Below are positions 1 through 64,000 of a DNA stretch of 64,000 nucleotides, piece by piece; the first letter of the stretch is position 1; each line of letters begins with the position of its first letter. This DNA is from Zygnema circumcarinatum SAG 698-1b (Eukaryota > Plantae > Zygnematophyceae): assembly GCA_037447605.1 (NCBI GenBank), contig CM074811.1, positions 1,426,001-1,490,000 on the forward strand. The letters are read 5' to 3'. The notes under the pieces were generated by a model. That model worked only from the letters and a program-made list of their open reading frames with translations. It searched no databases and had not been told where the DNA came from. The position numbers were made by a program, and so were the translations under genes.

Positions 1-3000
1 CTCCTCAATCCTCACAAGAAAGGTCCCCACTGTAATGGTGCCTTTCTGCAAGAGCCATACCAAAGCTTGACGTAAAACAAATTGCCGCACACATTTTCTC
101 AACAAAACTGCAAAACATCCAAGTTCAAGATAACTGAACATCCCGTGTGTAAGAGCCAGAGCAATAAGGTACCCGAAGGACCCAATACTCTAGCAAAATG
201 CATAGAGGGAAGTGTGCATAGGATAGATCTGTTAATTTGAAAAGTAGGACTCACCTCCACTGCAGCTTGGGCGGATGCCATGTCTTCAAATTCCACAAAT
301 GCAAAACAGGAATTTGTGTTCTGTGCCGTTCCACAGAGTTCTGCCGTCAGAAATAGTGGATCACATAACTAGACATTGGTGCCATCCATCAAACAGCTTA
401 CACTGACCTCAGCTAGTATACATGATGCTTTTTGGACGAAAAAATCCCTTTAACACCAAGAAAGCGACATCGGCATTTATGATAGACAAATCTGAAGACT
501 TTCCCAAGTATGCATATCAGATGATCATATAGACCTGTAAGTAATGCTCTTGCCAAGGTTGACAAGAAGAAATGAGATTAAGGAGTCACCTGCGCCTTCC
601 CCCTAATTTGGATGTGATTCAACTTAACGGTACCGAACTGTTGCACAATCTCAGCAAGGTCTGCGTTTGTAATCTGTAAGGGAAGATTCTTCAAGAAGAC
701 AGAACGTGCATCTGTTCAGATACAAACAACTAATTAGTAATGGAGCCAACCAAAAAGTAGAGTGTCCAAGGCAAAGTAATTCAACCTAAATTTCTTTCAG
801 AGGCAATTTGCTTCTTCGTAAATTTCTTTCATGAGCAATTCGCAGAACGTCAGGCACAAGAGCACAGACGAAGTCACATTCAGAAAAAGGCTTGTTCCCA
901 AGCTGTTCCTACATGTGCAGGTACGGCAGCAACCTAGCCACTTGGAATGAAAGAAAACATACCTCGTTCATTATACCGGTTCTCCTGTGGAGGAGCAGCA
1001 GCTGAACACCGTCAAATCGACAAAAAAACAAAGAAGGAACACCTAATTAGAAACCTTCATGCACTTTGTTTACGGCAAGAATGCTATGCAACAAAACAAA
1101 ACTCAAGCACATACATTACAGCAAGTTCAATTGCTACAAACGCAAGATTAGTTACAAGGGCTTGAATGATAAAGCGATAGAAACGAGGGGCACATGATTT
1201 GAGTCATGTTAGTTGTTGCCTCTTTCATCAACTGACCTTCAACCTCTGTAGTAGACGCATCTTCCAGATTCTCTTCAATAGGTACTGCAGCAGGAGTGGA
1301 TGGTGGGGGTGGTTGAATCGGAGCCGCTGCTTGCGGCTCTGACGAGCTCACATCTGTAGCAGGAAAAGGCGAAGCTCTGTTCGAGGCCTCGGCAGGCCTT
1401 GCAGGCGATGGCTGGGCCTGCGGCTGCTGTGGTAGCTGAATACCAGCCTGCTTCATGGTAAGCTGCGCAATACATGCATTTTGATCAGCGTCCCTGTTTC
1501 AAAAAAAAAAACTGATTAATACAGAGCCCCTCAGGTTGAAAATTCTTCCACTTACCACTGACGCATAAGAGAACTTCTTCGGCTTGTCTCCTGAGGCTTC
1601 TTCCTGCGCTATTTCAACTGTGGTGGCATCTGGCTCTGGAAGAGGCTGCTGCGATGGCACATCAACCACAGTGGCTGCCGTTTCTGTGTCCTGGATGCCG
1701 ACCTCTCCAGTCAACTCTTCTTCCACTTCAACGTACTCCTCTGCCTCCTCGGTCGGATTAAGTTCTGTCGGTTCTACCACCTCTGAAACATCTGTTTCAA
1801 CAAGTTCCTCCGGATGCTCGTCCACCATCACTTCGTGTACCACATGCTCCGCGACTGGCATTATTGGCACTGTGAGAAAGACAGGACAGAACGGCGAGGG
1901 CCTAAAGTGAATTTTAAGGACACACTCTTGCCTAAACGAGCCGTCTTTTAACGTGCGTATGACCATAGCTAAAATCAAAAGATGAAAGCTGGTCAAATCA
2001 TGCACATAGCAGAAGCACAGGTCACACTTTCACCTTGCAGACACACCTATACGTAAGTGCACACACAACCTGAATTGAAGATGTCAGGCTCTCAGAAATT
2101 GCGAAAAGAAACTTCCTTCGCCGCCATGGCATTCAGACTGTAAATTAACGATCTTCCTGTAAACATTCCTCTTGATGTTTCATTTCTTTTTCTTACCTTG
2201 CTCAGGCAAAACTGGTGTGGCCGAAATCTCACTAATGCCATTGGGAATATTGTTTGGAAGAGCATGCTTTACGTGCTGCGGTGCTTCGTCCAGGTATCGA
2301 AAGATATCATTAAGGACATAAAAGCCTTTCTCCTGGGGAGCGAGAAAAAAACTCTGAAGAAATTTCCGCTTGCCAACATCGCTCTCTGAGAGGGATCCGG
2401 TCACTATGACCAGCACACCACCGTTCAAAGACTGTTGAGAATCCACAGAGAGGATCTCTGCCCTCAAGTTGCCATAATCTTTTGACATCACCTTGTCATA
2501 GATTTTCTGCAACATCCAAGAAACAAAAAATAGCATCCATTTTCCTTTCAATATTCAAAGACCGGTTTCAAGAAGGTCCCTTGGAGCTCAAACTCTTCTG
2601 TAAGAGGACGGACTTCTGAGATTATGGACAACGACACTTCGTTTCTAAAACGTATGCCTGAAATTTTCCGAAATGACACCATCTCCGACAGAAACAAAGT
2701 ACGACACAATAACAATTCTTATATGCAAAAGGGATTGCAAAGTTGTAACCAAACTAATGCGGCTGTAATTTGCAGAAGTGCATGCAAAGCTTCTACAAAC
2801 CTGCTGCGTTGTGACCGTGTCCACGACAGCATACGGTCCACACTCCGCTCGCGTCATTTTGCTTGCATCAGTGTAGAATTTGTAGACGTGCTGTGGAGTC
2901 TCCCGAAGGACCCTATAGTATTGCTGGACGAAAGCATTGCCCACCTACACAAGCCAACGCTGAATCAGGCTTTGCTTGCGGATTCTTGACAGCATTTCAG

Positions 3001-3078
3001 AGGAAGCTATCAGAGCGCGACATTTACCCGATCAGCGTCGTAAAGAGGTAGCGAAGTTTCTGGTGGAGCTGCCATCAT
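1..3078 (-). CDS. G3BP-like protein (NTF2-like domain + acidic/Pro-rich linker + RRM); multi-exon, 3' end lies beyond the window start
   Basis: ATG at 3078 (MMAAPPETSLPLYDADR). GT-AG spliced exons give VGNAFVQQYYRVL (~2944), VIVTGSL...RKFLQSFFLAPQEKGFYVLNDIFRY (NTF2, 2200-2507), KPKKFSYASV, DARSVFLKNLP (RNP2, ~590-714), CFAFVEFED (RNP1, ~258-321) and KGTITVGTFLVRIEE (1-47). Confidence 0.9.
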
Positions 3079-4580
3079 TGGAGCTTTACTTTCCGTTGCT
3101 CTCTGCATGAGTGGAAGCACGCAGGCAGCGTCAGCGCTTAGGATGCACAAAGCTCGAGCTGAATTCTCCATAGCAACCGCTCTTCTAGACTTTCAGCAGC
3201 AAACCTCGCGACATGTCACCCCACAGACAAACGCGTAAACCCTCAATCAGCAAGCTCTCACGCTCCTCACATCATCGCATTTCCTGCCAACAGCCGCCCT
3301 CTATGGCGACAGCCATCTGCGGGAGGAGCAGATGACAAAAGCGACCTAGTTCTGCAGAGACTATGGACGCTATTCACGAAATATGACCCAACAACGATCC
3401 AGAGGGTGGCGGAGTTACTCGAAAAAATGGCTGCCGGATGCCACCAAACAGGCCTTGCTGCGCACCCTCTAAGCGCGGTAGGAGCAGGCAATTGGGAGAG
3501 GGAGGGAGAAGAGGAGGGTGAGGGAGAGGGAGAGAGAGGAGGGAGGCGGCCGGGGAGGGGAGGGAGGGAGGGAGGGGTTTGCAACCCGAAATCTGCTGCA
3601 CGCGGGAAAAAAAGGGGCACGGAAAAAATTCGCAAACCAGAATAACCCATTGCGAAAATAGAATACAAACAATATTTAGAATACGTACTAATCAAAAGGC
3701 TGGGCAGTGAAAACCAAGTTATCAAATGTGTCTAAAGAAGTACTATCTCAGAAAGTACATTTTGGCTGAACTAAATTTGAAAAAACTCCAGTTCGACTTT
3801 TTTCCTTTTTTCTTGATTTTTTTCTAAATGCGGTTCACTTCAAATGTGGGCACGTTCGGTGACGGCCGCCTCCAAGGAGGACCCAAATGGAAATATTTTT
3901 TTTCCCGCCCTTGGCGTCGCCCTGGTTCGGAGTCCCACGAGGTTTTGCTTACGTCATGAAAATTTCCTTAGATCGGAGCCAAAGGGGGTGTCGACCTCAA
4001 GATGACGTCACCTCCACATGTGGATCCCTAGTGGATCCGGGGCCTGCCATTTGATTCCCACGGGTGGAATCAGCTTGGCAGTTGATCTGTTGATCTGAGG
4101 TACACATGCAGGCACAGGGCAGGAACTGAAGGGGAGGCTGATGAAGAAGGGCCCCAATTTCGCCGCTAGAAGGCCTGTGTTAGTTCTTGCTGGGCTTTCT
4201 TTCTGCAGCTATACACATATGGGGTGAAGAAAATGCTTAGTCTTTGTGAATATATTTTTCTTTGGTGAGCGTTCTTATCACATTCCAGTCCTTCAAAGGC
4301 ATATAATGCATAAGATCAAGCCGGCGAAGCCCAGACATTCATCACCAGCACAGCACACAGCTTACAATACAGTCTTATGTCCACTATACAATCTAGCTGC
4401 TGCCATCCCTCTGAAAGGTAGCCTATGTTACAGGGCTATGACAGCATCACCAGAGTTTTAAAAAAGGCAAAAGCATGTCTCCCCCTCCCCCCTCCCATGC
4501 AGCCATCTCTTGGTCTCCTCCTCCTCCACCTTTTACAAAGCTACATGAATTACAAGGTTGGTTCAAGCCGGCATTGACAT

Positions 4581-6693
4581 TTACAGTGCTGCCAACAGAT
4601 GGCCCTCCCCCTCCTCCGCCCTCTTGTGCGGAAGGCGCACTTTGAAGCACTCAAAATGGTTGGTGCGGATGAAAAGGCAGCGGCCCCTGAAGCAGCCCCA
4701 TCGAGAGTCCAGTTGGGGGCAGGCGCTGAAGAAGAGGGACCCATCGGCGGCCTCTGCCACATCCGCGTCAGTGAAGAGCACGCACTCGCTCACTGCCTCG
4801 GCAGCCAACAGTTTCTCTGCTGTGATCAAAGCCTGAAAGTTGAAGGAAGACAGATTGCATCAGAGTCTGCTCACTTCCTGCTCCTATTTTGGACATAAGA
4901 AAGCACAGGAGGCGGCATGGCAATGAATATAAAGCCAAGGAAAAACGAGGCAGGCAATAATCACACAATCGAATAAAACAGTAAACAGCAAGAACAGCGT
5001 CCACCAGCTGAACAGAGGTCAACCGTTCTGTGACCCCTCACCTGAATCTGCTTTGCAAATGCAGCAAAGTGAGGATCAGTTAAAAGCAAGTTGAGGAGAA
5101 CTGCATCATTAAGGCACGCCTTGGCGCCCAAAACCGGCAAAAAATAAGTCTTGTTCAGAAACGTGAGCTCCACTCCTAATGTCGATGGGACAGACGTAGG
5201 GTCGCCATAGATGCCCACACAGACCTCCCCAAATTCTTTTATCGTTTTGCACTTTACCCAAAGGAGGCTAGGGTCCTGTAAGGCCTGCAAATTCACTTCC
5301 CTAGAAGGCTCTCCTTGCAGTATGGCAGTATTTGTAAATGCTCCATGACCTTCAGGATACTCCCTTGATAGAACCCTGCAGCACAACATGAAGCCATCCC
5401 TCATATGAGCAAAATGCATATGTGAAGCGGAGTTTGATAATCAAAGCAGAGCTCTGCTCTAATTCTGAAGAGTCCGATCCACAGGAAGATTGACCTGACC
5501 AGAGGGAGACTAAATCAACATTTCAAGAATGAATAACAAGGCTATATGCAGAATTATATTGCAAGCCACGTTCAGCAATCAAAAGTACATGCTACCCTGA
5601 GCTCATGGTTCAAGATTCTGTTATAGAGGCAAGCCAAGGTTGGAGCACGAAGGTTGAACCCAGCCTTCTCTGGGTAAAGTGCAAAATAATGAAAGAATTT
5701 GGAGAGGCCTGTGTGGGCATCTATGGCGACCCTTCCTCTGTCAGTTGTAGAGCACTGAAATCCCAGCCTTTCTAAAATCTTGCACACATATTAGATTAAA
5801 TTTAGAGAGATTCCGCTCCTTCTGCACGTTCACATGCTCGAATAGGTAGGCTTTCGTAAAGTTATGCTGAGGTAACCAAACGATGCCAACAGTGCACAAC
5901 AGAAGTACAAACTTCTGCAGGAAGAGTGATCCGTCACTGACCAGGCATACCCCTGACCTACGCTTAACAATATTACAGGACAGCCCTGAAACAACAAGAG
6001 ACAACAATAGAGGCGATGAATGATTCACGCGGCAAAGGCATCTTCAGCGAACAGAAGGGCCTTCCCGCTGCACTGCACTGGTCGTGAAACTCTGAATTCA
6101 GCTCACAATGGGCATAAACTGTGGAGTATTCGAATGCATTTCCTGCTGATTTTTTATCGTCCACTAGAACAACACACTCAAACCAACACGATAATCCTTA
6201 AAGTTTATCTGCCGGTTTAAAAGCCAAGGAATGTTGTTTTGCTGCTCCTTGCAAATTGGCAGCAGCTAACCTCCCAGCAAGTACTCGCTAAATCCTATAC
6301 GCAAGCGATAGCTGTCTTGCAGCTACTGCAGCTGTGGATCTCTCTTCGACCGGACACAGCAAAACAGTGGACCTTACTACTTAATGGCAATCATAGAACG
6401 AAAAGGAACTTGTGTCTCTGAATTGCAGACAGAAAAATGAACAAGAAAGCAAAACAAGACGCAGGGAACCTTAAGCACCTGTCATCTACTTGCAAACATT
6501 CTGCTCACAGATTTCAGCCGTAATAGGATTCAACGTTTTTTGTCTGTAAGCAGCCACAGAGAAGAAAATTCCAAGTTTACAGAGCCTATTTAGGCGCCGG
6601 AAAAGAGAGGGTTATGCAAAGTCACCTTCCTTCGCCGCTAATAACGAGTAGAACAAGCATAAACATCACCATGAATCCTAAAGCTCCCGCCAT
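4581..6693 (-). CDS. Uncharacterised multi-exon protein with an N-terminal signal/TM segment; exon structure only partly resolved
   Basis: First exon MAGALGFMVMFMLVLLVISGEGR followed by a GT donor. ORF segments at 4961-5419 and 4581-4829 have plausible splice boundaries. No family recognised, and the middle exons could not be joined confidently. Confidence 0.45.
5190..5742. repeat. Imperfect inverted repeat; arms ~5190-5276 and ~5657-5742
   Basis: +5199 gggtcgccatagatgcccacacagacctccccaaattcttttatcgttttgcactttacccaaaggaggct matches the reverse complement of 5662-5732, gggtcgccatagatgcccacacaggcctctccaaattctttcattattttgcactttacccagagaaggct. Confidence 0.85.
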
Positions 6694-7101
6694 GGCTACC
6701 TACAGACAGCTCCAGTCTCCTCCTCTCTTCCCCGCTAACGCCTTACAAAATGAGCTATCGGACTTCACGAATTCTTACGAACAAGAAAAATTTGGAAGTA
6801 CTCCGCCGCAGCAGGTTCACGATTTCGTCGGAGTACACGTTCTTATCTCAAACTTAGGAACACCTTTTAAGTTTGGCACCCCCTAATGTGCGCTCATGTT
6901 CTCTCTCTCATCAAGCAGCTCATCATGCTTCGTCGCTGAATTGGTTTTGTACGAAGGACTCTTTTGCAAGCGAAATTTTTTATGAAGGTAGGAGTGAGCG
7001 CTTAGCATTCGGAGTTCAAGTCCTTGCAGACTGTAGGAGCTTATGGTTCTCTGGTTCATTCAAAAATACGTGTTGCTTGGGACTGTAAATGAAGGACTGT
7101 A

Positions 7102-9135
7102 ATGGTTGCGACTGATTGTATGAATGCAGCTGCTCAGCTGGCAGTAAAACTGTCTCTGCCCTCTCAGAGCAACGTATTTCAAGCACAAAGCTTGACCATC
7201 AGGAGAAGCGTTCCAGGACTTGGCTGCTGCAGAAGTGCATTGAAGGGTTATCGGTTAGTCGTTGTCTTTCCTGGAAGGAAAATCACCTCAATGGCGACAG
7301 CACCTGACGCCGGCGAACAGGATGACAAGAAAAAAAAGATGTTGGAGATGTACGAGTCCATGAAGCTTAAGCTTTTCGCAGAGGTGAGAATAATGCTTTC
7401 CTTTATCTGGTCCTTCGTCGTCATGACCAGAACACGTGTTTAAACAAATGTGACAGTGCTGTTCTATATGTTCTTGGAAATAATTTGAGGAAACTTTTTA
7501 GAAAGTCCTTCTGCACTTTTGCAGTTTTTGAAATATGGCCTTGCAAAGCAAACATGGTGGCCACAGCAGATGGTATCAATAGCAGTGTGATTTGCGCAAT
7601 CACCATACGAAGAATCTTGAACTGTGGCGTCAAGGAAAGAAAGGGCCGATACATTGAAAAAAACCCAGGTGCAATCCCTTTAGTACCTGTTTGTTTTTCC
7701 AGAACAGCATTATTAGCGTCCAGACATCTAACAGACAACAATTCACCACTCATTGTGGGATATTGATCCAGTATTTTGGATTTGCAGGTCCCTTCTGTAG
7801 ATGTACCGACCCTGCAGAAGATGCTTGAGAAAAAGAAACGAGGGGAGGAGAAGGTGGTCGTTGTCGATTGCCGCACGAAAGATGAGGCACAAGTGTCAAT
7901 GATTCCAGGTGGTACACTATGGGAGAGAGACTTTGAAAAGCGCATGAATGAGTTTCAAGACCATACGGTGGTCTGTTATTGGTGAGTACACCGATGCTTC
8001 CTACAGAAGCCTTCAGGTGAGCGATCAAAGAAGTTCTTCACTATATAGACGTTTTGAGAAAAGAGAGTGCATCGTCGTAGAAAGCAGGTGGGGCTTACGG
8101 CACTTGGGAAAGCAAAAAGTTACTTGGAGTTTGCCGAGCAGGTAGGCGAGCAAAAACTTGGCACAAGTGTAGCAGCCTCTTTCCTTAACGAGGATTTTTC
8201 CATATCCAACGATGACTTTGAGGCTGGAACGGAATCATAGCCTTGAATGTGACCTCACTGAGTCCAAAGATACTCGTGTTTGTCCCCATATGAAAAAAAG
8301 ATAACGAGGAAGCTGCGCTTGTCGTATCCTCCGAGGCCTTAAAAACGATGGAGAGGGGCTGGGGCGGAAGGAGAGTGCGAGAGTTAGAGGTGACTCAGTT
8401 GCTGTAATTGCTATATAGCTTAATTTTCTTCGTCAATACCTAAGGCGGCGAAGACTCTCCTACCTAGCCTGTCGTTGATTATGCAATGCTATCTGTGATG
8501 TCGTGCAGCACAATTGGATATAGAAGTGGAAAATATGCGCAAGACTTGATTCGCCAGAAGTTTGATGCGAGAAACTTAGATGGGTCCATCTTGGCGTGGA
8601 CACATGAGGGGCTACCGCTCACAAAACATTACGATACGGAGAAGGGCAGCGGGGAAGCAGAGGAGCAGGGAGAGGACGTTACCAATAAGATCCACGTCTT
8701 CAGCAAGGATTGGAAGCTGCAGGCCTCTGGTTACGAGCCTGTATGTATTTCTAAGCCTTTCAACCATCCTTGTACTTTTTATGCAATATTAGGAATGATT
8801 TATCGTGTCTGAAACCGGCATAACGGTCTGTCGGTCTGTTTTTTCGTCCCGGTGTAATTTTTTTACCACCTGGTCAACAGGGTGTATTAAGGAGAAACGT
8901 TATGAGGTAGGCAGTTACCACTCTAATGATGGTGAAAATTTTGGAAGTGTGCTTCTCTGTGAGAGTGTTTGTAAGAGCAGCTGCAGATGTCCTAAGGAGA
9001 CTTTTTGTGGAGCACTCATTGCAGGTATGGTTCGAGAAGCTTCCTCTTATTTCGGTTGCTTGGCAGCAGATCCGCCTCATGGTGCCATTGTGGCTGAGGG
9101 GGAAAGGTTCTTCAACCAACTCTGAAAGCACATAG
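7102..9135 (+). CDS. Rhodanese-like (sulfurtransferase) domain protein, probably organelle-targeted
   Basis: Exons 7102-7383, 7788-7981, 8509-8740, 9025-9135 splice in frame. Motifs VVVDCRTKDEAQVSMIPG, active-site loop VVCYCTIGYRS, NLDGSILAW and GYEPVWF. The N-terminus resembles a transit peptide. Confidence 0.88.
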
Positions 9136-10454
9136 CAGAGTCCCCATTTTATGCCTTTCTTTCACCATCATGTCGCTCTCTTCTAATTCGTGCCCTGCAA
9201 GGTGACCGAGTCAAGGCCGCTTTTACGCGATAAAAGCTTAAAGCTTTTGTATGCATGTTTTTGCTCATCAAGTCTTGTGTCGTATGAATTGGCTTTTGAT
9301 CAGTTCTGGTCCTGGTTATCTGTTCTTTGCCTGCATCAAAAGAGCAAGAATCCCTATCGTGGCCTTTTCAAGTGTCACGACGTCAACGCAAATATAGTAA
9401 AACCCTTCTACGGCCGCCTCTCCCTGCAATAGAATGTGGGATCCTATGCTACAGAATTCTCTTTACTGACGGGATGCTTCAAGAAGCTCCTCTGAAGGGC
9501 AACGCTCCGGTTTTCAATTTTCAAAGTGCAATTAGAGAGTGGGCGGGGTTCTATTCTACACGTTCATGGCACTGGTGTAGATTGCTTTTGTGAGAGAGAT
9601 ATTTGATTTCCCTACTTGTACTGTTTGTGATAGCGCACGCAAGTTAATATTTGCTGTGTATTAACATTGCCAGCACTATTGAGGGCAAAGTAGAGGCCCA
9701 TAAGTTCAACAGTTATGAACTATCGCCGATTACAGATGCTTGGAGCAGAAATGTAGGATGTGACGTGTTGCAAACGAGGGAGTTGAATCATTGGACGTGC
9801 CTCTTGAAGTGCAGGCAGATTCGATAAAATGGACTTCAAAAATGAAATAAAACGGGTCCATATGAGAAATACTCTAGTTTGAAACGAGAGTATCTGAGGC
9901 TCGCAAGCTTATCTTGTGATGGCTTAGAATTGGTCTCGGAAGTCGGATTTGGAGATGCATAATTGGACAAATACTTTGAACCATGCTGAAGCCTCCCAAC
10001 GTCCTCAGTTTCACTTTCTCCCAAGGCTGCTGCTGCCGAAGTAGGGGATGGAGCAGGTATGGAGGGATAAGACGTCCTGAAACTCCACATAACACCTTCA
10101 ACGTCACTTGGTGTACACGCCTGCATTGTCCGACCAAAACTTAAACCCCACGTTGAAAACCCTAAAATACAGTGCACAGAGAAAAATGGAGCTAGCTACT
10201 CGCATCAAGATCGGGGCCCAGTTGCATCCCTGTCGCGGCTGCCGCTTGAACGATCAGCCAATGGCAGCTCATTCTTTCCTTTCTGTTTCCTGCCCTGTCG
10301 CGCCTCACTCTGCACATTCACACGGGAGGAGAGCAGTCAATAACTGCTGCACTAACGTTGCAATTTCGGCAGCAGTGGTCCAAATTGGAACAGCTGCAAC
10401 TTCCCTTATTTGCTACAAAGAGAAAAAATTACATGCCGTACGTGGAACGATGTT

Positions 10455-13400
10455 TCAGGAGGTAGAACGGGCAGTGGCAGTCTAGTCCTCTGCAGCACCA
10501 TCACGTCAACGCGGATGCCCTGCACCCCTCGCCATTCCTCACAAAACGTACCTTACTAAGGTGCTTAACATCAGCTAGACACAGCATCAGCCTGTGAACA
10601 TCCATGCGAGGAGGAGAGCACCCCTCCTTCACAAAGAAGGTCCTTTCTTGTTCTTCTTCGGACTTGCTACTCCCTTTGCTCCCTTGCCTCATTGAATCAA
10701 AATTTCTCAGTCAGAATGTTCAAAAACAGCAGACCTCCATGTCCACGTGCAGATGCTGAAGCAGAGTGAGATAGTCCTTCAGTGCACCGAACAGCGCCTG
10801 CTTCATGGTCTTGCTTTGGGCCATCAACACCGCCTTTCCTGCACTCCACATGCCGCCCAAGGCTGCTCTATGGACTTACCATATACAAGTGACAATGCCC
10901 ACTCAGTCCCCAGTTCTACTTATGAACATAGTACTCGAATTTGCTATTAACTCGTGATTCGATTGTATGAAGTCTTCTCAAACGCTTCTTTCCACAGTCA
11001 TTGCGATTGAGGAGACAGCATAAAGACTGAGGACTCACCTACTCCTAGAGGAAGAATCCGCGCAATCTGGAGATGCCCCAAAGAGATCGTACCGAGCACT
11101 GTGAAAATGCTGTGGACAAGGCTTTTAGGTTGCGCAAATTTGAACTGGTTTTCCTGTACTAGATAATCTATGGAAAGCAGAGGGTGGATCAGATTGCCCC
11201 CCCACCCTTCAAGCCACAATTAAGGGGATGAAGGACTTAAGCTGTGGCTTATGCTGATCTTTATCTCAACCATTCTTCTCCTTTATTAAAAAGCTTGCCC
11301 TTTGGTGAACTCTACTTCCAGCAATAGGCTTGGATACAGAAAGTTATCACTTACCTCTCGTAGAACTCGAGGACATAGCTGTTCTCTCATGCGGAAGTTG
11401 CCTGCACTCACAGCCACACTCTTCGATCAACAGGCAGAAATTGTGCTAACTTGTTCCGCTCAGACTGAACTTTTTAACTCCAGACTCTCCGTTGAGCTCT
11501 ACAACTCATTGCTCAGTAGTAGAAATATAACCCTGTAAAATGGTCATTGTTCGGTTATTCTACAGCCAATGCGGAGTTCTCACACTATCATCGAAAGAGA
11601 TAACTGCTGAGGACTTCGTTCAACTCGGGAAAATCTAAATCTACATTAGCTAGGCAATCTCGATTTCTCCCTTTGGATGAATAGCGAGCATCTGGGAAGG
11701 TCCATAATGAGAGAAGCCAGTCTTGACCCTTGTAGATAGTTGCTTTGTATGATGAGGGGCTCAGAACAATTGCTCAACCAAGAGTGTGGCATTCCTCGTC
11801 ACATCACCATCGAAACATCCAATAGTGGAGAGAATTTAACTAGAGATCTGGCGAAGGCTCACCACATCTGACGCCGAATGGCATGTCGCAGATGATGCGA
11901 TCAATGCAGCCATCTCTAAGAGGGAGATGGCAAGCATCCCATAGCGCAAAATCGCATCCCGTGGAATTTCGCGAACCCTGCACTGCCATGCATTTCAGCT
12001 CCTTGTCAGCACATGCAAGTTGGTTGGCATTGGCTCATCGCTGTTCCAATTCCTTGAGAGTTGAGAGTTGAGAAATGAGACAACTCCAGGGAATGCAGAA
12101 AAGCTAACAGTTCGCTTCCCTATCACAAAGTCTGCTTCTACGGCTGTAACCCCTTGTATTGAAAGAGTACTTAGAATTGATGCTTGCTTCTTGCCTGAAT
12201 AAATGCATTCCCATTGGTGTGAGCAGCTTCCACAGCACTTCCATCATTGTCTCCTCCCCAAGCAACCACGGAACTCTTTAGCCACTCCGCTGTTTCTAGC
12301 GGAATAGTGCCTCCTCCGCACCTGTATTGGATATTGCAGGCAGGAGAAGGAGAGAATTTCCGTGTAATTAGACGATATGATTGGTCAAGGTATACAAACT
12401 GTTACAGCTCCCATGCCTAGCCATCGATACTCTTACTGTATTGATGCCAGTCATGTTCTGTTCACGCTACTTCACTACTTTCCTTTGTCCTTCAGCCTTA
12501 TGTTTCATGTGTTCTTCTCCGTGCCCACTTTCTGCACGGGCTCGATCTTGCCCTCCCTACCTTCCTAAAGAGAACCCATATAGGCAATAAGCTCCCTGTA
12601 GTCAATTCCTGCCGTAAGAAACTCACATTGGGTCGAGCACTGTGTGGCCCTCACGAATGTCCGCGAGCTGAAGGAGAGCATACGCAGTGCTGTGGGAGGC
12701 AGCCCCCATATCATGACACAAAAAAAAAGCATCAGCAAGAAAGTACAGCTATCAGCTCACCACTCAGCTCACTGACTTCAGTAGAAAGAGTTGACCCACC
12801 TTGGCTTCAGTGCTGTCCGTACAAGGGCTACACGGTACACTCTCCGCGCATAGAGCTGCCCGCCCAAAAGAAACACACAAGGTGGGGAGGATGTCTCGGC
12901 AATTGCATGATAGAGGGGATTGACCTATCTGCATTCATCTTTTGCAAGCATTGAAGGACTGGTCGCTGTGCTTTGTGCATTCTCCCCTTCATGAAGGACT
13001 TGAAGCGAGAGAGTGAGTAAAGAACACAAAGCAGGGGGGGAAAAATGAGTGTTCTCATATTTACTGACGAACCAATAAGCACACACATGTGCTGTAAGGT
13101 CCTGATCTGGTCTGTGCCTACAATCAACAACATGTGAACAGCTGAACACAAAGAAACAAATCATATATGTGATTGAGATTTTAGCAGCGGAGTTACCTGC
13201 CGGTCTGCATGATGAGCCTTTGCCTGAACCCCATTGCCATTGTCCTTCCAAGCTCCCTTCACTTTCGCCTTCTTCTTTTCCCCTCCTTCAGTCCGCTCTT
13301 CTGTTACCTCACTACTTGCAAGACAAGAATTCTCTCCTTCCTTTTGCACCACTCCTTCTGCTACTCCTTCACTACAGCCATCGTTTGTTCTGCTCTTGCT

Positions 13401-16400
13401 GCACAGATGAGTAACGCATTTTTTTCCTCAGCTCCAAAAATCGTGCTTCAGTAGTGATGCATGCACCACGTGACTCATTAAGCAGCAGTCATAATCGACC
13501 GGTTACTCACTGCAAGTTGGCTTGCCTTCATTACAAATTTTGTCACTCAGGAGACTACGAATGAAGACATTAACAAATCTCCTTCAGAATACAAGGTATG
13601 CAAAAAAGGAAAAAGTGAGGTCTCCTCAGGGCAATGGAAGTACATATTCTTCTGCTAATCCAAGCTCCCTATACTTTGTTTCAAAGTCTTCTTCGCATCG
13701 GAAATGATGACGACAAGAAATAAATCTCACAGATAAAGAACAGAAGAAAATTTAGGAAAATAACACTAGTGATTTTTTTGGATAGTAACTATTTGATTAC
13801 AAAGTGCTACCTCAACGTGCTCACCAGTAAATAAGAGGGATTGCCATCAGCAACTCGTCATCTCGAATCCATACCTGCACCTCTACTGGCCCCATTGCTG
13901 CTTTTAATGCCGCTGCTTTACTACCACTAAATGAGTTCCATACATTATATTGGGCTACTATCACTACCGTAAGGTTGGTTAAAGAAGGCAAACCTTCCAT
14001 GGCAAAACCTATGTCTATGGCAGCATCAGCCTTTCTGTCACTAGAGCCCACTTGTGAAATTTGCCACATGTAGAGGAATACAGTCTTCCACTTTGATAAA
14101 CCTTCTTTTTCCTCCTGGATGTGTGAGTCTATGCCATTCATACGCACTACATAGCTCAGACATGCATTAGGAAAAAGAATTTCAGCAAGATCCCATCGGC
14201 AAAAGGATTTGCTACGTACAATCAAATCGGCGCATGTTTGCCGGCCATCCAAAGCGTTCGTGAATTCCGTCTCCAATGGCAGCTGCACAGAGAGGAGGAC
14301 AGGGTCCGAAGGAACTCAATCAAGAAAACAAACTTTGAATGGGCATCCAAGCAATCTTTAGCCTATCGTCAAGTGTCATTACAATTGCCAGTTAATTATG
14401 GAGGCTCGAGTTGACAGAGTCTGCTGCTCCAGCAACATTTTCTCCATTCAAATTGGAAAATATCTGATAGCCTATCATTAAGTCAACAAGCTGGAACACT
14501 TGACGTTCTCGAAAGAAGGAATGCCTTTTTGTCTCGCTTAAACCATTCAATCCTAAAGATTAATTGGCAGCTCACCCGCTGCTTCTGTCGATGTGAATCC
14601 ATGCTTCCGCAAATTCACGCACATACGCTCACAAGTCACCCGGAACGAGAGCTGCAACTCGTTGAATGTTTGATTCTGGCCATCGGCATGTGAAGCAGCC
14701 CCATCTTCACCTCCTCTCAGAGTCAGCAGCTGCGCTGATTGAGCTGTATTCGTCTCTTTTGTCTCCAAAGAGAACCCTAAAAATGTCTGCCATGACTTGT
14801 AGAGTGCCAAAGCATCGAGCCATTCAATCTGCACATTCCATAGGAAGAGTGGGAGTAAAGAGAAGAAGGAAAATAACTTCATGTACCGACTATCACGAGG
14901 GCGCGTGGACTTCTTTTGCTCTCTTATCATCAAAGATGCGCCGAATAAGATCTGACACTTGAAAAAATACGTACAGAAAGACAAGGATATAAAAAAATAC
15001 AAGATATGACTGCTTATGAACGATAAAATGAGACACAAAACCACTCCATGAATAGCTGAGAAATGAAGGAGTACTGTAAGGACCAACAGAACCATCCATC
15101 TTATGTATCAGTATGCAGTATAGAAGAGTTTTCCTAGCTCCACCTCAAGAAAAAACGAAGCCCTTCGGTAGTTGCTGGCCATGGAGAGGGAAACTGTGTT
15201 GCTGCCTCTTTGACTCAATATCTGTGACTTTTAACAAGAGGAACTCGACTAGTGCTCCCCCAGGTGATGGACATCAATGAATAGATTGACATCCGTCCCT
15301 TAATTCTATTTCGAAAACAAGTTATTTACTCTGATTGCAGGGAGGTATCAGAAGATCCTGGCTCACTTGATAGGCAAGACCTTTGAAGTAGTCGATACCT
15401 CTCGCTTTGTCATGGGGGATATCCTGTAAAAAAGAAGTTAACTCAATGTTATCGAGCTGGCATCAACTAGAATTTGAAACAAAACATTCAGAAAGGACGA
15501 AGGAAGAGGTTGGTTGGGAGAGAGAGGCTCAAGAGCTAAGGGACAAGTGCTCCTGCTTCCCGACCTTCACAGCGCTTTCACTTTGGCTCGACACAATATT
15601 CCTAGAAACACAATTACTCTCATATTCGTAATAAGCTATGAGTACTATGTCTCGCACTCCAAAAGAGATTTTCAAGTGATAGGTGCATACCTTCTGTAAT
15701 GCCAAAAAGGCGTAGACGTTGTCTGCAGATCGCAGTCTGGCAATGACCTACCACAGACTCCAGGACCATCATTATATCCTTCAGCATTTCCTCCCAATTC
15801 GTCTGCCAACAGATTTCAAAGGCTGTCTCTTTGTAAAATTTATCCCAGTTGCGCAACCTTGATTCTACAGTGCATCTCAATCCACAACTGCACTCTTACT
15901 CATGTGAGGAAATAAGGAAAATATCCTATGCCAGTTCCTCCAGAATGTAAAATCTCGTTCCATGCATTATGGAAACGAAGTAATCGTTCCAAGATATCAA
16001 GAAAGACTAATCTCATCCATAACAATCTTCATGAAAGAAGTTGGTCAAGGGGAAGCTAGATTCTCAAATGTTACATTTAGCTCCAATTCGTGAGTTTTAT
16101 TTGTTCCGGTACGTTAAAGATTGTCTTTAATGCTTTTCTTTTCGGAAGAAGCACTGCATTGTATGATGGGTGTAGTGTTTGTCTTCTCTCAAGTTCCGCC
16201 AAAAAGTCTGCCATACCTCAGGGGGTTGCTCCGTCGAGAAAACTACTCCACCATGCACGGCAGAATCGAAAGAAGCTCCCTTCCGTCCATCATTCCCTCC
16301 ATTCAAAACTCCAAGAGCGGCCACCTGCAACCCATTCTCACATGTCTATACATAACTAAAGCCAGCTCCTCCTGTTTGCAAGGAACAAACTCGGTTACCC

Positions 16401-16668
16401 TCAGCGGTATTCCCTCGCTAAGAGCAACACCAAAAGTAGCAGCACCATAAATTAACTTCGAAATTCAAGCATATACCTAAAATCATTTCCTGTACATTCC
16501 TTCGCAGCTGGAAAGCAGTACATTTTCCAGCAACTGTGCAAACCAGCCATCTGAACGCGGGCGCAGAACGGTGCAGAGGCAGCTTCAGAGGGATCGCACC
16601 TCTTCGCGGAGCACGTCCTCCAAGCCGCCCGCTGCCGCAGCGAAATAGCGACCAGCCATGGCCGCCAT
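10455..16668 (-). CDS. THUMP-domain SAM-dependent RNA methyltransferase (THUMPD2/THUMPD3/Trm14-like, putative tRNA m2G)
   Basis: Start MAAMAGRYFAAAAGGLEDVLREE. THUMP segment SFRVTCER...HGFTSTEAAGEL (~14560-14660). Then LKPSTAYALLQLADIREGHTVLDPM|CGGGTIPLE (~12790-12290), WDACHLPLRDGCIDRIICDMPFG (~11870-11950), GKAVLMAQ...HVDME and last exon GIRVDVMVLQRT...* (stop at 10455). Confidence 0.85.
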
Positions 16669-16734
16669 ACCTTCTACTCCTTCCCGCCAACTCGCGCCCT
16701 CTCTCTCCCTCCCTCGCTTGCCTGCAGCGGCGGG

Positions 16735-16860
16735 AAGAGACGTCACGTCACGTCATGTTGCGTCATGGTGTGTCACGTCCCGTCACTTCAACTCTTCTAT
16801 GCTCCGTGCGATCCCTCTCGCTGTGATGTGATGTCATCATGATGATGCGTGACATCATCC
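16735..16860. promoter_or_regulatory. Cluster of (G)TCACGTCA / TGACGT ACGT-core motifs upstream of the THUMP gene
   Basis: cgtcacgtcacgtcatgttgcgtcatggtgtgtcacgtcccgtcac lies about 70-190 bp upstream of the ATG. Function is inferred only from resemblance to bZIP/bHLH sites. Confidence 0.35.
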
Positions 16861-17903
16861 GGTTGACTGGTGGGCACTTCTCACTTGAGGGCCAAACGTT
16901 ACACGCACCAACCGTGGGATTCAATGGCTGCTAGCCATTGCCAACGGTTGGTAGCCATTGATTTGGCGAGCCAGCCAACCATTGCCAATGGTATGCCAAT
17001 AGTTTTAATGGCTAATAGGAGATGATTGCACATCCACGCTAGTTCGCAATACAAATGGTTAAGCCGTTGTTCCCAATTACTACGAAACGGGAATTCGAAT
17101 CCGCCAGATGACGTGTCAATTTGCGCTTTCTGTGTCATGGTTCCATCCATTGCAATGGCTATAAAAAGATTTTTTTTTCTTACATGAGCCATCCTTGTCA
17201 GCCACAATATGCACATGGTAACATGGACAACAAGTACAGGAAAACGGGTATGCATGTGACAACATGGCATAGACTCCTTTTTTTAGTATTGAGCCGTCAT
17301 CACGCACCACATGCTATGACATCGCACCTCCCCACGCTGATCCCATCCACCGACAAAGCACGAGCCTTGCATGAACCCTAACTGTGCTTCACTCTCCCTC
17401 TCGCCTTCTCTCTGCTCCCCTCCTTCCGCCGCACAGCCACCGCCTCACACTCTCTCCCACTCTCTCTTCCCTCCACTCTATGACAGAGGCCGATCTCGTT
17501 GAGCCCTCGCCGAAGCACGAGTGCAAACTCCGCAGTTTCCAATTCCACAGGCTCGCTCGCCAAATTTTCCTCCACTCCGCGCTTTATTGTACCGCCCTCT
17601 CAAGGAGCCTCACAGAAACACGCCAAGGGGAGGCCAGCCATTGGTGGCGACCAAGGGCAGCCCTAACTATGAGTTTGCGTCGTAGCAGTTTTGCCAAAAA
17701 TGAGAGCGACTGCACACGGACGGACGGACCGGGCGAGGCCTCCCATCCGCGGGGAGGGAGGGAGGGAGGGAGGGAGGGAGTGGAGGGAGGACGGGAGAGA
17801 GGGAGGGAGGGAGGCTCTTGGGGAGGGCGGGCCATGTTCCGCATAAAGTGTTGGTACCGTTACCAGAATTTGCACGCTGGTTGTATGGCGTTCAAGAGTG
17901 CGC

Positions 17904-19986
17904 CTAAAACTTGAAGTTCTCTTTGAGGAATTGCACCATCTCTTGCTGCGCATGCACCAAACACGAGGGGGATGCACCTGGTCATGTTATGAGCAAAAAG
18001 CGCAAGCGTGACGTTCCGCTTTAGCTTCAGAATCACATTCTCGCGGCCTTTAGGAAGGGGAACTCACGAGGAAGAAGAGGTAAAAGCAGCCCGCGAGGCC
18101 GGGAAAGACGATGTACCACCATTTCAGCACATGGAATTTGGGAGCATCGATAAATATGAGTGGCAGACCGGCAGCTGCACCAACGACACCCAAATCACCC
18201 GCGATGAAACCACTAAGAGATTGCAGAATATTTTCAAAGGTGACCCAATCCAATGCCGATTAGTTTTTCAGTTACATTTAGAATAAAGATTTGGCTCTTC
18301 AATAGTCTTATTTCTTCGGGTTTTTTTAAAGTACCGATTTGCTTTACGTCCTAAAGGTTGCTTGTTTTCGGTGAAGCAGCAGCAGCAGCTGTACCTGGCG
18401 GATGTACGGAGCCCGTGAACTGCATATACGCAATGCAAACTGCCAAAGCCGCCGCCCGAGTGGCCCAGCCGGGTCCGAAAAACGACAAAGCGAGAACGCT
18501 TATAAGGGCACAGCCCAAATGGCCCACGATCACATTCCACTTCTGCATGCCATGCCATGCCATGCCATGCCATGCATGTCAAAAAATCTGAAAAAAGGAA
18601 ACATAAGGTAGCAGCAGTGTTAGAAGAAGAAGGAGAAGAAGAATTAGGGTTGGCGAAATTGGGGCGGACCTGCGAGGCGGGGGCTCGGGGGGCGGTGAAG
18701 AGGAGGACGATGATGGCGCCGAAGGATCCGAGGGTCATGGTGAGGCCACGTGGCGCCAGGAGAGAGTCCATGTACGAGAACCCCGCCATGGCTGCAAAGG
18801 CGCCTGCTCCCACAGGTCGCCACGTGTCACTTTTGGGAGGCTGCTATGCTGCAGGAGCTACACTGGGGGAGGGCGAGCGAGAATTGAGGCTGACAGAAGG
18901 AGAGAAGGGAGAGGGACAAAAGGGAGAGGAAGGGAAGGGAGAGGAGGAGCATTGGAAGAAGAGAGGAGGAGCAGAAGCAATAGAGGACGAGTCAAGCTGC
19001 CAGTCCTCACCAGCAGCAGTCCAAACCATGTCACTCAAAGGCGGCCGGGAGTCGCCCCCCAGCTTCTTAGCGTACTGCACAAATTTCTCCCAAAACACAC
19101 GAGATTCAGAAACCTATGCTGTTAAAATGCAAGAACAAATCATACAAATATATTTAAACGCATGCATAGAAAGGTATTTGAATATTAGCGACATTAAAGC
19201 TGCCAAGATGTAATCTTAAAAGCATGGACATAGACATGCATAGAACATAAATGTGTCAAAGAATTACAGATGCTCAATTTGATACTTTACGGATACTAAA
19301 TTGAATTAAGTTCCTAGAATACGATTCTCTTCCTCTCTCCCTCCCCTCCCTTTCTCCCTCACCTCCTTCCCTTCTCCCAACTCCTCCCTCCTTCCCCTTC
19401 CTCGCTCCTCCCAACTCCTCCCTCCTCCCAACTCCTCCCTCTCTCCCCTCCCTCCCTCCTCCCAACTCCTCCATCACCCCCCTCCCTCTCTCCTCCCAAC
19501 TCCTCCCTCCCTCCCCACCCTCCTCCCAACTCCTCCCTCTCTCCCCTCCCTCCCTCCTCCCAACTCCCTCTTCCCAACTCCTCCCTCCCTCCTATCCCTC
19601 CTCCCAACTCCTCCCTCCTCCCATCCCTCCTCCCAACTCCTCCCTCTCCCTCCCTCCCTCCTCCCAACTCCCCCTCCCAACTCCTTCCCTCCTCCCAACT
19701 CCTTCCTCCTCCCAGCTCCTCCCTCCCTCCCCTCCCCCCTTCTTTCCCACACCTCATGGAAGCGCGACCCCCCTCCGGGCGAGAGCGGCTGCGCGAGCGA
19801 GGCCTGCGCCACCCCTCGCTTCCTCCGAGAGGGCGGGGGGCCGCGCAGTAGCGAGGGTCCACCAATCTCCACGCTCCACGTGGCACCCCCCGGGGAGCAC
19901 CGTCCCATGCTCTGCCGCGCGGGGAGGCAGTCAAACGCCGCGGGGCGGAAGAGGGCCCGGCCCGCCAGCTGTGCAGCGACCGCCAT
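17904..19986 (-). CDS. HPP-family integral membrane protein, plastid nitrite transporter NITR2-like
   Basis: Transit-peptide-like exon 1 (19986-19753). Then RPPLSDMVWTAAG|AFAAMAGF...GSFGAIIVLLFTAPRAPASQ|WNVIVGHLGC...GPGWATRAAALAVCIAYMQFTGSVHPP|AAGLPLIFIDAPKFHVLKWWYIVFPG...|QEMVQFLKENFKF*. The HPP motif and C-terminus resemble plant HPP proteins. Confidence 0.9.
18540..18580. repeat. (CATGC)n pentanucleotide tandem in an HPP intron
   Basis: tgcatgccatgccatgccatgccatgccatgcatg. Confidence 0.8.
19325..19745. repeat. Polypyrimidine minisatellite (CTCCCAACTCCTCCCT-like units) in HPP intron 1
   Basis: About a dozen copies of ctcccaactcc embedded in a C/T tract. Confidence 0.85.
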
Positions 19987-20004
19987 GGTCCCTTTGACCC
20001 TCTG

Positions 20005-20210
20005 CCGTGGGGGGAGAGAGGGAATGGGAGAGGGAAAGTGGGGGGAGAGGGAGGAAGGGAGGGGTAGGAAGAGAGAGGGAGGTTGAGACAGAGGGAGAGG
20101 GAGAAGGCGGGCGAGGGGAGGGAGAGGGAGAGAGATGGAGCGGAAGAATGCGGGGGGAGGGAGAGAGGGAGAGGGAGGGAGAGGGCGAGGGAGAGGGGGC
20201 GAGCGGGGCG
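20005..20210. repeat. GA-rich low-complexity tract upstream of the HPP start codon
   Basis: Nearly pure G/A sequence. Confidence 0.75.
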
Positions 20211-20983
20211 CGGCGGGTCGCGCGGCTCTTTGCAGCGGCAGACGTCGGCGCTTCCGTCAGCCGGCGGCCGCCATATCATCCAATGGGAGGGAGCCACGTG
20301 ACGAGACGCGGGGCCTGGCGGCCAGCGCCCCGAGCCGTAAGCCAATTGCAAAATGCCACGTGGAAACAGCAAGAGGAAGTAGTAGCTGACGTGGAACGTG
20401 TCGGTGGGATCTGATTGGTCCTAAATGTCGGTAACAATCGGAGAATGTCGGCGGGTCAAGCCGCTCGCGATTGGGTCCGAGGGTGGCTGTACGGACGAAG
20501 TAGTGGACGTGACGTTTGATTTGTCTTTTTGCCGCTTAATGACATCAGCAACAAACTCCGAGTTTCCAGTTTTCAGTTTGCAGTTTCCGGCGGCCCCATG
20601 GGCCCATAGGCCCCAGTGGGGGTCCCCATACTGCAAGCTATGGGGCTATTGGGCCTATGGCGGATGGTGGCCATGGCCATGGCCCACACGGGCCATGGCA
20701 TGCATCATGCCATGCGCCATGCGTGCTGGGCATAACATAGAATGCGTGGATAGAGAAAGGAACTGGGGTAAAGCACCCTCCAATGTGAGAGCCAACCAGC
20801 ATGAAGGTTACGGACCTCAGCCCTCCATAGGGGACAGAGTGCCGAATAGTTTGGGCCCGCTCTCGGGCCAATAATTTCATATATGTCACCGAGTACATGG
20901 TACAGACTAAGTCCCTCGTCAGCCAGTGGTTCCCTAGCTCCTGCTTACCCTCCACACTGTAAATGATCAACAACGTATCTCTA

Positions 20984-21040
20984 CCCCCCCCCCCCCCCCC
21001 CCCCCCCCCNNNNNNNNNNCCCCCCCCCCCCCCCCCCCCC
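20984..21040. other. Assembly gap (10 N at 21010-21019) flanked by poly-C runs
   Basis: N characters are in the sequence. Confidence 0.97.
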
Positions 21041-21652
21041 CTTCCCACCACCTTCCTCATTTCTCTTACTTGCTCCATCACACACATGCACTCTTTCTGT
21101 ACAACCTGAGAGAAGCCCCTCCTTGAGAAGGCGCCTCAGCATAGTCTCGCATTTGAGGTGCATCAGACATTATTGCATGACTACGCCGCCTGAGTCAAAA
21201 ACCCAAAATAGCAGAGCATTGCTGTGGAGCCTACACATCCCTTTAATCCTCAAAGATGTAAACCTCCACCTCGCCCTTCAGGAAGCAAATGCTGACATCA
21301 GCATGTGCAGCGCAGTGGACGCGGATATTCTGCGAAAGACCTCCTCGTGTTGGAGGCTCTGCAGATTCACCAGTTGAATGTTGAAACCTTTTGGGAGAGC
21401 TGTTCACCAGAACTCGACAAGCTTAAGATGTGTGCTGGGATTCAGCACCCCCCAGTCAAACATCCCCTGCAGGAGACGGATAACCCTCCCCACCATAGAT
21501 TTAGCTCAGAGACAGCAACCTGGAGGAGAGTTCAGCCTAAAGACCTGAAACAACTGAGAAACAAAGAAGCGAATAGAAAAATGGACCCGAACAACCCAAC
21601 CGTTGGTTACCTTGTTCGTCCACAAGGCAAGGCAATGAAGCCGATTTCCTGA

Positions 21653-24600
21653 TCACGCTCCATCACCAAAGTCATCGTTTGAGGAGTCGGAATCCGAATC
21701 GGAGTCAGCAGTTCGCTGAGTTTGCCATTTCTTCCGAAGGATGTCTGCCGTCCCTTCTTGGGGCAGAGGTCTTCCCACGACTGTTTGGGTCGACAAGGCA
21801 GAGAGAGTGCTCCGAGGAGAGTGGGGAGGAGATGTGCTCGCAGACTGCCTCTCCTCCTGCTCTATTAGCTGCTGCTGCCGCAACTCCTCCTGCTCCTTCA
21901 TCAATTGGGCTTTCTCCTGAGCGTGCTTTTTCCGAGCCTCTGCCTCCGCTACCTTTTGTACTCGATCGTTTTCAAGCTTTTTCCGCCTTTCATTCTCCGC
22001 ATGCGCCTTTTTGAAGAGGAGGACAAAGTCGTTCATGATGCTAAAGACTGCACTTCCCTCCCACCATCCGTCGGCACATCAGTTGAGGCTCTACAGATGT
22101 GTGAGACTTCTGTTGGTTGTTGATACCTTTATGGTTGACCCAACAATGCAGCTTCTAATCAGAAGCAACGAAGTTGTTTTTTCCTTTACTCAACGCAGAG
22201 AGCAGGCAGAGTCCCTCCAGCTTGTCTTCTATCTCTGATAACTGAGTAAAGTTGATGTCGGAATCTGACATAGTGGGTTTTAACCAACAATGCCTAGGGG
22301 TCCATATCCTCATCAGCCGTCACCACAACACCGCTCTCACTCGGGGAGAGCGCCGCTCGGGGACATTGTGAGAAACGAGATACAGACAGAGAAATGAAGT
22401 AGCATAGTAAACAGAAATGAGAGGGAGGGGGGAAGGAAACAGAAGAGGGAGAGAGAAAGGGACAGGCACATATAAAAGTGCGGGAAGGAAGGAAGAGGAA
22501 AAGGGAGAGAAGAAGCGAGAGAGAGAAGGGGGCGAAAGTACAAGCCACACTTACTTTCGTTGAATGGCATATTTGCATCTCCTCCTAAGTATTTAATGAG
22601 AGCTGTGGTGCTCTTTGCCTACAGCCCTCCTTCCCAATTCCAATAGTGAATGGCGCGCACAGGAAGAATGCCACAGGGAGAATGGCAGAGGAGTGTGAAT
22701 TGGAGCGAGAGATGGTGTCAGGAGGAGAGGGAGAAAAGGGGAGGGAGAGAGGCGGGGAGAGGGAGAGAGAGAGAGGCGGGGAGAGGGAGAGAGAGAGAGG
22801 CGGGGCGAGGGAGAGAGAGAGAGGGAGACTACCTGACCCTCAAAGAAACGTTCAGCTCATTCTTTTTATCCAACCATTATAATTGAGAAAAGAGTCAGAG
22901 CCCATAACATAATACAACAAGATCAAAAGAAAGCCTCGTACCATCTCTGCCATTGCTGCATGAAGCCTTGCCAAAGCCGGTTCCACTTCCCTGTTGAGAT
23001 AGGACTCGATTTCCTGCCAGAATATCACCGAAACACATTTAGACCCAAAAAACTGAGAGCAAAAAAAGGAAATCAGATGGATGGTAGAAGGAACACATAC
23101 CCGGCAAGCTACAGAAAGAGGGAGAAGATTAAGATCAATGGCTTGCAGCTCCACTGCGGCTGCAGCATCTCTCTTAGCCTTCTCCTTCACCATTGCTTCC
23201 TCCGAACGTCTTTTTTCACTCTCAGCCTCCTCCTTCCACTGCCTCTCCTCTCTCTCCTTTTCTGTCTCAACTCGTTTGTCCTTCCCTTCACTTTTGTTCT
23301 CGAGTTCCTGTACCGCATCTCCATTCCCCTTCACTGAAGCTCTCAGGTGTACGGACGGGTCAGTCCCCTGATCAATGGCCCTCAGCCTCTTCGCATCATT
23401 ATCTTCAAAAACCATTTTCGCAACTTCTTGGTCTTTCTGCTTCTTGTCAAGGCGATCTTTCTCTGCACGAAGTGTTTTGAGTTCCTCCTTTGCCTCCCTC
23501 CTACCGTCTTCAATTTCTCGCACTGAGTCTTCTAATCCCTTCTTCTCCACCTGTCGCCATAACATAGCCCAATCCTCAAAAAAAAAAGCAAATAAACGCA
23601 CGCATGTGCAATCCAACTTTTGTTCTAGTGCTCTATGATTTGCCTGTTGTCTTCATTGACTACTGCCAAAATATGAGTAATCAAAAGTACCCATGTGGGG
23701 TGCGACCTTTCAGATTCTACTTATCAGGCGACGGATTCAGCATTCAGCATTCAGCATTTCGACTCACCTTCAGTAGTTCTGCGCTGAGCAGGTATTTGCC
23801 GTCATCTGCAAAGTCTTCATAGAAGTCGAGCAAATCCGTTCGCCTCTCAGCCAAAACCTGTTGAAGACGACCCCCCTCTAACTTCAGCATCCATATCAAC
23901 CTCCCTTGGTTCAAACTTTCATGACCAAAAACAGCTTGAGGCATAGATTCATACATCGATGAGGGAATGGAAGGTGGGTAGCATTCATGAAGCGAAGCAA
24001 AAAAGGAATGGAAAAAAAGGTGCGGACTAGGCATCAGCCTGCTGATAGACATATTACCGCAAGTTCATATAACATTATCGCAACAGGATTGAAGGATAAA
24101 CACTTAAAAGCTGGACAGTGGGTATATGAGAGCGCGACCTACTTTGCAAAGGTAGTGCATGAAGCCCTTTGTGCGGCCCACCACTACGATATCTGCCGGA
24201 GCAATGCCTGCTGCTTTGGCTGTTGCAGTAACAAGAGGCAAAGCGAAAAACGAAGTCACAAACGAGTGGGATAAGTCAGCTCTAACAAGGGAGGGAGGGA
24301 TTAGCAACCTTGAAACCTTTAATCGCCAGAGATGCTGAGTGTCCACATGGTACACACAGAGCGGTTGAACGTAAAGACGACCTAAATGGGCACACTTGTA
24401 AGCATGCTAACTTTGTTCCCTTGTGGAGTTGCAAGCCTTACCACGATTGGTGCCTTCATTGAGCTTGTTTCCAATATCCAGCACAACGCGCAGCACGAGG
24501 GGCAGCCGGCGAGAAGATTGAATCTGCTTCCCATGTCGCATGCTAGCTAGTAAGAAAAACTGTGCCTCTTATTGTTTAATTGTTGACGAGGGACATTCCC

Positions 24601-27600
24601 TCAAGCATGGAGTTTGGGAGCCTGAAATCAGCAGCTAAATTCTCAAGAATCCTGATAACTGGCTGCTTCAGCCTTTACCTCAATGTAGGAGCTGAGTTTC
24701 ACTATTGCTGACCATTTATTGGATGTAACAGAAGTTTCAAACACAGTTATGTCTACGATTTAAGCACACTCATCTAATATTCAGGCTCTGGTTCAAGTGC
24801 AGCTGTAATTAAATGTCTGTTAGATTGTTCAAACGAGCCAAACATGAGTCTGAGATCGAGGCTCTCTGCAGAAATGGCCATCAAACCAAAAACTAAAAAA
24901 ATCTGGAGATTAAGTTGGCCCTATTTCATATGTAACACGGAAGGGATACCGCATGAGCTAGTACGCGGTGAGTATGAGAATGAGAATCAATGGGAAATGA
25001 GAAAACAAGGGCAACGAGCTTACCTTCTCTGATGCAAGTCTCACATTGTGGATTTTTTCCTCCAAAGGGTCCGCCTGTAAAGTCAGTTCCAAATTTCGCA
25101 CAAGCAATGAGCTCTGCTCTGCCAGATAGACAGTACTAACCAGAACATACAGCTCAGCCTCAAGCTTCTAGTTTCTGATATAAATCTTACAAACAACTTT
25201 GCTACATGTCCTTTCAGGTACATAAGCGGCATGCTAAAGAAAACAGCTCCTCCACAACAGCCTTTGAGATACGATTGCTCTCGAATTTAGCCGCAAAAAA
25301 CAATCAGAAAGAACTGTTTGTAGTTCGTGACGCAGTGACAAACAAACAAACATGCTTGTCACAGCTGAGCCATGTACATCCCCCGGAAGGGGCTCAAAAA
25401 AGAAGGCTTCTTGAATAAGTTACTTACCCTTTCATAAAGAGATGCACGGAACTTCAACATCCGCAGTTTCCTCTCCAAGCGAGGCACGGGCAGCAGAGAG
25501 GACCAAAGCTGCATTCACGCCAATACCAACCTTGGGGGCTTTCATGAGCAAGGAAGGGCCCACGCGAAGCCAAATGCTTTCTGAAAGGTCTACTTACTGC
25601 ACAAGAACATCCACTCAGGGTGATCAACGGATAGATGCTCAGCTCCGACATTACCACAAGCTTTGTCAGGACAACTAAAATCACATTATTAATCTCTCTG
25701 CCAGTCTCCTGTCATTTCTCAAAGAAAGAGAGAGGGGGGTTGGGGGAGTGGGCGCGTGAGAGATAGACAAAGAAAACGGGGAGGGGGGGGAGAGAGAGAG
25801 CGAGAGAAAGAGAGAGAGAGACAGAGAGAGAGAGGGAGAGAGAGAGAGAGAGAGCACTTGCGAATGCTGCCATACCTGTTCTGCAGGACCTAACTCCTCA
25901 ACCGGGCCAGCGAATTTCTGTAAAAGGAGCATGACACGGTCCGCCCATTTCAGAGAACAGGTACCATTACTACATGAAACTGAGTAACGAACGGCAAATC
26001 TTCCCTGGAACCCTTAGTAAAGCAAGAAACTGCAGTTTATTAATTCACGGCTATGACAGTTACACATACCTTAATTTTGTTCTTTTCGTCCTCCCTAGGA
26101 GCATACTTAAGGAGGGTGAAGGCAATGGCGTCGCAAGAATCCCCAAGAGACTTCGCATCCGCTTTCAAAATTGCAATCTGCCGGCAACATGCGCAATCAC
26201 ACTTCCACCTTTCAGGACAGAACGGAGATAACCAAGTCAACTGCAACTAACAGCACACAAAAGCTCCTGCATGGCAGCCATGGAGTTTCCTTATGATTCC
26301 TTAGATTCCTTACACACAACTAGAACATTATCTAGGATGGTGGGTGTCGAAAAACAGAAACTCACAGCGAGTTCTTTGGGACTCTGCTTCAGCGGTTTCA
26401 TTGCGATCTCTATGTTCTGAGCCTTCTTCGCTTCAAGCTGGACGGTACAAAACCAACCAGACAAAACGGCCCATGTCAATATTAGCCTGGAAAACGATCA
26501 TTCCACCTCCTTCAGCTCAAGGATTAATTTCCAAGGTAACTGTGGACTGCCTACAACAACCTTTATTTTCGCATACTCGGATTCTGATACTTAGGATGCT
26601 TTTTACACCACAAAAGGACCCTTAACAGCCAAAATCATAAACAGTCCTCTCCCAGTAACTCCCTCATCAGTCGTGGCTCCAATTAGTCGTCGTCCACCAG
26701 ACAACCAAAGAGTGAAAAAAGGCTCTTATCGATAAATAATGTGCATGTGCTCTATGAAAGCAAGCAAGTGGCTAATTGACTGCTCGTGCGAGCATGAGGA
26801 AAATGGACATACAAAGCGAGTAAACTTCTTTTTCACAACCGTCAACTTCCGGCCGTCATCACTGCCTAGTTTAGGAACATTCCCAACATTTCTCTTGATC
26901 TCGTCAATGTTCAGCGAAATATTCCTGGCATTACGAAAACAAAACAACCACGACAACCAAAAAAAAAGGGTCATGAATTTCAAGTGCCGAAATTCGCTTC
27001 GTGATTCACAGCTGGTCTGCTTGAATAGTTCTCTGAAGCGTGCTCAGCTAGCTAAAGTGTCTTTCTAGATGTCTGGAAATAGGCAAACTTTGGGGTCCCA
27101 AAAGAGTTGAGAGAGGCATCGTTTAGGAGTCCGACAAGAGTGGGCTGTGCGAAGTCAAAGCATAAAATCTCAGATTGACATATCCAGCGATGGCTAAGAG
27201 CCAATGAGAAGGTAGTCAAACAAACCCAAAGTTGTGCATCACTTACACATCACCGTCCCAAATGGTGCCTGCAAACTTGTCCGCTAGTCGCGACCTTTGC
27301 CCTAATCCGGGAGCGGTAGGAACTTTAGGAGCCCCTCGGCCGAATCCTGGAGGAGGAGGAGGCGGCCGAGGACCCCCCCCAGGAGGGGGAGGAGGAGGAG
27401 GGCGAGGACCTGTGCCTGAAATAGGAGGGGGAGGAGGAGGGGGAGGCTGGGGGGCAGCTGTTCCAGGAAGAAGAGGAGGTGGAGGAGGTCGAGGAGGAGC
27501 ACGTGGGCCTGAGCCTGTGGGAGTAGTAGGAGGGGGAGGTGGAGGTGGGGGCAGACGAGGAGGATTCATCCCAGGGAGAGGAGGTGGTGGAGGAGGAGGA

Positions 27601-30600
27601 TGTGGGGCTTGCCCTATGATTGGAGGTGGTGGTGGAGGAACGGGGGGAGGGGAAGAAGCATGAGTGGGATTGGATAGAAGGGAGAGAGTGGGGAGGGGAG
27701 AAGGAGGTGGGGGTGGAAAGGAAGTGCCTTTGTTTGGACGAGAAGATGGAGAATGGGAGGCAGGAGAGGTAGGCGCAAGCGGCCCATTGTAAGTGAGTGG
27801 AGGAGGTGGAGGTGGTGGAGGTGGGGGAGAACGAAACGGTGCAACTATCGTGGGAGAGGACTGTAGCGCGGTTAGTGAGGGAGAAGAACTTTCTGATGCA
27901 ATTGGGTGAGTCGCTAGACCAGACGCAGTTGGAAAAAACTGAGATGGAGGGTCGAGAGGAGCTTCAAAGGAAAACGACATAGGATGGCGAGCAAAAGGCT
28001 CAGGAGCTTGTCGGTAGGCCACACCATCTCGCTGAAATGTCAAGGGCAACTGTGGCGATTGCGCCTGCTGCAAAGGGGGGGGGGAAGTTGACAAAAGAGG
28101 TGGACCTAGATTTGCATATTCACCGTCTGAAAGACCGTAGGTTTCTGCTTGTGCCAATTCTACATCATGACCACTAACATCGCCTCTTTTGCCACTTCCT
28201 GAACCAGGACCCAAGCCTGCCATTGAACCTGCTCCAAAATCAGGGCCTGAACCTATAACTGAGCCCGATCCACCATCTGCAGCTTCGGCTGCCCGGTAAA
28301 CCCCACCACCTCTCGCTACCCCATTGCTTCCTGTGCTGTTTTGACTATGTCTTCTCATGCCCGGCCGCTTGGTCAGTTCACTAGAGAATAGACCAGTTCC
28401 AATTCCAGCAATCACCTCATCACTGTCACGAGCATCCCTGGGACTTCGTCGTAGCCTTTCTCGACTTCCTTCAGGGCCACCAGCATACCTGCCTGGTAGA
28501 CCAGATGCCCTACCAGCAAAAGACCTGTCCATTTCCTCTGATCTCGCTTTCACAGAAATGTCAACGACCTTTTGGAAATCCGGCAGAGGCACCCTTACAC
28601 CAGCAACTCTTGAACTAGACCCTTCATGCTTGCCCATTCCCCTATGGTTCAGTCCTCGGTTCTCCCCGGCAGAAGTCATTCCATAAACACCCCTCGACCT
28701 AGCTAAGTTGGCCATCATTTCCCGATCACCTGCCCCTCTCGGGAATGCTGGCAGAGGCACTTTTACAGCGAGTTCCTGGGTAGACCTTCGAGAAGATAGC
28801 CCACCGGCATAAGGACCGATATTCTGCACAGCAGGAGGGGTAGCTGTGCGGCGAATACCTTCGCCCACGGAACCGGCCATAGACTCTCCCCCACATTCAG
28901 ATTGTAAATCAGAAGGTTGCAGGGACGATGCTTGGCTTCCAACTTCGCTCACACCTGTATCCTCTCCCATTGTCGTTAACCAATGCTCCACCTTGCTAAT
29001 GATCATCTCCTTCGGCACCCCGCCATCCATCATGTCGTCCTGGTCATCTCTTCTTCCTGACCCGACAACAAGACGTTCTGGGTCCCAATTGAACTCAACT
29101 TTCCCCTCTTCTTCGCCACCAACAGCTTCCGTGTGCCCAGCAAGCATGGTAGGTTGCCCTCGCACATCCCTTTGTTGAAAACCTGCTGTCTGACCCTCCT
29201 CTATCTCATCCAACAACAGAGCTTCTGCAGTTCGAGACTGATGTGATGGATACCGCCCTGATCCTGCTTTACTTCCAGAAAGTGTTGGCGGCCCAACATA
29301 CACTGGTTTATCCCCTTGGTCTTTAAGGTCTCTATAAACCCCTTTCCCGCCACTCTCTAAACTTTTCAAGACGTCTTTCACGCTCCTGGTAGCTTCCACG
29401 ACCCACTCACTCCGCTCCGAGTTTGCTCTCAGTGAGTTGATAACCGACTGGGCCTGCCTTTCAAACCCAAAAGCATCTGATGTAATGCCATTGGAAACAG
29501 GCACTCCCAAACTCACAGCGGGTCCTACATGAGCAGACATGTCACCCGCGACAGGAACTCCAGGGGCAGGACCCGATGCATCCTTGCTGTTGGTTGCTGG
29601 TAGACCCCAGACCACCCCTGATACAGCTGGAGATGGAGGAGCATCCGTAGCTCTAACCTGCGGTTTGACTTGTCCAGAACTTGGGACTTGTATTGACGAG
29701 CCCGGTAAAGGGCCATGATGGTTACTTTGTATAAGCTGTGGCGACCAACTGCCCCTGAAGACCTTCTGAGGCATATTCACAGTCCACTTTTTTGGCGTTT
29801 CCTCGACCGTTTCCTGCTTGTCTGTCTGTCCTAAGGTCTCTTCTACGTCCATTGGGTCAAATAACGCTTTGACCCTCTCATCCACTCTCCCAGACCTAAA
29901 AAGAGAGCGATTAGACCCCCCTACAGCTTGCTTTGCCCAATCAGCTCTTGTAGAGGTTGGTCCCTCCACGAATGCACCTCTTCCCTGTTGCTCCTCCTCA
30001 CCATCTTCTGCTTTCGATTTCCAAACCAGTATATTTCCACTGCCTGAGCCACTAAGCGACCTCCCTGAGCCACCCGAATTTGAACGTGTATACGTTTTTC
30101 CTGAATTTGTTCTTTGAAGCGTCCTTTCAGGCTCGTCATTCTGCTGTCTGTCAACTTGTAGAGTGTCTACACACATATCATCTTGGTGAGCATCTCTATC
30201 GCGTGTAACCACATCCTTGGGTGGGGGAGTTTTGGAGTAAAATGGAAGCTGCTCTGAGTGAGAACTATTTGCGTCTTCTAAGGCAGCCAAAAGATCTGAA
30301 GGCGTAGAAGAAGTGCGATAAAGCCTAGAACGTGACTTAGCACGCTCTAACTTTGGAGGTTGTGATTCAATTGGCACTGCCAAATTCCCGCCAATTACAT
30401 TTCTTTCCACAGGAGCCGCCAGACCAAGCTCCACCACAAGCTTTTCACTGGCAGACTTTACCTCCTTGGTTAGTTGATTGCCCGACCTGCGACTCTTTGG
30501 TTTACTCGAATCCGCAGGTTGTTCGTCGGAATGATTAAATGGAGCATGGAATTGTGACTTTGGCGGTTGCACCACTCCTACCTGCTCCCAGTGTGAAGGA

Positions 30601-31118
30601 ATGGGGGCCATTAAGGGTAACCGCGGACCTCCAACAGCGGCCGACCCAGAGGTTCGACGACTAACTGGTTGGAAGGCAGAAGTTGGCCCAGGGGAAGTAA
30701 GCTGAGGAGCGGCAGCCAGTGATGCTGAGCCCCATTTAAGGCTCGTACCACCACCAATAGGGTCCGAAATAGCGGGCTCCTCCAGTTTGTAAACCTTCCG
30801 CCGCCGACGCCTCCGACGAGGGGACTTAAGCCCATCCAGCAGAAAAGTGCCAACAATAGAATCTGCTCGAGCCTCGGCAAGCTCGGCGTCCGACTGTGCA
30901 ATTGCAGCACTGGCAGCGCCGGTTCCTTGTTCGAAGTGCGCATTATTTCGTCTCCTTCTGTCCTTCCGCGAATTAGACTTAAACAATTCAGCAGGTTCAG
31001 GCGCATTTTGGAGGGAATCAAAAGCGCTGGCAGGGCCCAGAATCTTCTCAAATGCAGCGGCTGCATCCTCTCGGTCGCTGTTCGCACGTGCAATACCGAA
31101 GTTCCGGAAATTAAACAT
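21653..31118 (-). CDS. Formin (FH1 polyproline + FH2) with a very long low-complexity N-terminal region
   Basis: Exon 1 ORF 31118-~27250 ends in polyproline FH1 and AGTIWDG. FH2 exons include LEAKKAQNIEIAMK, LLKYAPREDE, FAGPVEELGPAEQ, VPRLERKLRMLKF, DIGNKLNEGTNRG (~24440-24480), GFMHYLCKV, LLDFYEDF and NDFVLLFKKAHAENE. Stop at 21653. Confidence 0.9.
22735..22825. repeat. Compound (GA)n / GGGGAGAGGGAGAGAGAGAGAGGC repeat in a formin intron
   Basis: Three copies of ggcgggg(a/c)gagggagagagagaga. Confidence 0.8.
25780..25855. repeat. (GA)n microsatellite in a formin intron
   Basis: Direct reading of the sequence. Confidence 0.8.
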
Positions 31119-31926
31119 TGGTGGAGTCGATAATGCACCCGAAAAAAACTCAAATATTGCAAAACGAACTCAATGCTAGGTTTGCTCAAAAAATACGCCC
31201 CTTAATCTCTGATATAATCTACGAGCCCAAAATGCCAGCGTATTGTCCTCTTTAGATGCGCAAAAATCATTCGCCATAGCGCGGAATCCCTAATCCTTTC
31301 AACTCGCAGCGTATCATCCCCGACCCCCAATCCTGCCTAGTCAAATGTCCTACTCACGACACCCTCCCACGCCATCCCTCGTCCCTCCTCAGCCTCCACC
31401 ACTTCCCCTCAGCCTCTCCCCCGCCATGTCTCCCTTTTCCCGCGAGCTCAAGCGCAGCGACCTGCACCCGAGCTTCCCGCCATGGCTCCTCCCTCCCTCC
31501 CTCAGCCTCCCGCCAGCTGTCCGCGGCCCTGCGCCAGCCAAGCGCCCCTCCTCGCTCTCCCTCCCTCGCCCTGCGTGCGTGCGTACGGTACGGCGGCGCC
31601 CTGTCTGTCTCTCTCTCTCTCTCTCACTGTCTGTCTGTCTGTCTGTCACTGTATTGGAGCCGTTGCTGCCGTCTGCCCTGCCCTGCCCTGGCCTGGCCCG
31701 GGCCTCGCCTCGCGCCGGGGGGATTCGGGGCTCTTGTGCTGTGGCCAGGGAAGGGGGGAAGGGGCAGGAGCCGTTCGCACGTTGTAGTGGGAACGCGCGC
31801 AGGGAGGGAGGGAGGGAGGGAGGGAGAGAGTCGCGGCGCGGAGGATGGATGGACGCAGGGGGTGTTGTCGAGCTTCAACACTTGCGCTGAGGTACGAATG
31901 ACACGAAAGAAAAAGTTTACTGATTA

Positions 31927-32410
31927 CAGTCTAATCACGTTATAGTGACTGTGTCGGTCCCCACATGTTTGTGTCACTATAACGGTAATGACCCGTTTGT
32001 CATTTCACATTTATAGTAACAATGTTATTAGATATGTTTTTGCGGTATATCCGTACGCCTTGGATACCGTACATTGTACTTTTTGGGCAGTCGTCACGTG
32101 GGTAGGTGTGTACGAATCCTAGGGAGCATGTGTACGGACAAGTTGATATGTACGGTCAAATCGATATCTGACGGTATTAGTCGATAATATGTACGGTCGT
32201 AATATATTTGTAACGCATATTCCAATACGTGGGTGGATAATATCGACATTTTGAACATATAGTAACAATTAGGGCTTTTCAGCGTCGTTATATCCGTAAT
32301 GGCGTCACTACTGGCGCAGGATCTGCAGTGGTGCAATTCCGTTCCCGGAAAAAAAGTCAGTATATCCATGCTGTTCTTATAAACAGTGTCACTATAACGT
32401 GATTAGACTG
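31927..32410. mobile_element. MITE / non-autonomous Tc1-mariner-type DNA transposon (484 bp)
   Basis: Perfect 23-bp TIRs CAGTCTAATCACGTTATAGTGAC (31927-31949; reverse complement at 32388-32410), flanked on both sides by TA. AT-rich non-coding interior with a partial internal TIR copy at ~31972. Confidence 0.8.
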
Positions 32411-32954
32411 TATGTCCATGTAAATTTGATTTCGTGAGATCAATGTCACTTTTATTCCTCCCTCGTTTACTGTACTGTTGTATGTATGTATGTATGGCTC
32501 AGCCATCGAGGGGGGAGGGGAGGGACGGAGGGGAGGGAGGGAGGGAGGCCACAACGAACACACAAAAAAAAGAAACAAGACGATGATGCTTCCACGGACA
32601 AGAGCACGTACTACGCAGCGCTTCAAGAGGAGCGAGAACAACTAGCAACCAAACTAAACTAGCCCACGTCAAGCTACGCTAACTTCAACTAAACCCAAAG
32701 AGTAAACGACCCCCCCCATGCAACCGCGGCCCTCCGCGCACACACCGCAGCGAACCACATGGAGGCTGCGGCATGCCAGAGCTGTACGGTCAGTGGGCCG
32801 TATAGTACAGTACTGTAACCAACGCGACAAATATTGTACGAGCCGTACAATATTTTATACGGATATGCCGCTAGTGGCACAAGACAGGCGAGTTTGATGG
32901 TGCGCGAAGTGGTGGGAGCACAGCGGAGAGCGCCATAGCCTTCGTAGCAGCTCG

Positions 32955-35900
32955 GGTTGTGTCTCTGTCTCTGACTCTGGCGCTGGCTCTGGTTGTGGTT
33001 GTGGCTCTGTCTCTGTCTCTGGCGCTGGCTCTGGTTGTGGCTGTGTCTCTGCCTCTGCCTCTGTCTCTGGCGCTGGCTCTGGTTGTGGTTGTGGCTCTGT
33101 CTCTGTCTCTGGCGCTGGCTCTGGTTGTGGCTGTGTCTCTGCCTCTGTCTCTGTCTCTGGCGCTGGCTCTGGTTGTGGCTGTGGCTCTGCTCTGTCTCTG
33201 TCTCTGGCGCTGGCTCTGGCCCTGGCTGTGGTTGTGTCTCTGTCTCTGTCTCTGGCTCTGGCTCTGGCTGTGGTTGTGGCTCTGTCTCTGTCTCTGGCTC
33301 TGGCGCTGGCTCTGGTTGTGGCTGTGTCTCTGCCTCTGCCTCTGTCTCTGGCGCTGGCTCTGGTTGTGGTTGTGGCTCTGTCTCTGTCTCTGGCGCTGGC
33401 TCTGGTTGTGGCTGTGGCTCTGCTGCCTCTGTCTCTGTCTCTGGCGCTGGCCTCTGTCTCTGGCGCTGGCTCTGGTTGTGGTTGTGGCTCTGTCTCTGTC
33501 TCTGGCGCTGGCTCTGGTTGTGGCTGTGGCTCTGTCTCTGTCTCTGGCGCTTGCTCTGGTTGTGGCTGTGTCTCTGCCTCTGTCTCTGTCTCTGGCGCTG
33601 GCTGGCTCTGGTTGTGGCTGTGGCTCTGTCTCTGTCTCTGGCGCTGGCTCTGGTTGTGGCTGTGTCTCTGCCTCTGTCTCTGTCTCTGGCGCTGGCTCTG
33701 GTTGTGGTTGTGGCTCTGTCTCTGTCTCTGGCGCTGGCTCTGGTTGTGGCTGTGTCTCTGCCTCTGCCTCTGTCTCTGGCGCTGGCTCTGGTTGTGGCTG
33801 TGGCTCTCTGCCTCTGCCTCTGTCTCTGGCGCTGGCTCTGGTTGTGGCTGTGGCTCTGTCTCTGTCTCTGGCGCTGGCTCTGGTTGTGGTTCTGCCTCTG
33901 TCTCTGTCTCTGGCGCTGGCTCTGGTTGTGGCTGTGTCTCTGCCTCTGCCTCTGTCTCTGGCGCTGGCTCTGGTTGTGGTTGTGGCTCTGTCTCTGTCTC
34001 TGGCGCTGGCTCTGGTTGTGGCTGTGTCTCTGCTCTGTCTCTGTCTCTGGCGCTGGCTCTGGTTGTGGTTGTGGCTCTGTCTCTGTCTCTGGCGCTGGTT
34101 CTGGCTGTGTCTCTGCCTCTGCCTCTGTCTCTGGCGCTGGCTCTGGTTGTGGCTGTGGCTCTGTCTCTGTCTCTGGCGCTGGCTCTGGTTGTGGTTGTGG
34201 CTCTGTCTCTGTCTCTGGCGCTGGCTCTGGTTGTGGTTGTGGCTCTGGCTCTGTCTCTGGCTCTGGCGCTGGCTCTGTGGCTCTGTCTCTGTCTCTGGCG
34301 CTGTCTGGTTGTGGCTGTGTCTCTGCCTCTGTCTCTGTCTCTGGCGCTGGCTCTGGTTGTGGCTGTGTCTCTGTCTCTGTCTCTGGCTCTGGCTCTGGTT
34401 GTGGTTGTGGCTCTGTCTCTGTCTCTGGCTCTGGTTGTGGTTGTGGCTCTGTCTCTGTCTCTGGCGCTGGCTCTGGTTGTGGCTGTGGCTCTGTCTCTGT
34501 CTCTGGCGCTGGCTCTGGTTGTGGCTGTGTCTCTGACTCTGTCTCTGTCTCTGGCGCTGGCTGTGTGGCTGTGTCTCTGCCTCTGTCTCTGTCTCTGGCG
34601 CTGGCTCTGGTTGTGGCTGTGGCTCTGTCTCTGTCTCTGGCGCTGGCTCTGGTTGTGGTTGTGGCTCTGTCTGGCTCTGTCTCTGTCTCTGGCTCTGGCT
34701 CTGGCGCTGGCTGTGGTTGTGGGTGTGCCTCTGACTCTGGGTCTGGCGCTGGCTCTGGCTGTGGCTGTGTCTCTGCTCTGTCTCTGTCTCTGGCGCTGGC
34801 TCTGGTTGTGGTTGTGGCTCTGTCTCTGTCTCTGGCGCTGGCTCTGGTTGTGGCTGTGGCTCTGTCTCTGTCTCTGGCGCTGGCTCTGGTTGTGGTTGTG
34901 GCTCTGTCTCTGTCTCTGGCTCTGGCGCTGGTTGTGGCTCTGTCTCTGTCTCTGGCGCTGGCTCTGGTTGTGGCTGTGTCTCTGCCTCTGTCTCTGTCTG
35001 GCGCTCTCTGGTTGTGGTTGTGGCTCTGTCTCTGTCTGGTTGTGGCTGTGGCTCTGTCTCTGTCTCTGGCGCTGGCTCTGGTTGTGGCTGTGTCTCTGCC
35101 TCTGTCTCTGTCTCTGGCGCTGGCTCTGGCTCTGGTTGTGGCTGTGGCTCTGTCTCTGTCTCTGGCGCTGGCTCTGGTTGTGGTTGTGGCTCTGTCTCTG
35201 TCTCTGGCGCTGGCTCTGGTTGTGGTGTGGCTCTGTCTCTGTCTCTGGCGCTGGCTCTGGTTGTGGTTGTGGCTCTGTCTCTGTCTCTGGCGCTGGCTCT
35301 GGTTGTGGCTGTGTCTCTGTCTCTGCCTCTGTCTCTGGCGCTGGCTCTGGTTGTGGTTGTGGCTCTGTCTCTGTCTCTGGCGCTGGCTCTGGTTGTGGCT
35401 GTGTCTCTGCCTCTGCCTCTGTCTCTGGCGCTGGCTCTGGGCTGTGTCTCTGCCTCTGCCTCTGTCTCTGGCGCTGGCTCTGGTTGTGGTTGTGGCTCTG
35501 TCTCTGTCTCTGGCGCTGGCTCTGGTTGTGGCTGTGTCTCTGTCTCTGGCTCTGGCTCTGGCGCTGGCTGTGGCCTGTGGTCTGTCTCTGGCGCTGGCTC
35601 TGGTTGTGGTTGTGGCTCTGCCTCTGTCTCTGGCGCTTGCTCTGGTTGTGGCTGTGTCTCTGCCTCTGTCTCTGTCTCTGGCGCTGGCTCTGGTTGTGGC
35701 TGTGTCTCTGCCTCTGTCTCTGTCTCTGGCGCTGGCTCTGGTTGTGGCTGTGGCTCTGTCTCTGTCTCTGGCGCTTGCTCTGGTTGTGGCTGTGTCTCTG
35801 CCTCTGCCTCTGTCTCTGGCGCTGGCTCTGGTTGTGGCTGTGTCTCTGCCTCTGTCTCTGGCGCTGGGCTCTGGTTGTGGCTCTGGCTCTGCCTCTGTCT

Positions 35901-38900
35901 CTGGCGCTGGCTCTGGTTGTGGCTGTGGCTCTGCCTCTGTCTCTGTCTCTGGCGCTGGCTCTGGCTGTGGCTCTGCCTCTGTCTCTGGGTGCTGGCTCTG
36001 GTTGTGGTTGTGTCTCTGTCTCTGTCTCTGTCTGGCGCTGGCTCTGGTTGTGGTTGTGGCTCTGTCTCTGTCTCTGGCGCTGGCTCTGGTTGTGGTTGTG
36101 GCTCTGTCTCTGTCTCTGGCGCTGGCTCTGGTTGTGGCTGTGTCTCTGCCTCTGTCTCTGTCTCTGGCGCTGGCTCTGGTTGTGGTTGTGGCTCTGTCTC
36201 TGTCTCTGGCGCTGGCTCTGGTTGTGGCTGTGTCTCTGCCTCTGTCTCTGTCTCTGGCGCTGGCTCTGGTTGTGGTTGTGGCTCTGTCTCTGTCTCTGGC
36301 GCTGGCTCTGGTTGTGGCTGTGTGCTCTGCGCTGGGCTCTGGCTGTGGTTGTGGTTGTGGCTCTGTCTCTGTCTCTGGCGCTTGCTCTGGTTGTGGCTGT
36401 GTCTCTGCCTCTGTCTCTGTCTCTGGCGCTGGCTCTGGTTGTGGCTGTGTCTCTGCCTCTGCCTCTGTCTCTGGCGCTGGCTCTGGTTGTGGTTGTGGCT
36501 CTGTCTCTGTCTCTGGCGCTGGCTCTGGTTGTGGCTGTGTCTCTGCCTCTGCCTCTGTCTCTGGCGCTGGCTCTGGTTGTGGTTGTGGCTCTGTCTCTGT
36601 CTCTGTCTGGTTGTGGCTGTGGCTGTGCCTCTGCCTCTGTCTCCTGGCGCTGGCTCTGGTTGTGGCTGTGGCTGTGCCTCTGCCTCTGTCTCTGTCTCTG
36701 GCGCTGGCTCTGGTTGTGGCTGTGTCTCTGCCTCTGCCTCTCTGTCTCTGGCTGGCTCTGGTTGTGGTTGTGGCTCTCTCTCTGCCTCTGGCGCTGGCTC
36801 TGGCTGTGGTTGTGGCTCTGTCTCTGTCTCTGGCGCTGGCTCTGGTTGTGGTTGTGGCTCTGTCTCTGTCTCTGTCTCTGGCGCTGGCTCTGGTTGTGGC
36901 TGTGTCTCTGCCTCTGCCTCTGTCTCTGGCGCTGGCTCTGGTTGTGGCTGTGGCTCTGTCTCTGTCTCTGGCGCTTGCTCTGGTTGTGGCTGTGTCTCTG
37001 CCTCTGTCTCTGTCTCTGGCGCTGGCTCTGGTTGTGGCTGTGGCTCTGTCTCTGTCTCTGGCGCTGGCTCTGGTTGTGGTTGTGGCTCTGTCTCTGTCTC
37101 TGGCGCTGGCTCTGGTTGTGGCTGTGGCTCTGTCTCTGTCTCTGGCGCTGGCTCTGGTTGTGGTTCTGCCTCTGTCTCTGTCTCTGGCGCTGGCTCTGGT
37201 TGTGGCTGTGTCTCTGCCTCTGCCTCTGTCTCTGGCGCTGGCTCTGGTTGTGGTTGTGGCTCTGTCTCTGTCTCTGGCGCTGGCTCTGGTTGTGGCTGTG
37301 TCTCTGCCTCTGCCTCTGTCTCTGGCGCTGGCTCTGGTTGTGGTTGTGGCTCTGTCTCTGTCTCTGGCGCTTGCTCTGGTTGTGGCTGTGTCTCTGCCTC
37401 TGTCTCTCTGTCTCTGGCGCTGGCTCTGGTTGTGGTTGTGGGTTGTGGTTGTGGCTCTGTTCTCTCTGTCTCTGGCGCTGGCTCTGGTTGTGGCTGTGTC
37501 TCTGCCTCTGCCTCTGTCTCTGGCGCTGGCTCTGGTTGTGGTTGTGGCTCTGTCTCTGTCTCTGGCGCTGGCTCTGGTTGTGGCTGTGTCTCTGCCTCTG
37601 TCTCTGTCTCTGGCGCTGGCTCTGGTTGTGGTTGTGGCTCTGTCTCTGTCTCTGTCTCTGTCTCTGGCGCTGGCTCTGGTTGTGGTTGTGGCTCTGTCTC
37701 TGTCTCTGGCGCTGGCTCTGGTTGTGGCTGTGGCTCTGTCTCTGTCTGTGGCTCTGTCTGTCTGTCTCTGGCTCTGGCTCTGGTTGTGGCTGTGTCTCTG
37801 CCTCTGTCTCTGTCTCTGGCGCTGGCTCTGGTTGTGGCTGTGGCTCTGTCTCTGTCTCTGGCGCTGGCTCTGGTTGTGGTTGTGGCTCTGTCTCTGTCTC
37901 TGGCTCTGGCTCTGTCTCTGTCTCTGTCTGGCGCTGGCTCTGGTTGTGGCTGTGTCTCTGCCTCTGTCTCTGTCTCTGGCGCTGGCTCTGGTTGTGGCTG
38001 TGGCTCTGTCTCTGTCTCTGGCGCTGGCTCTGGTTGTGGTTGTGGCTCTGTCTCTGTCTCTGGCGCTGGCTCTGGTTGTGGCTGTGGCTCTGTCTCTGTC
38101 TCTGGCGCTGGCTCTGGTAGTGGCTGTGTCTCTGCCTCTGCCTCTGTCTCTGGCGCTGGCTCTGGTTGTGGTTGTGGCTCTGTCTCTGTCTCTGGCGCTG
38201 GCTCTGGTTGTGGCTGTGTCTCTGCCTCTGTCTCTGTCTCTGGCGCTGGCTCTGGTTGTGGTTGTGGCTCTGTCTCTGTCTCTGGCGCTGGCTCTGGTTG
38301 TGGCTGTGTCTCTGCCTCTGTCTCTGTCTCTGGCGCTGGCTCTGGTTGTGGTTGTGGCTCTGTCTCTGTCTCTGGCGCTGGCTCTGGTTGTGGCTGTGTC
38401 TCTGCCTCTGTCTCTGTCTCTGGCGCTGGCTCTGGTTGTGGTTCTGGCTCTGTCTCTGTCTCTGGCGCTGGCTGTGGTTCTGGCTGTGTCTCTGCCTCTG
38501 TCTCTGGCTCTGGCTCTGGTTGTGGTTGTGGCTCTGTCTCTGTCTCTGGCGCTGGCTCTGGTTGTGGCTGTGTCTCTGCTCTGTCTCTGTCTCTGGCGCT
38601 GGCTCTGGTTGTGGTTGTGGCTCTGTCTCTGTCTCTGGCGCTTGCTCTGGTTGTGGCTGTGTCTCTGCCTCTGTCTCTGTCTCTGGCGCTGGCTCTGGTT
38701 GTGGCTTGTGGCTCTGTCTCTGGTTGTGGTTGTGGCTCTGTCTCTGTCTCTGGCGCTGGCTCTGGTTGTGGCTGTGTCTCTGCCTCTGCCTCTGTCTCTG
38801 GCGCTGGCTCTGGTTGTGGCTGTGTCTCTGCCTCTGTCTCTGTCTCTGGCGCTGGCTCTGGTTGTGGTTGTGGCTCTGTCTCTGTCTCTGGCGCTTGCTC

Positions 38901-41900
38901 TGGTTGTGGCTGTGTCTCTGCCTCTGTCTCTGTCTCTGGCGCTGGCTCTGGTTGTGGCTGTGTCTCTGCCTCTGTCTCTGTCTCTGGCGCTGGCTCTGGT
39001 TGTGGTTGTGGCTCTGTCTCTGTCTCTGTCTCTGGCGCTTGCTCTGGTTGTGGCTGTGTCTCTGCCTCTGCCTCTGTCTCTGGCGCTGGCTCTGGTTGTG
39101 GCTGTGTCTCTGCCTCTGCCTCTGTCTCTGGCGCTGGCTCTGGTTGTGGCTGTGGCTCTGTCTCTGTCTCTGGCGCTGGCTCTGGTTGTGGTTGTGGCTC
39201 TGTCTCTGTCTCTGGCGCTGGCTCTGGTTGTGGCTGTGGCTCTGTCTCTGTCTCTGGCGCTGGCTCTGGTTGTGGTTGTGGCTCTGTCTCTGTCTCTGTC
39301 GCTGGCGCTGGCTCTGGTTGTGGCTCTGTCTCTGTGTCTCTGTCTCTGGCGCTGGCTCTGGTTGTGGCTGTGTCTCTGCCTCTGTCTCTGGCTGGCTCTG
39401 GTTGTGGCTGTGGCTCTGGTCTGCCTCTGTCTCTGGCGCTGGCTCTGGTTGTGGTTGTGGCTCTGTCTCTGTCTCTGGCGCTGGCTCTGGTTGTGGCTGT
39501 GTCTCTGCCTCTGCCTCTGTCTCTGGCGCTGGCTGTGGCTGTGCCTCTGCCTCTGTCTCTGGCGCTGGCTCTGGTTGTGGCTGTGTCTCTGCCTCTGTCT
39601 CTGTCTCTGGCGCTGGCTCTGGTTGTGGCTGTGTCTCTGCCTCTGTCTCTGTCTCTGGCGCTGGCTCTGGTTGTGGTTGTGGCTCTGTCTCTGTCTCTGG
39701 CGCTGGCTCTGGTTGTGGCTGTGTCTCTGCCTCTGCCTCTGTCTCTGGCGCTGGCTCTGGTTGTGGTTGTGGCTCTGTCTCTGTCTCTGGCGCTGGCTCT
39801 GGTTGTGGTGTGTGGCTCTGGCGCTGGCTATGGTTGTGGTTGTGGCTCTGTATCTGTCTGTGGAGCTGGCTCTGGTTGTGGCTGTGTCTCTGCCTCTACC
39901 TCTGTCTCTAGCGCTGGCTCTGGTTGTAGTTTGTGGCTCTGTCTCTCTGTCTCTGGCGCTGGCTCTGGTTGTGGCTGTGTCTCTGCCTCTGTCTGGCGCT
40001 GGCTCTGGTTGTGGTTCTGCCTCTGTCTCTCTCTGTCTCTGGCGCTGGCTCTGGTTGTGGCTGTGTCTCTGCACCTCTGCCTCTGTCTCTGGCGCTGGCT
40101 CTGGTTGTGTTTGTGGCTCTGCCTCTGTCTCTGGCGCTGGCTCTGGTTGTGGCTGTGTCTCTGCCTCTGCCTCTGTCTCTGGCGCTGGCTCTGGTTGTGG
40201 TTGTGGCTCTGTCTCTGTCTCTGGCGCTGGCTCTGGTTGTGGCTGTGTCTCTGCCTCTGTCTCTGTCTCTGGCGCTGGCTCTGGTTGTGGCTGTGTCTCT
40301 GCCTCTGTCTCTGTCTCTGGCGCTGGCTCTGGTTGTGGTTGTGGCTCTGTGTCTCTGGCTCTGGCGCTGGCTCTGGTTGTGGCTGTGGCTCTGCCTCTGT
40401 CTCTGTCTGGCTCTGGTTCTGGTTGTGGCTCTGCCTCTGTCTCTGTCTCTGGCGCTGGCTCTGGTTGTGGCTGTGTCTCTGCCTCTGTCTCTGTCTCTGG
40501 CGCTGGCTGGTTGTGGTTGTGGCTCTGTCTCTGTCTCTGGCGCTGGCTCTGGTTGTGGCTGTGTCTCTGCCTCTGCCTCTGTCTCTGGCGCTGGCTCTGG
40601 TTGTGGTTGTGGCTCTGTCTCTGTCTCTGGCGCTGGCTCTGGTTGTGGCTGTGTCTCTGCCTCTGTCTCTGTCTCTGGCGCTGGCTCTGGTTGTGGTTGT
40701 GGCTCTGTCTCTGTCTCTGGCGCTGGCTCTGGTTGTGGCTGTGTCTCTGCCTCTGCTCTGTCTCTGGCGCTGGCTCTGGTTGCTCTGTCTCTGTCTCTGG
40801 CGCTGGCTCTGGTTGTGGCTGTGTCTCTGCCTCTGCCTCTGTCTCTGGCGCTGGCTCTGGTTGTGGTTGTGGCTCTGTCTCTGTCTCTGGCGCTGGCTCT
40901 GGTTGTGGCTGTGGCTCTGTCTCTGTCTCTGGCGCTGGCTCTGGTTGTGGTTGTGGCTCTGTCTCTGTCTCTGGCGCTGGCTCTGGTTGTGGCTGTGTCT
41001 CTGCCTCTGTCTCTGTCTCTGGCGCTGGCTCTGGTTGTGGTTGTGGCTCTGTCTCTGTCTCTGGCGCTGGCTCTGGTTGTGGCTGTGTCTCTGCCTCTGT
41101 CTCTGTCTCTGGCGCTGGCTCTGGTTGTGGCTGTGGCTCTGTCTCTGGTTGTGGTTGTGGCTGTGGTCTCTGGCTGGCTCTGGTTGTGGCTGTGTCTCTC
41201 TGCCTCTGTCTCTGTCTCTGGCGCTGGCTCTGGTTGTGGCTGTGGCTCTGTCTCTGTCTCTGGCGCTGGCTCTGGTTGTGGTTGTGGCTCTGTCTCTGTC
41301 TCTGGCGCTGGCTCTGGTTGTGGTTGTGGCTGTGGCTCTGTCTCTGGCGCTGGCTCTGGTTGTGGCTGTGTGTCTCTGCCTCTGTCTCTCTGTCTCTGGC
41401 GCTGGCTCTGGTTGTGGCTGTGTCTCTGCCTCTGTCTCTGTCTCTGGCGCTGGCTCTGGTTGTGGGTGTGGCTCTGTCTCTGTCTCTGGCGCTGGCTCTG
41501 GTTGTGGTTGTGTGGCTCTGTCTCTCTGTCTCTGGCGCTTTGGCTCTGGTTGTGTGGCTGTGTCTCTGTCTCTGCCTCTGTCTCTGTCTCTGGCGCTGGC
41601 TCTGGTTGTGGTTGTGGCTCTGTCTCTGTCTCTGGCGCTGGCTCTGGTTGTGGCTGTGTCTCTGCCTCTGTCTCTGTCTCTGGCGCTGGCTCTGGTTGTG
41701 GTTGTGGCTCTGTCTCTGTCTCTGGCGCTGGCTCTGGTTGTGGCTGTGTCTCTGCCTCTGTCTCTGTCTCTGGCGCTGGCTCTGGTTGTGGTTGTGGCTC
41801 TGCCTCTGTCTCTGGCGCTGGCTCTGGTTGTGGCTGTGTCTCTGCCTCTGTCTCTGTCTCTGGCGCTGGCTCTGGTTGTGGTTGTGGCTCTGTCTCTGTC

Positions 41901-43971
41901 TCTGGCGCTGGCTCTGGTTGTGGCTGTGTCTCTGCCTCTGCCTCTGTCTCTGGCGCTGGCTCTGGATGTGGTTGTGGCTCTGTCTCTGCCTCTGTCTCTG
42001 GCCTCTGTCTGTGGTCTCTGTCTCTGTCTCTGGCGCTGGCTCTGGTTGTGGCTGTGTCTCTGCCTCTGCCTCTGTCTCTGGCGCTGGCTCTGGTTGTGGT
42101 TGTGGCTCTGTCTCTGTCTCTGGCGCTGGCTCTGGTTGTGGCTGTGTCTCTGCCTCTGCTCTGTCTCTGGCGCTGGCTCTGGTTGTGGTTGTGGCTCTGT
42201 CTCTGTCTCTGGCGCTGGCTCTGGTTGTGGCTGTGCCTCTGTCTCTGTCTCTGGCGCTGGCTCTGGTTGTGGTTGTGGCTCTGTCTCTGTCTCTGGCGCT
42301 GGCTCTGGTTGTGGTTGTGGCTGTGGCTCTGCCTCTGTCTCTGTCTCTGGCGCTGGCTCTGGTTGTGGCTGTGTCTCTGCCTCTGCCTCTGTCTCTGGCG
42401 CTGGCTCTGGTTGTGGTTGTGGCTCTGTCTCTGTCTCTGGCGCTGGCTCTGGTTGTGGCTGTGTCTCTGCCTCTGCCTCTGTCTCTGGCTGTGTCTCTGC
42501 CTCTGTCTCTGTCTCTGGCGCTGGCTCTGGTTGTGGTTGTGTCTCTGCCTCTGTCTCTGGCGCTGGCTCTGGTTGTGGCTGTGTCTCTGCCTCTGTCTCT
42601 GTCTCTGGCGCTGGCTCTGGTTGTGGCTGTGTCTCTCTGCTCTGTCTCTGTCTCTGTCTCTGGCGCTGGCTCTGGTTGTGGGTGTGGGCTCTGTCTCTGT
42701 CTCTGGCGCTGGCTCTGGTTGTGGCTGTGTCTCTGCCTCTGCCTCTGTCTCTGGCGCTGGCTCTGGTTGTGGCTGTGTCTCTGCCTCTGCCTCTGTCTCT
42801 GTCTCTGGTTGTGGCTGTGTCTCTGCCTCTGTCTCTGTCTCTGGCGCTGGCTCTGGTTGTGGCTGTGTCTCTGCCTCTGCCTCTGTCTCTGGCGCTGGCT
42901 CTGGTTGTGGTTGTGGCTCTGTCTCTGTCTCTAGCGCTGGCTCTGGTTGTGGCTGTGTCTCTGCCTCTGCCTCTGTCTCTGTCTCTGCGCTGGCTCTGGT
43001 TGTGGCTCTGTCTCTGCCTCTGCCTCTGTCTCTGTCTCTGGCGCTGGCTCTGGTTGTGGCTGTGGCTCTGTCTCTGTCTCTGTCTCTAGCGCTGGCTCTG
43101 GTTGTGGCTGTGTCTCTCTGCCTCTGTCTCTGGCGCTGGCTCTGGTTGTGGTTGTGGCTCTGTCTCTGTCTCTGTCTCTGTCTCTGGCGCTGGCTCTGGT
43201 TGTGGCTGTGGGCTCTGTCTCTGTCTCTGGCGCTGGCTCTGGTTGTGGCTGTGGCTCTGTCTCTGTCTCTCTGTCTCTGGCGCTGGCTCTGGTTGTGGTT
43301 CTGGTCTCTGTGCTGGCTCTGGTGTGGCTGTGCCTCTGCCTCTGTCTCTGGCGCTGGCTCTGGTTGTGGTTGTGGCTCTGCCTCTGTCTCTGTCTCTGGC
43401 GCTGGCTCTGGTTGTGGTTGTGGCTGTGTCTCTGCCTCTGTCTCTGTCTCTGGCGCTGGCTCTGGTTGTGGTTGTGGCTCTGCCTCTGCCTCTGTCTCTC
43501 TGGCGCTGGCTCTGGTTGTGGTTGTGGTTCTGTCTCTGTCTCTGTCTCTGTCTCTAGCGCTGGCTCTGGTTGTGGCTGTCTCTGCCTCTGCCTCTGTCTC
43601 TCTGTCTCTGTCTCTGTGGCGCTGGCTCTGGATTTGTGGTTGTGGCTCTCTGTCTCTGTCTCTCTGGCGCTGGCTCTGTGGTTGTGGCTGTGTCTCTGCC
43701 TCTGCCTCTGTCTCTGTCTGGCGCTGGCTCTGGATGTGGTTGTGGCTCTGTCTCTGTCTCTGGCGCTTGCTCTGGTTGTGGCTGTGTCTCTGCCTCTGCC
43801 ACTGTCTCTGGCGCTGGCTCTGGTTGTGGTTGTGGCTCTGTCTCTGTCTCTGGCGCTGGCTCTGGTTGTGGCTGTGTCTCTGCCTCTGTCTCTGTCTCTG
43901 GCGCTGGCTCTGGTTGTGGCTGTGGCTCTGTCTCTGTCTCTGGCGCTGGCTCTGGTTGTGGCTGTGGCTCT
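32955..43971. repeat. About 11-kb satellite built from related hexamers (CTCTGT/CTCTGC/CTCTGG/CGCTGG/TTGTGG/CTGTGG) in mainly 42- and 48-bp units
   Basis: Units gtctctggcgctggctctggttgtggttgtggctctgtctct and gtctctggcgctggctctggttgtggctgtgtctctgcctctgtctct. A is almost absent from the + strand. Confidence 0.97.
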
Positions 43972-44277
43972 TCGCCTGGAGATGGGGTGGGGCTGAAGGG
44001 GGGGAGGGAGGGCACATGCTGGGCATGGCAGTCGTGCAGTTTCTCGCCCTGTGCTTGCACGCCTCTCAGAGAGGAAGCAGTTCCATACAGCAAGGGAGCA
44101 GCGATTGAGGGGATTCAAAGGACGGTGTTGACACCCTCTATAAGTTTTAGCTTCACGAATAACGGGACTGAAAACGCAGACAAGAAGAACCCGAAATTGA
44201 AATGTTTTATTGTTAAATTTGCACTTCATAAGTAAGAATGAAGTCGGAATGAAGAATATTGAATGTTTGCGGGAGGA

Positions 44278-45844
44278 TTACAAGTTTGAAGAACCCCCCA
44301 GTGACTGCACGATCAAAGCCTTCACGCTCTCTGCTTCTTTATGTTGAATTTTGGGTCCGCTCTTACTGTACTTCACAAGACCTGCACACATTCACAGGAC
44401 AGATATGGGAGACCAGGCAACAGGGTTATTCTCTACGATAATATCTGCCTTATTCTGACAGTATTTCGCAAATATGTGTTCTGGTCAAGATGACAAATGA
44501 GGAGCTTCATAGACAGCGCTGTGAATGGAAACTTCAGGTGAAGTTGAAAAGCAGAAGCAACACAGAGCAAGCAGGCTAGCGAGAGAAAAAGACAGCTATG
44601 TTTCAGTGGAATCAAACGCATAAAAACTTTAAGAACCTCGCATCTATGTTCACAGGATCGTACCATCTCCATCAAATCTTGGAATGACGTGGAAGTGGAC
44701 ATGATACACAACTTGCCCTGCTGGCGCTCCATTATTCTGCCACAGGAAAAAAAAAAGGTCTAGTTATATTGCAGAACAGCATCTGCCGATTGACATTCAA
44801 AACACATTAAAAATTCTTCACGAATCTGTCCTTGCCCTCCTATTCACATTTACCCACTTCAAGACTCCCATGCTGAAACTATAGGACACGCTGACACTGG
44901 ACCTGAAACAGTGCAAGTGAAAATAATGCAGGCAGTGGGGAAGTAGTAGTAATAATAATAGTAATAATAATAATAATAATACTAGTAGTAGTTGTGATTT
45001 CCCTACTTGCACAACGTTAATTCCTTCAGCCCCCGTTATCATCTGCACAGCTTGGACCAGCTGCGGCAGCAGTTTGAACACCTCTGCGGCTTCGTTGGCA
45101 GGAATGTCACCCATGAAAGGATAGTACTGATTGAGTTAAGGCATCTGCCAGAGACAATCATCGACAGGAGTCCGCAAGCATTTTCCAGAGCCTCACAATC
45201 AAGGCAATGCAAGCCTCATTCACAGCTTTAAGTTTGGTCATATGAATCTTCAACCAGCTGGAAACAATGCAAATTCGCAGGGCATTTCAACTTCGCGACA
45301 GTTACCTGGAATATTTTTTTTGGAAAGGAAAGTGATCCACTTGTAGGATACAAGACAATAGTTTCTCCAAGGGGACTTAATTCAGTGGACCACGCTGATG
45401 TAAGAGTTTCAAGTCCCTCTCTCCGGAAAGGATATGTGTTTCTTGGGAATAAGGAGGCAATGGCCAAGAGCCATCGGATAGAGATCCAGGAACGCGAGAG
45501 CATGCTCTGTCTCCAGCACCTTGTAAGATGGGATTGTACCTTCCCTGATCTGCATATGCGCGGCAACACACTTCACTTCTACGGTCCTCCAGACAATTCA
45601 AAACTTTTGGATCCAGTCCATACTTGTGCACACTTCACATTGTGAGGCTGTTACAAAGGTGCTTATGAGAGACATTATACTTAAGCCCAAAAACTAGGTG
45701 GCGGTGGCTATCATCACTGGTGCTGAGTTGTGAGCTATGTCGACTATACTAGTATTTTGGCAAGGAGACAGGCTGTTTCCTCACCTTGCAGAAGATGCAA
45801 GCATCAGGTCCATGTCCAGCAACAAGTCCCTTAGTTTCCGCCAT
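44278..45844 (-). CDS. Histidine triad (HIT) family nucleotide hydrolase, HINT-like
   Basis: [65 protein letters not shown]|[21 protein letters not shown] (HxHxH motif, ~44670-44735), last exon LVKYSKSGP...SSNL*. Confidence 0.9.
44938..44995. repeat. (TAG/TAA)n trinucleotide repeat in a HIT intron
   Basis: agtagtagtaataataatagtaataataataataataatactagtagtag. Confidence 0.85.
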
Positions 45845-47109
45845 CTTAGTAGCTGAGCACGAAACCGAAGAGCGGGAGTGTGGACTATTTCTGCTCTGTG
45901 CACGCTTGTTCTACATATTGATAAACAGATATGAACATTAGAAGTTCTCGAAATAGGTACAAACGCTCACAAGTTCCAATGATTAGTGGTGCTTACGTAC
46001 GAAAAGATACAAAACAAGGAACCATTGAACCATTACTTATTGTTTTTGTGAAAACATTCGTATTGCAGCCCCTCTGGATATGGCAGGGCCTCATGCAATA
46101 TGTTTTTGTTTATGTTGCAATATGTTTCTCATTCAATTAGGCGAACATGCTCATAATGCACTCTACTTCTACACGATAACACATTTCTCGACTCAATGCA
46201 CTTTCTGTCAGAATCGAGTTCTTCAAAGTTGAACATGCCAACGAAGGAAAAGGGAAATGCTTAGCCAGTGATTTCATCGAGCATTTTTTTCTTTTGCAAG
46301 AAGCTTGCAGTTTTGACTCAAGTAAATTTGTAGTGGCATCTTAAAGCTTCGCTTTATTAGCGGTTCGATGAAGCAAGCGTGAGCTGTTGCTTGCTTCACA
46401 AGTTGCTGCTGAGCAATCAGAACTCAATTGTGCAACTATTTTTACACCCACCCCCCCGCCCCCCCCTCCCCTTTTTTTTTTTTGGACGTGGAGCTCATAC
46501 TGGTTTATAGGTGAACCCTAAGGCTCGCTACCTGCGATGCGAAGGTCACCATTTTAAAACTGAGAATTCTCTGAAGAAAGCCGGGCACTGACACATTCCT
46601 CCAACTCTCATATTCTCTCCATCTCAAAGCGCTTACCTGCCAGACTAGACGAGAAGCTGAGGCCTCACGAAGAGCAGCAGGACCTGGTGTCGAGCGTGAT
46701 GCCTAGGTTGTGATAAAGCTCCGAAGTGGCGGAGCGATAGCCGCTGTAGCATGAGCAATGGCGACCATGCTCACGCCTCACATCGATGGCAACTTCAAAA
46801 TTCCGAGTTCGAACATAGACACGTACTGGACAGTACAACTCTGCGGAGGCTGCAACTTCACCGGACCCTGTGCAGCTCGCTCATCAGATGTGGCGGCAGC
46901 CATCGTGTCAAAATAGAATGCTACCCGTGCGAAGGAACTAATTGCAAAAGTTTGCATTCCGCATACACTTTCAGTACCAGTACAGTTATGTCATCTCGGA
47001 GACCTGAGGCACGGGATCTTGCTCTCTGCATGCCGTGAAAGGATTAGCATCGATGTGCTACTGAGGATTCTGCTGCTGCAGTAGGGTCACTTGCCAGCTG
47101 GCTGAAGCA

Positions 47110-50100
47110 ATGGCTGCCCGAGAGGACGGCCTCAAACGAGTGGCAGATTTACCAGACTCTGTCCAGCTTCGGATATTGTCGCTGCTCACTGCAGGCTCTC
47201 TGGAAGTGCCCCGCCCTGCAAGTAAGGAGTCTCCTGCACGAGTAAAGGGAAATTCTGGTGGTGATCATGCGGGTTCTGGACCCCAAAACGCCCTGGTGCG
47301 AGGCAAGCTGTTTCACTCAGACTGCAGGCAAGAGGGAGGCATTTGTTTGGAAAGACCAGGAGCTTTGAGAGCTGTGGCAGATCTTGTGAAGACGGGAGTG
47401 GCAATCGTTGATGACTATGTAGGGAAGGCGGCAGTAAGTTTTCTTCACGCCCAGAAGCATGTCTAGTCAAACTTGAAGAATGTCTGAAGCAGCTTACTCT
47501 GTCTGGAAGATGCATTACGTTGAACAGATATCCTTGAGAATACTAGGTAGCCACTGCATTCACTAAGGTGAGACTTGTAAGGCTAGTCAACATAAATTCT
47601 CGCATGTGACCGGAATCATGACCGCCAATTTCGCAAGATAGCGACTTTGGAGATCTCCTTAGCATCAGATTCTCTCAGCAAAGGACTTTGACTCTGATCA
47701 GATAGCTCGATAGTGCTTAATCGTAGTGTTAGGCCGAAGGCAATGGACGAAGTTTTCATTTTCCCCATGGTTGTTAGTTGTATTGCAAGGGAGGTGAAGC
47801 CAAACAATTTCCCTCGCTGAATGTTGCCTGAGCTTGTCAAGAGCGCATTACCAAGCGATAGACTTAATTGAAGCCTGTGCGATACCTGTGCAGCTTTCTG
47901 CTGTTCGAGCTGAAATAGAGAGTTATCCAAGTTTGCACGGGGCAGCAATGGGTGGCTCGTTTGGAGCAGCTGTATGGAACGATGAAAAATCACGCGGTGA
48001 CCGTGTAGCGTGGCTGCATGAGGGCAAGGAATTGGCCAATGGAAGAACTGCTGTGGCGCAAGTTATTGGCGCTCTCCAGAGTCTCAAACCGCTGCTTGCT
48101 GAACACGGGTTTGATGTGGGTGGCAAAACTTCATTTCAACTTGCCTGCTATCCGGTAAGCTTCATTATCCTTTCCGAAACAATGCTCAGTGACCAGTGAC
48201 GTTTGAATCTTTGAGGGCACGGTGTATGTTTGTATTTCAATTCAGTGACGACACTGTCAGCGTTCTTCCTTGAACTCTCAGATTCTTTAGTGGCTGTGTT
48301 TCAGCAGCCACTGAAAATTCATTGAAATATACGGGGATAACCTACCATTGATGTTGGTATTCGGAGTTGTGTCCCATCTTTAGAGATTTGTTTACTTATA
48401 GTGAAAAATAGAGTTGAGTAAGATAAAGCATCCATGCTATGTTTGGGAGAAGTACGAGCTCTGGGCTCGTATGTGATTCGGGTCTCTGTGGATGTGTAGG
48501 CATCCGGCGACGTGCACAATTGGTATTCCATATGAGAGCGTATACAACGAATTTTCAGTTCCCAAGCAGGCCATCTGGTTGAATGATTGCAGGGAAACGG
48601 AGCACGCTATGTTCGCCACATGGACCAGTCTCCGACCTGTCCATTACGAAGAATAACCGCTATTTACTATGCAAATCCGGAGTGGGATGCAGGTTCCATG
48701 GGAGGCCACCTAAGGCTCTATCGTAAAGCGAAAGTTAGCACGATAGCCAGGTGTGCCTCTCCCTGCAACAATGCTGAACAGGGCTCAAGTGTTCCTGTAG
48801 GGTATTCTGCGAAAGAGTCTAAAGAGACAAGGCTTTGTCAGGTAGGTGCACATGTGTCCAATTTACCTCTTGAGGAGGGCAGCATTCGCAACAATGGAAA
48901 AACGCATTGGAAGATGGCAGCAGAGCAGGCACAGGTTAGAGATGGACAGGATGGGCTTGAAGAGGAGTGGCTGGATGTATGCCCATTGGGTGACCGGTTA
49001 GTTGTCTTCCAGAGCAACATGTGGCATGAAGTGCTTCCAACCTACGCACCGCGCTATGCGATTACTGCATGGTTCTCCGCTCTCGCAGTGCAGGCACCAT
49101 CTGCAGAGAAGGTACAGATTTCAGAGGAGGTGCAAGTTTTCGATCTTCTTTCATCAGAGGACCAAAGTCATCCGCAGTCTGAAAATTTGACTGAGTCCAA
49201 CGTTGAGGGCGACATTCCTTCCATCAATGAGCACCTGCTTCTCAGGGGCAAGCTGGAAGACACACTTACTCTGAAAAAACCAACAATCTCGGGGGCAGAA
49301 TTCCAATTGAAACCTTGCACGGTCATTCCCAGTGCTCAAACGCCGTGTGTCAACGTGCCGGAAAGGAAGGCTTTAGGAGGTGTGAGCTTCCTCAGGAGAG
49401 AAGGTGCAGAAGGCGGGGATAAAGGGTCCATGGAAGAGATTTTTGTCTCTGTCGCATGCTTCCGGGACAGTGAGTGTCGGTGGACCATCCACAACATGCT
49501 GAAAATGGCAGAGTTCCCGCACAGAGTGAAAGTGGGAGTTGTGTGGCAAGTGGATCTGCTGGAAGATTCTCAAATCATGCAACTAGACCTCTTGGGAGCA
49601 GAGGCAGGTCAGCAAGTTCGGCATACCATTTTGGATTGGAGAGAGGCAACAGGGCCATGCTTGGCGCGGCATTTGGCGCAGAAGCTGTGGCAAGGAGAGG
49701 ACTTTTTCTTGCAGGTGAATTCTGCTCCAAGGGATCAGCGCTCCTATACCGCCCTGTTGCATTCCTACTCTTTCACAAACTTCCCAAGTCTTGAAGGGGA
49801 CAGAGGCTGCACTCACTCGCGTTCAGACAACTAGCAAGCGAGTACAAAATCTAGCAGTATGCAGAATATGAAAGCGCTTGGTCTCATTCCCTAGGGCATT
49901 GATTTTCCTTGCTCTACGCTGCAATGCTGAAGCTAGTGCCGTTGGATGAAACTGCTTTATTTCTTCCTTCCTCCATATTACTTCCCCTTTCTTTGTAATA
50001 GAGGCATGGTCTTTACCATGTCCACTTTCCAAATTCGCCATAATTAGGCCATAACGTACATCAAACGTAAGCTAATTTGTTTACTGAAATTGTCTGTCCT

Positions 50101-51291
50101 TAATGCTTTTTCGTTCTGTGACTAAGCCAGGAAGGGGTTCTTCATGAACCATGACAAACTCCGCTTTTTAAACTTTACCTTACACCAACAAAATTCAAAG
50201 TTTTCATGTCTTGCTAGTGGTTCTGTTTGAATGCGCTTTGCAGATTGACTCTCACATGCGCTTCTCTCCAAACTGGGATTCTCGACTCATCAAAATGCTT
50301 GACGAGGCTGAAACGATCTCCCCGAAGCCCGTCATCTCCACATATCCTCCTGATTACACAGGTCTCGGGCAGGCTGCACATTTTTCGTCTGAGCCCCAAC
50401 CAGTGCTTTTGTGTGCTTCTGGGTTTGGGCCGGATGGGCTTCTCCGTGTTCGAGGCAGACGTCTGAAGGAGCAACCTTCAAGACCCCCTCCGTCACTATT
50501 CTGGGCTGCAGGTTATTCGTTCTCAAGAGCAGCACTCATCCATGAAGTAAGTTGCAACTGGTAGTGCTTCTCTAGGCTATCCACCTGCTATCAAGTCCTC
50601 GTTGAAACTAGTCTCAATAGGGCCCAGCTTGTTCATTTGGGAAGCTGTAGCGAAGACTCAGACGTCTGCATTTCCCTCCCCTGCTTTCAGAATAATTGCA
50701 GTCTGCTGGTTGACCTATCTCATAGATGGGGCAGTTTTTATGCAACTCAGCCGAGTGCGAGATATGCAGCAAGGACAATCTGGGTGAACTACCTTTGAAT
50801 TGAAATGCCGTTTTGTTTTCCTACTTTTGCAGGTGCCCTATTCCCCCAACCTCCCATTCCTCTTCTTCGGTGAAGAGATGGCTATGGCTGTTCGAATGTA
50901 CACACATGGCTGGGACTTTTTCTGCCCTTCAGAGACTGTTATCGCTCATCTCTGGTCGAGGAACCATAGGCCCACATTCCAGACTGTGAGAGAAGATAAC
51001 TCTTCCGCGTCGGCAAAAGCTGTTTCGCAGCTTCAAGTTAAGGGACTGCTGTGCTCAAGAAAGGACAGTGCTGGGTTGTGCAGTTTTTGCTGTGATGATA
51101 GAGAAATGGGAGAGGGGCCAAGCTGGGACAAAGCTGCTTTGGGGTCCTATGGGCTAGGAGGCAGCAGATCTGTTGAAGAGTTTGCCGAGAATTGTGGCGT
51201 GGACTTCTGCAGGAAGTGTATCACGGAGAGAGCTCTGCTTGGAGGATATGAGGAAGACCTATTCCTCAATGCAGAACTGGAAGCTGTGTAG
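47110..51291 (+). CDS. Fusion protein: EGLN/PHD (PhyA-like) 2OG-Fe(II) prolyl 4-hydroxylase + Gnt1-like hydroxyproline GlcNAc-transferase, about 822 aa
   Basis: Exons 47110-47433, 47894-48154, 48593-49714, 50244-50546, 50833-51291, all phase-0 GT-AG. Hydroxylase: RGDRVAWL, FQLACYP|GNGARYVRHMD, RRITAIYYANPEW, GGHLRL, DRLVVFQS, WHEVLP, RYAITAWF. Glycosyltransferase: IFVSVACFRDSEC, ATGPCLARHLAQ, FLQ|IDSHMRF, VISTYPP, FWAAGYSFS, PFLFFGEE, RMYTHGWD, YGLG. No signal peptide. Confidence 0.88.
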
Positions 51292-52117
51292 CTTTTCACA
51301 CTGCTTCCACTTTGCACGTGTCTTATGGATGCCCAAGTCACTGTTGGATTTGCCTGATGCGGATAGAAACCAGGTGATGCAGAATTTTCCCAAGGTCAAG
51401 TTTATGATCCACACAATAATGCTGTGGAGCTTGAATCAACCACCTTAACTAACATTCATCGTGAAATCAATGCCGCATCCTTTGTGCCCTAATGAACTCG
51501 CAGCATCGTATGACAATGCCCACTGAGCTTCTAGTTGTGCGCTAATTGTAAGATCGTTCCCTAAGTCAAATCCATTTTAGATCAACCCCAAATCGACCCC
51601 TGACCTAAGCCTTTCCATTCCCCATCCATCCCATCCCATCCGTGTTCCTCGTGGTTCCCCATGATTAAGCTTTCAATTTAGAACGTAACATATGATACCA
51701 TCGCCATCTCAACCAGTCCCAATTCACTCCCCTTCTCCTAAACTCCCGAGGGCAGCAGCAGCACTCCATCGCAGTCCTCCATAGGCTTCCCCCCTTCCGC
51801 CCCCCCTTTCGAGCTAGCAAGCGACAAGCCACCCCAACTTTCCACAAGCCGAATTTGATAGCTGGACCTGAACCCACACCGGGGCATATTTTTCAAAACA
51901 AGTACAGCGCCCCCGCTTTTTACGTGTAGAAGTGCTCGTTGCGGAGTACCGAGTCGTCGTTCGGCGAGCGGGAGAGCGGCTCTGGCGCCGCCTTGCGAGA
52001 GGAAGGTGGTAGAGAAAGGGAGGGAGAAAGAGGGGCAGAGAGGTCAGTGTGGGAGGGCTAGCAGGAGGGGGCAGGCAGCCATAGCCTGAGAGCAGCGAGC
52101 CGAGTGAGGGAGGCAAG

Positions 52118-54891
52118 ATGCAGAATCAGGACTTTCAGAACGGCGGCATGGATGTAGATGCAAGTAAGGGCGACGCGTCGGCAGGGAAATCGTCCAGTTC
52201 AGGGTTAGTTGGAAGAGCAGCCAACCCTAGCTGGTCTTGTGGGCATCTCGCTAGCTTGGCTCCTCGTTGGTATGTGTCGTTGAAGCTTGCATGTAGCAGG
52301 AGGCATGAGTGGTCAGTCCTTGGACAGCAGCAATCGAGCAGTCAAGGTCAGTGTGGCTAGCTAACACAGACTTACCTGGCCTCCTCTTCGTTATGGTAGA
52401 GGGAAGATTTTCATTGGCGGCCTTTCATGGGAGACAACCACAGGTGCGTCTGGGCACCCAATAACCGGAGCGGGCAAGAACAGAGCAGAGTAGAAGAAGT
52501 TGTCCCACGGTGGTTGCTGCTTATCCTAGAATTGTGCTCTCTAATTTTAGGTAGAATTTATGCGTGCTTCGTAGAATTGGTTCACGTTCTGCAGCTCTTC
52601 TTTAATGAGGGTGGAATATCTGAGATACACAGGAGTACAGCCTGTGTCTTAGAGCACAGCCGCAGAGATCCTCTACATCAGAGGGATTGGGACTGCAGGA
52701 TGCAGCAGAACTACGTGCAGATCAGTTTGCAGGTTATGTATGGTTGATTATGGTAAATGTATTTTCGTTAGCTTCCTCTTCAGGTTTGTCTGTTACTGCC
52801 GTAAGTTGTGCTCAAGGGAGCCGAATTCGACGAATTCTGAACCTAATTTCGTTCATGTTTTTGAAAGTTATGTCTTCACGGGGACTGTTGGAGAAATTCT
52901 GGAGCTAGACTAAAGTCCCTGGGAGGTCAGGCCCTTATGTTTTGGCGACAGAAACATCGATGTTGTTTTTGCTTGTTACCACACACAGCAGACCTTTTTT
53001 CGGAATCTTACCGTTTCTTTAATTGAGCAGAAAATCTCACTAGTCACTTTGGCAAGTACGGCACCATCACGGATGCGGTTATCATGAAGGACCGAGCTAC
53101 TGGTCATCCTCGTGGATTTGGATTTGTTACCTTTTCTGATCCTGCCGTATGCGACCGGGTTGTCCAAGACAAGCATGTCATTGATGGACGGACTGTAAGT
53201 CGGATGCGGCCTTTACCCTGTTACATGACTCTTTTTTCTGAGTGGATTGAGGCCGAGATTATTTTTGGTTTCACTTCCTAAAAAGCTGTCAAGGAATCGC
53301 CAGAAGTCGTTAGGCTGCTATTTTGTCACTGTTTCAGTTTTTTTACATTTGAATTGCCTATCTGTCCTTGCAGGTGGAGGCAAAGAAATCTGTACCGAGA
53401 GAGAGCATGGCTGTAACAACTCGGGGGCCGCGAACAAAAAAGATATTTGTTGGTGGCATCCCGCCCTCCATTACCGAAGGTATGTTTAAAGTTTACTTTA
53501 CGAGTCTGGAAGCGTTATAGGTGATGAGAAACGTGATTCGGATTTCCTTATTGCAATTTCTTCTGCTGCAGTTCAGTGGCGCTTTCGCTCTTATGTTTCC
53601 TGAACAGAACTTTGCGGGAACGAAAAGTTTATTTGAATGTTTTTTGAGCCTGCATGTTCATTAAAAAATGCCGTATTTATTTTCAGGAATTCATCATCTT
53701 TGTCGTTTCTCAGTGGGAATCTTGAAATTCACAGGACAGAGGTCAATTGTCTAACTTCTGCCACTCTGTTACATGGTCTGTTGGTTTGTATGGGCGTATT
53801 GCTGACATGTCCGTTGGTTTGTGTTGGCCAGAGGAATTCAAACAATATTTCTCCAAGTTCGGAAATGTCATTGAGCAGCAGATTATGCAGGACCATAGCA
53901 CAGGACGGTCCAGAGGCTTTGGCTTTGTCACGTTTGACAGTGAGCAAACAGTGGAGGACATTCTATCTCAGGGGAAAATGCACGAATTGGGAGGGAAGCA
54001 GGTGAGGGTTGTGCGGTTCCGAACTTTTGTATTAGCTGTATAGTTCAGCGATCAGTCTGCTTCAGGGCTACTGCCTTTCTTTTTGTTTTCATACTGTAGA
54101 AGTAACTTATGCGGTAGCAACTTTTTTGACTTGCTAATGTCTGTTAATTTGCACGACATAGTGATCTCGTAGGATTTGACGAGTCATTCTTGAAGTGATT
54201 GCACCATTTAGTGCAGTCAAGCTTGTATAAGTCATGTTATTGTACTTACATGAGGAATCACGTTTTCATGTTTGTTCTTCTACAGGTGGAGATAAAGAAA
54301 GCAGAGCCTAAGAGGACAGAGCCAGGTGTAGAGAGAGGAGGTTACGGTGCTGCCAGGGGCGGTGGATATGGGGGTGGTGGTTATGCTGCAGCAGGCTATG
54401 GAGATGGTTATGGCGTAGCAGGTGGCTACGGTGGGAGTGGAGGTTACCGTTCTGGAGGTGGTTATGGGGGTCGGGGCGGTTATGGTGGTGGTGCAGGTGG
54501 ATATGGGGGTGGGGGTGCTGGTTATGGTGGAGGCGGCTATGGCGGTGGTGGGGGTTATGGTGGCGGGTATGGTAGCAGTGGGGGAGCTAGTGGCTATGGT
54601 GGAGGGAGCTATGGTGGCTCCCTGGGATCCTACGGTGGAGGACTGAGCAGCAGCAGCTATGGTGGCAGCATGATGGGTGGTTATGGCGATGTTGGGGATG
54701 GCTATGGTTCCGGCATGGGTGGATATGGTAGCTATGGTGGAAGCTCCGGTGGCGGCTATGGTGGTGGGTATGGAAGCGGAAGCGGCGCATACGGAGGCAG
54801 CATGGGAGGAGGTGGTGCCTATGGCAGCCGGGGAGGATATGGCAGTGCTGGCGGAAGCAACGGGCGGTACCACCCGTATGGGCGCAATTAA
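52118..54891 (+). CDS. Two-RRM, Gly/Tyr-rich hnRNP A/B / Musashi-like RNA-binding protein
   Basis: KIFIGGLSWETT, MKDRATGHPRGFGFVTF, KKIFVGGIP, GRSRGFGFVTF, VEIKKAEPK, a GGYG-rich tail and a terminal RYHPY (PY-NLS-like). Confidence 0.92.
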
Positions 54892-56049
54892 CTGCTGCTG
54901 CAGCTTTTCTGGCGAGAGAGTAGAGAAGTAGTAGTAGTAGTGTTGGGAGTATGGTTGTAAAGCATTGTGAAGTAGGAGCATGCTCGTTCAATTCACTGTT
55001 TAATGTACCCTTGTAAGGAACCGCTTATGGCCATTTGGTTTAGAAATCCAATCCTCATGACAGGAGCCTTGGCTGTCTGAGACCCCCTTTCTCCCCGGTT
55101 TTGAGACAAGGTCCTGACTCTAAGATTGGCCGTAGCATGGAGGATGCAGGTGGTCCGGAATTAGGGGCAACCTGAATGCTACCCGTTGTTTTGCCCTTTT
55201 GGCATTTGAGCAGAGAATCTGTGCAGCAGTCCAGTACTATATGCCGACAGGTGCAGGAAGAAAATGTCGATTTTGAAATGTAAGCTGCAGGGAGGATGCT
55301 TGCCTGCCTGTCATTTGTGACACAAATTAGGCCCTTGTGGGCGGTTGCCAACTGCCTGCGGTCGTTGGTGAGCAGGTAGGAGCCTCTTTCTCTCACTCTG
55401 TCTGGGAGGATTCAAGAAATTCAACGAATTGTATGTAATTTTTTTGCGCCGCGGGGCGGTAATGCTTGGATGTGCCTTAAGCGATTCAGGGGCGCTAGTG
55501 ATCGCTGCGTCCTCACATCCATTTTTGCCTTGATGTTGGTTTTGTTGGGTGCTTTGCTGGGCCCTATTTTCACGAAGTTTTGAGGCACTTGTACCTTCCC
55601 CTTTTCTTTTTTTGAGTGTGCTCCGAGATAGCGGCTATCCTTCGGTCGCCAGATTTAGGTACAGGGTAGCCGGAGCTTGTTTCATTCTATGAGGTAAAGC
55701 GAAGGATTTGGAGCTTAGTTTAGTTTAGTTAAGAACAGTTTCGCCAAGAGCCCGTAATTAAGAATGCAGAGCGGCTCTGAGATTTGATTGGCTTGTTACG
55801 AAAAAGGAGATAGAAATGTACGATTGAATTTTCTAAATCTGACAGGTAGGCAAAGCTTCCCCCAAACTGTCTACGTATCTCTGCCTCCAGTCCTGAGTTA
55901 CGTACGCGTTACAAGCAAATTTTGTTTCCCTAACAACGTTCTCAAACAATAATCACAACGACCGAAACGTAAAGTCTCTCAGCAAATTGAAATCAGATTG
56001 TAATTGACTCGAAATCACTATCTCCCAATCGAAGCACTTGCTTGCTGAA

Positions 56050-57580
56050 CCAAACTATGCAAACTATAGTCGACAAACCAACTTGCTGCAATCGTGACTT
56101 CATCCTCCTGAGGGGGTGGCCCTCCACCTTGCCCTTGAGCATTCGCAGTTCGCAACTTCTGCCATCCCTGGACGATATTTTGAAACCTTTTGAAGGCAGG
56201 AGGCGGCAATGTCCGCCAAGGCCTGCAAGTCCTCCAGCTTGTAATCGCTGTCCAGGTTGGAGTCAGCAATAGCCTCGCTGAGAGGTGAACGAGATATGGA
56301 GAGATGAAACCTGTCAATTCCAGGCTATGAAAGCAGTTGAGAAGATTGAGGGTGAACATCAAGTCTCAAGGTCTAAGAGTGCCGGAGGACGTTTTATGTG
56401 TTGAGAGGATAGAATATTCTCTCTGGCTACATCATGGCACGTTCCGAAACTCTGAAACATCAACACTTGTGCCAATATCAAGTGTCAGTGAGCAAAGTCG
56501 GCAAGGGTGCTTTAGAGGGTCATCCATACCCAGCTTCAAAATGGCAGCCAAATCTTCCTCATCTCCATCCGTTGTACGCATCACCGCTGTTTGGCCGGTG
56601 ATGAGCTCAAGGATGACAACGTCAAAGCTGCACGATAAAGGGCACATTTCCTCAATATCTGAATGAATTGTGGAGCACTATCTACCTTTCCTTGGAAGTT
56701 GCACTGCCCAAACGTAATGTAAGGTACCCATTTTGTAGTTTGCAACGACTTGATATCCAATCCTTAATCCCACCACAAAGTTCCTCCAATTATTGAAAGC
56801 ATTGCAAAGGCACAGCTGAGCTAACTCTGAGTTCTCCTCGCCGTCGTTATCCTTTACGAGGTCAGCAACTTTTGCCTGCGACAAGATTCATAGCGATGTA
56901 GCGTTATTCCCCTGCGAGGGTTAGTCGTATGGAAAAGATTACAGCAAGAATTCAGCCCATTTCGAGAGATTCAAAGAGTTTGCCAGAGCAGGGGTGGAAT
57001 GCGCTTTTCCACACCTGCAATTTCAATTCCAAGAGACTGTTGTCCGACTTGACATCGCCGTGAATGATTGCGGGCTTCGCCACTGAATCCAGGCGGGCAA
57101 TCAACCGTTGTATCCAATGGCTGGTCAACCGACCAATGAATCCAATGGCTGGCAACCACCGGTTGTTTGCAATGGCTGGCAACCAACCATTGAAACCAAT
57201 GGCTGGCAATCAACCATTGTGTCCAATGGCTGGCAACCACCGGTTGTTTGCAATGGCTGGCAACCAACCATTGCAACCAATGGCTGGCTAGCAACCGTTG
57301 TATGCAATGGCTGGCAACCGACCACTGAATCCAGGCGGGCAACCAACAGTTGTATGCATAAGGGCTGTAATCTTAGCACAACTTCATGAACTACTATCTG
57401 TATGCATATACACTTGTATGATCATGCAGCTACATATGAACTTGACGGACTCGTTTGTAGATTTCTGCCATTGTATGGCGACGGGCAGATGAACGGATGC
57501 CAACCCTAATTCTGAAGCGCTTGGCCCGAGTGCCCTGTGCAGCTGTGTACCAAACCTTGTACGGGTGTGCGCGGAAGTAC
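56050..57580 (-). pseudogene. Degenerate RLK/Pelle-type protein kinase fragments interrupted by the 27-bp array
   Basis: KPAIIHGDVKSDNSLL (decayed HRDVKSxN), LQ|AKVADL (DFG lost), MGTLHYVW...* (decayed GTxGY, followed by a stop), SFDVVILELITGQ. TRAKRFRIRVG at ~57500-57540 resembles W..RLRIAVG. Confidence 0.6.
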
Positions 57581-59750
57581 GTGGCGGGCCTGTACCTGGC
57601 GAGCGCGGTCAGGTTGGGGCTGGCAACCGACCACTGAATCCAATGGCTGGCAGTAAACCGTTGTATCCAATGGCTGGAAACCGTCCACTGAATCCAGGCG
57701 GGCAACCAACAGTTGTATGCAATGGCTGGCGACCGACCACTGCATCCAATGGATGGCAGCCACCGGTTGTTTGCAATGGCTGGCAATCAACCGTTGTATG
57801 CAATGGCTTGCAACCGACCATTGAATCCAATGGCTGGCAATCAACCGTTGTATGCAATGGCTTGCAACTGGCCACTGATTCCAATGGCTGGTGGCCACCG
57901 GTTGATGCAATGGCTGGAAACCAACCATTGATTCCAATGGCTGGCAATCAACCGTTGTATGCAATGGCTGGCAACCGACCACTGAATCCAATGGCTGGCA
58001 GCCACCGGTTGTTTGCAATGGCTTGAAACCAACCATTGAATCCAATGGCTGGCAATCAACCGTTGTATGCAATGGCTGGCAACCGACCACTGAATCTAAT
58101 GGCTGGCAATCAACCGTTGTATGCAATGGCTGGCAACCAACCACTGAATCCAATGGCTGGCAGCCACTGGTTGTTTGCAATGGCTGGAAACCAACCATTG
58201 AATCCTATGGCTGGCAATCAACCGTTGTATGCAATGGCTGGCAACCGACCACTGAATCCAATGGCTGGCAGCCACCGGTTGTTTGCAATGGCTGGAAATC
58301 AACCATTGAACCCAATGGCTGGCAGTCAACCGTTGTATCCAATGGCTGGCAACCGTTCATTGAATCCAATGGCAGGCAATCAACCGTTGTTTGCAATGGC
58401 TGGCAACCAACCGTTGAATCCAATGGCTGGCAATCAACCGTTGTATGCAATGGCTGGCAACCGACCACTGAATCCAATGGCTTGCAGCCACTGGTTGTTT
58501 GCAATGGCTGGCAACCAACCGTTGAATCCAATGGCTGGCAATCAACCGTTGTATGCAATGGCTGGCAACCGACCACTGAATCCAATGGCTGGCAGCCACC
58601 GGTTGTTTGCAATGGCTGGAAACCAACCATTGAATCCAATGGCTGGCAATCAACCGTTGTATGCAGTGGCTGGCAACCGACCACTGAATCGAATGGCTGG
58701 CAGCCACCGGTTGTTTGCAATGGCTGGAAACCAACCATTGAATTAAATGGCTGGCAATCAACCGTTGTATCCAATGGCTGGCATCCGACCACTGAATCCA
58801 GGCGGGCAACCAACAGTTGGATCTAATGGCTGGCAACCGACCACTGCATCCAATGGATGGCAGCCACCGGTTGTTTGCAATGGCTGGCAACCAACCGTTT
58901 TATCCAATGGCTGGCAATCAACCCTTGTATGTAATGGCTGGCAACCGACCATTGAATCCAATGGCTGGCAATCAACCGTTGTATGCAATGGCTGGCAACC
59001 GACCACTGAATCCAATGGCTGGTAGCCACCGGTGGCTGGCTGGCAACCGCCACCGGTTGTATGCAATGGCTGGCAACCACTGAATCCAATGGCTGGCAGC
59101 CACCGGTTGTTTGCAATGGCTGGAAACCAACCGTTGAATCCAATGGCTGGCAATCAACCGTTGTATGCAATGGCTGGCAACCGACCATTGAATCCAATGG
59201 CTGGCAATCAACCGTTGTATGCAATGGCTGGCAACCGACCACTGAATCCAATGGCTGGCAGCCACCGGTTGTTTGCAATGGCTGGAAACCAACCATTGAA
59301 TCCAATGGCTGGCAATCAACCGTTGTATGCAATGGCTGGCAACCGACCACTGAATCCAATGGCTGGCAGCCACCGGTTGTTTGCAATGGCTTGTTTGAAC
59401 CCAATGGCAATGGCTGGCTGGCCAACCGTTGAATCCAATGGCTGGCAATCAACCGTTGTATGCAATGGCTGGCAACCGACCACTGAATCCAATGGCTGGC
59501 AATCAACCGTTGTATGCAATGGCTGGCAACCGAGCACTGAATCCAATGGCTGGTAGCCACCGGTTGTTTGCAATGGCTGGCAACCGACTATTGAATCCAA
59601 TGGCTGGCTGTCAACCGTTGTATGCAATGGCTGGCAACCGACCACTGAATCCAATGGCTGGCAACCACCGGTTGTTTGCAATGGCTGGTGATCAACCATT
59701 GAATCCAATGGCTTGCAATCAACCGTTGTATGCAATGGCTGGCAACCGAC
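57080..59750. repeat. 27-bp tandem repeat array with higher-order (about 81-108 bp) periodicity, interrupted at ~57355-57618
   Basis: Unit variants ccaatggctggcaatcaaccgttgtat, gcaatggctggcaaccgaccactgaat, ccaatggctggcagccaccggttgttt and gcaatggctggaaaccaaccattgaat recur in a largely fixed order. Confidence 0.95.
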
Positions 59751-60366
59751 TGTTAGTAATGCTTGTCTAGGATCTACACATCAGGTGGAGCATGTGGCGC
59801 ATTCTGATTGGCCGCTGCATAGGCGCGGAGCGCTGTGATTGGTCGTGTTACGTGGCGCTCGGAGATGTACGTGATTGTACGGACGGGGAGCTCCAGAAAA
59901 CTCGCGGCGTTCCTTTTGCCGGAAAACTATTGGCTTGCAAGGCGCGCAGTGGCGTGACGTGACGGAGAGTGTTCCGGAAGTCACGTCACACTGTGACTAA
60001 TAAATTACGATGCAAATGAGCGAGCTAAAACCCTTAGTGCAGGCTGCTAGGTGCAGAGTAGAGGCTTGCCAGTGTGTGGTGAAGCTTTACAGCATAAGGG
60101 GGACACTCTTGTAGTGGAGTAGAGAAGCGCAGGAGGGGCTCTTGTTGTGTTCTTGTACTCCGTTTTGAAGTTAAGAGTTTTCAGCATTTGTGCATTCTCT
60201 TATCTTCTGAATCTTCGATCTGTTCATTCATTCTTTGCTTGGGGCAGTCTGTGCTTTGTGAGTGTGATTCTGTGTTTCCGCAAGGCTGGCGTCTCCTAGT
60301 CCAAGGAGTAGTGGGATGTCATCCTCGGAGGGATCCTCTACTAGGACCGGAGGCTCCACATCTACA
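59751..60366 (+). repeat. Putative 5' LTR (about 616 bp)
   Basis: TG...CA termini inferred from the array junction and the position before the PBS. The second LTR is not in the window. Confidence 0.7.
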
Positions 60367-63300
60367 AGTGGTATCAGAGCTAGAGACCGAGCAGAAGGTG
60401 ATGACGATCGGAAGATTGGAGTGCCATTGTTTGATGGCCATAACTACAAGACGTGGAGGTGGCGAATGAAGAAAGTGCTGTTGAGCCGAGACCTTCTTGG
60501 AGTTGTTGATGGCACGGAGGAGAGACCAACCACCGGTGCTGAAGATATCAAGGAGTGGCTTCGAAAGGACAGGAAAGCTCAAGCACTTATCGCCTTAACT
60601 GTGAAGGATGAGCAGTCGCTTGCACTGCAAGAGTTAGAGACTAGTGCTGAAATGTGGAAGAGTCTAGAGGATGTGTATGATGTCAAATCTCATACCACGG
60701 TTGTCCACTTGTACTCAGAACTAGGTAATTTGAGAATGTCCGAAGATGAAGAGCTGGCAGATTATATGCAGAGGTTCGATAGCTTGATGCAGAGGTTTGC
60801 CCTTGCAAGTAAGCCGTTGGACTCAGATCATAAGATCAGCGTCTTCTTAGAGGGTCTGCCCAAAAGATTTGAGTTTGCTGTCATTTCCATTAAGACACTT
60901 CTCACTACTGCCAATCTAACCATAAACGAGGTGAAGGGCAGAGTGAGGGAGGAGGATGAAAGGCAGGCAAAGGCTAAGGTTTCGAGTGACAAGGTGCTGG
61001 CGCTAAGGTGGTCGCAGCAAAAGCACAAAGGAGGGGGGAGACCCAAGGTGGACAAGCGCAGCTCGGGACTGAGTTGCTACAACTGCGGAAAGCCAGGACA
61101 CGTGAAGACCAACTGCCCGGAGCTGAAGAAGGATAATGCGAGTGGAGCAGGCCCTTCTAAGTTAGCCGCAAAGGAGAAGGTCAAAGGAGCGTGTCACAAG
61201 TGCGGGAAGTTTGGCCACTTCAAGGCAAACTGTCCTGACGGAAATTCAGAGAAGACTCTAATGGCTGCTGAAGGCGAGTATTCAGAGTTTGCGAATGGAA
61301 TCCAAGTGCGGGATTATGGATTGAGGCCTTGGCTGATTGATTCGGGAGCATCCAAGCATATGTGCGTGGATGAGTCACTTTTCGTGGAGAAGAAGGCGCT
61401 GCAGCATGCACGTTCTGTTTATTCTGCCACCGGAGATGGAGTTGAGGTGACGCAAGGAGGATCGGTCGAGCTGGAGGTACTCAATGGGGGTGTAGGGGCA
61501 GTGCTGACCATAGGGAATGTGCTGCACACCCCGGGACTACAGAATAACTTTCTTTCTGTGAGTCAAATCTGCGAGGAAGGCTGCAAGGTGTGGTTTGATA
61601 GAGTGGCGTGCGCAGTAGTTGACGAGAATACCGGGAGGACCCTATGTAGAGGCATGCAAAAGAATGGCCTTTATTATCTGAATTGGGGTGGGAAGCCGGT
61701 GGAGGTGGTCAATTCAGTTGAAGAGGACCCCAAGGTGAGACTCTGGCATCGCAGACTTGGACACCTTGGATTCAGAGGTTTGAAGCGCCTTGCAGATGAG
61801 AAGTTAGTCAGAGGATTGGATGTGGAAGGTGTAAGGGGAGAAGGACACGGGACTTGTGAAGATTGTGTCGTAGGAAAAGCTCATAGGCGGCCGTTTGGTC
61901 AAGGAGCGGTGGCGCAAATCTCTCGGGAGAGATTGGAGCTGGTGCACACAGACTTGTGCGGCCCTGTTACCCCTACAAGCAAAGGTGGAGCTAACTATTT
62001 CATCACCTTTCTTGATGATTGCTCAAGGAAAGTATGGGTGAAAACGCTCACCAAGAAATCGGAAGCTTTTCAGGCCTTCAAGGAGTGGCAGCTGCAGGCC
62101 GAGAGGGAGACAGGGATGAAACTAAAAACTCTAAGGTCAGACAATGGTGGAGAGTACACTTCTCACCAGTTTAGAGATTACCTGAAGTCCCTCGGAGTGA
62201 AACATGAGTTCACTGCCCCTTACTCTCCTCAAAGTAACGGAGCTGCTGAGAGGATGAATAGGACGCTAGGAGATATGGCAAGGACTATGCTGAATGAGTC
62301 GCCATTTCCGCTATCGTTTTGGGCTGAGGCGATCACGGCGGCAGCGTATATTCGGAACAGGTGCCCTACATCTGTCTTGAAGGATAAAGTTCCGGAGGAA
62401 GTGTGGACAGGCAAGAAGCCGACTGTTGAGCACTTTCGAGTTTGGGGCTCAAAGTGCTTTATTCACGTTCCAAAGCACAAGCAAGCGCAGAAGTTCAGTC
62501 CTCGATCTGTGGAAGGATACTTCCTTGGCTACAATGAAGATAGCCAGACTTACCGGATCTGGAACCCAGTCACAAAGAAGGTGGAAAGGAGTCGTGACAT
62601 AATTGTGCAAGAATTCCACAAGTATTCAGAGAAGCTGGATGGAGAGAAGGACGTGAACACGAGAAGGCTTGTGTTTCCATGGGTTCCAGAAGATTCAGGA
62701 AGGGCTGAGGAAGCAGCATTACCACGGCCAGATATTCAGCATAGCCCACCGATGGAGCATGTCACTAATCCGCTAGATTCTGTACCTGAGGAGGGACCGC
62801 TTGAGGAGGAAGCACCCGAGGAGGAGGAGCCATCAGCGGACTTGCAGGTGCAGCCAGCAAAGGAGTCAGGAGAGAGGCAAGGATTCACTCCAAACTATGA
62901 GAACAGGAGTGATCGTCCAAGGAGGCAACCTGGTTGGTTGGCAGACTACCACCAACCACCATATTGGAAGGCAAAAAGGACGAAGAAGGTCAGAACACCT
63001 AGTGACTCAGCTGACTTTGCTGGCATTGCTGCGTGCATGATGGCTCATATTTCAGAACCTCAGAGTTATGCGGAAGCTTTGCAGGGTGAGGATGCTGAAA
63101 AGTGGAGGGCAGCAATAGATAGTGAGCTGAATAGTTTGAAAGTAAATGGAACCTGGAGATTGGAGGAGCTTCCTAAGGGTAGGAAGGCTATAGGCTGCAA
63201 ATGGGTGTTTAAGGTGAAGCGGAAGGCAGATGGGAGCGTAGATCGCTACAAGGCCAGGCTGGTTGCAAAGGGGTATAGCCAGAAAGAGGGCATTGATTAT

Positions 63301-64000
63301 TCGGAGACTTTTGCACCAGTGGTTAAGTTCAATTCCCTTAGATCACTCATTTCGATTGCAGCAGCGGAGAGAATGCATGTCCATCAACTTGATATAAAGA
63401 CTGCATTCCTCTATGGAGATCTAAGTGAGGAGATTTATATGGAGCAGCCGGAAGGCACAGTGGTGGAAGGACAAGAACATCTCGTATGCAGGCTGGTAAA
63501 GAGTCTTTACGGCCTCAAGCAAGCACCCCGGATTTGGTACCAGAAGATAGATGATCTTTTACGGAGGAATGGATACAAGCGGTTTGAGTCAGACCACTCC
63601 GTCTACAGTAAAGGTACCGGGAAGGAGCTGCTATACGTGGGCATTTACGTGGACGATCTGATCATTGTAAGTTCCTCCATGCAAAGCATTCAAAGTCTGA
63701 AGGATTTGATGAAGGAGAACTTCCAGATGACAGATTTAGGAGAGGCCCAATATCTGTTGGGAATTCAGCTCAAGAGGGGGCGAGATGGTAGTTTGTTCCT
63801 TTGCCAAGAGAAGTACGCTAAGGATGTCCTAGCGAAGTTCAGAATGGACAAGTGCACTCCATGCACAAGTCCCATGGATATGTCACAGAGGCTTTCAGAA
63901 TCCATGTCACCCCAGTCTCAAGAGGAGGCGAAGAAGATGGAGAATGTACCATACAGGTCTGCCATTGGAAGCCTGATGTACCTGATGATTGGCACGAGGC
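60316..64000 (+). CDS. Copia Gag-Pol polyprotein, single frame, incomplete at the 3' end
   Basis: FDGHNYKTWRWRM, zinc knuckles CYNCGKPGHVKTNC and CHKCGKFGHFKANC, protease WLIDSGAS, LWHRRLGH, integrase HTDLCGP / SDNGGEY / SNGAAERMNRTL, RT YKARLVAKGYSQ / LYGLKQAP / YVDDL. The motifs checked are all in one frame. Confidence 0.92.
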   Translation, partial: MSSSEGSSTRTGGSTSTSGIRARDRAEGDDDRKIGVPLFDGHNYKTWRWRMKKVLLSRDLLGVVDGTEERPTTGAEDIKEWLRKDRKAQALIALTVKDEQSLALQELETSAEMWKSLEDVYDVKSHTTVVHLYSELGNLRMSEDEELADYMQRFDSLMQRFALASKPLDSDHKISVFLEGLPKRFEFAVISIKTLLTTANLTINEVKGRVREEDERQAKAKVSSDKVLALRWSQQKHKGGGRPKVDKRSSGLSCYNCGKPGHVKTNCPELKKDNASGAGPSKLAAKEKVKGACHKCGKFGHFKANCPDGNSEKTLMAAEGEYSEFANGIQVRDYGLRPWLIDSGASKHMCVDESLFVEKKALQHARSVYSATGDGVEVTQGGSVELEVLNGGVGAVLTIGNVLHTPGLQNNFLSVSQICEEGCKVWFDRVACAVVDENTGRTLCRGMQKNGLYYLNWGGKPVEVVNSVEEDPKVRLWHRRLGHLGFRGLKRLADEKLVRGLDVEGVRGEGHGTCEDCVVGKAHRRPFGQGAVAQISRERLELVHTDLCGPVTPTSKGGANYFITFLDDCSRKVWVKTLTKKSEAFQAFKEWQLQAERETGMKLKTLRSDNGGEYTSHQFRDYLKSLGVKHEFTAPYSPQSNGAAERMNRTLGDMARTMLNESPFPLSFWAEAITAAAYIRNRCPTSVLKDKVPEEVWTGKKPTVEHFRVWGSKCFIHVPKHKQAQKFSPRSVEGYFLGYNEDSQTYRIWNPVTKKVERSRDIIVQEFHKYSEKLDGEKDVNTRRLVFPWVPEDSGRAEEAALPRPDIQHSPPMEHVTNPLDSVPEEGPLEEEAPEEEEPSADLQVQPAKESGERQGFTPNYENRSDRPRRQPGWLADYHQPPYWKAKRTKKVRTPSDSADFAGIAACMMAHISEPQSYAEALQGEDAEKWRAAIDSELNSLKVNGTWRLEELPKGRKAIGCKWVFKVKRKADGSVDRYKARLVAKGYSQKEGIDYSETFAPVVKFNSLRSLISIAAAERMHVHQLDIKTAFLYGDLSEEIYMEQPEGTVVEGQEHLVCRLVKSLYGLKQAPRIWYQKIDDLLRRNGYKRFESDHSVYSKGTGKELLYVGIYVDDLIIVSSSMQSIQSLKDLMKENFQMTDLGEAQYLLGIQLKRGRDGSLFLCQEKYAKDVLAKFRMDKCTPCTSPMDMSQRLSESMSPQSQEEAKKMENVPYRSAIGSLMYLMIGTR
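60369..60380 (+). promoter_or_regulatory. Primer-binding site complementary to the 3' end of initiator tRNA-Met
   Basis: TGGTATCAGAGC, 2 nt after the LTR CA. Confidence 0.9.

Follow-up and report, generated by a model that had tools for sequence, protein, structure and literature searches.

Modification of Skp1 by hydroxylation and glycosylation is an oxygen-sensing system in protists. Dictyostelium and Toxoplasma possess the same two catalytic domains as the locus described here, with the same presumed reactions, and there the enzymes PhyA and Gnt1 are encoded by separate genes. A dual-function PhyA/Gnt1 fusion has been published for the oomycete Pythium ultimum (van der Wel, Gas-Pascual and West, Glycobiology 2019, as cited in PMC8724618). 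Genes of the pathway were noted in green algae in 2012 (PMC3515798), and the pathway has been described as lost in land plants (bioRxiv 10.1101/764241). Here we analyze a Zygnema gene that we consider likely to encode a soluble, cytoplasmic bifunctional enzyme, a streptophyte-algal orthologue of the Skp1-modifying Pythium ultimum fusion that would have descended vertically and whose expression would be gated by splicing.

A transcribed five-exon gene encodes a hydroxylase–transferase fusion

The gene occupies positions 47110-51291 on the + strand of the window, the 64-kb stretch of DNA that was analyzed, and its five exons encode an 822-aa product that joins a PHD/PhyA-type 2OG-Fe(II) prolyl hydroxylase, on the N-terminal side, to a complete GT60 Gnt1-type GlcNAc transferase on the C-terminal side. 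Its features are:

47110..47433, + strand: exon 1 (aa 1-108), which supplies the start codon, the N-terminal LP motif, a linker of low complexity and the first part of the hydroxylase domain
47149..47187, + strand: conserved N-terminal motif LPDSVQLRILSLL (DLPDxxQLRILSLL), resembling the first F-box helix
47894..48154, + strand: exon 2 (aa 109-195), the N-terminal half of the double-stranded beta-helix, terminating in ...QLACYP
48500..48592, + strand: alternative 93-nt 5′ extension of exon 3 (acceptor TGTGTAG/GCAT; junction 48154>48500 in RNA contigs)
48593..49714, + strand: exon 3 (aa 196-569), encoding the hydroxylase's catalytic half with H204, D206, H340 and R349, together with the loop insert, the linker between the domains and the opening ~95 aa of GT60
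48728..48964, + strand: hydroxylase insert of ~75-80 aa, located in the loop that joins beta-IV and beta-V
49079..49426, + strand: interdomain linker of ~115 aa, variable, gap-rich in the homologue alignment and poorly conserved
50244..50546, + strand: exon 4 (aa 570-670), the core of GT60, bearing the metal-binding D571-S-H573 as well as WAAGYSF (PF11397 E 2.8e-20)
50833..51291, + strand: exon 5 (aa 671-822 and stop), the end of GT60 including FFGEE (PF11397 E 3.1e-21)

All introns are GT..AG, the exon 1 donor reads GCA/GTAAGT, and an in-frame stop at 47062-47064 lies upstream of the ATG. In four runs, RNA contigs cross and so confirm 47433>47894, 49714>50244 and 50546>50833; the contigs are unbroken across exon 3 and contain the junctions of exon 2, which is alignable with homologues through RGDxxxW and QLACYP. 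Two contigs of 2483 and 2793 nt span exon 1 to exon 5, and transcripts do not end between the two domains. The locus is confirmed as a real, transcribed gene. An initial first-pass annotation of the sequence had placed the C-terminal half of the hydroxylase and the start of the transferase in one uninterrupted exon, and Pfam bears this out with matches to PF13640 (E 1.8e-14) and PF11397 (E 1.8e-20) inside the single ORF 48587-49834.

Two extensions of this gene model were considered and rejected. An upstream 5′ exon joined through 45910>46637 is ruled out because that intron ends CT..AC on the + strand, and it is therefore a GT..AG intron of a minus-strand neighbor arranged head-to-head with the fusion gene. 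An additional intron within exon 1 (donor 47222) is ruled out by mismatched frames and by contigs that are contiguous there. An Rfam search of the 64-kb window returned no match, and a 1291-aa ORF elsewhere in it, at 27243-31118 on the minus strand, matched no Pfam family and gave no informative Atlas match.

Both halves retain the catalytic residues of PhyA- and Gnt1-type enzymes

In the hydroxylase half, the HxD motif (H204-M-D206) lies at 48617-48625, the distal His340 at 49025-49027 and R349 of RYAITAW at 49052. Residues H204, D206, H340 and R349 align with H313, D315, H374 and R383 of human PHD2 (E 1.6e-12), leaving the metal triad and the 2OG-binding arginine of a PHD2-like 2-oxoglutarate/Fe(II) dioxygenase intact, and of 37 hydroxylase columns with conservation of 85% or more, 36 are kept. 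The hydroxylase also matches 6t8m (E 3e-10), whose PDB chain is named only 'Prolyl 4-hydroxylase subunit alpha' and which we take to be the DdPhyA(60-284) of PMC7864055. The N-terminus is hydrophilic and the highest 19-residue Kyte-Doolittle mean is only 0.93, so hydropathy indicates neither a signal anchor nor a transmembrane segment and upholds the earlier reading that a signal peptide is absent. Plant secretory collagen-type prolyl 4-hydroxylases carry an N-terminal signal anchor and act on secretory HRGP substrates; membership of that group is ruled out by the missing anchor and by best structural relatives that are PHD2 and 6t8m, the presumed DdPhyA.

The transferase domain starts at the ATG at 49430 (MEEIFVSVACFRD) and is complete: together, exons 3-5 account for positions 2-351 of the 352 in the PF11397/GT60 profile, and each exon matches at E ~1e-20 (exon 4, positions 129-232; exon 5, positions 230-351). 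D571-S-H573 is encoded at 50247-50255, exon 4 also supplies WAAGYSF and exon 5 supplies FFGEE, and all hydroxylase and transferase motifs, together with the transferase start, sit at the positions first assigned to them. Among transferase columns at least 90% conserved, 56 of 57 are kept; the single mismatch is a leading GTG that the tool translated as M, and effectively all 57 appear to be retained. Dictyostelid and other amoebozoan Gnt1 proteins align along the whole transferase domain. A sequence search for a solved GT60 structure detected none. The transferase domain of the closest relative, 65.5% identical to that of the gene, gave an AlphaFold model (pLDDT 92, pTM 0.91) whose best PDB matches are GalNAc-T2, T4, T1 and T12 and TgGalNAc-T3 (E 5e-10, probability 1.0), placing the DxH metal motif in a GT-A fold related to ppGalNAc-T structures. 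Golgi GT60 pp-GlcNAc transferases bear a signal anchor; the domain studied here has no hydrophobic segment and is fused behind a cytoplasmic-type hydroxylase, as expected of a cytoplasmic Gnt1.

The gene belongs to a widespread algal and oomycete family

Of 272 retrieved relatives, 143 contain both domains. The 143 are distributed over green and brown algae, oomycetes, a cryptophyte, a dinoflagellate and a chytrid, and include Pythium (Globisporangium) ultimum. Two streptophyte algae, Klebsormidium nitens and Closterium sp., share the fusion, and NCBI already holds annotated fused proteins for both. Members from Ectocarpus and Phytophthora are named '[Skp1-protein]-hydroxyproline N-acetylglucosaminyltransferase' in databases. 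Phylogenetic analysis recovers a Viridiplantae clade with 99/99 support in which Klebsormidium groups with [(this gene+P0003)+(Closterium+P0021)] at 98/96, sister to chlorophytes at 98/93; the fused Pythium/Globisporangium ultimum protein lies in the oomycete clade of the same tree. The halves do not group with unrelated families. The gene shares its fused family with the Pythium ultimum protein in a tree that tracks the species tree, which supports orthology with a characterized Skp1 hydroxylase.

Because the gene tree mirrors the species tree, vertical inheritance within the green lineage is favored, and an origin in a contaminating protist or by recent horizontal transfer, for which nothing speaks beyond the abundance of the family in protists, is extremely improbable. 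The gene sits in the streptophyte clade, shares its derived loop insert with Closterium, contains spliceosomal introns and has an exon boundary after FLQ in common with the Closterium gene model, and all sampled words of the stretch are present in five runs, drawn from two studies, that carry one and the same species label. The scaffold is accordingly not a protist contaminant. The gene tree and shared insert indicate that the source appears to be a streptophyte, zygnematophyte-like alga and not a land plant, which leaves the view of pathway loss in land plants unchallenged. No land-plant homologue occurs among the 272 retrieved relatives, and this absence fits the published loss.

Domains, catalytic residues, conserved columns and phylogeny together agree with the first-pass assignment of a PhyA-type hydroxylase and a Gnt1-type GlcNAc transferase that probably act on Skp1. 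The accompanying suggestion of an unrecognized oxygen-sensing route does not hold, as the fusion has already been published for Pythium ultimum, as cited in PMC8724618, and is widespread in algae. The gene adds one member to an enzyme family that is already known; the fusion as such is no discovery.

By orthology, the hydroxylase would use O2 to form 4-hydroxyproline on the conserved proline near the Skp1 C-terminus, the transferase would add alpha-GlcNAc from UDP-GlcNAc onto this hydroxyproline, and the GlcNAc would start a glycan that tunes the assembly of Skp1 with F-box proteins in SCF ubiquitin ligases. Modification of a protein other than Skp1 in this lineage is a reading prompted by the clade-specific insert of ~75 aa, which occupies a hydroxylase loop considered a likely substrate contact (PMC7864055). 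Between GGxL and F..HEV there are 98 residues in this gene, 95 in Closterium and 86 in P0021; the corresponding stretch measures 21-43 residues in Klebsormidium (21), chlorophytes, oomycetes, brown algae and others, and PHD2 has no residues at the site of the insert. Orthology to the characterized oomycete enzyme family, and an N-terminal motif and catalytic cores conserved across lineages, make this alternative substrate very unlikely, and we retain Skp1 as the probable target.

An alternative acceptor of intron 2 truncates the predicted enzyme

Intron 2 is spliced to two acceptors. The junction 48154>48500 is the form assembled in the main contigs of all four runs, and it adds the 93-nt extension with in-frame TGA codons at 48533-48535 and 48584-48586; translation confirms that the resulting protein is cut after 206 aa, before the catalytic HxD. 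The productive junction 48154>48593 appears in run X3 only, at a depth of 2.9 versus 4.42 for the 48500 form (contig depths are crude) and with a 28-nt anchor, and the full-length reading frame rests on this one-run junction contig and on homology. Expression appears to be under the control of an alternative 3′ splice site whose use yields a prematurely terminated message.

A rival reading of these transcripts is that unproductive splicing predominates at the locus, with most transcripts using 48500 and little bifunctional enzyme being made as a result. Such splicing could represent a regulatory switch in which alternative splicing is combined with nonsense-mediated decay, or an early step toward the loss of function that land plants completed. 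In line with this reading, transcript contig L001 of a related species retains the corresponding end of the intron, again with an in-frame stop; the gene and L001 have the acceptor motifs TGTGTAGGCAT and AATGATTGCAGG in common at the two sites; and a chlorophyte-clade relative has transcripts in split (228 + 536 aa) and intact (779 aa) forms, although the break in that relative sits elsewhere and may be noise. RNA contigs omit minor variants, however, and the near-complete retention of conserved columns speaks for selection on the full protein. We regard predominantly unproductive splicing as possible but somewhat unlikely; it is compatible with our preferred identification of the enzyme as a Skp1-modifying PhyA–Gnt1 orthologue.

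A conserved N-terminal motif is similar to the first F-box helix

The LP pair of the N-terminal motif is invariant in all 14 aligned homologues. Closterium (LPDAVQLRILSLL) and Klebsormidium (LPDVCQLRILSLL) have nearly the same motif; its conservation extends from brown algae to streptophytes, and in oomycetes it is degenerate (LSPQLQALVEASL). It is present in those fusions of streptophytes, chlorophytes, brown algae and one chytrid that place the hydroxylase first, and absent from GT-first fusions and bacterial PHDs. Pfam F-box-like matches the motif at E 0.052 with 13.8 bits versus a cut-off of 24.3 and over profile positions 2-20 of 47 only; we rejected a three-helix F-box domain of ~45 aa on account of this sub-threshold score and partial coverage. 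Among the homologues, 2 of 14 match F-box-like and 1 of 14 matches F-box, and comparison of the motif profile with the PDB matched no F-box protein.

We tentatively propose, as readings that are more doubtful than probable, that the LP helix is half of an F-box that docks Skp1 and that a conserved poison 3′ splice site in the hydroxylase domain serves as a switch. The helix would dock the enzyme on the F-box-binding face of free Skp1, and in the zygnematophyte-like clade the poison splice site would additionally control the output of the oxygen sensor. If true, docking would explain both substrate specificity and competition with F-box proteins. Neither the docking-motif nor the splicing-switch idea was found in the literature searched.

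Significance

On the evidence of this gene, the cytoplasmic pathway that hydroxylates and glycosylates Skp1 survived in those streptophyte algae that are nearest to land plants, and its loss in land plants can therefore be dated to the embryophyte stem or later, close to the time when plants came to rely on the PCO/N-degron system. The locus provides plant evolutionary biology with a defined gene for knockout in a zygnematophyte model and adds two leads, a conserved candidate docking motif resembling an F-box helix and a premature-stop splice isoform that could regulate the enzyme.

Comparison with known systems

Human EGLN1/PHD2, which acts on HIF-alpha, is the best solved match for the hydroxylase half and has an identical HxD...H...R arrangement, but it lacks a transferase domain and the loop insert and carries a MYND finger in place of the LP motif. 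For the unfused PhyA and Gnt1 of Dictyostelium and Toxoplasma, the analysis gave no sign of the LP motif. Polypeptide GalNAc-transferases (GT27) offer the nearest solved fold to the GT60 domain, sharing GT-A and the DxH Mn2+ motif at 14-18% identity; these type II membrane proteins of the Golgi contain a lectin domain and transfer from UDP-GalNAc onto Ser/Thr. Closer relatives are the orthologues in streptophyte algae. The Closterium sp. NIES-54 protein CAI7768170.1 (P0010) has the same fusion and a near-identical motif and shares the insert and the FLQ exon boundary, although its gene model is partial, runs together with the gene upstream and continues into an intron; the Klebsormidium nitens 'N-acetylglucosaminyltransferase family protein' (P0296) has the same fusion and a near-identical motif with a 21-residue loop in place of the insert. 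Oomycete fusions have the degenerate form of the N-terminal motif, lack the ~75-aa loop insert and have transferase domains ~40% identical to that of the gene, as measured in Peronospora, Aphanomyces and Achlya and not in Pythium ultimum. Compared with the Pythium ultimum enzyme, the premature-stop alternative isoform is a feature of the Zygnema gene, and the two are members of the same gene family that carry PF13640 and PF11397 in the same order, hydroxylase then GT60, within one polypeptide.

Gene structure and transcripts

We joined five plus-strand segments of the window through GT..AG introns and obtained a reading frame of 822 codons spanning 47110-51291.

Exons of the fusion gene
Exon 1, 47110-47433 (+), open segment with a canonical GT..AG junction
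Exon 2, 47894-48154 (+), open segment with canonical GT..AG junctions
Exon 3, 48593-49714 (+), open segment with canonical GT..AG junctions
Exon 4, 50244-50546 (+), open segment with canonical GT..AG junctions
Exon 5, 50833-51291 (+), open segment with a canonical GT..AG junction

Within the single ORF 48587-49834, Pfam analysis finds PF13640 (2OG-FeII_Oxy_3) at E 1.8e-14 and PF11397, the family of Skp1-type GlcNAc transferases, at E 1.8e-20; the PF11397 match extends over exons 4 and 5 and reaches position 351 of the 352 in the profile. The first-pass annotation had likewise put the C-terminal half of the hydroxylase and the start of the transferase in one open exon, and its motif coordinates are all correct: the hydroxylase HxD at 48617-48625, histidine at 49025 and RYAITAW from 49052, and the transferase start at 49430 and DSH at 50247-50255, with WAAGYSF and FFGEE present. 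Hydrophobicity along the fusion protein revealed no signal anchor (top 19-residue mean only 0.93), in agreement with the proposed lack of a signal peptide.

All sampled words of exon 3 were found in five public runs sharing one species label. RNA contigs from four runs were aligned to 46500-51900, and junctions 47433>47894, 49714>50244 and 50546>50833 are present in all four. Two contigs of 2483 and 2793 nt reach from exon 1 to exon 5, and both domains of the proposed fusion are therefore carried on one spliced mRNA. A minus-strand neighbor gene (intron 45911-46636, with CT..AC ends on the plus strand and donor GTAAGC at 46636) has an exon from 46637 to about 47066 that lies head-to-head with the fusion gene and overlaps its 5′ region, and transcripts of the two genes are merged in RNA contigs.

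Intron 2 has two acceptors, 48500 and 48593. Contigs from all four runs use acceptor 48500, which lengthens exon 3 by 93 nt; an in-frame TGA at 48533-48535 in this extension terminates the protein at 206 residues, upstream of HxD. Acceptor 48593 is the one demanded by homology and restores the conserved CYPGNGARYVRHMD; it occurs in run X3 only, with a 28-nt anchor and a depth of 2.9 versus 4.42, contig depths being too crude to quantify the two forms. L001, a transcript contig of the closest relative, likewise retains the tail of intron 2 with an in-frame stop, and comparison with the window reveals conserved acceptor sequences at both sites, TGTGTAGGCAT and AATGATTGCAGG, with the remainder of the segment not conserved. 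In a chlorophyte-clade relative (L002, L003; SRR29268390, SRR29268391) the orthologous gene also yields two transcripts, one encoding an intact 779 aa protein and one split by a frame shift after NPNWNPK into 228 and 536 aa, a break at another position than the premature stop in the window. The alternative acceptor is probably unproductive splicing, which may be regulated.

Conservation of the two catalytic halves

Human PHD2 (E 1.6e-12) and 6t8m (E 3e-10) both align with the hydroxylase half. The PDB chain of 6t8m is named only 'Prolyl 4-hydroxylase subunit alpha'; we take it for the crystal structure of DdPhyA(60-284) in PMC7864055. In the hydroxylase alignment the iron triad and 2OG arginine are matched by H204, D206, H340 and R349, and 36 of 37 columns conserved at ≥85% among 36 homologs are kept. 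The βIV/βV loop is long (86-98 residues) in the window, Closterium and the related protein P0021 and spans 21-43 residues in the 11 remaining lineages for which it was measured, Klebsormidium among them; a comparable insert is visible in the alignment of P0003, another related protein.

The transferase half retains all 57 GT-domain columns conserved at ≥90%, one seeming mismatch being a translation artefact. Sequence comparison detected no GT60 structure for this half. For the GT domain of the closest relative, which shares 65.5% identity with that of the window, an AlphaFold model (pLDDT 92, pTM 0.91) matches polypeptide GalNAc-transferases at E 5e-10. This is consistent with a GT-A enzyme whose metal site is of the DxH type, the kind published for Gnt1 (PMC8724618).

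Distribution and origin of the fusion

An exhaustive profile-free search recovered 2144 relatives. Among 272 retrieved proteins, 143 contain both domains, 135 hydroxylase-first and eight GT-first.

Named members, by lineage
Streptophyte algae: Klebsormidium nitens, Closterium sp. NIES-54
Chlorophytes: Chlamydomonas eustigma, Volvox, Pleodorina, Parachlorella, Chlorella, Micractinium, Coccomyxa, Trebouxia, Elliptochloris, Bryopsis, Tetraselmis
Brown algae: Ectocarpus, Laminaria, Ascophyllum
Oomycetes (many), including Globisporangium (Pythium) ultimum, Phytophthora, Peronospora, Saprolegnia, Aphanomyces, Achlya
Others: cryptophyte Guillardia, dinoflagellate Durusdinium, chytrid Rhizophlyctis

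Several named members already carry the annotation '[Skp1-protein]-hydroxyproline N-acetylglucosaminyltransferase', and no land plant occurs among the best 120 matches of the closest relative. Some relatives, P0001, P0002 and P0013 among them, are very long (1300-2460 aa) and have two to four tandem GT60 domains; one is annotated as peroxiredoxin/Tpa1-like.

We constructed a maximum-likelihood tree of 42 proteins rooted on the unfused Gnt1 of dictyostelids and other amoebozoans. Oomycetes and brown algae each form their own clade, and a green clade (support 99/99) has two branches, the chlorophytes (98/93) and the streptophytes (98/96). In the streptophyte branch, the window protein and its sister P0003 (100/96) join Closterium and P0021 (97/88), with Klebsormidium outside. 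This placement, together with the long loop common to the window, Closterium and P0021, disfavors contamination and argues for vertical inheritance.

A conserved N-terminal motif

All 14 N-termini that were aligned share an invariant LP, part of a real, conserved motif that reads DLPD(S/A/V)(V/C)QLRILSLL in three streptophytes, MALPAKLQxxILSW in brown algae and SLPNDLQFKILSLL in the chytrid, and is degenerate in oomycetes (LSPQLQALVEASL). Among long proteins with an initial Met, 40 of 109 have the motif; among short proteins (<260 aa), mostly bacterial-type PHDs, the count is 1 of 89. It is absent from GT-first fusions. We rejected assignment as an F-box, the score being 13.8 bits against a cut-off of 24.3 with a match to the first helix only; a profile built from the motif matched no F-box protein in the PDB. 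An attractive hypothesis is that the motif would serve as a short helix docking on Skp1, a role of which we found no mention in the literature searched.

Other features of the window

32955-43971, 11-kb satellite, almost A-free on the plus strand (AT skew about -1, GC 0.60), base unit CTCTGG, higher-order periods of 42 and 48 nt, about 1830 copies
57618-59754, 2.1-kb tandem array, 27/54-nt period, about 40 copies of 54 nt, yielding repetitive ORFs on both strands
About 52100-54900 (+), probable hnRNP-like gene, RRM exon (…RGFGFVTFDSEQTVEDIL…) then a long Gly/Tyr-rich tail
About 1100-3000 (-), exons resembling the NTF2 domain of a G3BP-like protein (GNAFVQQYYRVL…, …FLQSFFLAPQEKGFYVLNDIFRYL)
About 20900, within ORF 20638-21087 (-), short N run (XXXX in translation) in a G-rich stretch, probably an assembly gap or masked stretch

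Neither strand of the satellite can contain a stop codon, and the huge ORFs there (up to 3313 aa) are therefore composition artefacts.

Comparison with known Skp1-modification systems

As an annotation, the first-pass description is correct and careful: the fusion gene is real and adds a new member to an already known family. It is very likely a PhyA-Gnt1 ortholog, and we predict, with somewhat less assurance, that the enzyme modifies Skp1 in this alga. Its value is evolutionary, showing that the pathway persisted in the algae most closely related to land plants, and the poison splice site and LP motif provide two side leads. Pathway genes were noted in green algae in 2012 (PMC3515798), fusions of consecutive pathway enzymes have been called frequent (PMC8724618), a passage of the same paper cites a Pythium PhyA/Gnt1 dual-function enzyme, and Pythium PhyA acts on Skp1 as restated in a passage of PMC7864055. 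On this record the functional interpretation given in the first-pass annotation, a PhyA-type hydroxylase joined to a Gnt1-type transferase, holds up, but its suggestion of an unrecognized route does not.
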